Assembly (NCBI GenBank): GCA_044869275.1
Contig: JBIOXB010000142.1
Span: 1 to 47,214 of the forward strand
DNA: 47,214 nucleotides
Reading direction: 5' to 3'
DNA from: a bacterium
Lineage (GTDB): Bacteria > Zhuqueibacterota > Zhuqueibacteria > Zhuqueibacterales > Zhuqueibacteraceae
The notes beneath the pieces were generated by a model that was given only the letters and a program-made list of their open reading frames with translations, did no database searches and had not been told where the DNA came from. The number at the start of each line of letters is the position of its first letter. The first letter of the stretch is position 1. Below are positions 1 to 47,214 of the stretch, piece by piece. The position numbers and the translations under genes are program-made.

Positions 1-46
1 GCTCGTCCGTTAAAGTCAATTTGGCTCTCTTGGTTTTTCGTGGCAT
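1..46 (-). CDS. 5' fragment (runs off window) of a probable IS630-family transposase
   Basis: Minus-strand ATG at 46-44 preceded by GAGGT RBS; reads MPRKTKRAKLTLTDE, resembling IS630-type transposase N-termini; not in ORF track. Confidence 0.5.
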   Translation of the reverse strand, partial: MPRKTKRAKLTLTDE

Positions 47-74
47 AATTACCTCGCGAATAGGTTCGAGAGGT

Positions 75-103
75 AATATACAAAATTAAAACTTATTTGT
101 AAA
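75..103 (-). promoter_or_regulatory. sigma70-type promoter for the minus-strand ORF
   Basis: -35 TTTACA (103-98), 17-bp spacer, -10 TATATT (80-75). Confidence 0.55.
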
Positions 104-187
104 TGTTTTTATGAATCTATGTACTAGGTCGTTTGATTCGAACGCTGGTGAATGAGAAAAATCCTGGTGGCGAAAAGGAGAAAGACC

Positions 188-3100
188 ATGTCTTCGCGAA
201 CTAAAGGCTTGATGATTGTCTGCTTTGTCCCGTTCGCCCTTCTCGCTCAAGGGACACGGTTGGTTCGCAATCCTGCTGTCAGTGATCAGGCAATCGTCTT
301 CGTCTATGCGAACGATCTGTGGACGATGGGTCGCGATGGCGGCGAGGCGCGCAGATTGACAACCTCGCAGGGGATTGAAACTGGGCCATACTTTTCACCG
401 GATGGCCAGTCGATTGCCTTCACTGGCAACTATACCGGCAACAGCGAGGTCTATGTGGTGAGCGCTGCTGGGGGAGAGCCGCGACGGCTGACATGGCACC
501 CAGGCTTCGATCGCGCCGCGGGATGGACTTCCGACGGCAAGCGCGTCCTCATCGCTTCGAACCGGGCCAGCGCGCCGGTGTCCTTCCTTCAATTGTGGAC
601 CGTGCCGGCGGATGGCGGTTTGCCCGAGTGGCTGCCCATCCGCTCGGCGGTGCAGGCTTCATACTCAGCAAACGGAAAGCTTCTGGCCTATGAGGACCTG
701 AGATGGCAGTCCGAATGGAAGTGGTACCGTGGTGGCCAGGCCAAGCCCATCCGCATCGTCTCCCTTCCCGACCTCGCACAGATCGACGTGCCAGGACCAG
801 TCAGCGTCAATTCCCACCCTGTATTCATCGGCGACCAGCTCTACTTTCTCTCAGACCGCAACGGTTCGTTCAACGTCTTTTCATATGACTCCGCGACCAA
901 GACGGTCATACAGGTGACACGTTACAACGACACAGATGTTAAATCGCTGGCAGCGGGCGGCGGGATCCTCGTCTACGAGGTGGCCGGCGTCCTCCACACG
1001 CAGAAACCGCAAACCGGCGAAGATAAGGAGCTGACCATTATAGCGCGTGGAGACTTCCCGTGGGCCATGACGCAATGGAAAGACGTGAAGAAGGATATCG
1101 TCGCTGCTTCTCTATCGCCGAACGGAGCGCGCGCGCTGTTCGAAGCACGCGGCGAAATCTTTACTGTTCCGGCCGAGAAGGGAAACGTTCGCAACCTTAC
1201 GCGCTCGCCCGGCGCCGCTGACCGCGCGCCGGCGTGGTCGCCGGATGGGCAGAAGATCGCCTGGTTCTCTGATCAGAGCGGAGAGTATCAACTGATGATT
1301 GCGGATCAGAATGGTCTGCTTCCGCCCAAGTCTATCACTCTCGACCACCCCAGCTTCTACTTCGATCTTGCCTGGGCCCCTGACTCGAAGAAGCTGGCGT
1401 TCACGAGCGCAGATCGGCATCTTTTCATTGCCAATGTCGAGAAGGCAACCGTGCTTCGCGTGGACACCGACCGCATGGCTCATCCCGAAAGAAGCATGGT
1501 GCCGGTCTGGGCCCCCGACTCGCGTTGGATTGCTTACGCCAAGCAGCTCCCAAACAAGTTTCGCGGCATCATGATCTACTCCCTGAGCGAGGGCAAGTCG
1601 TACCAAATAACCGATGGTCTGTCTGATGCCGTTGTGCCGCTGTGGGATAAGGGTGGAAAGTATCTCTATTTCCTGGCTAGCACTGATGCCGGTCTGAACA
1701 CCGGATGGCTTGACCTCAGCTCGTTGGAACGGCCGCAGCGCCGAGGCGTGTATTTCGTGGTGCTCGCGAAGGATGTTGCCTCTCCATTATTGCCCGAGAG
1801 CGACGACGAGAAAGCACCGGACGAGGGGAAGGATAAGAAGAAAGAGAAGGAAGAGACCAAAAAGACGGGAGCGGATTCCGTTATCGCAAAGATCGATTTC
1901 GATGGCATTGTCAACCGCATCCTCTCCCTGCCACTTCCCTTGCGCAACTACACCGGCCTGGATCGTGGACCGACCGGTATCCTGTTTGTTTCCGAAGCCG
2001 CACTGCCATTCTACCCCGAAAGCCCATCGGGGCCCACGATAACGGTGCGCCGCTGGGATATGGGCAAGCGCAAAGATACCACGTTCCTTACGAACGTCAA
2101 GTTCTTCACCGTCTCGTTTAACGGCGTCAAGGTGCTCTACCGCCAGGAAGACGACTGGTTCATCGCCGCGTCGGAGAGCGAGCCGGAGGCGGGCAAGGGC
2201 AAGCTGAACGTCGAACTGCAGATGAACCTGGACCCTGTCGCCGAGTGGCGTCAGATTTACCGTGAGGCGTGGCGCCTGCACCGGGATTTCTTCTATGTGC
2301 CAAACTACCATGGAACCGACTGGAATGCCGTATACGCCAAGTACGCCCCATTGCTACCCTTCGTCCGCCATCGTGCGGATCTGAACTATCTGCTTGATAT
2401 GATGGGCGGCGAGCTTGCAGTGGGCCATCACTTCGTGGGAGGGGGAGACCTGGGAGATCAGAAGACAACACCGATCGGTTTGCTCGGTGCCGACCTCATC
2501 GTCGAGAACAATCGTTATCGTTTCCAGCGAATCCTCACAGGCGAAAACTGGAATCCCGATTTGCGCGCTCCGCTCGCGGCACCGGGTGTCAACGTGCACG
2601 AGGGCGACTACCTCCTGGCAGTCAACGGCGTCGCACTAATTCCGCCAGTCACTCCTGAGGCCGCACTCGAAGGTCTCGCCGAGAAGCAGGTAACGTTGTC
2701 AGTGAATTCTCGTCCTTCCACGGAGGAAGCGCGCAACGTCACAGTGGTTCCGGTTGGCAGCGACGCGGCCCTGCGGTCTCGAGCATGGGTCGAGGACAAT
2801 CGCAGGTACGTGGATAAGCTGTCGGCCGGCGCTCTTGCCTACGTCTGGCTGCCGAACACGGCGGATGCAGGCTACAACTATTTCAACCGGTACTATTTCG
2901 GGCAGCAGGATCGGCAGGGAGCGATTCTCGACGAGCGGTTTAACGGTGGCGGATACATCGCTGACTACATCATCGACATCGTCGCGCGCAAGTTGCGGGG
3001 TTATTTTAACAACCCCATCGGCACCCGTGAGCCGTGGACCGAGCCGCTTGCCGGCATCTGGGGACCCAAGGTCATGCTCATCAACGAGTTTGCCGGGTCG

Positions 3101-3451
3101 GGCGGAGACATGATGCCCTTCATGTTCCGCCAACATCAGCTCGGCCCTCTGGTCGGGACTAGAACGTGGGGCGGACTGGTGGGCATTTGGGATTTTCCAG
3201 CGTTGATTGATGGTGGCGTCGTCACTGTGCCGCGGGGCGGCTTCTTCAACCTCCAAGGGGAATGGGATGTCGAGAATGAGGGAATTGAACCCGATATTGG
3301 TGTGGATATCACTCCGAGGGATGTTGCAGCCGGTCGTGATCCTCAATTGGAGCGTGGCGTCCAGGAAGCGCTTCGCCTATTGGAAGCAGCTCCAGTGAAA
3401 CTGCTGAAGGAACCGTCGCCACCACTTCGCGTCAGGCCAAAGGGCGAGTGA
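188..3451 (+). CDS. Tricorn-like S41 family protease (PD40 beta-propellers, PDZ, S41 catalytic domain), exported
   Basis: PD40-like repeats (P.FSPDG, PAWSPDG), DERFNGGG and catalytic AGSGGD motifs, GTRTWGG; AGGAG RBS at 176-180 favours ATG 188. Confidence 0.93.
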   Translation: MSSRTKGLMIVCFVPFALLAQGTRLVRNPAVSDQAIVFVYANDLWTMGRDGGEARRLTTSQGIETGPYFSPDGQSIAFTGNYTGNSEVYVVSAAGGEPRRLTWHPGFDRAAGWTSDGKRVLIASNRASAPVSFLQLWTVPADGGLPEWLPIRSAVQASYSANGKLLAYEDLRWQSEWKWYRGGQAKPIRIVSLPDLAQIDVPGPVSVNSHPVFIGDQLYFLSDRNGSFNVFSYDSATKTVIQVTRYNDTDVKSLAAGGGILVYEVAGVLHTQKPQTGEDKELTIIARGDFPWAMTQWKDVKKDIVAASLSPNGARALFEARGEIFTVPAEKGNVRNLTRSPGAADRAPAWSPDGQKIAWFSDQSGEYQLMIADQNGLLPPKSITLDHPSFYFDLAWAPDSKKLAFTSADRHLFIANVEKATVLRVDTDRMAHPERSMVPVWAPDSRWIAYAKQLPNKFRGIMIYSLSEGKSYQITDGLSDAVVPLWDKGGKYLYFLASTDAGLNTGWLDLSSLERPQRRGVYFVVLAKDVASPLLPESDDEKAPDEGKDKKKEKEETKKTGADSVIAKIDFDGIVNRILSLPLPLRNYTGLDRGPTGILFVSEAALPFYPESPSGPTITVRRWDMGKRKDTTFLTNVKFFTVSFNGVKVLYRQEDDWFIAASESEPEAGKGKLNVELQMNLDPVAEWRQIYREAWRLHRDFFYVPNYHGTDWNAVYAKYAPLLPFVRHRADLNYLLDMMGGELAVGHHFVGGGDLGDQKTTPIGLLGADLIVENNRYRFQRILTGENWNPDLRAPLAAPGVNVHEGDYLLAVNGVALIPPVTPEAALEGLAEKQVTLSVNSRPSTEEARNVTVVPVGSDAALRSRAWVEDNRRYVDKLSAGALAYVWLPNTADAGYNYFNRYYFGQQDRQGAILDERFNGGGYIADYIIDIVARKLRGYFNNPIGTREPWTEPLAGIWGPKVMLINEFAGSGGDMMPFMFRQHQLGPLVGTRTWGGLVGIWDFPALIDGGVVTVPRGGFFNLQGEWDVENEGIEPDIGVDITPRDVAAGRDPQLERGVQEALRLLEAAPVKLLKEPSPPLRVRPKGE

Positions 3452-3564
3452 ATAGGACATTGGTGAGGGCATGTAAGAGTTTGATTCATTCTTTTTTGCG
3501 GTATATATCTTGGGAGCAACAATATATTGGCCGGATTGCGGAAGCGAGTATTCCCGCCCGATGC

Positions 3565-3637
3565 GGGACCCGGTGCGGGAAAACTGCATGTTGGGAACTG
3601 TGCGGAGGGCACGGGAAACCCGTGTCCCTACCGCGAC
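3565..3637 (+). ncRNA. Group II intron 3' end remnant (domains V-VI), no RT ORF
   Basis: DV-like CCCGG-TGCGG-GAAAA-CTGCA-TG-TTGGG, then DVI GCGG-AGGGCACGG-GAAAC-CCGTGTCCCT-A-CCGC-GAC with bulged A at 3630 (position -8) and AC terminus; catalytic triad degenerate. Confidence 0.75.
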
Positions 3638-3699
3638 GCCGGACATCCGCACCGGACAGCGCACGGCGAAGGCAATGAGGGGAATTTGGTGTACTGCTC

Positions 3700-4281
3700 A
3701 TGAATCCGTGGATCGCCAAGGCTGTAATCCTGGCCGCCAGCACCGTGATGGTCGCGATTCGTGCACCACACGGACAGCGCAGTCGCGGGGTTAAGGTCGT
3801 CAAAGACCGCAAGGGAGGGTTGGAGGTTGCCCTTCTCTTCCTCGCGATGCTCGGTTTCTTCGTGCCGCTGATCTGGATGGTCTTGCCGTTGTTTGCATTT
3901 GCGGAGTACTCGCTTCGTCCGCTTCCGCTTGTCGCTGGGATTGCATTCTTCGTCGTGGGCCTGTGGTTTTTCTACCGGTCGCACGCGTACCTTGGGACGA
4001 ACTGGTCCATCACGCTGCAGGTGCGGGAGAATCATCGACTCATCACACAAGGTGTATATCGGCACGTGCGCCATCCTATGTACGCGGCGTTGTTCCTCTA
4101 CTCTATCGGCCAGCTGCTCGTGCTACCGAACTGGGTCGCTGGACCTTCTTACTTGGTCACTTTCGGGATTCTCTTCGCGCTACGCGTGCGTGCTGAAGAG
4201 AGACTGATGCTCGAGGAATTCGGCGCTGACTACTCGGCGTACATGAAGAAGACGAAGAGGCTGGTTCCTGGTCTCTGGTGA
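3700..4281 (+). CDS. Isoprenylcysteine carboxyl methyltransferase (ICMT/Ste14) family membrane protein
   Basis: Multiple TM helices; LGTNWS, GVYRHVRHPMY and EE..MLEEFG..Y..Y motifs. Confidence 0.9.
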   Translation: MNPWIAKAVILAASTVMVAIRAPHGQRSRGVKVVKDRKGGLEVALLFLAMLGFFVPLIWMVLPLFAFAEYSLRPLPLVAGIAFFVVGLWFFYRSHAYLGTNWSITLQVRENHRLITQGVYRHVRHPMYAALFLYSIGQLLVLPNWVAGPSYLVTFGILFALRVRAEERLMLEEFGADYSAYMKKTKRLVPGLW

Positions 4282-4285
4282 TACA

Positions 4286-4319
4286 AATCCGCACTAGTGG
4301 CCGCCATTCCCACCGCGAC
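4286..4319 (+). other. Second, internally deleted group II intron 3' end remnant
   Basis: AAATCCGCAC (DV loop/3' arm-like) followed by GGCCGCCATTCCCACCGCGAC, matching the ...CCTACCGCGAC terminus at 3627-3637. Confidence 0.45.
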
Positions 4320-4452
4320 GAGCGCATTTCTCTTTCGGCCACGATACGCGGCCCCAGAGGTAGTATGACCGATCCAAATCAAGTGCTTATGGCCAATCTC
4401 ATTGAGGCGCTTCAGCAGTTGCAGCGTTATATTGTTGATCAGGAGAACGAAA

Positions 4453-4959
4453 ATGGAACCCACATCGAGTGCAATCGGGCTCATAGTGATCGTGACGCTC
4501 TACATCGCCATTGGTGTTATGTCGGCCGCTGGATCGGTCTACATAGCCAAGTCAATTTTTAGCGCAAAGGCAGAGCAGATATTTTTCGCGTTGTTTCTTA
4601 TCCCAATCGCCGGCTTTTATCTGGCCTTCACGGCTTACTTTGGAGATAAGGATGCGTGGCAGTTAGAAGCGACGGCAGTGGCAGTGTTTACTGTTTTCGG
4701 CCTAGCGGGAGTCCGAGTTTCATTTGCTCTCATCGTCGGATACCTGCTACATGGCCTATGGGACGCGGTCCACGAGTTTAGTGCTCATGCGGGCGGCTCT
4801 CTGTTGGGCACTCGGCAGATCACGTCCGTGCCACTAGCCTACGGCTTCTTTTGCGCCACATATGACTTTCTCATGGCAACATATTTCTACACTCGCCGCA
4901 AGCAATGGCGCGCGGCCTGGAGCGCGATAGAAGCAGTGACGCCGGTGCGCGAGGCATGA
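4453..4959 (+). CDS. Small multi-pass membrane protein (DUF6010-like)
   Basis: AGGAG RBS at 4441-4445 before ATG 4453; several TM helices; GYLLHGLWDAVH and VP..YG.FCATYD motifs. Confidence 0.7.
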   Translation: MEPTSSAIGLIVIVTLYIAIGVMSAAGSVYIAKSIFSAKAEQIFFALFLIPIAGFYLAFTAYFGDKDAWQLEATAVAVFTVFGLAGVRVSFALIVGYLLHGLWDAVHEFSAHAGGSLLGTRQITSVPLAYGFFCATYDFLMATYFYTRRKQWRAAWSAIEAVTPVREA

Positions 4960-5128
4960 TTTTCAATGCTGAACTTCTTCTTGTGCGCCCGCGCTGGAGC
5001 TTCAAGTGGGTGTCTTCGGGCGGCTCGGACTTCAACTTTGACTATCAGGCCTCGTTCACGCCAGAGGAAATGGCGACTAAGGATAAAAAGACGGGAGAGC
5101 TCAAAGAGGTGATGGGACAAGATTCTTC

Positions 5129-5156
5129 TTGACTTTACAAAAGACCGAATTATTTT
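5129..5156 (+). promoter_or_regulatory. Putative sigma70 promoter for the cytochrome/CRTAC1 operon
   Basis: TTGACT-16 bp-TATTTT. Confidence 0.35.
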
Positions 5157-5294
5157 AGATAGCGCAGTCCCTCGACGCAAGAATCCCCCAAAACTTTGAT
5201 CGACGCGGAGGTTCTTCAGACCATTGCCGGGCAATCTGAGAGTTTTCTTGGCTTGGGAAGAGTCTAAATTACCTTAACCATTTCGGAGAAAGGT

Positions 5295-7385
5295 ATGAAG
5301 AATCTCTTGAACGCAGCAAAGCAAATCTCCAAAGTCCGAGAGTGGCAACACCAACTGCTCTTTCTTGCCACCGGGCTGTTGCTCTTCGAGACATTGACGG
5401 GCCTTTCAATTTACTTGTTGCCGTTCAGCGTTTCGAATCAAACCATGGTTTTGTTGCACACCGTTGCCGGCCTCGTTTTTATCCTTCCCTATGCCTGGTA
5501 TCAACTCCGGCACTGGCTCATCTACCGTGAGCCGTCGATGACCCATGTCAAGCTGACCGGATATTTCTCGCTGGTCGCAACTCTGGTGGCGACGATCTCA
5601 GGCCTGGTGTTGACCTATCAGGCTCTCTTTCAAACCAAGATTTCTTCCGGCTGGGATTGGGCGCATATCATTTCGACTTTTGCGCTGATTGCCGCGCTGT
5701 TGCCTCACATTCTTGTCATTGTATGGCGCAATTTCAAAGCACGTCAGTTGGAAACGATGCAGCCGATGATGGCCGCACAAAAACAATTTGGCTGGAGGAC
5801 GCTGTTCACGGTGGCGGCGCTGTTTGCAGCGGCTGCAATTTTTGTGTACGCCTATGAGCCGGCCAGGCTGAACAACAAATTCCCTGACGGCTACAGTTAT
5901 CTCTACGGCCCGGCGCGGCCATTTGCTCCGAGCCTGGCGCGCACAACCACCAACGGCGCCTTTGACGCGCGTTCCCTGGGCGGCTCACAAAGCTGCGGCA
6001 CTTCGGGATGCCACGAGCAGATCGTCAAAGAATGGGAAGTCAGCGCGCATCGTTACGCCGCCCTCGATCCCGCGTTTCAAGCAGTGCAAAAAGTGATGGG
6101 CGAGCAAAACGGCGCGGAATCGACGCGCTATTGCGGCGGCTGCCATGATCCCATCTCTCTTTTCTCCGGCACGAAAAATATTTTCGTCGATAATTTGACC
6201 GGCCTCACCGGCTATCAGGAAGGCATCTCGTGCATCGTCTGTCATGCCATCAAAGAAACCGACGTCAAAGGCAATGCCAACTACGTGATCGCGCAGCCCC
6301 GGCGCTACATGTTCGAATTGAGCGAAGGAAACACGGCGCGCTTCTTTCGAGATTTCCTGATCCGCGCGTATCCCAAGTATCACATCGAGAGCCTGCAGCA
6401 CCGTCTCTTCAAGAGTCCGGAGTTTTGCGCGGCGTGTCACAAGCAGTTCATCGATCAGGAGATCAACAAAGTGGGATGGGTGCAACTGCAAAATCAGTAC
6501 GACAACTGGCGCAAGAGCCGGTGGAGTCACCCCGGCGATCCGGCTAAAACTATCGAGTGCCGTGAATGCCACATGCCGTTGCAGAATTCGCACGACCCGT
6601 CCAGCGGTGATGCACTCGATTACAATCGCACCGCCAAAGATGACAAGCATCGCAGCCATCGCTTCGTGGCCGCGAATCAATTCATCCCCAGCTTGATGAA
6701 GTTGCCCGGCGCCGCTGTACAAGATTCACTCACTGAAAAATGGCTGCGCGGTGAATATGAGATTCCCGAAATCGCGCATAAATGGAAAGCCGGACCTGCC
6801 GTGCCTATCGAGCTGATCGTGCCGGAAAAAGTCGTGCCCGGACAAGAGGTCAAGATTCAAGCCGTCATTACCAACAACAAGGTTGGCCACGATTTTCCCA
6901 CCGGCCCGTTGGACATCATTCAATCCTGGGTGGAATTGACGGTGACGGACCAGGAAGGCAACGTGCTTTTCAAGTCCGGCACGACGGATGAACGGCATTT
7001 CATCAAGCCCGGATCGTTCATTTTCAAAGCCGAGCCGGTTGACCAATACGGCAATCTCATCGATCGCCATAATCTTTGGGAAATGGTCGGTGTGCGTTAT
7101 CGCCGCTCGCTGTTTCCGGGATTCTCGGACAAGGCCGAATTCAGTTTTCCGTGCCCCACCAGCTCATCCCTCATGAGCCGGGAGCTTCCCGCCAAGGAAG
7201 AGTTTCGCATGAAAGCGCCAGGCCGTCGCGTGACGGAATTGCAGGTGACCGCGAAGCTCATGTACCGCAAGATCGACCAATTCTTGCTGAATTTCCTGAT
7301 GGGCGAAGGTTCCGGCCTCACCACGCCCGTATCCGTCATTTCTGAAGATCAGAAAAAAATTGCTGTCGAGACGGCGACGTGGTGA
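5295..7385 (+). CDS. Membrane-anchored multiheme c-type cytochrome (c554-like core) with His-bearing N-terminal TM bundle
   Basis: CGGCH, CIVCH, CAACH, CRECH plus atypical CGTSGCH; about 5 N-terminal TM helices with His residues; C-terminal beta-rich domain with VGHDFPTG. Confidence 0.88.
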   Translation: MKNLLNAAKQISKVREWQHQLLFLATGLLLFETLTGLSIYLLPFSVSNQTMVLLHTVAGLVFILPYAWYQLRHWLIYREPSMTHVKLTGYFSLVATLVATISGLVLTYQALFQTKISSGWDWAHIISTFALIAALLPHILVIVWRNFKARQLETMQPMMAAQKQFGWRTLFTVAALFAAAAIFVYAYEPARLNNKFPDGYSYLYGPARPFAPSLARTTTNGAFDARSLGGSQSCGTSGCHEQIVKEWEVSAHRYAALDPAFQAVQKVMGEQNGAESTRYCGGCHDPISLFSGTKNIFVDNLTGLTGYQEGISCIVCHAIKETDVKGNANYVIAQPRRYMFELSEGNTARFFRDFLIRAYPKYHIESLQHRLFKSPEFCAACHKQFIDQEINKVGWVQLQNQYDNWRKSRWSHPGDPAKTIECRECHMPLQNSHDPSSGDALDYNRTAKDDKHRSHRFVAANQFIPSLMKLPGAAVQDSLTEKWLRGEYEIPEIAHKWKAGPAVPIELIVPEKVVPGQEVKIQAVITNNKVGHDFPTGPLDIIQSWVELTVTDQEGNVLFKSGTTDERHFIKPGSFIFKAEPVDQYGNLIDRHNLWEMVGVRYRRSLFPGFSDKAEFSFPCPTSSSLMSRELPAKEEFRMKAPGRRVTELQVTAKLMYRKIDQFLLNFLMGEGSGLTTPVSVISEDQKKIAVETATW

Positions 7386-7404
7386 TGTCAATAAGGAAAA
7401 GCAG

Positions 7405-7484
7405 CACGCCAAGGCGCTAAGCCGCAAAGTGATCGCAAAGAAAAAACGCTTTGCGGATCCTTTGCGTCTCTGCGCCGTGGCGTG
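7405..7484. repeat. Palindromic REP-like element (CGCAAAG/CTTTGCG family)
   Basis: CACGCCAAGGCGC...CGCAAAG...CTTTGCG...GCGCCGTGGCGTG inverted arms; related copies at 39640-39815. Confidence 0.7.
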
Positions 7485-7512
7485 ATATTTTTGAATTTTG
7501 CCACGACAGCCT

Positions 7513-9318
7513 ATGTTCAAAACCCTCCCTCGTCGAAAACGCCTGCTGCTCATTACCGCAAGCACGGCCCTGCTGTTCTTGATTATTGTCGCCTGCGCGA
7601 TCTGGTTGCTTTTCAATCCCCAGGCGCACTATCAGCCCGGGGAGAAAATTGCAGGACTCACTGCCGAGCTGACTCGCTCCATTCCACCTGATTATCCCAA
7701 AATCAAATTTGTGAATGCGACTGAGGAAGCCGGCATCACCTTCCAGCATTTTTATGGCAAGCGCTCGATCCAGCTTCCCGAGGACATGGGCTCCGGCGCG
7801 GCGTGGGGCGACTATGACAACGACGGCTGGTTGGATTTATTCATCGCCAATCAGGCCGGCCCGATTTCCATGACGCCGGAAGAAGTCAAGAACTCTCCCG
7901 CCAAGTGCGCTTTATATCACAACAACGGCGACGGCACGTTCACCGAGATCAGCGCCCAGGCCGGCGTCGATTTCCGCGGCTGTTGCATGGCTGCCGCATG
8001 GGGCGATTACAACAACGACGGCTGGATCGACTTGTTTGTTTCCTGTTATGGTGAAAATGTGTTTTATCAAAACAATGGCGGCGGCAGTTTCACCGACAAA
8101 ACCAAAGCAACACGTCTCGGCGGCTTCAAAGGTTTTTGGGAAAGCGCCGCGTGGACAGATTTCAATCGCGACGGCTTTCTCGATCTCTACGTTTGCGGTT
8201 ACGTGAAGCACGTTTATCAGGAGACGCAACAGATCTCTTTGCAGTACGACGTCGAAGTTCCCGCCAGCATCAATCCTTCGTCCTTCGAGCCGGAACGCAA
8301 TCTGCTCTATCGCAACAACGGCAACGGCGCGTTTACGGAGATGGCGGAAAAGGCCGGCGTTGCCAACCCCCAAGGCCGCAGCCTGTCCGCCGCGTGGTGC
8401 GATTTTGACGAGGACGGCTGGCTGGATTTGTACGTGGCCAACGACGTCTCCGATAACGTGATGTTGCGCAATTTGGGAAACGAAAAATTCGAGGACATCA
8501 GCCACGCCGCCTGGGTGGCGGATTATCGCGGCGCGATGGGTTTGGGCGTGGGTGATTGGGACGGCGACCAGGATATGGATATTTTCATCACGCACTGGAT
8601 TGCCCAAGAAAATGCGCTTTACAGCAACCTGCATGCTCAACTGGCGGAACTGCACACCTCGTCCAAGGGACTTCGTTTCATGGATGAAGCCGACCGTTTC
8701 GGGCTCGGACAAATCGCGCTGGATTTCATCGGTTGGGGAACTTCTTTCTTCGATTACAACAATGACGGCAAATTGGATTTGTTCGTCGCCAATGGCAGCA
8801 CGTTTCAACAAAAGGAGAAGCCCTGGCTCTTGGAGCCGATGTCGTACCAGCTTTTCTGGAATCGCGGCGCCAAAGCGGGCTTCTATGAAATCGGCGCTGT
8901 GAGCGGTGAAATTTTTGAGCGCAAATACGTCGGGCGCGGCGCCGCATTTGGGGATTACGACAATGATGGCGACGTCGATATTTTTGTCGTGGAAAACGGC
9001 GGCCCGGGCTTGCTGCTGCGAAACGATGGTGGCAATCAAGGGCATTGGTTGGCGGTTCATCTCGAGGGCAGAAAGAGCAATCGCCAGGGCATCGGGGCCA
9101 GGTTGCGAGTGGTTGCGGGAGAGAGCGCGCAAATCCGTCAAGTCGGCGCGCAGGCTTCCTACTGCTCGCAAAATAGCTTGCTTGAGCATTTCGGTTTGGG
9201 AAGCACGGCTAAAGTGGATACTCTGGAAATCATTTGGCCCAGCGGCCGTCGCCAGACTTTACAAAACCTCGCTGCCGATCAAACCGTGAAAGTGATTGAA
9301 GGAGAAAGTGGTCTTTAA
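7513..9318 (+). CDS. CRTAC1-family protein (FG-GAP/VCBS repeats + ASPIC/UnbV domain), N-terminal TM anchor
   Basis: Repeated GDYDNDGxxDL motifs, EDMGSG start, C-terminal SY.SQ...HFGLG...WPSG; start could be TTG 7498. Confidence 0.9.
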   Translation: MFKTLPRRKRLLLITASTALLFLIIVACAIWLLFNPQAHYQPGEKIAGLTAELTRSIPPDYPKIKFVNATEEAGITFQHFYGKRSIQLPEDMGSGAAWGDYDNDGWLDLFIANQAGPISMTPEEVKNSPAKCALYHNNGDGTFTEISAQAGVDFRGCCMAAAWGDYNNDGWIDLFVSCYGENVFYQNNGGGSFTDKTKATRLGGFKGFWESAAWTDFNRDGFLDLYVCGYVKHVYQETQQISLQYDVEVPASINPSSFEPERNLLYRNNGNGAFTEMAEKAGVANPQGRSLSAAWCDFDEDGWLDLYVANDVSDNVMLRNLGNEKFEDISHAAWVADYRGAMGLGVGDWDGDQDMDIFITHWIAQENALYSNLHAQLAELHTSSKGLRFMDEADRFGLGQIALDFIGWGTSFFDYNNDGKLDLFVANGSTFQQKEKPWLLEPMSYQLFWNRGAKAGFYEIGAVSGEIFERKYVGRGAAFGDYDNDGDVDIFVVENGGPGLLLRNDGGNQGHWLAVHLEGRKSNRQGIGARLRVVAGESAQIRQVGAQASYCSQNSLLEHFGLGSTAKVDTLEIIWPSGRRQTLQNLAADQTVKVIEGESGL

Positions 9319-9414
9319 GTCCATTAGGAGTGAAATCGGTGCTTTTTTAGCAAAGAAAAATCTGAAAGCTTTTAGGCAGAATGATTTGATTGTGGTCGAT
9401 TGCGTTGAGTATAT

Positions 9415-10287
9415 ATGAAAAAAACTCTCTTCTTCTCTCTCTTTACGCTTTTCGTTCTTCTCATCACCATCGCGTTTCTGAAAAACCGCTCTTTTCAATA
9501 TCCCTCTGCAAGTGACACCGATGCCAAAACCCTGGCAGAAAAAGAGCGCATCACGCGCTTTTGGAAAGTCTACCGCGAAGCGACTGAGCATCGCATGGCC
9601 GGGAGAACAAGAGAAGCGGCAGAGGGCTATCGCAAGGCCTTGACGCTGAACGGTGAGCACGAAGATGCTCTGTACTATTTGGGCAACATGTGTATGGAGT
9701 TGGGCGAATACCAAGCCGCCGCAGAATCGTGGCAGCGTTTGGCGCAAGTCAATCCGCACAGCGCACGAGCGCACCTCCAGTTGGGCGATCTCCATCTCAA
9801 TTTCGAGCAAAAAGAGTTTTTCAATCTCAGTCGCGCGGAGGAAGAATTTCAACATGCGCTGCAGATCAATCAGGAAGAAACCGGCCCGACGCTGCGGTTG
9901 GGACACGTCGCGCTCATTCGCGGCGATCTGCCGAAGGCGCAAAATTATTTTAACGCTGTCATCGTCACCAATTTCAAAAGCGTTGAAGCCCATTTTCTTA
10001 ACGGCTACGTCGCCTGGAAAACCGGGAATGTATCGACGGCAGAAACAATGTTCAGTGAGGCGGTCAAATTTTCCCAAGCCGACAAGCCCGTGCAAGGCAT
10101 ATTGAGCGAAGGCGACACCAAAACCGGACGCGCCCACGTTGCCCCGCCATCATCAAAGCGCCAGACGCTGTTTCAGGATTGCTGCAGTGATTTAGCCGAT
10201 CTGAATGAATCAAGTATATCAGAACAGATGCGGGCAAGATACGAGAAGCTGTCGACCTTGCTGAAGCAAATGAGAAAAAGTCAATGA
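9415..10287 (+). CDS. TPR protein with N-terminal TM/signal segment
   Basis: TPR-like helices (A.EGYRKAL.LN, ALYYLG, AHLQLG, AHFLNG). Confidence 0.85.
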   Translation: MKKTLFFSLFTLFVLLITIAFLKNRSFQYPSASDTDAKTLAEKERITRFWKVYREATEHRMAGRTREAAEGYRKALTLNGEHEDALYYLGNMCMELGEYQAAAESWQRLAQVNPHSARAHLQLGDLHLNFEQKEFFNLSRAEEEFQHALQINQEETGPTLRLGHVALIRGDLPKAQNYFNAVIVTNFKSVEAHFLNGYVAWKTGNVSTAETMFSEAVKFSQADKPVQGILSEGDTKTGRAHVAPPSSKRQTLFQDCCSDLADLNESSISEQMRARYEKLSTLLKQMRKSQ

Positions 10288-13200
10288 CGAGCCTGCGAGT
10301 TCTTGTTTTCATAAATGTATTGGCTCTGCTTGCCAATGGCTGTGAAAGGCGAAAAGTCTTAGACAAGCAAACGCTGACGCAAATCATTGCCGCGCGCACC
10401 CTGGGTTTGGCGTATTTGGAGGAGAACCAGCTCCAAGACGCCGAGACCGAGTTCCGCAAAGTCATTGCGCTCGCGCCGAAGGAAGCATTGGGGTACGCCA
10501 ATCTCGGCCTAATTTACTTTCGAGAAAGCCAATACCCCGAGGCCGAGGGCTGGATTAAAAAAGCGTTGGCAATCTCACCGGACAATCCCGATATTCGCTT
10601 GTTGTTGGCCAATGTGTACGAGATGGCCAACCGCGAGAACGAGGCACAGCAGGAGCTGGAGCAGACGCTCAAAACCTCTCCCGATCATACCAGAACGCTC
10701 TACAATCTCACCGCGCTTTATCTCAGATCCAACCAGGAAAACACCACACGACGCGCCGAATCGCTTTTGAATAAACTGGTGCTGTTGGCACCGGCAAATA
10801 TCGTCGTTCGCCTTCAACTCATCGAAACCCTGTTGGGCAATGGCAAGACCGGCGAAGCAGTGAAGCATCTTGAGGAACTACGCCAGCAAATACCGGAATT
10901 GTCCGCCGATGCGGTCGAGTTTTATGATAAGGCTTTGACCGGCGCGCGGGCAAATCAAGCCGAAGCCGCGTTCATGCCGGTGCGAATTTTTCACAATCTG
11001 CTCAAATCGATTCCGCTTTATCAGGCCGGTATTCAGGAGCTGCGCGGTCCCAGCGGCCCGTTGATCGGTATTCCCATTTTCAACTTTAGCCAAAATATTT
11101 CGACGCAACTGCAAAAGCAAAGAGCAGTGCCGGCTGCCATGCGTTTCACGGAGGTGACTTCCGCCGTTGGCTTGCAGGTGATGAATAGCAGTGCGAGTGA
11201 ATCTGCGCCGGCCTCAGAGCCTGGCACGCATATCGCCGTGGCGGATTTCGACGGCGACGGTGATCAGGATCTTTACGTCGGCAATTGGGAACCGGACAAA
11301 AACCGAAGCCGACCTTTTCTCTTTAAGAATGATTCTGGAAAATTTATTGAAATGTCTGTTGCCGCGGGCATCACGCATGTCGCCAAAGCGACGGCGGCGA
11401 TTTTTTCGGACTACGACAATGACGGCCATCTCGATCTGTATATCATCAACGACGGCCCGAATATCTTGTATCGCAATCTTGGCAACAGCAAATTTGGTGA
11501 CGTGACTAAAATTGCCGGAGTCGGTGACGGCGACTTCGGCTATGCGGCGCGTTTCGTCGATTTGGATCACGAAGGCGATTTGGATTTGTTTCTCGCCAAC
11601 GCCAGCGCCAACCGGCTCTATCGCAACAACGGCGACGGAGCTTTCACGGAGTTGGCCGGGAAAATGAACCTCGCCGGCAAAAACCTCAAAAGCCGTGAGA
11701 TTGAATTTGGCGACTTTGACGATGACGGCGACCTCGATCTTTTCGTCGCCAATGAAAACGTCGGCAATATTCTCTACACCAATTTGCGGCAAGGCCAGTT
11801 TCAAAACGTCACTGCCGTAAGCGGCCTCGCCGGCAGCAGCGGGGCGGTTGCAGTCGCTGCTGGAGATTATGATAACAACGGCGGTTTGGATTTATTGGTC
11901 ACCGGCCGCGACCCTGGACGCTTCGACTTGTACCGCAATCAGGGCCAAGGCAAATTTGAAAAGGATGTGGGCTCTCAAGAAATGATGGAAGCTCTCCGCG
12001 CGGTGATCGGCCTGGACGCCGCGTTCTTTGACTTTGACAACGATGGTTTCCTCGATCTTTTGATCGCCGGCAAAGCCGCCGGCCGCGGCGTTTGGCTCTT
12101 TCACAATGACGGCGCGGGCAAATTTCAAGATGCTTCTGCGCTTTTGCCGGAGAATTCTGCTGCGGCCCGAAGAATCGCGCCCGCGGACTACGATAACGAC
12201 GGCGACGTGGATATTTTCGTTGCCGGTTTGAATGGTGGCGTGCGCCTTTGGCGTAATGACGGCGGCAACGCCAATCATTATCTCAACGTGCAATTGGTCG
12301 GCCTCCGCACCGGTAGCAGCAAAAATAGTTACTTTGGCGTCGGCGCAAAGGTGGAAGTCGCGGCCGGCAGTCTTTATCAAATGCGCGTGGTCGCAGAGCC
12401 GGTATCGCATTTTGGCCTCGGCCAATTTTCAAAGGCCGAGGTGGTGCGCGTGCAGTGGCCTAATGGTGTTCCTCAAAGTTCTTTCCACCTCGCCAGCGAT
12501 CAAGATATTGTCGAAAAGCAGACACTGAAAGGCTCCTGCCCCTTTCTTTACACCTGGGACGGCGAAAAGTATGTTTTTGCCACAGACATTTTTTGGCGCA
12601 GCGCCATCGGCATGCCGCTGGGCATCATGGCCGGCGCGACGACCTATGCGTTTTCGAGCTCCACGCAAGAGTATCTGAAAATTCCCGGCAATTTGTTGAA
12701 AGCAAAAGAAGGCGTGTATACGCTTCAAATTACCGAAGAGCTCTGGGAAACGCCTTACCTGGATGAAGTCAAGCTCATCGCAATAGATCACCCTGACACG
12801 GTGGACATTTATATTGATGAAAAATTTGCCGGGCCGCCGTATCCGCCGCTGCAGATCCACACCGTCGCCGCAAAGCATTTGCCCGTCTCTGCCGCCGACG
12901 AGCGCGGCAACGATCTTCTTTCATTCATCAGCCGTCATGACAGCCTCCACGTCTCGAATCTTCGACCGACCAGATACCAAGGCATCACGGAGATGCACGA
13001 TCTCATTCTTGATTTGGGCGATCCCGCACGCGCTGATAAAATTGTTCTGTTTTTGAACGGCTGGCTCTTTCCGACCGATGCCAGCATCAATGTGGCGATC
13101 TCGCAATCCGGCCAAACCAAAGTGATCTCGCCATTTTTGCAGGTGATGAATCGCCGCGGCCAATGGCAGACGGTTATTGAAAACTTGGGGTTCCCGATGG

Positions 13201-13955
13201 GCAAGAACAAAATGGTTATCGTCGATCTCACTGACAAATTTTTGATCCGTGACTATCGGGTGCGAATCCGCACCAACATGCAAATCTATTGGGGCCATAT
13301 TTTCTTCGCGATCGACCCGGCGCCAGCCCCTGTCCGCAAAACCGTTCTCCAGCCGATTTCTACGAATCTTCATTATCGCGGCTTCTCAAAAGTGTATCGC
13401 AAAGGCGGGCCTCATGGCCCCCATTGGTTTGATTACCAGGAGGTAGCAACGGAGCCGAAGTGGCGAGATCTGGAAGGATTTTATACCCGTTACGGCGACG
13501 TGCTTCCTTTGCTATTGGAAGCGGACGACAAGTACGTGATCTTCAACTCGGGTGACGAGGTGACCGTGGGGTTTGATGCCTCTGCGACTCTGCCGCCGGA
13601 GCCTGGATGGGTTCGTGACTTTCTCATCTATTGCGACGGCTGGCTCAAAGACGGTGATCTCAATACCGCACATGGCAAAACCGTGGAGCCGCTGCCGTTT
13701 CATGGCATGTCGCGCTATCCTTATGGAGAGGACGAGTCTTATCCCGAGGATGAAGCGCATCAGGAATATCTCAGAACATACAATACGAGGAAGGTGTCGC
13801 AGGAGAAATTCAAGACGTGGATGTTGGACTCGTCAAGGGCGTTAAATTCACTCGTTCATTCATTCAAGAACCCAGGATATGAAAAAGTCAAAAAATCGAA
13901 AAAAATACTTGACAATGTAAAAAATTTCGATAGCTTTAATCGCAACTTAAAATAA
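10284..13955 (+). CDS. Lipoprotein: TPR + FG-GAP repeats + ASPIC/UnbV + uncharacterised C-terminal domain
   Basis: Lipobox LANG-C; TPRs; many DxDxDGxxD repeats; HFGLG..V.WPNG; KGSCP followed by about 450-aa domain; ATGA overlap with upstream stop. Confidence 0.9.
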   Translation: MTSLRVLVFINVLALLANGCERRKVLDKQTLTQIIAARTLGLAYLEENQLQDAETEFRKVIALAPKEALGYANLGLIYFRESQYPEAEGWIKKALAISPDNPDIRLLLANVYEMANRENEAQQELEQTLKTSPDHTRTLYNLTALYLRSNQENTTRRAESLLNKLVLLAPANIVVRLQLIETLLGNGKTGEAVKHLEELRQQIPELSADAVEFYDKALTGARANQAEAAFMPVRIFHNLLKSIPLYQAGIQELRGPSGPLIGIPIFNFSQNISTQLQKQRAVPAAMRFTEVTSAVGLQVMNSSASESAPASEPGTHIAVADFDGDGDQDLYVGNWEPDKNRSRPFLFKNDSGKFIEMSVAAGITHVAKATAAIFSDYDNDGHLDLYIINDGPNILYRNLGNSKFGDVTKIAGVGDGDFGYAARFVDLDHEGDLDLFLANASANRLYRNNGDGAFTELAGKMNLAGKNLKSREIEFGDFDDDGDLDLFVANENVGNILYTNLRQGQFQNVTAVSGLAGSSGAVAVAAGDYDNNGGLDLLVTGRDPGRFDLYRNQGQGKFEKDVGSQEMMEALRAVIGLDAAFFDFDNDGFLDLLIAGKAAGRGVWLFHNDGAGKFQDASALLPENSAAARRIAPADYDNDGDVDIFVAGLNGGVRLWRNDGGNANHYLNVQLVGLRTGSSKNSYFGVGAKVEVAAGSLYQMRVVAEPVSHFGLGQFSKAEVVRVQWPNGVPQSSFHLASDQDIVEKQTLKGSCPFLYTWDGEKYVFATDIFWRSAIGMPLGIMAGATTYAFSSSTQEYLKIPGNLLKAKEGVYTLQITEELWETPYLDEVKLIAIDHPDTVDIYIDEKFAGPPYPPLQIHTVAAKHLPVSAADERGNDLLSFISRHDSLHVSNLRPTRYQGITEMHDLILDLGDPARADKIVLFLNGWLFPTDASINVAISQSGQTKVISPFLQVMNRRGQWQTVIENLGFPMGKNKMVIVDLTDKFLIRDYRVRIRTNMQIYWGHIFFAIDPAPAPVRKTVLQPISTNLHYRGFSKVYRKGGPHGPHWFDYQEVATEPKWRDLEGFYTRYGDVLPLLLEADDKYVIFNSGDEVTVGFDASATLPPEPGWVRDFLIYCDGWLKDGDLNTAHGKTVEPLPFHGMSRYPYGEDESYPEDEAHQEYLRTYNTRKVSQEKFKTWMLDSSRALNSLVHSFKNPGYEKVKKSKKILDNVKNFDSFNRNLK

Positions 13956-13972
13956 GTAAACGAAAGATTTCG
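13909..13972 (+). promoter_or_regulatory. Promoter and candidate operator for the DeoR/AgaR operon
   Basis: Perfect -35 TTGACA (13909-13914), 16 bp, TAGCTT; palindrome CGAAA-GA-TTTCG at 13961-13972 just before ATG 13981. Confidence 0.6.
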
Positions 13973-13980
13973 TAAGTAAG

Positions 13981-14745
13981 ATGGCGAGTTCGGTTGAGCG
14001 TCAAGCCTTGATTCTAAAGAATCTTCATTCCAATGGCAAAGTCGTGGTCACTGAACTGAGTGATCTCTTGCAGGTCTCGGAAGTCACTGTTCGCAATGAT
14101 CTCGAGCAATTAAGCCAAAAGGGGATGCTCGTGCGCACGCACGGGGGCGCGGTCAAATCGGATCTGCTCGTTCATGATATTCCGCTCTATGAAAAAGCCA
14201 AAAAGCATCAGAATGAAAAGGAGCGCATCGCTGAGGTAGCCGCGGCCATGGTCGACGACGGAGAAGTGATTACTATCGACTCCGGTTCGACCACGTGGGA
14301 GCTGGCGAAACGCCTCAAGTCCAAGCGCAATCTGACGATCATCACCAATTCCCTGCCCATTGCGGGAGAGTTGAGCACGGTTCCGGGCCTGGAGGTTATC
14401 GTCAGCGGCGGCTCAGTGCGACGCGCGTCGCTTTCAATTGTGGGGCCGCACACCGAAGAATTGTTGCGCGAACATTTTGCCAGCAAGCTTTTTCTGGGAG
14501 TGGATGCTTTTGATGTGCATTCCGGATTGACCACGCCCAATTTGCATGAAGCGCGTGTCAACCGGGTGATGATCGACATGGCGCGTGAGGTCATTGTCGT
14601 GGCGGATGCCTCGAAGTTCGGCCGGCGCAGCATGTGTCTGATTTGCGAAACCAAACGCATTCATAAAGTCGTAACTGATAGGAGCATTCCGAAAACGGAT
14701 TTGGAGCATCTGCAAGCAGTTGGTGTGGAAGTCATCATGGCGTGA
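13981..14745 (+). CDS. agaR: DeoR/GlpR family transcriptional regulator, AgaR-like
   Basis: HTH VSEVTVRNDL..L, RTHGGA, IDSGSTT, ITNS, VADASKFG; context of SIS and kbaZ genes. Confidence 0.85.
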   Translation: MASSVERQALILKNLHSNGKVVVTELSDLLQVSEVTVRNDLEQLSQKGMLVRTHGGAVKSDLLVHDIPLYEKAKKHQNEKERIAEVAAAMVDDGEVITIDSGSTTWELAKRLKSKRNLTIITNSLPIAGELSTVPGLEVIVSGGSVRRASLSIVGPHTEELLREHFASKLFLGVDAFDVHSGLTTPNLHEARVNRVMIDMAREVIVVADASKFGRRSMCLICETKRIHKVVTDRSIPKTDLEHLQAVGVEVIMA

Positions 14746-14775
14746 GTCGAAATTCGGTTTTTCGATGGGAGCGTT

Positions 14776-15819
14776 ATGTCTTCCGATACCTTACGTGAGA
14801 TTCTGAGCCAGCCCGAAACTTGGCAGAAGACCTTCCTGCGCGCAGAGCAGGAACGTTGGCAGCTACCTCCGGAGGAGCACAAAAGAAGCTCGCTGCTCTT
14901 CGTGGGCTGTGGAACTTCATTCTACCTCGCGCAAAGCGCCGCCACGGCCGTTCAACGCCTGTCGGGCTGTCCTAGCCGAGCCATTCCCGCTTCAGAAGTT
15001 TTCCTTTCTTCCCTGACTGCCATCACCCCCTCTGAAAAACCACTGGCTGTGGCCATCTCTCGTTCCGGTACCACCACAGAAACCTTGTGGGCAGTTGCAC
15101 TCCTGCGTCAGAAACTGGGCATACCGGTAGTTGGTCTCACCTGTAATGGCGAAAGCCCTCTGGCCCGTGAAAGTAATTGGTCCATGATTTTGCCAGAGGC
15201 ACGGGAAAAGAGCGTGGTCATGACACGATCTTTCACTGCACAACTGCTTGCGCTCTTGTTGGCGTCGGCGCGGTCGGCTTCCAAACAGGGCTGGTTGGAA
15301 CAGATGACGTCGCTTTCCAGCCGCGGCGAAAAAGTGCTTGCGGAGCAAACGGCTGCCATGCAGACTCTGGGCAATAATTCCACGTTTGATCATTTTGTCT
15401 TTTTGGGCCAGGGCATCTTCTATGGGGCCGCCAACGAAGCCATGCTCAAAATGAAGGAAATGTCATTGAGTTATTCCGAAGCCTATCACACGCTGGAATA
15501 CCGCCATGGCCCCATGAGCCTCGCAGGAAAAAACAGTCTCATAACCCTCTTCATCAGCGATGCGGGCCGCGAGCATGAGACGCGGGTGCTGGTGGACATG
15601 AAAAAACTCGGCGCGCACACCGTGGTTTTTTGTGCTCACGCCGATGGTACCATGGCTGCGCACGCCGATCACTTGATTGAATTGGGCGACGAAATACCGG
15701 AAGAGGGGCGGCTTCTGTTGGCGATCTCCCTGCTGCAATTGCTCGGTTATCATCGTGCGCTTGCCAAGAATTTAAATCCCGATGCGCCGCGAAACTTGTC
15801 GCAGGTGGTGACACTTTGA
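14776..15819 (+). CDS. Stand-alone double-SIS hexosamine-6-phosphate deaminase/isomerase (AgaS/GlmD-like)
   Basis: EILSQP, GCGTS, AISRSGTTTET, LKMKE, EYRHGP, PRNL C-terminus; no glutaminase domain. Confidence 0.85.
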   Translation: MSSDTLREILSQPETWQKTFLRAEQERWQLPPEEHKRSSLLFVGCGTSFYLAQSAATAVQRLSGCPSRAIPASEVFLSSLTAITPSEKPLAVAISRSGTTTETLWAVALLRQKLGIPVVGLTCNGESPLARESNWSMILPEAREKSVVMTRSFTAQLLALLLASARSASKQGWLEQMTSLSSRGEKVLAEQTAAMQTLGNNSTFDHFVFLGQGIFYGAANEAMLKMKEMSLSYSEAYHTLEYRHGPMSLAGKNSLITLFISDAGREHETRVLVDMKKLGAHTVVFCAHADGTMAAHADHLIELGDEIPEEGRLLLAISLLQLLGYHRALAKNLNPDAPRNLSQVVTL

Positions 15820-16766
15820 AGCAACTGGACGTCGTCGTCGTGGGCGAGCTCAATGTCGATTTGATCTTGGATCAAATTCAGGGATTGCCGGAGCTTGGCA
15901 AGGAGAAAATTGCGGGCGCTATGACGTTGACCCTGGGCAGCTCCTCAGCGATTTTTGCCAGCAATCTTTCCGCTTTGGGCGCACGCGCCGGGTTCATCGG
16001 CAAGCTCGGTGAAGATGCCTTCGGTGATTTGGTCATTTCCAGCTTGCAGCGCCGCGGCGTGGCAGTTGAACGGATCATCGTGCAGCAAAAAATCGGCACG
16101 GGCGCGACCGTAGTCATCAATGACGCGCGGGATCGCGCCATGCTAACTTACAAAGGCGCGATGGACAATTTGCGGCTGGAGGACATCGACTGGGAGTATG
16201 CGCAAACGGCGCGGCATCTGCATCTCTCTTCTTACTTTTTGCAAAGCGGGCTCAAGCCGGATTGCGCCAGACTTTTTAAGCATGCGAAAGCACTGGGGTT
16301 ATCAACTTCTCTCGATACGAATTGGGATCCTGACGAACAGTGGGATCGCGCCTTGTTCGAGGTTTTGCCGCACGTGGACGTCTTTCTGCCCAATGAAGAG
16401 GAAGCACTGCGCATCGCGCGTGACGACACGATTGAAGCGGCCTTGGAAACCTTGGCGCAGCATGCCAACACGGTCGTCATCAAGCGCGGCAAAAACGGGG
16501 CCGTTGCCAAGCAACGCGGTACCACCATAAAAGCCAAAGGATTTGAGGTAAAACCAGTGGATGCCGTGGGTGCAGGAGACAGCTTTGACGCGGGGTTCGT
16601 TTTTAAATGGCTGCGCGGCGGGGATTTGCGCCAATGCTTGGAATTTGGCAACATGTGCGGCGCATTATCGGTTACCCAAGCCGGCGGTACAGCAGCCTTC
16701 TCGAATCCAGATCAGATTCTTCGGTATTTCAAGGACTATTTCGGTTACCGCGAGGACTCGTTGTGA
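15816..16766 (+). CDS. PfkB/ribokinase family sugar kinase
   Basis: VVGELNVD, PNEEEA, DAVGAGDSF signature; TTGA overlap with upstream stop. Confidence 0.92.
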   Translation: MKQLDVVVVGELNVDLILDQIQGLPELGKEKIAGAMTLTLGSSSAIFASNLSALGARAGFIGKLGEDAFGDLVISSLQRRGVAVERIIVQQKIGTGATVVINDARDRAMLTYKGAMDNLRLEDIDWEYAQTARHLHLSSYFLQSGLKPDCARLFKHAKALGLSTSLDTNWDPDEQWDRALFEVLPHVDVFLPNEEEALRIARDDTIEAALETLAQHANTVVIKRGKNGAVAKQRGTTIKAKGFEVKPVDAVGAGDSFDAGFVFKWLRGGDLRQCLEFGNMCGALSVTQAGGTAAFSNPDQILRYFKDYFGYREDSL

Positions 16767-16813
16767 TGGTTTAAATTCACCGGATGAGTTGGTCCATCAA
16801 AACTGATCCTTGT

Positions 16814-18145
16814 ATGCACAATCCGCTCTTGCAGCTTGTGAACGCGCACAAGCAGAGGGGGATCGGCCTGTGTTCGATTTGTTCAGCCCATCATTTTGTG
16901 CTGGAAGCGGCCATGTTGCAGGCTCGGGCCGACCGCGCGCCGGTGCTGATCGAGGCCACTTCGAACCAAGTGAACCAATTCGGCGGATATACGGGCATGA
17001 CGCCGAAAGCTTTTGTAGCATACGCGCAAGAAATCGCGGCAAAAGTGAAGCTCCCCTTCCAGCAAGTGATATTGGGAGGAGATCACTTGGGACCCCAGGC
17101 GTGGCGAGAAGAGAGCGCGAAGATCGCCATGACCCATGCCCGCGAGCAGGTTCGGGCTTACGTTGCCGCGGGCTTCAAAAAAATTCATCTTGATACCAGC
17201 ATGCGTTGCGCCGATGATCCTTGCGATGAACAAGGCGGACTGCCCATGGAACTGGCCGTTGAAAGAGCCGCTCAGCTCTGCAAGGTTTGTGAAGCTGCAC
17301 ACGCTGATCGCCCTTCCGATTCCCCTCCACCGGTTTACGTCATCGGCACCGAAGTTCCGCCTCCGGGCGGCGCCAAGGAAAAACTCGAGCGCATTCTTCC
17401 CACCCGCGCGCAGGACGCCAGACAAACGATCGTAGCCACACAACAGGCTTTTTTTACTTTGAACTTGCACGAGGCATGGCAAAGGGTCATCGCCGTGGTG
17501 GTTCAACCCGGCGTCGAGTTCGGCGACGATACCGTCATTCCTTATCGCCGCCGCGAAGCCGCCGGCCTGGCGAAATTCCTCGAGCACTACGATCATTTGG
17601 TTTATGAGGCCCATTCCACCGACTATCAAAGGCCGGAGGCCTTGCGCGAATTGGTGGAAGATCATTTCGCCATTCTCAAAGTCGGACCGTGGCTGACGTT
17701 TGCCTTGCGCGAAGCCGCCTTCGCGCTGGCGCGCATGGAAGAAGAGTGGCTTGCGCCTAAAAAGGCGGTCAAGCTTTCACGGCTGCACGAGGTTTTAGAG
17801 CAAGTCATGTGCGCCAAGCCGCAGCACTGGCACAAGCACTATCATGGCGACGAGGTTGAACTCGCCTTCGCGCGTAAATACAGCTACAGCGATCGTATTC
17901 GATATTATTGGAACGAGCCGGAGGTCGTGACCTCCCTGCAGATACTGGTGGCGAATTTTTCCGCGAACCCTGCGCCGCCTGGGTTGTTGAGCCAGTATCT
18001 GCCGGTGCAATATGCCGCGGTGCAAGAGGGCCGTATCATGAACAAGCCGGAAGACTTGATTCATCACAAGATTCAAGAGGTATTGAAGATTTACCATGAA
18101 GCCACAAGAAACCGCGAGTGGGCGACGAACGGGAGAGAAATGTGA
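16814..18145 (+). CDS. kbaZ: KbaZ/GatZ-family protein (probable tagatose-6-phosphate 4-epimerase)
   Basis: SICSAH, IEATSNQVNQFGGYTGMTP, LGGDHLGP, VVVQPGVEF, YEAHSTDYQ, LKVGPWLTFALRE, YSYSDRIRYYW. Confidence 0.93.
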   Translation: MHNPLLQLVNAHKQRGIGLCSICSAHHFVLEAAMLQARADRAPVLIEATSNQVNQFGGYTGMTPKAFVAYAQEIAAKVKLPFQQVILGGDHLGPQAWREESAKIAMTHAREQVRAYVAAGFKKIHLDTSMRCADDPCDEQGGLPMELAVERAAQLCKVCEAAHADRPSDSPPPVYVIGTEVPPPGGAKEKLERILPTRAQDARQTIVATQQAFFTLNLHEAWQRVIAVVVQPGVEFGDDTVIPYRRREAAGLAKFLEHYDHLVYEAHSTDYQRPEALRELVEDHFAILKVGPWLTFALREAAFALARMEEEWLAPKKAVKLSRLHEVLEQVMCAKPQHWHKHYHGDEVELAFARKYSYSDRIRYYWNEPEVVTSLQILVANFSANPAPPGLLSQYLPVQYAAVQEGRIMNKPEDLIHHKIQEVLKIYHEATRNREWATNGREM

Positions 18146-19050
18146 AACCCAAATTGTGGTTGATCTATGCCCTGGTAACGACCTCATTTTGGGGCCTGTG
18201 GGGTGCGCTGATCGAGCTGCCGGAGAAGGCGGGTTTCCCGGCAACACTGGGTTACTGCGTGTGGGCTTTAACCATGATTCCGCCGGCACTGGTGGCTTTG
18301 CGACACATTAATTGGAAGCTGGATTTTGATGCCCGCTCCCTCTGGTTGGGCGCGCTCATCGGTTTCACGGGTGCGGGCGGACAATTGATTCTGTTTCAAG
18401 CGCTGCGCATGGGACCGGCTTATCTCGTGTTTCCGATCATCTCTTTGTCTCCGGTTTTGACGATTCTCATGGCTTACTTCTTATTGAAAGAGCGCGCCAC
18501 CAAGCCGGGCTGGGCGGGTATTGCTTTGGCGTTGTTCGCGATTCCTTTGCTGTCCTATCAAGACCCGAGTAACACCGGCAACGATGGCATTTTTTGGGTC
18601 GCCCTGGCTTTGCTGGTGTTCGCGGCCTGGGGCGTGCAAGCCTATTTCATGAGGCTGGCGAACACCACGATGAAGGCCGAGAGCATTTTTTTCTATATGA
18701 TGCTGACGGGCATTCTGTTGATTCCTTTAGCCGTCTTGATGACCGACTTTTCCCAGCCGGTGAACTGGGGCCTGAACGGCCCATATCTGGCGGCTTTGAT
18801 TCAAGTCTTGAATTCCGTCGGCGCTTTGACCCTGGTCTATGCCTTTCGCTACGGCAAGGCGATCATCGTCAGCCCGATGACCAACGCCATCGCGCCGGTG
18901 ATCACGGTCATCCTTTCGCTGCTTATTCATCGTGTCATGCCACATGGCATTATCATCACCGGCATGGTGCTGGCAGTGATCGCGACTTTTTTGATGTCTA
19001 TCGAAGGCGAGCCGGAGAAGGCGCCGGAAATGCTGGCGCAAAAGGCTTAG
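18142..19050 (+). CDS. DMT/EamA superfamily transporter
   Basis: About 10 TM helices in two EamA-like halves; GTG start overlaps kbaZ stop, GGAG RBS. Confidence 0.88.
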   Translation: MKPKLWLIYALVTTSFWGLWGALIELPEKAGFPATLGYCVWALTMIPPALVALRHINWKLDFDARSLWLGALIGFTGAGGQLILFQALRMGPAYLVFPIISLSPVLTILMAYFLLKERATKPGWAGIALALFAIPLLSYQDPSNTGNDGIFWVALALLVFAAWGVQAYFMRLANTTMKAESIFFYMMLTGILLIPLAVLMTDFSQPVNWGLNGPYLAALIQVLNSVGALTLVYAFRYGKAIIVSPMTNAIAPVITVILSLLIHRVMPHGIIITGMVLAVIATFLMSIEGEPEKAPEMLAQKA

Positions 19051-19087
19051 CCAGACAAGCCGGAAACCCATCCCGACTTATTCGGGA

Positions 19088-19151
19088 CAAAATACAAAAT
19101 CCAAGATTGGCTTTGAGTTTTGAACTTTGGATTTTGAATTTTTTTGCGAAA
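19088..19151. repeat. Heptamer-based inverted repeat (CAAAATC/GATTTTG family)
   Basis: CAAAATACAAAATCCAAG...TTTTGAACTTTGGATTTTGAATTT; near-identical copy in the opposite orientation at 40664-40740. Confidence 0.7.
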
Positions 19152-19155
19152 CACC

Positions 19156-19179
19156 GTGCCCCAAGGCACAACTACAAAC
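19156..19179 (-). repeat. GTAG-type REP copy
   Basis: Minus strand GTTTGTAGTTGTGCCTTGGGGCAC, like 26021, 28421 and 46105. Confidence 0.55.
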
Positions 19180-19185
19180 AATGAT

Positions 19186-20571
19186 ATGAGAAGCGCAACT
19201 CTCAAAGCCAGGGCCAGCCGCGCCCTGCTCTTCGCCTTGTTAGGTTATTTGATTGTCATCTTCTCGCCCGACGTCTGCCTGCCCGGCGATGATGAGTTTG
19301 CGCTTCCCGCCCGCAGCTCAGGTGCTTTGACCTTTTATGCGGACATTTATCAATTTGAAGGCGCCGGCGGCAAAACGCGGGCGGAAATTTGTTACACCAT
19401 CGATCTTAAACAATTATACGCGCCCGCTTCCCGTAATCAGGCAGCCGTGCTTTTCATTGACTTGAAGTTGAATTCGAATGAGGGCGAGCGTCTGGCTGAC
19501 ATTCATGAGCGCAAAACCCTCATGCTCACCCGCGAGCGTACGGAACAAGACTATGCCTTTGTCGACCTCAAGAAATTCGAGCTGGCGCCCGGTGACGCCA
19601 GTTTGGAGCTTGCCATGCGCGATTCGGTTACCGCTCAAGCCGGCACTTTGAGGAGACCATTTGTAGTGAGAAAATTTGAGTCCCAGCTTTCCCTGAGTGA
19701 TCTGCTGCTATCGACTCAAATTCAGAAAGCGCAGGGCCAAAGCAATTTTGAAAAGGGCGGACTGATTGTCGTCCCCAACCCCGCGCGCGTGTTCTTGGCG
19801 GAAGATTCTTTGTCACAACTGTTCGTGTATTTTGAGATCAACAATCTCTTCTACGATTCGCAAACACCTGCTGCCTATCAGCTCAGCCTCGTGGTTCACG
19901 ATGCGCGTAAACAGGAAATCTTTTCCACGAGCCGAACAAACACCGCCAAAGCTGGAGGTCGTGGCGCGCGCGTGGAACGGATTCCGTTGGCGAAATTGGC
20001 GGCGGGGCGGCAGCGCTTGACTGTACGAGTGACCGATTTGGCCACGCCTGCCTCATGTGACGCGGAGATCGATTTTGCCTGCGGTGTGAACCAAGGTGAG
20101 ACCGCCGTCATCATTCCCATGTCGGCTGCGGACGTGCAAAAATACTATGATCAGATTAAATATCTCGCCACCACGCAGGAGCAACAGCTCTATTGGCAGC
20201 TTTCGGCAGAAGGCAAGCAGAAGTTCCTGCTGGAGTTTTGGAAAGCGAAGGATCCGACGCCGGCGACGCCTGATAATGAGTTCATGATCGAATACTTCCG
20301 GCGCGTTGCTTATTGTGAGAGTAAATTCGCGGACAAGTTGAATGGTGATATGGCAAAAATATACCTCAGATACGGCCCGCCCATGGAAGTGGTACGCGAG
20401 GCGGCCAGCCCGCGCATTAATCGACCGGTGGAGATTTGGACTTACGCCCTGGAGGGTAAACGGGAATTCGTCTTCGTCGATCGCATCGGCGACGGGCATT
20501 ACGTATTGGTGCATTCCAATCACATGGATGAATACAACAACCCGAATTGGGCGGAGGATTTTAGGAATTGA
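19186..20571 (+). CDS. GWxTD-domain-like exported protein (signature degenerate)
   Basis: FW..KDPTP.TP.NEF..EYFRRV.Y, IYLRYGPP, EIWTY, FVFVD..GDGHY.LVHS; GWxTD replaced by KLNGD. Confidence 0.8.
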   Translation: MRSATLKARASRALLFALLGYLIVIFSPDVCLPGDDEFALPARSSGALTFYADIYQFEGAGGKTRAEICYTIDLKQLYAPASRNQAAVLFIDLKLNSNEGERLADIHERKTLMLTRERTEQDYAFVDLKKFELAPGDASLELAMRDSVTAQAGTLRRPFVVRKFESQLSLSDLLLSTQIQKAQGQSNFEKGGLIVVPNPARVFLAEDSLSQLFVYFEINNLFYDSQTPAAYQLSLVVHDARKQEIFSTSRTNTAKAGGRGARVERIPLAKLAAGRQRLTVRVTDLATPASCDAEIDFACGVNQGETAVIIPMSAADVQKYYDQIKYLATTQEQQLYWQLSAEGKQKFLLEFWKAKDPTPATPDNEFMIEYFRRVAYCESKFADKLNGDMAKIYLRYGPPMEVVREAASPRINRPVEIWTYALEGKREFVFVDRIGDGHYVLVHSNHMDEYNNPNWAEDFRN

Positions 20572-20663
20572 GCTTGATCAGCATGGATGGAATGGTCATT
20601 GGTCAATAAAGCTCGTTGAATCATTTGAATGTGTTGCGTTTGACTGGCGAAGCGATCTCTTGT

Positions 20664-20733
20664 TGTCATGCCCGCGGAAGCGGGCATCCAGACAGTTTGC
20701 AAAGCATGGACTCCCGCTTTCGCGGGAGTGATA
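20664..20733. repeat. Palindromic REP/dRS3-like element
   Basis: GTCATGCCCGCGGAAGCGGGCATCCA...TGGACTCCCGCTTTCGCGGGAGTGA. Confidence 0.8.
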
Positions 20734-20821
20734 TTTGGAGGCACGCCTGCCAGAATGCTACACACTCAAATGATTAGCTCATCTTATCGTAAATCGTTTT
20801 GAATTTATAGGAGGAGCGAAC

Positions 20822-23818
20822 ATGAAATTCCGCGAGAGCAAGTTTGCGTGTTGCGCTTTGTCCCTCTTGCTGATGGCAGCATTCGTGCGTGACCTCCCGG
20901 CCGCTAGCACGGGCAAGATTACGGGCCGCGTCATTGACAACACTACCAAAGAGCCTCTGGTCGGTGCCAATGTACTCGTCCAAGGCACAAACTTTGGCGC
21001 GGCAGCGGATAAAGAAGGCTACTACGTCATACTCAATCTTCCCCCTGGCGTGTTTACGGTCAAAGCGACGATGCTGGGCTACGCCACATTGATTCAGGAA
21101 AGGGCAAAGGTCAGCATTAATCAAACCACGACCATCAATTTTGCCCTGTCGCAGGAAGCACTGCAAGCCGAGACCGTGGTGGTGGAAGCCACGCGGCCCG
21201 TCGTGCAATTGGACATCTCTTCGAGCCAAAACATCGTCACGGCGGAGGCGATTCAAAGCCGGCCGCTGGACAATTTCGAAGAGATTCTTTCCGCTGAAGT
21301 CGGCGTCACCTTGGCGGCTTCGACCGAAGGCACGGGTCTGGTGGTGCGCGGCGGCCAGCTCAACGAAACTGACATCGTCATTGACGGGCTTTCCACGCGC
21401 AACGAAAGAACGCAACAGCCGATGACCAATCTCAGTTTGACCGCCATTCAGGAAGTCGAAATTCTCACCGGTGGATTCAATGCCGAATTCGGCAATATTC
21501 GTTCGGGATTGGTGAACGTGATCACGAAAGAAGGCAGCCTCGAGCGCTACACCTTCAGCTTCGATGGCAAGATTCGGACGCCGGATCGCAAACACTACGG
21601 TCCCAGCCCGTTCAGCACCGCAGGTCCCTTTTGGCAGGTATTTGCCGGGACTGAAGCTTTCTCCGGTGTGACCCAGGAGATGGTGGATCAAGGGAGCTTT
21701 CCTTTCACTTTCGTGGGTTGGAATGAAGTGGCGCGCCAGTTTCTGGCCGACACTGATCCCAACAATGACGCCACACCGCAAGAACTGCTCGAAATTTGGA
21801 AATGGCAGCACCGCAATCGCGAGTACGCGAACGAGCCGGATTTCATCGGAGATTTTTCGCTCGGCGGGCGCGTGCCTTTGACTTCGGTCTCGTTTCTGTT
21901 GTCGCAACGCTACGAAGACCTCCAGCTCGTTTATCCCTTCAGCCGCAACAACTCCATCGCCAGCTCCACTTTGCTCAAGTTGACCAAGCAGCTGTCCCCC
22001 GTCATGAAAGTCACTTTGAATAATTCCTACATTTTGGTCAAAGGCGTGGACGGCTCGATTTATGACGACACCAACGGCATGATTACCGGCACGCGTGAAG
22101 GGGCGGAGTACGCGCGCGACGCTTTTTTCTGGCGCTACATCTGGCACGATGCGAATTTCAATCCGATTGAAACGCGGCAATATCGCGGCGGCCTCTCGTT
22201 GAATCACGTTTTGAATCCCAAAACCTTTTACGATTTGCGCCTGGAGTACACCAATTTTCAAACCCGGCAGGAACCCATCGGCCTGCGCGACACCACCGGC
22301 ATCAAGCAAATTGGCAACCACTGGTTTGATGAGCAGCCGTTCGGCTACGTGGGCAGCGCGCTCGGGGGCGGCATTACCGAGCAGTACGATATCCTGGGTG
22401 ATTTTCTGATGTCCGGCGGCGGCCGTGGCCAGGATCACTCTCATTATTGGGGCGTCAGCCTCAGCGGTGATTTGGTCTCACAAGTCAACAAGCATAATGA
22501 AGTCAAAATGGGGATTGCGTTCGAATATCTCGATTTTCACGAACGCCGCGAGATTAACCACGGCGCGACCACCACGCCGCAAACCGAAGCGCCTTGGCTG
22601 TGGTGGTATTACGATGAAACCCCTATCAAGCTCGCCACTTATGTGCAAGACAAGCTTGAGTTCGAAGGTATGATTGCCAATGTCGGGTTGCGTTTGGATT
22701 ATTACAGCACGCGCACCTCACCATTCAATCTCGATCCGGCGTTCATTTTTGCCAACAATCCTTACACGTTGGATACCTATCGCGCCGATAACAACAGTTT
22801 TGCCGGCTTGACGACTTCGGGGAGTTCCTACAAGCTGTACCTTAGCCCGCGGGTGGGCATCTCGCACCCGATTACCACCACCAGCAAGATCTTCTTCAAT
22901 TACGGCCACTTTCTGCAACCGCTGGTGACCGATCAGCTTTTTCTTACACGGCCTAATTCCACGGGCAGTGGCGCAGACATTCCGAACATTCAAGCCGGCT
23001 GGCCGCGCACCATCGCTTATGAGGTGGGCTTGGAACAGGGGATTAGCAAGGACTTCCTCGTGCGTTTGACGGGTTATTACAAGGATGTATCGGATCAACT
23101 CAGCCCCCAAAATATCGTTTCTATTGATAGTGAAAACGATGTGGCGACCTACGCCAATAACAGCTATGCCGATATACGCGGTCTTGAGCTCAAGCTGGAA
23201 AAACGCTTTGGCCGCTGGTGGCAGGGTTGGGCTTCGCTGGAATATCTCTCCAGAAGCGAAGGCTTGACCGGCTTTCGTTACATTTATGAAGACCGCCAAC
23301 TGGCAGCCCGCCAAAGAGAATCCGCCACCCAAATCAAGCAAAAGGGCGTGCCTTCCGTGACCGCCAACCTCACGTTTAAAACGCCGGCGGACTTTGGCCC
23401 CCGGGTGGCAGGGCTCAATGTGCTGGGCGACTGGCGGTTCAATCTGCTGCAAGCGTGGTCCGACGGCGGCGAAGCGCTGTTGAACTCGGATGCCCCGCTC
23501 AAGGAACAGGTTTACGTTGGGGTGATCGATTATGCCAACACCGACATCCTGCTGGAGAAACGCTTCCAATTCGGCGCCCTGAACCGGCTCGGGTTGTATC
23601 TGCAAGTCAACAATTTGTTCGACAACAAGGGATTTCCGAATCCGTTCAATTACAACCAGTACATTGACTCTCTGCATTTCCCGCATGAACAGGGCGCGCA
23701 GCAGGGCAATGACAAGCTGGGCGAGCATGACAAACCCTATATCGAGCTCGGCTGGAACACGTGGTCGCAATTCGTGAATCCGCGCGAGTATTTTTTTGGA
23801 CTGCGATTTGAATTATAA
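20822..23818 (+). CDS. TonB-dependent receptor with N-terminal carboxypeptidase-regulatory-like domain
   Basis: Signal peptide, TGKITGRVID..T.EPLVGANV, plug VRGG...IDG and GGFNAEFGN..SG.VN.ITKEG, barrel SPRVGISHPI; strong GGAGGAG RBS. Confidence 0.93.
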   Translation: MKFRESKFACCALSLLLMAAFVRDLPAASTGKITGRVIDNTTKEPLVGANVLVQGTNFGAAADKEGYYVILNLPPGVFTVKATMLGYATLIQERAKVSINQTTTINFALSQEALQAETVVVEATRPVVQLDISSSQNIVTAEAIQSRPLDNFEEILSAEVGVTLAASTEGTGLVVRGGQLNETDIVIDGLSTRNERTQQPMTNLSLTAIQEVEILTGGFNAEFGNIRSGLVNVITKEGSLERYTFSFDGKIRTPDRKHYGPSPFSTAGPFWQVFAGTEAFSGVTQEMVDQGSFPFTFVGWNEVARQFLADTDPNNDATPQELLEIWKWQHRNREYANEPDFIGDFSLGGRVPLTSVSFLLSQRYEDLQLVYPFSRNNSIASSTLLKLTKQLSPVMKVTLNNSYILVKGVDGSIYDDTNGMITGTREGAEYARDAFFWRYIWHDANFNPIETRQYRGGLSLNHVLNPKTFYDLRLEYTNFQTRQEPIGLRDTTGIKQIGNHWFDEQPFGYVGSALGGGITEQYDILGDFLMSGGGRGQDHSHYWGVSLSGDLVSQVNKHNEVKMGIAFEYLDFHERREINHGATTTPQTEAPWLWWYYDETPIKLATYVQDKLEFEGMIANVGLRLDYYSTRTSPFNLDPAFIFANNPYTLDTYRADNNSFAGLTTSGSSYKLYLSPRVGISHPITTTSKIFFNYGHFLQPLVTDQLFLTRPNSTGSGADIPNIQAGWPRTIAYEVGLEQGISKDFLVRLTGYYKDVSDQLSPQNIVSIDSENDVATYANNSYADIRGLELKLEKRFGRWWQGWASLEYLSRSEGLTGFRYIYEDRQLAARQRESATQIKQKGVPSVTANLTFKTPADFGPRVAGLNVLGDWRFNLLQAWSDGGEALLNSDAPLKEQVYVGVIDYANTDILLEKRFQFGALNRLGLYLQVNNLFDNKGFPNPFNYNQYIDSLHFPHEQGAQQGNDKLGEHDKPYIELGWNTWSQFVNPREYFFGLRFEL

Positions 23819-23820
23819 GC

Positions 23821-23881
23821 GAGAGCAATACTCGGGCTGTGCAGATCTTGCTTGCGCTTGCAAAACGGAAGTATTGCGCTC
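23821..23881. repeat. Intergenic inverted repeat after the TonB receptor
   Basis: GAGAGCAATACT...AGTATTGCGCTC (11/12 match). Confidence 0.45.
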
Positions 23882-23930
23882 CCGGAAAATCACGAAGTTC
23901 AGACATACGAGACACGCACGGAGGATGATT

Positions 23931-26015
23931 ATGCCAAAGCTCTTTGCCCCTCCCAAAAACCCGGTGTTTTTTTGGCTGCGGGTATGGCTTGGAATCGCCG
24001 CCTTATCCGCCACGGCTCTGCTGGCGCAAAGCCGCACGCACAATCTCGGCGATCTCAAAATGCGGATCGAAGCCTCGGACAACATCAATACCAATGATGT
24101 TGAACCGACCGGAGAATGGCCGCAGGATCAGTTCCGCTACGGGAACGTGGTTTTTCAAAACAACGGCCACAGCGTCGGGTCTTGGGTCGATGAAAACGGC
24201 GCGACCCATTCGAAAGAATCTTTTTTGAGCGGCCCGGTTTCCTACAACGCCAGCGCGCCCTATGGCATTCGCGAAGTCCGGCGCCACCAGCCGCCCGAAG
24301 TTTTGGTCTACGCCAACGGCGAGCTGCAAGTCTCTTCACGCACTTTCAACGGCGAAATCGATCCCGCGCTGCCGGCGGATATGATGATCGAGCTGCGCTA
24401 CAAAGCCGTGCCCGGACTCGACGTGCTGAAGCGCTCCTATTCGTTTTCGAATCCCAATCATGATGACTACGTCATTTTTTACAACCGCTACCTGTGCACA
24501 TTTGATTGGGATCAGGATCCCGAGCCCGAGACCGATACGAATCAGACGCTCCAGGATGTTTACATTGTTTTCGGCTATAACTTTCAAACCGCAGCCGGCA
24601 CGTGGATGACTTACGCGCGCTGGTATGAAGAAGGCAAGGATGATTGGGCCAACTTCGAAACATACACCTCGCAGCTCGTGCCCGGCGGCAGAACCTTGTC
24701 CATTTCTTACGGCTGGGATGGTGATCATCCAGAGATTACGGAATTTGAAACCGGGGGGCCGGTGTTCGACGATACCGGTGATCCGCGCTATGCCATTGGC
24801 GAAGGCGGAACAACCGACTTGCCCTCGGCCGAATTCGTGTCGAGCGCCTACGCGGGCTACGCTGCTTTGCATGCGGATAAAGCGCCCGATGACCGCGCGG
24901 ACGATATCACCCAGCCCCTTTCCATCATTGGAAACATGAGTATCTATAATGTTTGGGATTCCGATTTCCCGGGCTTTGCCACGGAGTGGGACTGGGCCGC
25001 TTCGAGTACCCGGCAAACCGTGGAAGAACAAGCGGGCTGGCCTGGGGATCCGAGCGCGCAGGAGGGCGATTTTCCCTTTCAGGCGTTCGGACCGTACAAC
25101 TTGTCGCTGGGCGATTCGGTCGTGATTGTCTATGCTCTTGGCGTCAACGGCATATCACGCCAGCTCGCCATCGAAAAAGGCCTGGAGTGGCGCGCGTGGT
25201 ATCGCGGTGAGGCGGGTGCGACCTTTGATGACGCGGCGAAAAATGCCCTGCTTGCGACCGGTAAAGATTCTCTGTTCCAAACAATGGATCGCGCGCTCTG
25301 GGCCTGGAATCAACAACTCAACATTCCCGACCCTCTGCCGGCGCCGGATTTGACCGTGACTTCGGGCCCTAACCGCATTGATCTGGATTGGGAAAATCTG
25401 TCACAAACCGGCGATTTTGACACGGGGGTGCCGGATTTGACCGGCTATCGCATCTATCGCAAACGTGGCAACTTTCTGGTCGATGAAGACAGTGAGTTGA
25501 ATGCGGAGGGCACTCACCTGCAATGGGAACGCATCGCCGAAGTGCCCGCGGCACAAACCACGTACACGGACAACGACGTGATTCGCGGCGAAGCGTATCA
25601 CTACGCCGTCACCGCCATGGACAACCAGGGCTTGGAAAGCTCGAGATACGCGAACCGTTCCGAGCTGGCGGCGATTGCTTTTGAGCCTGGAAAGGAAACC
25701 GCGGCGAATGTGCTTATCGTGCCGAACCCGTTTCTGTCCGGCGCCGGTGACTTCAACTTCAGCGGTCAGCGCGCCAACACGATTTTGTTTGTCAATCTTC
25801 CTCCGTATTGCACGCTGCGCATATACACCGTCACCGGCGATTTGATCAAGACCATAGAGCACCAAAGCGGCAGCGCCGACGATCAATGGGATTTAATCAC
25901 TGCTTCCAATCAGTATGTCGCGAGCGGCGTTTACATTTTGCAGGTCGAAAGCGCGCAGAACCTAAATCACGAAGCCCTCGGTGGAAGCATTCACAAATTC
26001 GTCATCGTGAGGTAG
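23931..26015 (+). CDS. Acidic exported protein with FN3-like domain and T9SS/FlgD-like C-terminal sorting domain
   Basis: Signal peptide; PLPAP...I.L.W...GYRIYR...YTD..V..G..YHYAVTA; CTD VPNPF...LRIYTVTGDLI...W......ASGVY...KFVIVR; GGAGG RBS. Confidence 0.82.
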   Translation: MPKLFAPPKNPVFFWLRVWLGIAALSATALLAQSRTHNLGDLKMRIEASDNINTNDVEPTGEWPQDQFRYGNVVFQNNGHSVGSWVDENGATHSKESFLSGPVSYNASAPYGIREVRRHQPPEVLVYANGELQVSSRTFNGEIDPALPADMMIELRYKAVPGLDVLKRSYSFSNPNHDDYVIFYNRYLCTFDWDQDPEPETDTNQTLQDVYIVFGYNFQTAAGTWMTYARWYEEGKDDWANFETYTSQLVPGGRTLSISYGWDGDHPEITEFETGGPVFDDTGDPRYAIGEGGTTDLPSAEFVSSAYAGYAALHADKAPDDRADDITQPLSIIGNMSIYNVWDSDFPGFATEWDWAASSTRQTVEEQAGWPGDPSAQEGDFPFQAFGPYNLSLGDSVVIVYALGVNGISRQLAIEKGLEWRAWYRGEAGATFDDAAKNALLATGKDSLFQTMDRALWAWNQQLNIPDPLPAPDLTVTSGPNRIDLDWENLSQTGDFDTGVPDLTGYRIYRKRGNFLVDEDSELNAEGTHLQWERIAEVPAAQTTYTDNDVIRGEAYHYAVTAMDNQGLESSRYANRSELAAIAFEPGKETAANVLIVPNPFLSGAGDFNFSGQRANTILFVNLPPYCTLRIYTVTGDLIKTIEHQSGSADDQWDLITASNQYVASGVYILQVESAQNLNHEALGGSIHKFVIVR

Positions 26016-26020
26016 GCTCG

Positions 26021-26051
26021 CGTTTGTAGTAACGCCTTTAGGCGCCAAACG
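26021..26051 (+). repeat. GTAG-type REP copy
   Basis: CGTTTGTAGTAACGCCTTTAGGCGCCAAACG just after a stop codon. Confidence 0.65.
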
Positions 26052-26094
26052 TCGAGTTCCTTCAATCGTAAAACATCCCTCTCGGGAGGCACGC

Positions 26095-27096
26095 ATGAAA
26101 GCCATTTACAAAATGAATCTCATGGTCCTGGCCTTGCTGTTCGTGACCTTACCGGCGTTCGGCCAGGGCGTCGATAAAATTGCGCAGACCGGCATGAAAT
26201 GGGTATCCCTGCCGGTGGGTGCGCGCGCCTCGGCGCTGGGCGGCGCGTACACCGCCATGGCTTCCGACGCCGGTGCTGTGTTTTGGAATCCTGCCGGCCT
26301 GGCGCAAGTGGAAGGCGCCCATGTTTTTCTCAACCAGACCCGCTGGATTGCGGACATCAATGTCAATGCCGCCTCCGCCTCTTACCAGCTCACTCACCTC
26401 GGCATCTTCGGCGTGCACGTGATGGCCGTGGATTGGGGCACGCTCAATGGCACACGTTTCACCGGCGGCGCCGGGCTCTATGAACAGACCGGGACCTTTT
26501 CTCCGGAGAGCTGGCTGTTTGGCCTCAGCTATGCCCGCCAAGTTTCCGACAAATTTTCCTTCGGCGGCAACTTGAAGTTCATTCATGAGAATCTCGGCAG
26601 TGCTCAGGAGGGCTCTTTTGCCGGCCCGCAGGAGTTCACTGCCGAAATGAACGTTGTGGCCTTTGATTTCGGCACGATTTTCTACACCGGCTTCAAAGAT
26701 TTCCGCATCGCGATGACCATCCAAAATATTTCAGAAGAGAAGGAATATCGATTTGAATCGTTCCCGTTGCCGCTCAACTTCAAATTCGGCGCCGCCATGG
26801 ACGTGCTGCAGTTGTTTCCCTCGCTCGCCAGCGAGAACCACGGCGTCACGGTATCGGCGGATGCCATTCACCCGCGTGATTTCTCCGAGCGCCTGCACTT
26901 CGGCATGGAATACCAATTCAAGAAAACCCTCTTCCTGCGCGGTGGCTACAAAACCAATTACGACGAAGAAGACTTTACCCTGGGCGGCGGCGCGCGTGTG
27001 AATGTCAGTAATCTCGCGGTCGGCTTGGATTACAGTTATCTGGCGTTCAAGAATTTCGATGCCGTGCACATGTTCTCCTTTGATTTTGGTTTTTGA
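26095..27096 (+). CDS. PorV/PorQ-family outer-membrane beta-barrel
   Basis: PVGARASALGGA..A...D..AVFWNPAGLA motif, alternating beta strands, terminal Phe. Confidence 0.88.
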   Translation: MKAIYKMNLMVLALLFVTLPAFGQGVDKIAQTGMKWVSLPVGARASALGGAYTAMASDAGAVFWNPAGLAQVEGAHVFLNQTRWIADINVNAASASYQLTHLGIFGVHVMAVDWGTLNGTRFTGGAGLYEQTGTFSPESWLFGLSYARQVSDKFSFGGNLKFIHENLGSAQEGSFAGPQEFTAEMNVVAFDFGTIFYTGFKDFRIAMTIQNISEEKEYRFESFPLPLNFKFGAAMDVLQLFPSLASENHGVTVSADAIHPRDFSERLHFGMEYQFKKTLFLRGGYKTNYDEEDFTLGGGARVNVSNLAVGLDYSYLAFKNFDAVHMFSFDFGF

Positions 27097-27155
27097 CGAT
27101 TCGCAGTATTGATTGGCGCATACGCCGTTGTAAATGAGCTGAACATTCACCGGCA

Positions 27156-27248
27156 ATTTACGATTGGCGATTAGCGACTGTCGATTTACGAATGACTCAT
27201 CGGCATCTTAAGTCGCTAATCGTCAATCGCAAATCGCCAATCGTAAAT
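27156..27248. repeat. Heptamer-based inverted repeat (AATCGNN family)
   Basis: Perfect 17-bp arms ATTTACGATTGGCGATT / AATCGCCAATCGTAAAT with 7-nt periodic units inside. Confidence 0.8.
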
Positions 27249-27265
27249 CAAAGAGGAGAGCCCTC

Positions 27266-28420
27266 ATGAAAGATAAAACAATCTTGCTGTCCTGGGCGTG
27301 CGCCGGCGTGCTGATGGCGCTGGCCTGCAACGCGCCCGAGAATCCCGTTTACGGTCCGGATAATCCCGACCCCAATCCTACCGGTTCGCCCGCCGCCACC
27401 ATCACCGCGCTCGATCCTCCGGAAGGATTTCTGAAAGACGTCGTCAAGATTTCCGGCAGCGGTTTCAACACCGAACCAGCATTCAATTTCGTGCAGTTTG
27501 GCAATAGGACTGGAACGGTACTCGCTGCCAGCGCCACCGAATTGTCCGTGCAAACGCCGAATCTTTCCGATGAAACCGTGATGGTGCGCGTGGCGGTCAA
27601 AGGCTCGGAGCTTTGGAGCAATGAGTTGAGTTTTGCCTTCAAGCCCACGCTCACGACGATTGATGATGCCATCTCCTGGCCCAAAGGCGTGGCCGTGGAT
27701 GATTCCGGCAATGTCTACGTGGGCTCCGGCAACGATGGCATCATTTTCAAAATTACGCCCGCCGGTGACAAGTCGGAATTCGCCCCCGTTACCGTCGACG
27801 GCTCCATTCACTTTGGCCCAAACAACTTTCTTTATGTTTGCAATCAAGGTGAAGGCAAAATTGTGCGGGTGTCGCCCGATGGCGGCACGGTGGAAGACTA
27901 CGTCGTGACCGACGGGTTGCACGTTATCGATTTCGATTGGGACGCTGGCGGCGACATGTACATCGTCGCCAATGATTCAGGCATCGTCAAATACGACGCC
28001 GGTGGCAATCTCACTGCAGCTGGTGACCTTGCCACACCTAAAAGCTGCCGTGTCTACGAAAATCATCTCTACGTGACGGATATTTGGGAAACCGGCAGCG
28101 TATGGCGCTTTGATATTACCGCCGCGGGGCTGGAAAATGGCGAGATCATTTATACCAACAGCGACGTTCCGCCGTTGGGTGTGGAGGTCGATATCGAAGG
28201 CACAGTTTACATTTCAGAAGCATGGGACGCGCATTTGCTGGCGATACATACCGACGGTTCCACCGAAAGACTGTACGAAGGCGCTATGTCAGCGCAGATG
28301 CGATATTTGACTTTCCACAAGAAGACTATCTACGCCGTGCATCCCGGCAGCGGAGACATCGGGCTGGTGCTGGGTGCCTACATCGGCGTCGAACAAGCGC
28401 CCAACTATGGGAAACACTAG
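27266..28420 (+). CDS. Lipoprotein with IPT/TIG domain and NHL/SMP-30-like beta-propeller
   Basis: Lipobox ALA-C; IT.LDP..G......ISGSGF; WPKGVAVDDSGNVYV-type repeats. Confidence 0.82.
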   Translation: MKDKTILLSWACAGVLMALACNAPENPVYGPDNPDPNPTGSPAATITALDPPEGFLKDVVKISGSGFNTEPAFNFVQFGNRTGTVLAASATELSVQTPNLSDETVMVRVAVKGSELWSNELSFAFKPTLTTIDDAISWPKGVAVDDSGNVYVGSGNDGIIFKITPAGDKSEFAPVTVDGSIHFGPNNFLYVCNQGEGKIVRVSPDGGTVEDYVVTDGLHVIDFDWDAGGDMYIVANDSGIVKYDAGGNLTAAGDLATPKSCRVYENHLYVTDIWETGSVWRFDITAAGLENGEIIYTNSDVPPLGVEVDIEGTVYISEAWDAHLLAIHTDGSTERLYEGAMSAQMRYLTFHKKTIYAVHPGSGDIGLVLGAYIGVEQAPNYGKH

Positions 28421-28446
28421 CGTTCGTAGTCGCGCCTTTAGGCGCC
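28421..28446 (+). repeat. GTAG-type REP copy
   Basis: CGTTCGTAGTCGCGCCTTTAGGCGCC directly after a stop codon. Confidence 0.65.
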
Positions 28447-28474
28447 TCATCATGTCGTGCATAGCACAGCAATT

Positions 28475-29521
28475 ATGTCACGCACTACTCGATTATGCCT
28501 ATGCTTGATTGTCGCCCTCGGCAATGCTCTTCTTGCCCAAAGCAAAGGCGGCAGATGGCAATGCGAGAATAATGGCCTGGATACCGCCGGCTGGGACGTT
28601 GTCGAAGACGACGGGGCGTTGCACGGCCCGGCGAGTTATGGCGATATCGCGCCGTTGCGGGAAGGCAATTCCTATCTATCTTTGGAAGCCGGCGATGCTC
28701 ATGATTTCTTGAAAATCGCGGACAGCGCTGATCTTGATTTCGACCACGAAAGCGTCGGGATTTCGGCCTGGATTTATCCCATCGCTTTCACGCGCGTGCA
28801 TTTCGTTCTCGTCAAAGGCGATCAGTTTCCCACGCCTAAAACCACGAATTACTGCCTGCGTATTTCCGAAAGCAAGAACCTGGAGTTTCTCATTCGCGAT
28901 ACCAACGATCGTGCGCAACGCGTGACCTCGAGCTTCACCATTCCACTTAACCAATGGACCTTCGTGGCCGCATTTTATGATTTTCAGGCGCGGAAGGTCT
29001 ACCTGTGGAACGATCCGGTTGCGCCGGCCGTCGATACTTTGCAATTCGATCAACCTCTTTTTTCAAATGATTCGCCCCTGACCATCGGGACGTGGTACCG
29101 GAGCGATCCGGCCTCTCCCAGCATCAACGATTTTGAAGGCCGCATTGATGATGTTCGTCTCAGCGGAAGATGGCAGGATTTGTTTCCGCCAACGACCGCA
29201 GTGGCTTCGCCCGCCGATCCCGCGGCTGCGACATTTGCGGCTGAACTTCACGTCTTTCCCAATCCCGCTGTTGCCGGCGGCCGGCGCAACCACGGCGCCG
29301 TGCACTTCACCTCGCCATTTGCCCAGGTCAAGTCCATTGCCATTTACAATATCCTGGGCGAGATCGTTTTCGAAACTTCCACCTATCATCCTGCTCAACT
29401 CTTCCATTTTGAGTGGAATCTCCGCGATCAAAACGGCCACTTGCTCCACACGGGCATTTACTGGGTTAGCATAAGCAACGGGCGCAGTTATTTGACGAAG
29501 AAGTTCTTTGTCATCAGATGA
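28475..29521 (+). CDS. LamG/concanavalin-like domain protein with T9SS-type C-terminal domain
   Basis: ISAWIYP, LNQWTFVA, LTIG, FEGRIDDVRL; CTD VFPNP...IYNILGE...W...GIY...TKKFFVIR. Confidence 0.82.
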   Translation: MSRTTRLCLCLIVALGNALLAQSKGGRWQCENNGLDTAGWDVVEDDGALHGPASYGDIAPLREGNSYLSLEAGDAHDFLKIADSADLDFDHESVGISAWIYPIAFTRVHFVLVKGDQFPTPKTTNYCLRISESKNLEFLIRDTNDRAQRVTSSFTIPLNQWTFVAAFYDFQARKVYLWNDPVAPAVDTLQFDQPLFSNDSPLTIGTWYRSDPASPSINDFEGRIDDVRLSGRWQDLFPPTTAVASPADPAAATFAAELHVFPNPAVAGGRRNHGAVHFTSPFAQVKSIAIYNILGEIVFETSTYHPAQLFHFEWNLRDQNGHLLHTGIYWVSISNGRSYLTKKFFVIR

Positions 29522-31263
29522 AAGCCCAAGAGACATGCTGCCTGTGCGCAGGGCTCGTGTGGCTGCTTTCGCTTGCGGCTTGCGACTCTTCCTGCTCCGA
29601 TCGCAAGTTGGCTTCGGCAGCTCTTGGTACCGATTACTTCACGGAAATTACAGATCAAGTCAAACTGAATTTTGTACACGAAGCCGGCGTTGACGGCAGC
29701 TATTACATGCCGGAAAGCCTCGGCTCGGGGGGCGCATTTCTGGATTACGACAACGATGGCGATCTCGACATATATTTGATCAACAGCGGCTACCATGGTG
29801 CGCACCGAGAGCAGCATCCACCTGCAACGAATCGCTTGTTCCGCCAGGAAGCCGAGGGCTCATTCCTCGAGGTCACCGCGGCTTCCGGCCTGGGCGAGAC
29901 CGGTTACGGCATGGGCTGCGCCATTGGCGACTTTGACAACGACGGCCACCCCGACGTTTACGTGACCAACTATGGCCCTGATGTGCTCTACCGGAACAAT
30001 GGCAATGGTACCTTTACAAATGTCACCCAAGCTGCTGGCATCGACAACTCGCATTGGGCTTGCTCGGCGATTTTTTTCGATTACGATCGCGACGGTTTTC
30101 TCGATCTCTACGTCACCAACTACCTGGCTTATGACAGCACGGTGGTGTGCACCGATCGAGCCGGCCGCCCAGATTATTGCGGACCAACTGGTTTTCCCGC
30201 GGTTCCGGACAAGTTGTATCACAACAACGGCAATGGCACTTTTGCCGATGTTTCGCTGGTCTCGAGAATTGCGAGCGTGGCTTCATATGGCTTGGGTGTG
30301 GTAAGCGCCGATTTCAACGACGATGGCTGGCCCGATGTTTTTGTCGCCAACGATCGCGAACCGAATTTTTTGTGGATCAACCAAAAGAACGGCACTTTCA
30401 AAGATGAAGCCTTGCCACGAGGCGCGGCGGTCAATGCGCTCGGTTTGGCGGCGGCAAACATGGGCGTGGCTGTGGGCGATATCGATAATGATGAAGACCT
30501 GGATTTGTTCATTACGCATTTGCGTGAGGAGGGCAACACCTTTTATCGCAATATCGGAGGCGGGATGTTTCAGGATGACAGCTCACCGGCGCGCCTGGCC
30601 GGTATCAGCCTGCCTTACACCGGTTTTGGCACTGGATTCTTCGATTATGATCATGATGGCGACCTCGACCTTGCCGTGGTGAATGGCCGGGTGACGCGCG
30701 GCCCGCTGCTCAAGAATACCGAGACCCCCGACTATTGGGATTATTATGCGGAGCCGGATTTCATGTTTGAAAACGAGGGCGCGGGAAAATTTCGCGATGC
30801 CAGCGCACCGGCGGCGTCCTTCTGTGGACAAATCGAAAACGGCCGCGGCCTGGCGTTCGGCGACGTGGATAATGACGGCGACCTAGATTTGCTCGTGACG
30901 AATGAAGGAGGCTGCGCCCGTTTGTATCGCAACGACGTCCCCAACAAGGGCCACTGGCTCCTGGTGCGCGCGATGGATCCCGCTCTTAAGCGCGACGCCT
31001 TCGGGGCGAAAATTTTTGTTGAAGCCAATGGCGCTCGCGTGTTGCGCTGCGTTTCGCCGGGCTACAGTTATCTCAACAGTAATGAACCGCGTGTGCATTT
31101 TGGATTGGGCGCGGCAGCAACGGTGGAAAAAATTCTGGTGCAATGGCCGGACGGTGCCGTCGAGATGTTTCCCGGCGCCGCCGCAGATCAGATAATCACT
31201 CTGCAGAAGGGGTTGGGGAAACGACTGGGAGGTTTGCCTGCGCGAAACGCCAGTGCATTGTAG
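29518..31263 (+). CDS. CRTAC1-family protein (FG-GAP + ASPIC/UnbV), probable lipoprotein
   Basis: LAA-C; PESLGSGGAFLDYDNDG, DYCGP, YSYLNSNEPRVHFGLG...WPDG. Confidence 0.9.
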   Translation: MKAQETCCLCAGLVWLLSLAACDSSCSDRKLASAALGTDYFTEITDQVKLNFVHEAGVDGSYYMPESLGSGGAFLDYDNDGDLDIYLINSGYHGAHREQHPPATNRLFRQEAEGSFLEVTAASGLGETGYGMGCAIGDFDNDGHPDVYVTNYGPDVLYRNNGNGTFTNVTQAAGIDNSHWACSAIFFDYDRDGFLDLYVTNYLAYDSTVVCTDRAGRPDYCGPTGFPAVPDKLYHNNGNGTFADVSLVSRIASVASYGLGVVSADFNDDGWPDVFVANDREPNFLWINQKNGTFKDEALPRGAAVNALGLAAANMGVAVGDIDNDEDLDLFITHLREEGNTFYRNIGGGMFQDDSSPARLAGISLPYTGFGTGFFDYDHDGDLDLAVVNGRVTRGPLLKNTETPDYWDYYAEPDFMFENEGAGKFRDASAPAASFCGQIENGRGLAFGDVDNDGDLDLLVTNEGGCARLYRNDVPNKGHWLLVRAMDPALKRDAFGAKIFVEANGARVLRCVSPGYSYLNSNEPRVHFGLGAAATVEKILVQWPDGAVEMFPGAAADQIITLQKGLGKRLGGLPARNASAL

Positions 31264-31323
31264 TCTTCAAATCTGTCAGAAAACCTAAACTGTCATCCCG
31301 TGGGATCTTGATTGACGCGATCA

Positions 31324-32796
31324 ATGAACATTGGGGTTTTCCAAAGCCGACGCGGACTGATTGTCAGCATGGGACTAGGTGTGATTTTGATTGTGGGATT
31401 TTGGGGAATCAGATCGCACCTTCTCTCCATCGATTCCTCTTTACCGCGTCTTGATTTTGACGGAAGTGAAGCGCCGGTGGTCGAAAAGCTCACTCTGCAA
31501 CGCACAGAAGTTGAGCGAAATCCAAAATCGGCCCGGCATTGGGGAAGATTAGGTGTGAATCTTTATGTCCATGACTTCCAGCGCGAATCCATTCCCTGCT
31601 TCCAGCGGGCGGCAGCGCTTGATACAAAAGAATTTCGCTGGCCATACTATTGCGCCTTTGCTTTATCTGAGGCCGGCTCGTCCGAGGCGCTGGCATGGTA
31701 CGAACGCGGCCGTTCGTTGAATCCCAACTACACTCCTTTGCAAGTTCGTTATGGCCAGGCCCTGTTGGAAGCAGGACAATTAGAAAAAGCCGAAGCCTCA
31801 TTTCAAGCGGCTTTGCGCGGGCAGCCGCGACTGCCGCATGCCTATCTGGGCGCGGCGAGAATTGCTCTGCAAAAAAATGATTTGCCGGAGGCTCGCGAGT
31901 ATGCACGGCAAGCTCTCGCGCTGGCACCGCAATTTAGAGAAGCGCAGAGTTTGTTGGCGGAGATCTATCGCCGTTCGTACGATATGCCCAATGCCGAGCA
32001 CTGCCTGCGGCTTGCCGAGAAGCTGCCGGCAAAGATGGAGATGCCGGATCCGGTCTTCGCTGAAATGATTGCTGAAGGTGTAAGTTCGTATTGGCGTCGC
32101 ATGCGCGCCAGCCGGCATTTGGCCGCAGGCCGTTACGATCAGGCCGTGCAAGAGCTGCAACTGGCCCTTGCCGCCCGGCCGGATGCCGAAGCGTACAACA
32201 ATCTCGGCATGGCTCTGCAATATCAGAAAAAGTTCTCCGCGGCAGCCGAGCAATATCGCCAGGCGCTGGTGCTCAAACCTGGTTACGTCGAAGCACTGAA
32301 CAATTTGAGCGTGGCGCTCTTCGAGACTGGCCAAATTGAAGAGGCGATGGCGCAGGTTGAGAAAGTCGTGCAGCTTGACTCGACCCTGCCGGATGCGTAT
32401 TTGAATCTCGGGACTTTTTGCAAGCGCGCGGGCCATACGGCCCAGGCGATGCGCGCGTTTCGGCAGGGTCTGAGCCATGCGCCCAATGATGCGCGCCTCG
32501 CTTATCAGCTGGCCTGGTTGCTGGCCACGGCCTCGGAAACAAAATTCAGGAATGGCGAAGAAGCGCTGCGCATTGCCAAAACGGTTTGTGAGAAAACCGC
32601 AAATCGCTCACCCGGCGCGCTGGATGCATTGGCCGCAGCATATGCTGAAAACCGCCGGTTTGAAGAGGCAGTGCAAACGGCGCAGCAAGCGCAAAAACTG
32701 GCCGTTGCAGAAGGGCAGCGCCAATTGGCGAATCAGATACAAGCAAGAGTGCAGTTGTACAAATCAAAAAAACCTTATCGTGAAGCTGTGCTTTGA
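31324..32796 (+). CDS. TPR protein with N-terminal TM anchor
   Basis: Many TPRs (AYNNLG, ALNNLS, AYLNLG); C-terminal LAWLLAT...RNGEEA...LDALAAAYAE; start may be TTG 31312. Confidence 0.88.
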   Translation: MNIGVFQSRRGLIVSMGLGVILIVGFWGIRSHLLSIDSSLPRLDFDGSEAPVVEKLTLQRTEVERNPKSARHWGRLGVNLYVHDFQRESIPCFQRAAALDTKEFRWPYYCAFALSEAGSSEALAWYERGRSLNPNYTPLQVRYGQALLEAGQLEKAEASFQAALRGQPRLPHAYLGAARIALQKNDLPEAREYARQALALAPQFREAQSLLAEIYRRSYDMPNAEHCLRLAEKLPAKMEMPDPVFAEMIAEGVSSYWRRMRASRHLAAGRYDQAVQELQLALAARPDAEAYNNLGMALQYQKKFSAAAEQYRQALVLKPGYVEALNNLSVALFETGQIEEAMAQVEKVVQLDSTLPDAYLNLGTFCKRAGHTAQAMRAFRQGLSHAPNDARLAYQLAWLLATASETKFRNGEEALRIAKTVCEKTANRSPGALDALAAAYAENRRFEEAVQTAQQAQKLAVAEGQRQLANQIQARVQLYKSKKPYREAVL

Positions 32797-32904
32797 TCCG
32801 TTCGGCGCTGCGCCTGCGGGCGCGCAGGTGGAGGGAGGCCATGTCCGCTCAAATTGATAGAGGTGAAGTGCGACTTTACTCATTTTTTGAATGCAGGAGA
32901 CAAG

Positions 32905-33999
32905 ATGAAGACAGCGAGTGTTGCTTTTGCTGCAGGCGTATTCCTTTTCATTTGTACTCATACTCTTGCTCAAACGCCGCCTGATCAGCTTTTGCTCAAA
33001 AACTACCGGCCCAAATCCCTCTATAAAGTACCGGCCACCCATATTCAAAAAGCCAAGTACCCCATCATTGATGTTCATTCGCACCCGTATGCCAAGGGAG
33101 CGGAAGAAATCGCGCAATGGGTAAAAACCATGGATGAAGTTGGTCTCGAGAAAACCATGATTTTGACGTATTCGACTGGCGCGCGCTTTGATTCCATTTA
33201 TGCCCTATACTCGAAGCATCCCGGCCGTTTTGAGATTTGGTGCGGCTTCGATTACACTGGTTATGACAAGCCCGGCTTCGGCCCGTCAGCCGTTGCCGAG
33301 CTCGAGCGTTGCATCAAATTGGGCGCCACGGGCGTGGGTGAATTGGGGGACAAGGGCAAGGGCCTGTTCTACGACTATCCGACCAAGGCTTGGGGCATGC
33401 ACCTCGATGATGCGCGCATGGATCCGTTACTGCAAAAATGTGCCGAGTTAAGGATTCCCGTGCAAATCCATGTTGCCGAACCCATGTGGATGTACGTGCC
33501 CATGGATTCCACCAACGACGGCCTGATGAACGCTTACGAGTGGCGGCTGGATAATCAAAAGGGCATTCTCAGCCACGCCGAGATGGTGCGGACATTGGAA
33601 AATGCGGCAAAGCGCCATCCCCAAACCACTTTTATCGCCTCGCACTATGCCAATTGTTGTTACGATCTGAGCATCCTCGCAGCGCTGCTCGACCAGCATC
33701 CCAACCTCTACGCGGAAATTGGCGCCCGTTACGCCGAAACCGCGCCCATACCTCGCTACATGCACAAGTTTTTCGAAAAGTATCAGGACCGCATACTCTA
33801 CGGCACCGATATGGGATTTGATAAAGAGATGTATCAGATCACGTTTAGAATCTTGGAAAGCGCCGATGAGCATTTCTATGAGACCGAGCAATTCGGCTAT
33901 CACTGGGCCTTGCATGGCTTTGGTTTGAGCGATCAGGTATTGAGGAAAGTTTATCGCGAGAATGCACTGAAGATATTGGCGCAAAGACAAAAGAGATAG
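32905..33999 (+). CDS. Exported amidohydrolase (Amidohydro_2-like TIM barrel)
   Basis: Signal peptide; IDVHSH, IHVAEP, YGTD, KVYRENA; AGGAG RBS. Confidence 0.87.
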   Translation: MKTASVAFAAGVFLFICTHTLAQTPPDQLLLKNYRPKSLYKVPATHIQKAKYPIIDVHSHPYAKGAEEIAQWVKTMDEVGLEKTMILTYSTGARFDSIYALYSKHPGRFEIWCGFDYTGYDKPGFGPSAVAELERCIKLGATGVGELGDKGKGLFYDYPTKAWGMHLDDARMDPLLQKCAELRIPVQIHVAEPMWMYVPMDSTNDGLMNAYEWRLDNQKGILSHAEMVRTLENAAKRHPQTTFIASHYANCCYDLSILAALLDQHPNLYAEIGARYAETAPIPRYMHKFFEKYQDRILYGTDMGFDKEMYQITFRILESADEHFYETEQFGYHWALHGFGLSDQVLRKVYRENALKILAQRQKR

Positions 34000-34106
34000 T
34001 CAATCTTGCCTGCAAGAATCTGTAAGGCCCTTGAGGCGAAGATTATCGCAGATTATGCTTATTTCTGCGCCAAGCGGTGTAACCATTTTGCGTTGTCAGA
34101 AGGAAT

Positions 34107-34270
34107 CAGACTGTGTGAAAACTTGAGAATGCCGCACCCTGAGCTTGTCGAAGGGAGCTTGTCGAAGGGTGCCAAGTTCAAAAAGCCGTCTTCGGCAAGC
34201 TCAGGCTTCGACAGGCTCAGGCTTCGACAGGCTCAGCCGGCGTTGAAACCATGCGTTTTCGCACAGTCTG
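34107..34270. mobile_element. MITE (164 bp) with 16-bp TIRs
   Basis: CAGACTGTGTGAAAAC...GTTTTCGCACAGTCTG flanked by AAT direct repeat; internal GAGCTTGTCGAAG/CTTCGACAGGCTCAG repeats; inverted copy at 42573-42690. Confidence 0.8.
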
Positions 34271-34422
34271 AATCTTGGCTCGAGAAGATTTATCGCTTTA
34301 ATGCGGATGAAACGTTTCCGGCTGCCTGGTGGAAATGATAACGAAGTTTGTCTTTTATGGTAAGAATTCAGCGAATCCCGATACCAAAATTCATACCGAT
34401 ATGAAGCTAAGGTTCAAAATCG

Positions 34423-34491
34423 CCCACGGCGTTAGAACCCACACGGAAATTGAAAACAAAATTTTTTCCGTGGCAGTTCCACTTCCGTGGG
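34423..34491. repeat. Palindromic repeat (CACGGAA/TTCCGTG family)
   Basis: CCCACGG...CACACGGAAA...TTTCCGTGG...TTCCGTGGG. Confidence 0.55.
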
Positions 34492-34559
34492 AGAAAAGCT
34501 TGTTTTAGATGGCGAAATTTGTACCTCAGATATGCTTTTTCAACGCGTGGAGGAAGGTC

Positions 34560-36620
34560 ATGCTTAGATTTTGTAAATCCAAGAATCCTGCAGTGTTGGC
34601 TGCCATGTGTGTGCTGGTGTTTTTCATGCAGGCATGCAGCACCCAGAAATCTGGCGTCACCGTGGACGGCAAAAACATTCAACTCCTCTTTGACAACAAG
34701 ATGCACAGTAAAGTTATGGCAAAGTTGCGTGATCGGTCAGTGGAAATTGGAGGCTATTCACCCAGCGAGTTTGTCGTTATTTCTGGGAATGAGGTGAAAG
34801 ATTTTGCCTTCAAGGAGTCTCAGAAAGAACGCCTCGATGACGGCATCGGCAAAGGGAGTAGATTCATCATCACCGGCATTGGTGCTGCGTTGCGAAAGGA
34901 AATCGCCATCTCCCTTTACGATGATTTTCCAAACCTGGCCGCTTACCAGGTTTCCTATACGAACACGGGTGATACGGAGGTTATGATTGAGAGCTGGACG
35001 AACAACAGCTATGTGATTTCCGCGCAGAGCGCGGGTGATCCTCGGTTTTGGTCTTATCAAAGTGGCTCGTATGAGTCCCGTGCGGATTGGGTGTTGCCAC
35101 TGAAAGCAGGCTTCTTGCAGCAGAACTTTATGGGAATGAATGCACCTGATTACGGTGGGGGCACGCCGGTGGTTGATATTTGGCGACGCGATATTGGCCT
35201 CGGTGTTGGCCATCTCGAGATGGTTCCCAAATTGGTTTCGCTTGCCGTGAGCATGCCGGATTCCTCTTTCGCGGGCTTGGGCGTGAAATGCAACGTTAAA
35301 AAGCCTCTCAAACCGGGCGAAACTTTCACCACGTTTCAAACTTTTGTTGTGGTGCATGGTGGTGATTATTTCCAAACTCTGGCGGATTATCGCGGCCTGA
35401 TGATCAAGAAGGGCATGGCGTTCCAAGAGCCGCCGCTCTCCACGTATGAACCTGAATGGTGTGCGTGGGGTTATGAGCGCAATTTCACGATGGATCAAGT
35501 CGTCAACACTTTGCCGATGGCCAAGAAGCTTGGCTATCAATGGGCGACGCTGGATGACGGATGGCAAAATGCTGAGGGGGATTGGTACCTGGACAAAAAG
35601 AAATTTCCCCATGGCGATGCCGACATGATCGATTTCGTGAAACGGATCAATGCCCAGGGGCTGAAATCAAAGCTCTGGTGGTCACCGCTGGCGGTGGATC
35701 CGGGCACGGATTTGATCCAGCAGCATCCGGAATATCTATTGCTGAACCAAGACGGCTCCACGCAGAAGATCAGTTGGTGGGATGCCTACTATTTGTGCCC
35801 CGCTTATCCACCGGTGCAGGAATATACCAAGAAACTCGTGCAGACGTTTATGCAAAGCTGGGGATTTGAAGGCTTGAAGATCGACGGCCAACACTTGAAT
35901 GGCGCGCCGCCGTGTTACAACGCAGCGCATCATCACGCCTATCCCGAAGAATCCGCCGAGAAGGTGCCGGAGTTTTTCAAGGTGATTTATGAAACCGCGA
36001 TGGGCGCCAATCCCAATGCCGTGGTTCAAATTTGCCCGTGCGGCACGGCGTTTTCATTTTTCACGATGCCATACATGAATCAATCGGTATCCTCGGATCC
36101 CGAGAGCTCCTGGCAGATTCGCTTGAAGGGCAAAACGTTGAAGGCATTGATGGGACCGCATGCTGCTTATTACGGCGATCACGTGGAGCTCAGCGACGGC
36201 CACAATGATTTTGCTTCGACCGTAGGCATCGGCGGCATCATCGGCACCAAATTTACCTGGCCGGTGGGCGCGAAGAAAAAATCCAAAGTTGACTTGACGC
36301 CGGAACGCGAAGCCATGTGGGCGAAATGGTCGGAAGTGTATCACGCAAAAATGTTGCCCGCCGGCTCCTATCGCGGAGCGCTTTACGATATCGGTTTTGA
36401 CAAGCCGGAAACGCACGCGATTCAAAAAGATGGCAAAATGTATTATGCCTATTATGCCGAGGAATGGAAGGGTGAGGTGGAATTACGCGGCCTGGAAGCG
36501 CGACGCTATCGCGTGCAGGATTACGTCAATCAAAAGGACTATGGCACCGTGCAGGGGCCGACGGCAAAACTCGCGTCACAGTTTGCGCGGAGCTTGTTGC
36601 TCGAAGCGGCTCCTGAGTAA
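34560..36620 (+). CDS. GH36-family alpha-galactosidase/alpha-hexosaminidase-like enzyme, probable lipoprotein
   Basis: MQA-C lipobox-like; WCAWG, LDDGWQ, LKID nucleophile motif, SSDP; GGAGG RBS before ATG 34560. Confidence 0.85.
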   Translation: MLRFCKSKNPAVLAAMCVLVFFMQACSTQKSGVTVDGKNIQLLFDNKMHSKVMAKLRDRSVEIGGYSPSEFVVISGNEVKDFAFKESQKERLDDGIGKGSRFIITGIGAALRKEIAISLYDDFPNLAAYQVSYTNTGDTEVMIESWTNNSYVISAQSAGDPRFWSYQSGSYESRADWVLPLKAGFLQQNFMGMNAPDYGGGTPVVDIWRRDIGLGVGHLEMVPKLVSLAVSMPDSSFAGLGVKCNVKKPLKPGETFTTFQTFVVVHGGDYFQTLADYRGLMIKKGMAFQEPPLSTYEPEWCAWGYERNFTMDQVVNTLPMAKKLGYQWATLDDGWQNAEGDWYLDKKKFPHGDADMIDFVKRINAQGLKSKLWWSPLAVDPGTDLIQQHPEYLLLNQDGSTQKISWWDAYYLCPAYPPVQEYTKKLVQTFMQSWGFEGLKIDGQHLNGAPPCYNAAHHHAYPEESAEKVPEFFKVIYETAMGANPNAVVQICPCGTAFSFFTMPYMNQSVSSDPESSWQIRLKGKTLKALMGPHAAYYGDHVELSDGHNDFASTVGIGGIIGTKFTWPVGAKKKSKVDLTPEREAMWAKWSEVYHAKMLPAGSYRGALYDIGFDKPETHAIQKDGKMYYAYYAEEWKGEVELRGLEARRYRVQDYVNQKDYGTVQGPTAKLASQFARSLLLEAAPE

Positions 36621-36666
36621 ATGAGCTCATGACAAGTTTGTCGAGACAATTTATCGAGAGGCGACA

Positions 36667-37851
36667 ATGGCAAAACTTCTGAAATGGGTTTTGATTCATG
36701 CTCTCTTTCTTTTTTGGGCGCCGCTCTATGGGCAGCAAAAAGACCTCATTGGTTATTTTCCATCCTGGCAATGGCAAAAGAATCGAGAACGCCTCAACCC
36801 TCACTCGATACCGTATGAAAAGTTAACCGCAGTAACCTACGCTTTTTTTTATCCACTGGAAAGTGGCGAAATCGTGGGGATGGATCCGATGGCCGACCAC
36901 TATCTTCTTAAAGGTGAAACGGATTCTCTCTCCGGTAACCTCGAGCCACACAGTTCGATGGTAGACCTCGCGCATCGCCACGGCACCAAGGTGATGCTCT
37001 CGATTGGCGGCTGGGAAAATTCAAATAATTTCCCCCAGGTCGCTGCCGATTCGCAGAAACGCATCAATTTTGCACACTGGTGTGTCAAGCATATTCATGA
37101 CTATGGCTTTGATGGTATTGATGTGGATTGGGAATTTCCAGGCTACGTCCGTCACAAAGGCACACCCCAGGACAAACAGAATTTCACTTTGTTGCTGCAA
37201 AACGTAAGAGACAGCCTGCAGGCGCTTGGGAAAAGAACTGGCAAATACTATTCGCTCTCTGCCTCCTTGCCCGCGGCCGCCAGCCATCTGCCCGAGATAG
37301 AGGTTCGGAAGATCACCGCGATTTTGGATCGCCTCAACATTATGACGTACGATCTTTTCGGACCGTGGGGCAAGATCAGCAATCATAATTCTGCGCTCTT
37401 CGGACCAGCACAGGGTGATTCCTCCCGCTGTCTGGACGGGGCATTTAAGCTCTATCACCATGAGCACCATGTGCCCGCTGAAAAAATCAATCTGGGCGTT
37501 GCTTTTTACGGGCACGCCTATGCCAACTGCACCCAAATCTATGCTGCCCATGGTGGCGCCGATACTAAGATATTTCCCACAGATGATGGAGTAAACTATG
37601 CCCGAATCGTTGAGCACTTTGATCTCTTCAAACGCTACTGGGACAATAAAGCGCAGGCACCCTACTTGGTGAGCGAATCGCAAAAAACGCTTGTTTCCTT
37701 CGACGACGAGGAGTCGGTTGCCCGCAAAGCAGACTACGTGAAACAAAAAAATGCCAGCGGACTTATTATTTGGACATTGCTGGGAGATTGTTTGAAAGAT
37801 GGCCGGACGCCTCTGCTCGACGCGATCCATGATAGATTTGCTTCGCAGTGA
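36667..37851 (+). CDS. GH18 chitinase-like glycoside hydrolase, exported
   Basis: SIGGW, FDGIDVDWEFP (DxxDxDxE), MTYD, G..FYG. Confidence 0.92.
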   Translation: MAKLLKWVLIHALFLFWAPLYGQQKDLIGYFPSWQWQKNRERLNPHSIPYEKLTAVTYAFFYPLESGEIVGMDPMADHYLLKGETDSLSGNLEPHSSMVDLAHRHGTKVMLSIGGWENSNNFPQVAADSQKRINFAHWCVKHIHDYGFDGIDVDWEFPGYVRHKGTPQDKQNFTLLLQNVRDSLQALGKRTGKYYSLSASLPAAASHLPEIEVRKITAILDRLNIMTYDLFGPWGKISNHNSALFGPAQGDSSRCLDGAFKLYHHEHHVPAEKINLGVAFYGHAYANCTQIYAAHGGADTKIFPTDDGVNYARIVEHFDLFKRYWDNKAQAPYLVSESQKTLVSFDDEESVARKADYVKQKNASGLIIWTLLGDCLKDGRTPLLDAIHDRFASQ

Positions 37852-37913
37852 AGATTCCTGCAATGCTGATGCCATAATAAGTGAAATCTTTACTTTTTCG
37901 GCAGACAAATTCA

Positions 37914-37980
37914 GACCGCGAATCAACGCTAATGAACGCTAATGTTTTTCATTCGCGTTAATTCGCGCTCATTCGCGGTC
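37914..37980. repeat. Decamer-periodic inverted repeat
   Basis: GACCGCGAAT CAACGCTAAT GAACGCTAAT ... ATTCGCGTTA ATTCGCGCTC ATTCGCGGTC. Confidence 0.75.
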
Positions 37981-38036
37981 GACCCTTGTTTGATTGCGGC
38001 ATGTCCGCGTTGGGCCATAAGAAGAGGTGATATTTC

Positions 38037-39593
38037 ATGCAACGAAGAACCTTCCTGCAAACCAGCGGCGCGGCTGCATTGTTCGCTGGTATGGGCGTCA
38101 AATCGGCAGAGACCTACATTCCCGCACACAATTGGGAGAAGCATGACTTCGGCTCCGGTCCGCCAGTGAAGGATCGCCTCTATCAGGGACCTTTTCCACA
38201 ATACGAGCCGGAAGCTTTTCTCCCCGGCAGCGATGTGGTGATGGCCACCACGCCCTCCCAAGACCTCATCTCCAATTTCGGCATGGGATTGACCGTCTAC
38301 ATTTCCGGCGATTACTGGCCGCCGCGCACCCAAAACGATTCCCTGGAAAAGTACTGCGAAGATTTGATCAAAATACCCTTCGCACAAAAAATTTACATTC
38401 GCCTCAACTGGCGCGATATTCAGAAACGTCCGGGCAAGCTGGATTTTCCCGAAGGCTGGAAAATTACATTCGATCTCGCCAAGCGCTACAACAAGCGCGT
38501 CGGTTTTCGTATCATGCTGGAGAATCCCGATTTTCCCGAGCCGGGCATGCCGGAATTTCTCATGACAAAAGTTCCGTATGTGAAGCTGCAAGGCGAGTGG
38601 AAAGGCAATCCGGCGAATCCACGCTATCAGAAAGATCACCACATGCCGCGTTACGATCATCCCGACTATCAAGCCGCTTTTCGCGAGCTCAACGCCATGC
38701 TGGCCGAGGAGTTGAATGGCAATCCGTTGGTGGAGTATATGGATACGATGATGTACGGATTCTGGGGCGAAGGACATACGTGGCCTTTTGCCGGCCATCC
38801 ATTTCCGGACAACGCCGTCGCCGAGCAGACCTGGATTAAGATGTGCGAGACGCAACTGGAGTTTTGGACAAAGACGCCGTTGGTCACCAACACCCAGCCG
38901 GATTGGAGTCAGGTGGGCAATTCGGAAATGTTGGATCGCACCATCCGCACGCACAATTGGATTCGCACCGATACCATTTTCATCGAGAATGAGCAGATCG
39001 AAGCGCTGAGCAACCGGCCGCCTTGGGTCGCGGCCATCAGCGAAGTCGGCATGACTACGGCTGATCCCGAGGCCTTGAGGATGGACGAGGGCGTGACCCG
39101 CACGGAGAACATCATCCATCATGTCATCGACATTGGCGCGAACTATTGGTCGTTGTGGCACTGGCACAACATCGCCGCGAAGCATATCATGGGCTATTAT
39201 GAAAAATATCCGGAGCATATCGATCACATTGCGCGCCGCGTGGGTTATCGTGTCCGTCCTGCTTGGATTTGGCACTTCGAGAAGGAGGGATATCCCGGCT
39301 TGGTGATCGGATTTGTGAACAACGGCATTGCATGTGTGCCCGGTGTGCTGCGTGTCACCGTGTTCAGCGACGAGGGCAGCGTCAACGTGAGTGGCTGTCT
39401 TGATCCCGGCTATCCCATGACGCATGGTGTGCGCCAGGCGATGTTCATGCTGCCGAAGGGCACGGATTGGAAAGGCCTCAAGCTCAAAGCGGAGCTGGAG
39501 GTCAAAGGCACGCGCTATCCGGTGAGATGGGCTTGCCGGCAAAAGACCAATGAAGATGGTTCCTTGACTTTGCGTCCCACACAGGGGATTTAG
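38037..39593 (+). CDS. Tat-exported putative glycoside hydrolase-like protein (DUF4832/GH42-like barrel)
   Basis: MQRRTFLQ Tat motif; YIRLNWRDIQ..PG.LDF, GFWGEGH, RVGYR; GAGG RBS. Confidence 0.65.
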   Translation: MQRRTFLQTSGAAALFAGMGVKSAETYIPAHNWEKHDFGSGPPVKDRLYQGPFPQYEPEAFLPGSDVVMATTPSQDLISNFGMGLTVYISGDYWPPRTQNDSLEKYCEDLIKIPFAQKIYIRLNWRDIQKRPGKLDFPEGWKITFDLAKRYNKRVGFRIMLENPDFPEPGMPEFLMTKVPYVKLQGEWKGNPANPRYQKDHHMPRYDHPDYQAAFRELNAMLAEELNGNPLVEYMDTMMYGFWGEGHTWPFAGHPFPDNAVAEQTWIKMCETQLEFWTKTPLVTNTQPDWSQVGNSEMLDRTIRTHNWIRTDTIFIENEQIEALSNRPPWVAAISEVGMTTADPEALRMDEGVTRTENIIHHVIDIGANYWSLWHWHNIAAKHIMGYYEKYPEHIDHIARRVGYRVRPAWIWHFEKEGYPGLVIGFVNNGIACVPGVLRVTVFSDEGSVNVSGCLDPGYPMTHGVRQAMFMLPKGTDWKGLKLKAELEVKGTRYPVRWACRQKTNEDGSLTLRPTQGI

Positions 39594-39639
39594 CAGGATG
39601 CTGGAATAGGCACTTAGCCATTCAAACAAAGGCAAGACA

Positions 39640-39815
39640 AAGTCGCAAGAGATCGTCAGGAAAATCTCTGCGTAATCTCTGCGTATTCTTTGCGTGAGAA
39701 CTAAAATCCTCTTTGCCCGGCCAAGGAAATAATCACGCAGAGCATCGCAAAGGATCGCAAAGAAAAGCCCTGCTTGAACTTTACTTCTCGGTCTCGCCCT
39801 TACGGGTTTGCGCTT
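39640..39815. repeat. Degenerate CGCAAAG/CTTTGCG palindromic repeats
   Basis: TCTCTGCGTAATCTCTGCGTATTCTTTGCGTGA and TCACGCAGAGCATCGCAAAGGATCGCAAAG; same family as 7405-7484. Confidence 0.6.
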
Positions 39816-39929
39816 TTTCTTTATTGAGCTTACGGAAAAATCGTGGTCTTCGCAGGTGTAACTTCCAAAAGAGTTTTTTGGGCAACCTGTTGGAGCAGTG
39901 CTCAGAATGATTTTCCTGTGGCCGACACA

Positions 39930-40652
39930 ATGTCCCGACCAACATTTAACATTGCACTGCTTTTCATTTCATATTTGCTCATGTCATTTTCTGCCGAAGA
40001 TGAGCCAACCACGCTCAAGATTTCCAAAAGCTCAGATTTTGGGATTACGGGTGATGGTCGCGCCGCGAATTGGACGGGGACCAAATGGGTGACGCTACCA
40101 CAACGGAAATCGCCGGGCGTGCCATTGTCCACACAAGTCAAGGTGCTTTATTCAGAGACCGGCATTTATTTTCTCTTCAAATGTGAAGATCGGAAAATGA
40201 CTGCAACGATGACCGAGGATTTTCTCGATCTGTGGAATGAAGACGTCGTCGAGGTCTTCTTGTGGACCGATGAAAATTTTCCAGCCTATTTCGAGTATGA
40301 GCTTTCGCCGCTCAATTGTGAATTGCCGATCCTGGTTCCGAATAACAAGGGTAATTATTGGGGTTGGCGCCCTTGGCATTACGAAGGCGAGCGCCACATT
40401 CGCCACGCCACGAGCGCGCAAGGCGGGGACAAGAAAAGCGGCGCAAGCATTACGAGCTGGACTGCGGAATTCTTCATTCCCTACGCGCTTTTGAAGCCAC
40501 TCGGTCAGGTCCCGCCGCAATCCGGAACGAAGTGGCGCGTGAACATGTATCGCTGCGATTATGACGATGACAAGGCTGCCACGTGGTCGTGGCAACCAAC
40601 CGAAGTAAATTTTCACGAATACAAGAAATTCGGGACATTCCTATTCGAGTGA
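39930..40652 (+). CDS. Stand-alone CBM9-like sugar-binding domain protein, exported
   Basis: ITGDG...W, LY....IYF.F.CED, LWNEDVVEVF, YFEYELSP, WTAEFFIP, WRVNMYRCD. Confidence 0.8.
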   Translation: MSRPTFNIALLFISYLLMSFSAEDEPTTLKISKSSDFGITGDGRAANWTGTKWVTLPQRKSPGVPLSTQVKVLYSETGIYFLFKCEDRKMTATMTEDFLDLWNEDVVEVFLWTDENFPAYFEYELSPLNCELPILVPNNKGNYWGWRPWHYEGERHIRHATSAQGGDKKSGASITSWTAEFFIPYALLKPLGQVPPQSGTKWRVNMYRCDYDDDKAATWSWQPTEVNFHEYKKFGTFLFE

Positions 40653-40657
40653 ATTCT

Positions 40658-42454
40658 ATGACTTTTTTGGCAAACAAATTCAAAATCCAAAACCCTAAAT
40701 TCAAAATCACTTTTGGATTTTGCGCTTTGAATTTTGGGTTTCCAACTTGTCCGGGTATGCTTTTTCTAGTCGCTCTTTTTCTCTGTGAAGATGCGCAACC
40801 ACAAGCGCTTAGCACGCGTGCGTCAAGCAAAAATGGTGTTGTCGCTGCCGGCAAGCCGGAAGCCGTTACCGCAGGAGCTGCCCTTCTTGAAAACGGCGGC
40901 AATGCCATCGATGCTGCGGTCGCATCATTATTGGTTCTGAGCATCAAACACATCGGCGCATTCTGCATTGGTGGCGAAGTGCCCATGCTGATTTACGATG
41001 CCAAGAGGAAAGAAGTGAAAGTGCTATGCGGACAGGGCGCTGCACCGCTTGATGCGAACGCGATTGCGTGGTATTACAAAAACGGCATTCCTGGTGATGA
41101 CATTCGAGCCGCGGCCGTTCCCGCCGTCATCGATCTTTGCGTCACCGCATTGCAAAGATACGGCACCAAATCTTTCGAACAAGTGGCCAGCCCTGCGCTC
41201 GCACTGCTCGATGCCGGTGGCCCCAACTGGTATCGCGATACCGGTAGCGGCGATACCCTTGACGGCCTCAGTGGCAAGAGAATCGACGCCAATTTGTTGC
41301 ATGCGGACTATGGCGAAAGAAGCTGGTATGCCGATCTTGCCGGAACGTTTCACAAGCTCGTCGAGGCCGAGCGCAATACCACCGGTACGCGCGAGACCAA
41401 GCTGCAGGCAGTTTCGGATCGCTTTTATCGCGGCGATATCGCAGACGAATTGGTTGCGTGGTACATCGAAAGAGGAGGGTTCTTGCGCAAACGCGATCTT
41501 GCCGAACACCTCACGCGCGTTGAAGATCCAGTGGTGGTCGATTATCGTGGCTACAAAATGTACAAATGTGATACCTGGACGCAAGGGCCTTATCTCTCTC
41601 AAGCTTTGCGTCTGCTGGAAGGATTTGATCTCAAGCGCATGGGTTTTCTCTCCGCGGATTACGTGCACGTTGTGATCGAAGCCATGAAATTGGCGCTGGC
41701 CGATCGCGATGAATATTATGGCGATCCATTGTTCGCAGCGGTCCCCTTGCCGGCCTTGCTTTCGGAGGAATACACCGTGCTACGCCGGCAACTGATCGAC
41801 ATGAAACAGGCCTCGCGTGAGCTGCGTCCCGGTGACCCGTATCACATGCGCGCCCGGCTTGAAGGAAAAGCGCGAACTTTCCCCAATGCCGGCGGGACGA
41901 CGACGTGCGTTGTCGCTGATCGCTGGGGCAATGTGGTGGCGGCAACGCCCAGCGGCTTGAGCAGCACCGAAGGATCAGGCGGAAGGACCGGCGTCACGCA
42001 TGGCACCCGTCTTGTCATTTTCAACACGTGGCGAGATCATCCCAATCGCATCGAGCCGGGCAAGCGACCACGCACGACGTTGACGCCAACTCTGGTTTTG
42101 AAAAACGGCAAACCAGTGCTCGCGATCAGCGTGGCCGGCGGCGACATGCAAGATCAAGCTGCCCTGCAGCTCATTCTCGATTATGTCGATTTCAACATGG
42201 GCCTCGACGAGGCCATGGCCGCGCCGCGATTTTCAACAGAACATTTTATCGGGTCGTTTGGCCAGGACCCGCCGAAGCTGGGCAGCCTCAGCCTGCACCA
42301 GCGTATCGGCGATCAGGTCATGAAAGAATTGGCGAGCCGTGGGCACGAGGTGAAGACGACGCCTCACAATATCGGCGGCGTGGCCATGTTGAGTATTGAT
42401 TTAACAACGGGCTTGGTGCGGGGCGCAGGCGCTGCTGCGGCAGGAGTTGAATAA
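40658..42454 (+). CDS. ggt: Gamma-glutamyltransferase-family Ntn hydrolase, exported
   Basis: GGNAIDAAVA, FYRGDIA, EAMKLALADR..YYGDP, TTCVVADRWGN (Thr nucleophile), PGKRP; start uncertain (40649, 40658 or 40757). Confidence 0.88.
   Translation: MTFLANKFKIQNPKFKITFGFCALNFGFPTCPGMLFLVALFLCEDAQPQALSTRASSKNGVVAAGKPEAVTAGAALLENGGNAIDAAVASLLVLSIKHIGAFCIGGEVPMLIYDAKRKEVKVLCGQGAAPLDANAIAWYYKNGIPGDDIRAAAVPAVIDLCVTALQRYGTKSFEQVASPALALLDAGGPNWYRDTGSGDTLDGLSGKRIDANLLHADYGERSWYADLAGTFHKLVEAERNTTGTRETKLQAVSDRFYRGDIADELVAWYIERGGFLRKRDLAEHLTRVEDPVVVDYRGYKMYKCDTWTQGPYLSQALRLLEGFDLKRMGFLSADYVHVVIEAMKLALADRDEYYGDPLFAAVPLPALLSEEYTVLRRQLIDMKQASRELRPGDPYHMRARLEGKARTFPNAGGTTTCVVADRWGNVVAATPSGLSSTEGSGGRTGVTHGTRLVIFNTWRDHPNRIEPGKRPRTTLTPTLVLKNGKPVLAISVAGGDMQDQAALQLILDYVDFNMGLDEAMAAPRFSTEHFIGSFGQDPPKLGSLSLHQRIGDQVMKELASRGHEVKTTPHNIGGVAMLSIDLTTGLVRGAGAAAAGVE
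40664..40740. repeat. Heptamer-based inverted repeat, second copy
   Basis: AAATTCAAAATCCAAAACCCTAAATTCAAAATC...TTTGGATTTTGCGCTTTGAATTTTGGG. Confidence 0.7.
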
Positions 42455-42496
42455 TACTAGGACGTTAAGTTCAAAATTCGCCCGAAAACTCAGCCC

Positions 42497-42707
42497 TGTC
42501 ATTCAGGAGGAAACTTTTTACGCGCCGGCACCAAAGCCTATTTTGAAGCTGTGCCAAGCGCTCAAAAAGTTTCAGACTGTGTGAAAACGTTTGGCTTCAA
42601 CGCCGGCTGAGCTTGTCGAAGCCGGATTCTTGAACGTAGCACCCTTCGACAAGCTCAGGGTGCGGCATTCTCAAGTTTTCACACAGTCTGATTCCTCCTG
42701 AATGACA
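42497..42707. repeat. GTCATTC-type palindromic element interrupted by a MITE
   Basis: Left arm TGTCATTCAGGAGGAAACTTTTT; right arm AAAAAGTTT|insert|(ATT)CCTCCTGAATGACA. Confidence 0.8.
42573..42690. mobile_element. MITE (118 bp), inverted relative to 34107-34270
   Basis: Perfect 16-bp TIR CAGACTGTGTGAAAAC/GTTTTCACACAGTCTG; right about 50 bp is the reverse complement of the left end of the first copy. Confidence 0.85.
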
Positions 42708-42827
42708 AAATGGGGGGCTGGCCGACTTAACGTTGTAGTCCTAATATGCTGTCACTTCCGTTTTGTACTCCCGCCCCCTTGTGGGGCATTATTGCAACAG
42801 GGAATTTATGGTTGCGAAAGGACAACT

Positions 42828-43691
42828 GTGAACAAGCAGGTGGACCTTTGGCGGTTGATAGTTTGGGTGGCGTTGGCCTCTGGCGCTTTTGCCCAGCAAC
42901 CCAAAAGTGAGAATCAACCGCCTCGCCGAATTCTCGATGAAATTCGATCCCACCATTCCGGAATTGCCGTCTGGTGGACGGGACACAACGGCTGGCTGAT
43001 CAAAGCCGATGACGTATTGATCGGAACCGATTTGTGCCTTGAGCAAGAAGACCGCCAGGTCCCGGCACCCATCTCTGCGGCAGAACTGGCAAGCGAGATT
43101 GATATTTCCTTAGTTACACACGAGCACGGAGACCATTTCGAGCGCGAGACCTCAAAAATTTTGGCTCAGAACTCGACTTGCATGTTCGTGCTTCCCCGGA
43201 ATTGTTTTGAAATCGCACGGCGGGAAGTGGGCATACCTGAGAATCGCATCAAGGTTGCCATACCCAAACAGGCATTTGCGCTCAACGGCGTGGAGGTGAA
43301 ACCATTGCGCGCCATTCATGGCAATCCCAAGTTTGCGGTGTTTGAAGAAGCCAACCTCGAAGATTGCGGCTATTTGATTACGCTCGGCGGGAAAAGTTTC
43401 TTGCAGCCTGGCGATACGGTGTTGTTGGAGGATCATCTCTTTCTCAAACACGTTGACGTGCTTTTCTTCTCGCCGACAGAGCACAACATGTACATCGATC
43501 GCTCCGTTATTCTCATCAACGAATTGGAGCCGGAATTTATCTTTCCCCAGCATCGCAATACATTCAAAGTCACGCCTGAGAATCGCTATTGGACGACCGC
43601 GTACCCCTATGAAGTGAAATTGCTGCTTGCGAAGCCGCTACAACAGCGGTATCACATTTTGGAAATGGGGGAGAGAATAACCATTCGCTAA
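42828..43691 (+). CDS. Exported MBL-fold metallo-hydrolase (UlaG-like)
   Basis: WWTGHNGWLI, VTHEHGDHF, PGDT, PQH motifs; signal peptide after GTG 42828 with AAGGA RBS. Confidence 0.85.
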   Translation: MNKQVDLWRLIVWVALASGAFAQQPKSENQPPRRILDEIRSHHSGIAVWWTGHNGWLIKADDVLIGTDLCLEQEDRQVPAPISAAELASEIDISLVTHEHGDHFERETSKILAQNSTCMFVLPRNCFEIARREVGIPENRIKVAIPKQAFALNGVEVKPLRAIHGNPKFAVFEEANLEDCGYLITLGGKSFLQPGDTVLLEDHLFLKHVDVLFFSPTEHNMYIDRSVILINELEPEFIFPQHRNTFKVTPENRYWTTAYPYEVKLLLAKPLQQRYHILEMGERITIR

Positions 43692-43742
43692 CGCCGTTCA
43701 TATTCGTCGCTGAAGATCGGTGAACGGATTTGGATGCCAAAA

Positions 43743-43956
43743 GCCCCGAAGGGGCGAGATGCAAAAGCTTGGGGCAACGCCCCAAGATAAGAGGCAGGCA
43801 CAATGATTGAGCCCCAACGGGGCGAAATGGACAGGTTTGGGATCGTCAATTGGTTTCATCATACCTTGTTTCGCCCTTACAGGGCTAAACAAACTTCGTG
43901 ATTCGCGTTTACCCAGGGCGTTGCCCTGGGCTTGGCTTATTTTGCCCCTTCGGGGC
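43743..43956. repeat. Composite 3+3 hairpin inverted element (REP/IS200-IS605-end-like)
   Basis: GCCCCGAAGGGGC, CTTGGGGCAACGCCCCAAG, GCCCCAACGGGGC mirrored by GCCCTTACAGGGC, CCCAGGGCGTTGCCCTGGG, GCCCCTTCGGGGC. Confidence 0.8.
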
Positions 43957-44072
43957 ATGTGATCCATTGCTTCGCTTGCGTTAGGTTGACGCCTATGTGC
44001 TTTCGCGGGCTTGACATCCAAAAGAGTTTTTTCAGTATCCTGCTGAGAACTCAAAACCTGGAGAAACCCTCC

Positions 44073-46091
44073 ATGAAAAAGCGTTCAAACCGAATCGGAC
44101 TTGCGCTAGCGCCAATGTTGCTGCTGGCTTGCATCACGCACACAACAGCGCAACCACAGCCACAGCAGAACTGGACGCACTTCGTGCGCATTGCCGGGCA
44201 CGGGCTGAACCTCAACAACGTCGACAACATCATCAAAAGCGCGACGGAAACGCACGTCTTTGGCATCGAAACAGACAACGATATTCCGGGCCGCTATGAG
44301 AGCTTTCTTGAGCCGACTGAAAAGCTCAAAGCCATCAAGGCGGTCGCGGATAAGGCTCACCAAGTTGGCAACTATGCGTTTGTCTATATTGCCGGGCTCG
44401 AATGCATCACCGCGAATGCTGACAAGACCGCGCACACCTTCTTCAAAGATCACCCGGACTGGCTGCAGCGCAAGATCACCGGCGAGCCAGCGATCTTCGG
44501 CGGCGGCACGGCTTTCTGGATTGACGAAGGCGACGAGGATGTGTGGATCAGCCCGTATGCGCAAGAATGGCGCAAAATTTATATGGAACGGGTGCGCCAA
44601 ATTGCCGCCACCGGTATTGATGGCGTGTACGTGGACATCCCATACTGGATGACGCATTTTGAGGGATGGGAAGATTCTTGGTCGAGTTTCGATGACTACA
44701 CGGCCGCGGCCTTCAAAGAAAAGACCGGCTTGAATGCCAAAACCGATGTGAAGAGGGGAGACTTCAGCGATTCCAACTTTCGGAAATGGGTGGACTTTCG
44801 CATCGCAACCCTAACGGCCTTCATGAAGGAGATCGATGACAATGTCAAGGCCGCAAATCCCAAGTGCATGACGATCGCCGAGATTTATCCCGGCATTGAA
44901 GAAAGCGCCGTGCGCGTTGGTGCGGATGTCTATGATATGTATCCCGTCGTCGATGTCATTGCGCATGAATACGACGGCAGCGGTGAGCATGCGGCCTCGA
45001 AACACCCTCTGCATTGGTTCTCATACCTGAGCGGCATGTATTCATTCCGCGCTTTCGCTGGGGACAAGGCATCATGGATGTTGACCTACTCCTGGGATGG
45101 CGAGGGAAAAATCAAGCCGGCGGAGGCGATGAAGAACCTGGCGCTGGCCAACGTCATGGCCGGAACCAATTGCTGGGATGCGCGCGGCCACGTGATGTCG
45201 GGATCGAACGACATGGCCACGCGCAAAGAGATTTTCAAGTGGATCGGCGCACACGAAAAGACCCTTTATGCACCGCGCCAGCCCATCAACCCCATCGGCG
45301 TGTACTTCTCGCCGCAAACGCGCAATTACTTTGCGGATGAATTCATGGCGGCCTACAAAGGCATCATCTATTTGTTGCTGCAGGGGCATCTTGAATTTCA
45401 AATCGTCACGCCGAGAAGCCGTCAAAGCTTTGCCGGCGAAATTCTGATATTGCCCGACGCCAAGTGCCTGAGCAATGAGGAATTGAACTTCTTCGTGCAA
45501 TTTGCACGATCAAGCAAGACGCTGATCGTTACTGGCGAGACCGGAAAATATGACGGCAGCGGCCAGATGCTTTCAACCAATCCTCTACACGAACGGCTCG
45601 GTATTCTGGATGCAGCGCAGCCTAAGCATTCCAACGCCGGTATGGGATTCAGTTTTTATCCCAATTGCCCGGGCAAGGCATACTACGAGGAATTGGATAG
45701 AACCTTCAACGAACAGGCTCTGCAGGACGAGTATCGCGATGCCTCATTTTATCGCCAGCTGACCAGTTTCGTAAACGAGTTGTCTGACAAGCTTGGCCAC
45801 CGCCCTGTTGTCGAAATCAAAGCCTCGCCCTTTGTCTCCACCCAAATTGCGCAGGTGAATGGCAAGCCGCATGTTTTCATCGCCAATTTCAGCGGGCTGA
45901 AAGGCAAAGAGAACGCGGTGCAGAGTCCCGAGAAGGACGTCACTATCATTTTTTCAGAGAAACCAAATGTCAAGGTCTACGCTTTGCCATTTTTGGGAGA
46001 AATTCAAGAAGTGCCAAGCGAATCGCGCGACGGCAAGCTGACTTGCGTGATTCCAGAAATCAACAAAGGCGTAGTGGTATGGTGCGAGTGA
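44073..46091 (+). CDS. Exported putative glycoside hydrolase-like protein (TIM barrel + GH42-like trimerisation domain)
   Basis: GGAG RBS, signal peptide; DHPDWLQ, SPY, GIDGVYVD, W.DFR; IGVYFS and ILILPDAKCLS in C-terminal part. Confidence 0.6.
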   Translation: MKKRSNRIGLALAPMLLLACITHTTAQPQPQQNWTHFVRIAGHGLNLNNVDNIIKSATETHVFGIETDNDIPGRYESFLEPTEKLKAIKAVADKAHQVGNYAFVYIAGLECITANADKTAHTFFKDHPDWLQRKITGEPAIFGGGTAFWIDEGDEDVWISPYAQEWRKIYMERVRQIAATGIDGVYVDIPYWMTHFEGWEDSWSSFDDYTAAAFKEKTGLNAKTDVKRGDFSDSNFRKWVDFRIATLTAFMKEIDDNVKAANPKCMTIAEIYPGIEESAVRVGADVYDMYPVVDVIAHEYDGSGEHAASKHPLHWFSYLSGMYSFRAFAGDKASWMLTYSWDGEGKIKPAEAMKNLALANVMAGTNCWDARGHVMSGSNDMATRKEIFKWIGAHEKTLYAPRQPINPIGVYFSPQTRNYFADEFMAAYKGIIYLLLQGHLEFQIVTPRSRQSFAGEILILPDAKCLSNEELNFFVQFARSSKTLIVTGETGKYDGSGQMLSTNPLHERLGILDAAQPKHSNAGMGFSFYPNCPGKAYYEELDRTFNEQALQDEYRDASFYRQLTSFVNELSDKLGHRPVVEIKASPFVSTQIAQVNGKPHVFIANFSGLKGKENAVQSPEKDVTIIFSEKPNVKVYALPFLGEIQEVPSESRDGKLTCVIPEINKGVVVWCE

Positions 46092-46104
46092 AGCGTTTGT
46101 GTAT

Positions 46105-46154
46105 GTAGTAGTGCCTTTAGGCGCTCAACGCCCAGCGCCTGAAGGCGCTACCAC
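46105..46154. repeat. GTAG-type REP doublet (REPIN-like)
   Basis: GTAGTAGTGCCTTTAGGCGCT...AGCGCCTGAAGGCGCTACCAC. Confidence 0.75.
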
Positions 46155-46179
46155 GAGCCTCATGTATGGATATTTTACA

Positions 46180-47214
46180 ATGAGATTCCTGAGCTCATCC
46201 CTCACCACAATTGCTTTTTGCTTGACGATGATTCATCCATCGCACAGTCAAGAGCTTGAACTGGCGCGTGTGACTTTAACAGAGCCGATCGCTTTGGCGA
46301 GGACTCTCGAGTACGTGGAATTCGCGTTACAAACCAAGGTTGATTTCTCAAGAGCAAACACAACTTTGATCGTCGTGGAGGAGGCCTCCGGCAAGTCTAT
46401 TCCATGTCAGGTGTTTGATCGAAAAGATTTGGGAAAGGATGGCCAGAGCTCTGGTACAGTCATTTTTCCAGTATCCATGCAAGCCCACGAAACCAAAACT
46501 CTGCTACTCAAAGTAAGTCAATCTGAGAACGTTCATCGGCAGAACACGAGCGATTTGTCGATAACCGGCGAAGGATTGGAGCTGCGTGTCGCCAACAAAT
46601 ACTTCGAAGCCGACCTAACCCGCAGCGACCTGGCCGAGCCCAAGAGTCACGCTTCCGGCCAAATCCGAGAGCTTCTGATCAAAATGGGGTTCAACCAGTT
46701 GTTGACCAACGCCGAAGATCGAGTGCACTGGGCGCCCAATTTCAAACGGCCGGAACTGGAATTCTATACCACGATCGCGCACTGGGACAACCCGGCGCTC
46801 AATCTGGTCGAGCATGGCCCGCATCTGGTGCGCACGGTGCGACAGGATTTGGCGCCGGATCATCCCGAGATTCTGCTCACAGCCGTCTACAAGTTTTATG
46901 CGAATGTGCCCTATTTCAAATTCTATTCCAGCATGGAAATGGTTGCTGGCGTGTGGCTGGAGCTGCTGCGCAACGACGAAATGACCACCGACAGCATGTT
47001 CAGCCACGTTGCATTTCAGCGTCCCACCGGAGAAATCGTCGACCTCAGGCTTGATGAACGTCACGCGACTTTGCAGCGGCAGCCGATCGAGCCGGACGCG
47101 CCGTGGTTGTGCTTTTACAACGTGGACAAAGGCTTTGCTTTCGGAACCATTCGGCTGAGATCTGATGACGCAAATCAACTCGGTGAACCATCGCCAACCT
47201 ACCTGCCACACACT
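46180..47214 (+). CDS. Exported hypothetical protein, 3' truncated by window end
   Basis: Own translation: open frame MRFLSSSLTTIAFCLTMIHPSHSQELELARVTLTEP...VHWAPNF...LLRNDEMT... to the end (345 codons); absent from ORF track because no stop. Confidence 0.8.
   Translation, partial: MRFLSSSLTTIAFCLTMIHPSHSQELELARVTLTEPIALARTLEYVEFALQTKVDFSRANTTLIVVEEASGKSIPCQVFDRKDLGKDGQSSGTVIFPVSMQAHETKTLLLKVSQSENVHRQNTSDLSITGEGLELRVANKYFEADLTRSDLAEPKSHASGQIRELLIKMGFNQLLTNAEDRVHWAPNFKRPELEFYTTIAHWDNPALNLVEHGPHLVRTVRQDLAPDHPEILLTAVYKFYANVPYFKFYSSMEMVAGVWLELLRNDEMTTDSMFSHVAFQRPTGEIVDLRLDERHATLQRQPIEPDAPWLCFYNVDKGFAFGTIRLRSDDANQLGEPSPTYLPHT

Follow-up and report, generated by a model that had tools for sequence, protein, structure and literature searches.

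MccSep (ExtKL) from Geobacter sulfurreducens is a polysulfide reductase (PDB 9WT8), as described in the accessible part of its preprint (bioRxiv 10.1101/2025.11.18.688581). Pentaheme cytochrome c552 from Thermochromatium tepidum (PDB 5ZE8) belongs to the PHC family and is soluble but without clear function, as far as the available text of PMC11976967 goes. CbcL from G. sulfurreducens combines a HydC/FdnI-like di-heme b part with a multiheme c part in one polypeptide, as is predicted for the cytochrome presented here, and has been proposed to link to the quinone pool (PMC6295460, available sections). Additionally, in non-anammox hydrazine-synthase-like clusters a CRTAC1-family gene likewise stands beside genes of periplasmic heme enzymes (PMC12758564, available sections). 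Bacterial CRTAC1/UnbV proteins themselves are not known to have an established function, as an earlier note on this DNA already stated: none was found in the literature searched, and for a link to the enediyne UnbV/UnbU genes no useful paper was obtained. The three-gene module described below is also absent from the literature searched, which included a term search of bioRxiv 10.64898/2026.05.27.727921 and had subscription journals mostly outside its scope.

Here, we analyze a window of 47,214 nucleotides, i.e. the whole stretch of DNA, in which four open reading frames follow each other on the forward strand. The earlier note had described a co-oriented run of cytochrome, CRTAC1, TPR protein and TPR–CRTAC1 lipoprotein; the open reading frames of the window and their Pfam domains agree with this description and its coordinates. 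The membrane b/c cytochrome (5295..7385, + strand; 696 amino acids) matches Pfam Cytochrome_C554. Its CRTAC1-type partner (Pfam FG-GAP and UnbV_ASPIC) is encoded by an ORF of 606 amino acids (7498-9318, + strand), but orthologue alignments begin at the ATG at 7513 and not at the ORF start; the feature is given as 7513..9318. It consists in this order of an N-terminal membrane anchor, a conserved arm (residues 42-58 of the 606-aa ORF), the FG-GAP propeller and the UnbV/ASPIC domain. The membrane-anchored TPR protein (9415..10287, + strand; 290 amino acids; Pfam TPR) is followed, with an overlap of 4 bp, by the gene of a TPR-FG-GAP-UnbV lipoprotein (10284..13955, + strand; 1223 amino acids; Pfam TPR, FG-GAP and UnbV_ASPIC). 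FG-GAP repeats and UnbV_ASPIC lie above the Pfam cut-off in both the 606-aa and the 1223-aa protein. The CRTAC1 partner and the TPR protein have a single N-terminal anchor each, and the 1223-aa protein starts with a signal whose cysteine is conserved in its alignment consensus. The di-heme-b-like membrane part of the cytochrome and a 437-aa C-terminal domain of the lipoprotein without Pfam match had been missed in the earlier note.

Cytochrome, CRTAC1 partner and TPR protein form a constant core that travels as one unit. The cytochrome is followed by its own CRTAC1 gene in 77 of 80 loci and by a TPR gene in 68 of 80, all misses lying at contig ends, and in 30 of the 68 orthologue loci showing TPR the latter is fused to the CRTAC1 partner; linkage and fusions are read directly from the genomes. 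When the search is reversed and starts from CRTAC1, the cytochrome immediately precedes it in 24 of 26 loci; the window and some loci already known from the forward search are among these 26. Among 151 genomes of one order the cytochrome occurs in 13 and the CRTAC1 partner in 14, the 14th also having a cytochrome upstream. At least 585 genome stretches, belonging to lineages of soil, sediment and sea, carry this putative multiheme enzyme. Since the TPR-orthologue profile failed to single out the TPR tails of cytochrome–TPR paralogues, we do not claim that these tails are the same. The earlier note had proposed that cytochrome, CRTAC1 and TPR make up a periplasmic redox complex, so far uncharacterised and wired to the membrane. 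This is supported by the linkage together with the complex prediction presented below, and we consider the architecture of the three-gene redox complex, taken alone, as highly probable.

The cytochrome shows a five-helix anchor first, then a five-heme c domain and finally an Ig-like domain of the 5ZE8/MccSep type (PHC fold). Directly visible in its sequence are four CxxCH motifs, one CX4CH motif and five hydrophobic segments, and the protein is predicted to carry seven hemes (two b and five c). The four anchor histidines H55, H73, H124 and H138, which are kept in 197-200 of 201 sequences, are the predicted ligands of the two b hemes; four conserved histidines in a four-helix bundle, as present here, are typical of HydC/FdnI-type anchors. 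The predicted fold of residues 10-167 resembles hydrogenase cytochrome b (4gd3: Z 9.7, rmsd 3.9, 133 aligned), superoxide oxidase (5oc0: Z 9.1, rmsd 3.8, 149 aligned) and FdnI (1kqg: Z 8.8, rmsd 3.7, 150 aligned); a Pfam b561 match was not obtained at E 0.001. Residues 224-689 match 5ZE8 (Z 10.1, rmsd 4.0, 266 aligned) over both domains, and five heme-c motifs followed by an Ig-like domain are the mark of this fold family (5ZE8/ExtKL), with a heme domain model of low confidence (pLDDT <50 over 268-332 and 367-426). 5ZE8 is also the sole Foldseek match below E 0.001 (E 1.9e-6) and the only PDB sequence match (E 2.7e-5).

Four distal histidines serve the five c hemes, invariant in 201 of 201 sequences, and heme 2 is likely to be an open site. 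C239 of MccSep maps to L398/Q399 and U325 to P538, and each of these three residues is invariant in all 201 sequences; the mapping passes through a relative (E 1e-3) and was made by visual inspection. Between heme motifs 4 and 5 there is no cysteine, so the Cys ligand of MccSep heme 2 has no counterpart, and the loop of the Ig domain contains P538 throughout instead of Sec or Cys, without in-frame UGA. This means that the Cys/Sec active-site pair is absent and that the chemistry therefore differs from that of MccSep. Invariant polar residues near the mapped segments are R278, Y279, Q399 and D540, and H592, M597 (200/201) or H452 (198/201) could occupy the sixth position of heme 2.

A complex prediction for the cytochrome and its CRTAC1 partner, one of the checks proposed in the earlier note, gave a score of 0.68 (best control 0.01), a mark that is reached by 116 of 157 solved complexes but only by 2 of 215 mismatched pairs. 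The runs share at least 47% of contacts, and the CRTAC1 partner has a pLDDT of at least 87. The propeller is thus predicted to bind the cytochrome, with its conserved loops at the putative interface, although the predicted interface residues exceed the others only slightly in conservation (0.69 vs 0.66; 0.79 vs 0.72). This predicted interface explains the loops without a glycan site, and the former idea that the propellers bind or modify glycans is weakly supported.

The large lipoprotein is an exchangeable accessory outside the constant core. Its gene is adjacent to the module in six of the 80 loci, and of 27 long metagenome loci there are 6 in which it comes after hydrazine-synthase-like clusters. 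The unannotated C-terminal domain (residues 749-1185; 12528..13838, + strand) matched 6268 protein clusters, the best 120 of them at 59-94% identity, and its Atlas matches are all “hypothetical”; the PDB sequence search was empty and Foldseek gave nothing below E 6e-4. Residues 110-265 of this domain appear to form a galactose-binding-like (CBM32/35-like) jelly roll (5xnr: Z 8.9, rmsd 3.4, 121 aligned), but the fit to non-sugar domains is just as good (phage tail 9efk, Z 10.0; DOC domain, Z 8.5). The outer part (1-95, 270-437) is without clear fold match, which does not imply a new fold.

Only 25 bp past the lipoprotein gene agaR begins (13981; NCBIfam AgaR above cut-off), so the four-gene run abuts a sugar regulator as described earlier. 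Together with genes of an SIS isomerase, a PfkB kinase and KbaZ/GatZ it represents a hexosamine/tagatose catabolism locus (13981..18145, + strand) outside the module. A glycan-coupled function, i.e. sugar oxidation or transfer of electrons from periplasmic sugar dehydrogenases to quinone, could be deduced from this neighbourhood but we regard it as unlikely. The aga/glycan locus is a separate unit with its own likely promoter. A likely agaR promoter (TTGACA, 13909-13914) and an inverted repeat (13961-13972) cover 13909..13972 (+ strand), the first part falling within the extended 3' end of the lipoprotein gene, and both elements also precede agaR in the relative G001, where the module is missing. 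Taken by itself, the inverted repeat does not reach significance (6 matches, 4.2 expected) and is retained only because G001 conserves it; in the promoter and terminator scan, counts were no higher than in shuffles (14 vs 10.8; 31 vs 24.1). A look for RNA evidence over 5295-14745 gave no listed holder. The block from agaR to the TonB receptor occurs in four relatives without module upstream, and homologues of AgaR, SIS and KbaZ were found in none of the 80 orthologue loci of the cytochrome.

Genes for glycan uptake or for hydrolases occur in the vicinity of the module in 15 of 36 genomes, and in 9 of 36 control stretches taken from these genomes (Fisher p 0.21; paired 8 vs 2, p 0.11); counted by locus, this excess is not significant, and 21 loci have no such gene. 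The module thus is not constantly linked to genes of TonB receptors and glycosidases, as would be typical of a PUL component. Counted by ORF, hydrolases, CBMs, TonB receptors or SusC/D amount to 29 of 227 neighbours vs 9 of 294 in controls, which is about fourfold. In the relative G004 the four genes lie at the opposite side of the same glycan locus, 6.6 kb past its end, and in G016 a cytochrome paralogue is flanked by a GMC dehydrogenase pair on one side and 3-keto-glycoside-type genes on the other, but the GMC query from G016 matched none of the 80 cytochrome loci. The further CRTAC1/TPR pair reported inside the PUL is indeed present (29518-31263 and 31312-32796, + strand); this second CRTAC1 is 36% identical to the first, has no N-terminal arm, and the pair accompanies the glycan locus (84% and 82% in G004). 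Of the co-occurrence that the earlier note had expected from neighbourhood statistics, the strong linkage with CRTAC1 stood, whereas that with PUL genes was modest; what speaks for a glycan role is the excess per ORF, the arrangement in G004 and the jelly roll.

Sites of the type TGTGA-N6-TCACA are found upstream of the module in 11 of 76 loci (0.34 in shuffles). This Crp/Fnr-type operator, which matches the HcpR consensus in the available text of PMC1274295, is seen there only in Acidobacteriota, partly close kin. In some of them the cytochrome has its operator in common with RIC, NnrS, NrfH and HAO-like genes; in two loci (L037 and L077) RIC immediately precedes the module. Twelve other exact sites in three genomes precede RIC, NrfH, a NapH-like ferredoxin, an HAO-like cytochrome, hemerythrin and others, and none of the twelve precedes a glycan gene. 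Six of 36 loci have genes for Nar, RIC, Rrf2 or P460 in the vicinity of the module, compared to 0 of 36 controls. Rrf2 matches need not be NsrR, and an NsrR-like motif was found in 0 of 76 loci. PAS-LuxR and Crp/Fnr regulators are encoded upstream in several module loci; a Crp/Fnr site could signal oxygen instead of NO. Upstream of the cytochrome, the present genome and three relatives have no Crp/Fnr-type site with fewer than two mismatches, and 11 further loci of the same order revealed one weak site. Queries with RIC, NrfH and HAO gave no match in this genome; NnrS matched. The only regulatory signal found for the module points to anoxia or nitrogen oxides, and the module likely acts on the latter rather than on the sugars of the adjoining genes.

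We tentatively suggest, at somewhat less than even chance for architecture and substrate together, a quinol-linked N-oxide reductase. The cytochrome would take electrons from quinol via the two predicted b hemes and conduct them through the five c hemes to the likely open heme 2 site, with the CRTAC1 propeller presumably bound to the cytochrome and the TPR protein acting as putative scaffold. There a nitrogen oxide (NO, nitrite or hydroxylamine) could be reduced under low oxygen or nitrosative stress. A non-catalytic electron-transfer hub like CbcL, in which all five c hemes are six-coordinate and propeller and TPR serve as docking sites for exchangeable redox partners of the periplasm or outer membrane, seems rather improbable: it would suit the combination of cytochrome-b anchor and multiheme domain, which is the CbcL design, the spare invariant His and Met residues and the several different respiratory enzymes among the neighbours, but the closest characterised fold relative MccSep is, in the available text, an enzyme with its site between heme and Ig domains, the four polar residues are invariant around the equivalent segments, and no recurring porin–cytochrome partner was detected among the neighbours.

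A reductase of polysulfide or related sulfur compounds with other catalytic residues is very unlikely. In its favour are the fold family shared with 5ZE8 and MccSep and one extra cysteine, C620, retained in 190 of 201 sequences, but both essential residues of MccSep are replaced in every sequence, C239H or U325C cost MccSep most of its activity (accessible part of the preprint cited above), and the neighbours scanned show no recurring genes of sulfur respiration. Hardly credible is a redox sensor or protective scavenger (e.g., of superoxide or peroxide) in place of a respiratory enzyme. It would suit the superoxide oxidase match of the membrane domain and the PAS-LuxR and Crp/Fnr regulators upstream in several loci, but this match is tied with hydrogenase and formate dehydrogenase anchors, and the cytochrome is devoid of a cytoplasmic output domain.

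If the N-oxide reading is true, the module adds to the nitrogen cycle a class of enzymes that would be overlooked by current marker sets. A bacterial CRTAC1/UnbV protein obtains a predicted binding partner and a predicted interface, and an unstudied, putatively quinone-linked multiheme enzyme is defined. It is conceivable but doubtful that CRTAC1/UnbV propellers are in general dedicated subunits of an unrecognised class of periplasmic heme enzymes, here capping the quinol-fed pentaheme domain of a new nitrogen-oxide reductase with an open heme in place of the MccSep Cys/Sec site, in hundreds of uncultured species of about ten phyla, and with a CBM-like lipoprotein in common with hydrazine-synthase-like enzymes.

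Compared with the known systems, the cytochrome has five c hemes, four distal histidines, a C-terminal Ig-like domain and a GHxxPxG loop in common with MccSep (accessible part of the preprint), the sequence link running through a single-domain relative. It differs in having neither a Cys ligand nor Sec where these residues map, in CX4CH as first heme motif, in the fused five-helix cytochrome-b-like anchor and in its CRTAC1 and TPR partners, whereas MccSep is described as a soluble homotetramer. With 5ZE8, which has Cys at the position of MccSep C239, identity is 15-18%. CbcL contains nine heme motifs N-terminally and six helices C-terminally (PMC6295460, available sections), so that the layout of CbcL, MtrH and MtoC (multiheme part N-terminal, about six helices C-terminal) is reversed here, with five helices preceding five hemes of another fold. 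The hydrazine-synthase-like clusters contain an unrelated heme enzyme and, in the available sections of PMC12758564, no cytochrome-b anchor. Human CRTAC1 (PDB 9ETN), the only solved sequence relative of the CRTAC1 partner (E 3.3e-29), gives no indication of a heme partner or membrane anchor, and the bacterial protein differs from it by the extra conserved N-terminal arm that is predicted to bind the cytochrome.

The four co-oriented open reading frames and the domain content described in the earlier note were recovered by ORF and domain annotation of the window, in which a multiheme cytochrome (5295-7385), a CRTAC1-type propeller (7513-9318) and a TPR gene (9415-10287) follow each other on the plus strand. 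The nearest named homologues carry the labels KSB1, Calditrichota and Marinimicrobia. The association of these three genes also held in a survey with one genome per species, in which at least 585 stretches with the cytochrome were confirmed and the best 80 were fetched. Downstream of the cytochrome CRTAC1 (at least 40% identity) is found in 77 of these 80 loci and a TPR homologue in 68, with a CRTAC1-TPR fusion in 30; at most 312 bp of sequence were left downstream in the three CRTAC1 misses and at most 2541 bp in the 12 TPR misses. The reverse search from CRTAC1 found the cytochrome immediately upstream in 24 of 26 loci (including the window and some loci of the first survey), the two exceptions being a contig end and a truncated gene. 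Both genes were found in the same 13-14 of 151 genomes (one acidobacterial order; at most ten propeller candidates scored per genome), and about ten phyla appear in the titles of the best 80 stretches. The module is real and widespread. No published description of it was found in the literature searched, the coverage of which was incomplete. In several Acidobacteriota (loci L018, L022, L023, L038, L055) the TPR orthologue carries an additional FG-GAP propeller. Upstream of the module (152-4959) a tricorn-type protease, an isoprenylcysteine methyltransferase and a DUF6010 protein are encoded; the protease recurs in two and the methyltransferase in one of the best 80 of at least 585 loci.

The fourth gene (10284-13955, plus strand), coding for a 1223-aa TPR-FG-GAP-UnbV lipoprotein, is present in 33 of 36 cytochrome-carrying genomes and adjoins the module in 6 of the best 80 of at least 585 loci. 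Six loci from relatives, the window counted, place it no more than about 10 kb from a cytochrome of the same family, which in four of them is a TPR-fused paralogue. Neighbours were counted in those 27 of 45 metagenome loci that span at least 9 kb: hydrazine-synthase-alpha-like genes and TonB receptors occurred in six loci each and the module cytochrome in none, the latter being found beside the lipoprotein in one short locus. CRTAC1 genes are described in hydrazine-synthase-like clusters in the available text of PMC12758564. Four loci (L132, L139, L141, L150) share the order HZS-alpha-like, HZS-beta-gamma-like, periplasmic binding proteins, large lipoprotein and CRTAC1, followed by 442-aa and 320-aa genes that by eye resemble the asparagine-synthase-like/radical SAM pair beside the cytochrome fragment of genome G002. 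The C-terminal domain (12528-13838) comprises 437 unannotated residues with 6268 matched clusters, starts with an invariant cysteine and is more conserved than the propeller fused to it. Its fold is confidently predicted (pLDDT 93) and would include a galactose-binding-like jelly roll, which resembles CBM32/35, a phage tail protein and DOC domains at about equal strength.

In the 696-aa cytochrome five hydrophobic segments precede the heme motifs, one CX4CH and four CxxCH. As the protein has five helices and lacks a signal peptide, its heme domain would face the periplasm. In the AlphaFold model the membrane and Ig parts are good and the heme part is poor (mean pLDDT 65). By model comparison the membrane part resembles the cytochrome b anchors of hydrogenase-1 (Z 9.7) and formate dehydrogenase-N (Z 8.8) as well as superoxide oxidase (Z 9.1), and its four histidines are conserved in 197-200 of 201 aligned orthologues. 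Co-folding of residues 200-692 with CRTAC1 41-513 by ESMFold2 gave a score of 0.68 (runs 0.68, 0.67, 0.84; best control 0.01) with at least 47% of contacts in common between runs and a partner pLDDT of at least 87. Of 157 solved complexes 116 attained this score, as did 2 of 215 mismatched pairs; these counts apply only roughly because own alignments were used. The prediction supports, rather than shows, binding of the cytochrome to the propeller; no solved structure of such a complex was found in the PDB. The predicted contact involves the N-terminal arm and top loops of the propeller, the arm being absent from the CRTAC1 paralogue of the glycan locus, and cytochrome residues 387-421, 524-528 and 581-613, sequence neighbours of the mapped pocket; interface residues are just slightly more conserved than the remaining ones. 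The module very probably acts as a periplasmic oxidoreductase linked to quinone, in which CRTAC1 is a dedicated subunit. The orthologue in genome G002 (L086, G002:C27) is broken by stop codons within its first 176 residues. Two paralogues carry a fused TPR tail, one in a CRTAC1 cluster (G000:C28:13523-16273), the other, with Met at the position equivalent to Q399, among genes judged by eye as surface-polysaccharide-like (G000:C172:12337-15210).

The coupling to glycan use suggested in the earlier note is weakly supported. Near the module 29 of 227 ORFs are glycan-uptake or hydrolase genes (counted by hand, E 1e-15) versus 9 of 294 in 20-kb control stretches of the same 36 genomes (three under 10 kb), a per-ORF significance that is overstated because ORFs cluster within loci; the scan took in 296 of 300 cluster representatives, and the ORF filter misses genes of GC-rich genomes on both sides. 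Per locus the count is 15 of 36 versus 9 of 36 (p 0.21; paired 8 versus 2, p 0.11), and homologues of AgaR, SIS and KbaZ occur in none of the best 80 of at least 585 orthologue loci. KbaZ is present in 8 of 31 genomes; all four KbaZ genomes fetched have the block from agaR to the TonB receptor, none with the module upstream, and in genome G004 the module lies 6.6 kb past the far end of the glycan locus. The lipoprotein extends 54 residues beyond the last conserved motif (median 15 in 112 homologues), across a promoter-like stretch that genome G001 keeps before agaR, which points to a junction at which module and glycan locus would meet as two units. The link is a tendency and no rule. The glycan locus itself (13981-47214), kept end to end in G004 and in its fetched part in G001, G009 and G015, encodes GH36, GH18, GHL10 and a TonB receptor, with a GWxTD protein, an unannotated 739-aa protein, a PorV-family barrel and a T9SS-tailed LamG protein standing in for SusD. 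In locus L124 (G016:C217) a GMC oxidoreductase and gluconate-2-dehydrogenase subunit 3 precede a cytochrome-TPR paralogue, followed by CRTAC1, a truncated orthologue of the window CRTAC1, TPR and lipoprotein; AP_endonuc_2, Gfo and 3-keto-disaccharide hydrolase genes are also present.

For the substrate an N-oxide is our best guess, held tentatively and at somewhat less than even chance. Eleven of 76 loci have a Crp/Fnr-type palindrome, TGTGAC-N4-GTCACA, in the 300 bp upstream (mean 0.34 in 50 dinucleotide shuffles); all of them are from Acidobacteriota and some are closely related. The palindrome matches the HcpR consensus sites in the available part of PMC1274295, which counts dnrN (RIC) and nnrS among the core genes of N-oxide regulons. 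A matrix trained on ten palindromes had further matches at RIC genes in four loci, at NnrS in two, at a hemerythrin and at a PAS-LuxR/Rrf2 pair. In two module loci RIC is the immediate upstream gene, and four further loci have FNR-like sites, one adjoining a divergent Crp/Fnr gene. Three Acidobacteriota genomes (G045, G060, G062; L213-L232) may share a Crp/Fnr-type regulon with this operator: their 15 distinct exact sites include three at the cytochrome, the remaining ones belonging to RIC and NrfH (both over the NCBIfam cut-off), a NapH-like ferredoxin, HAO-like and doubled-CXXCH cytochromes, hemerythrin, a Rieske protein, an AhbD-like radical SAM operon, an Fe-S flavoprotein, DUF2249, DUF6448 and an ECF sigma factor. 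Six of 36 loci have Nar, RIC, Rrf2 or P460 genes close to the module (matched filter; 8 with one further search) versus 0 of 36 controls. Against this signal count 11 further loci that together had one weak operator site only, the window, where none was found upstream of the cytochrome, and its genome, in which the queries used matched no RIC, NrfH or HAO. A pure electron hub ranks next and is unlikely; glycan coupling, with the gene tendency in its favour and the missing aga genes against it, is placed just behind the hub.

The outer part of the cytochrome resembles the pentaheme cytochrome c552 of Thermochromatium tepidum (5ZE8; Z 10.1, rmsd 4.0, 266 aligned), which is its sole PDB sequence match and sole Foldseek match at E < 0.001. 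The available text of PMC11976967 groups 5ZE8 with Geobacter ExtKL in the PHC family, and that of bioRxiv 10.1101/2025.11.18.688581 identifies ExtKL as MccSep, which reduces polysulfide and has four bis-His hemes, a heme 2 with His/Cys ligation and a catalytic Sec. A sulfur substrate, to which this kinship might lead, is nevertheless improbable and ranked after glycan coupling; sensing or scavenging comes last as the least probable reading. Histidines 252, 363, 455 and 532 are present in 201 of 201 aligned orthologues, and only four distal histidines for five hemes suggest a putative open site at heme 2, an inferred step since H592, M597 or H452 could occupy it instead. Open heme sites usually take nitrite, sulfite or hydroxylamine, as the same preprint states in its available part. 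A 441-aa single-domain relative aligns with both 5ZE8 (E 4e-13) and MccSep (E 1e-3), and via this relative the residues were mapped by eye: U325 of MccSep falls on P538, and C239 on L398 or Q399. These three residues are, like D540, invariant in the 201 aligned orthologues. Judged by these alignments the cytochrome is a member of the PHC fold family but no MccSep, because the equivalents of U325 and C239 are replaced and C620 is its sole cysteine beyond the heme motifs.
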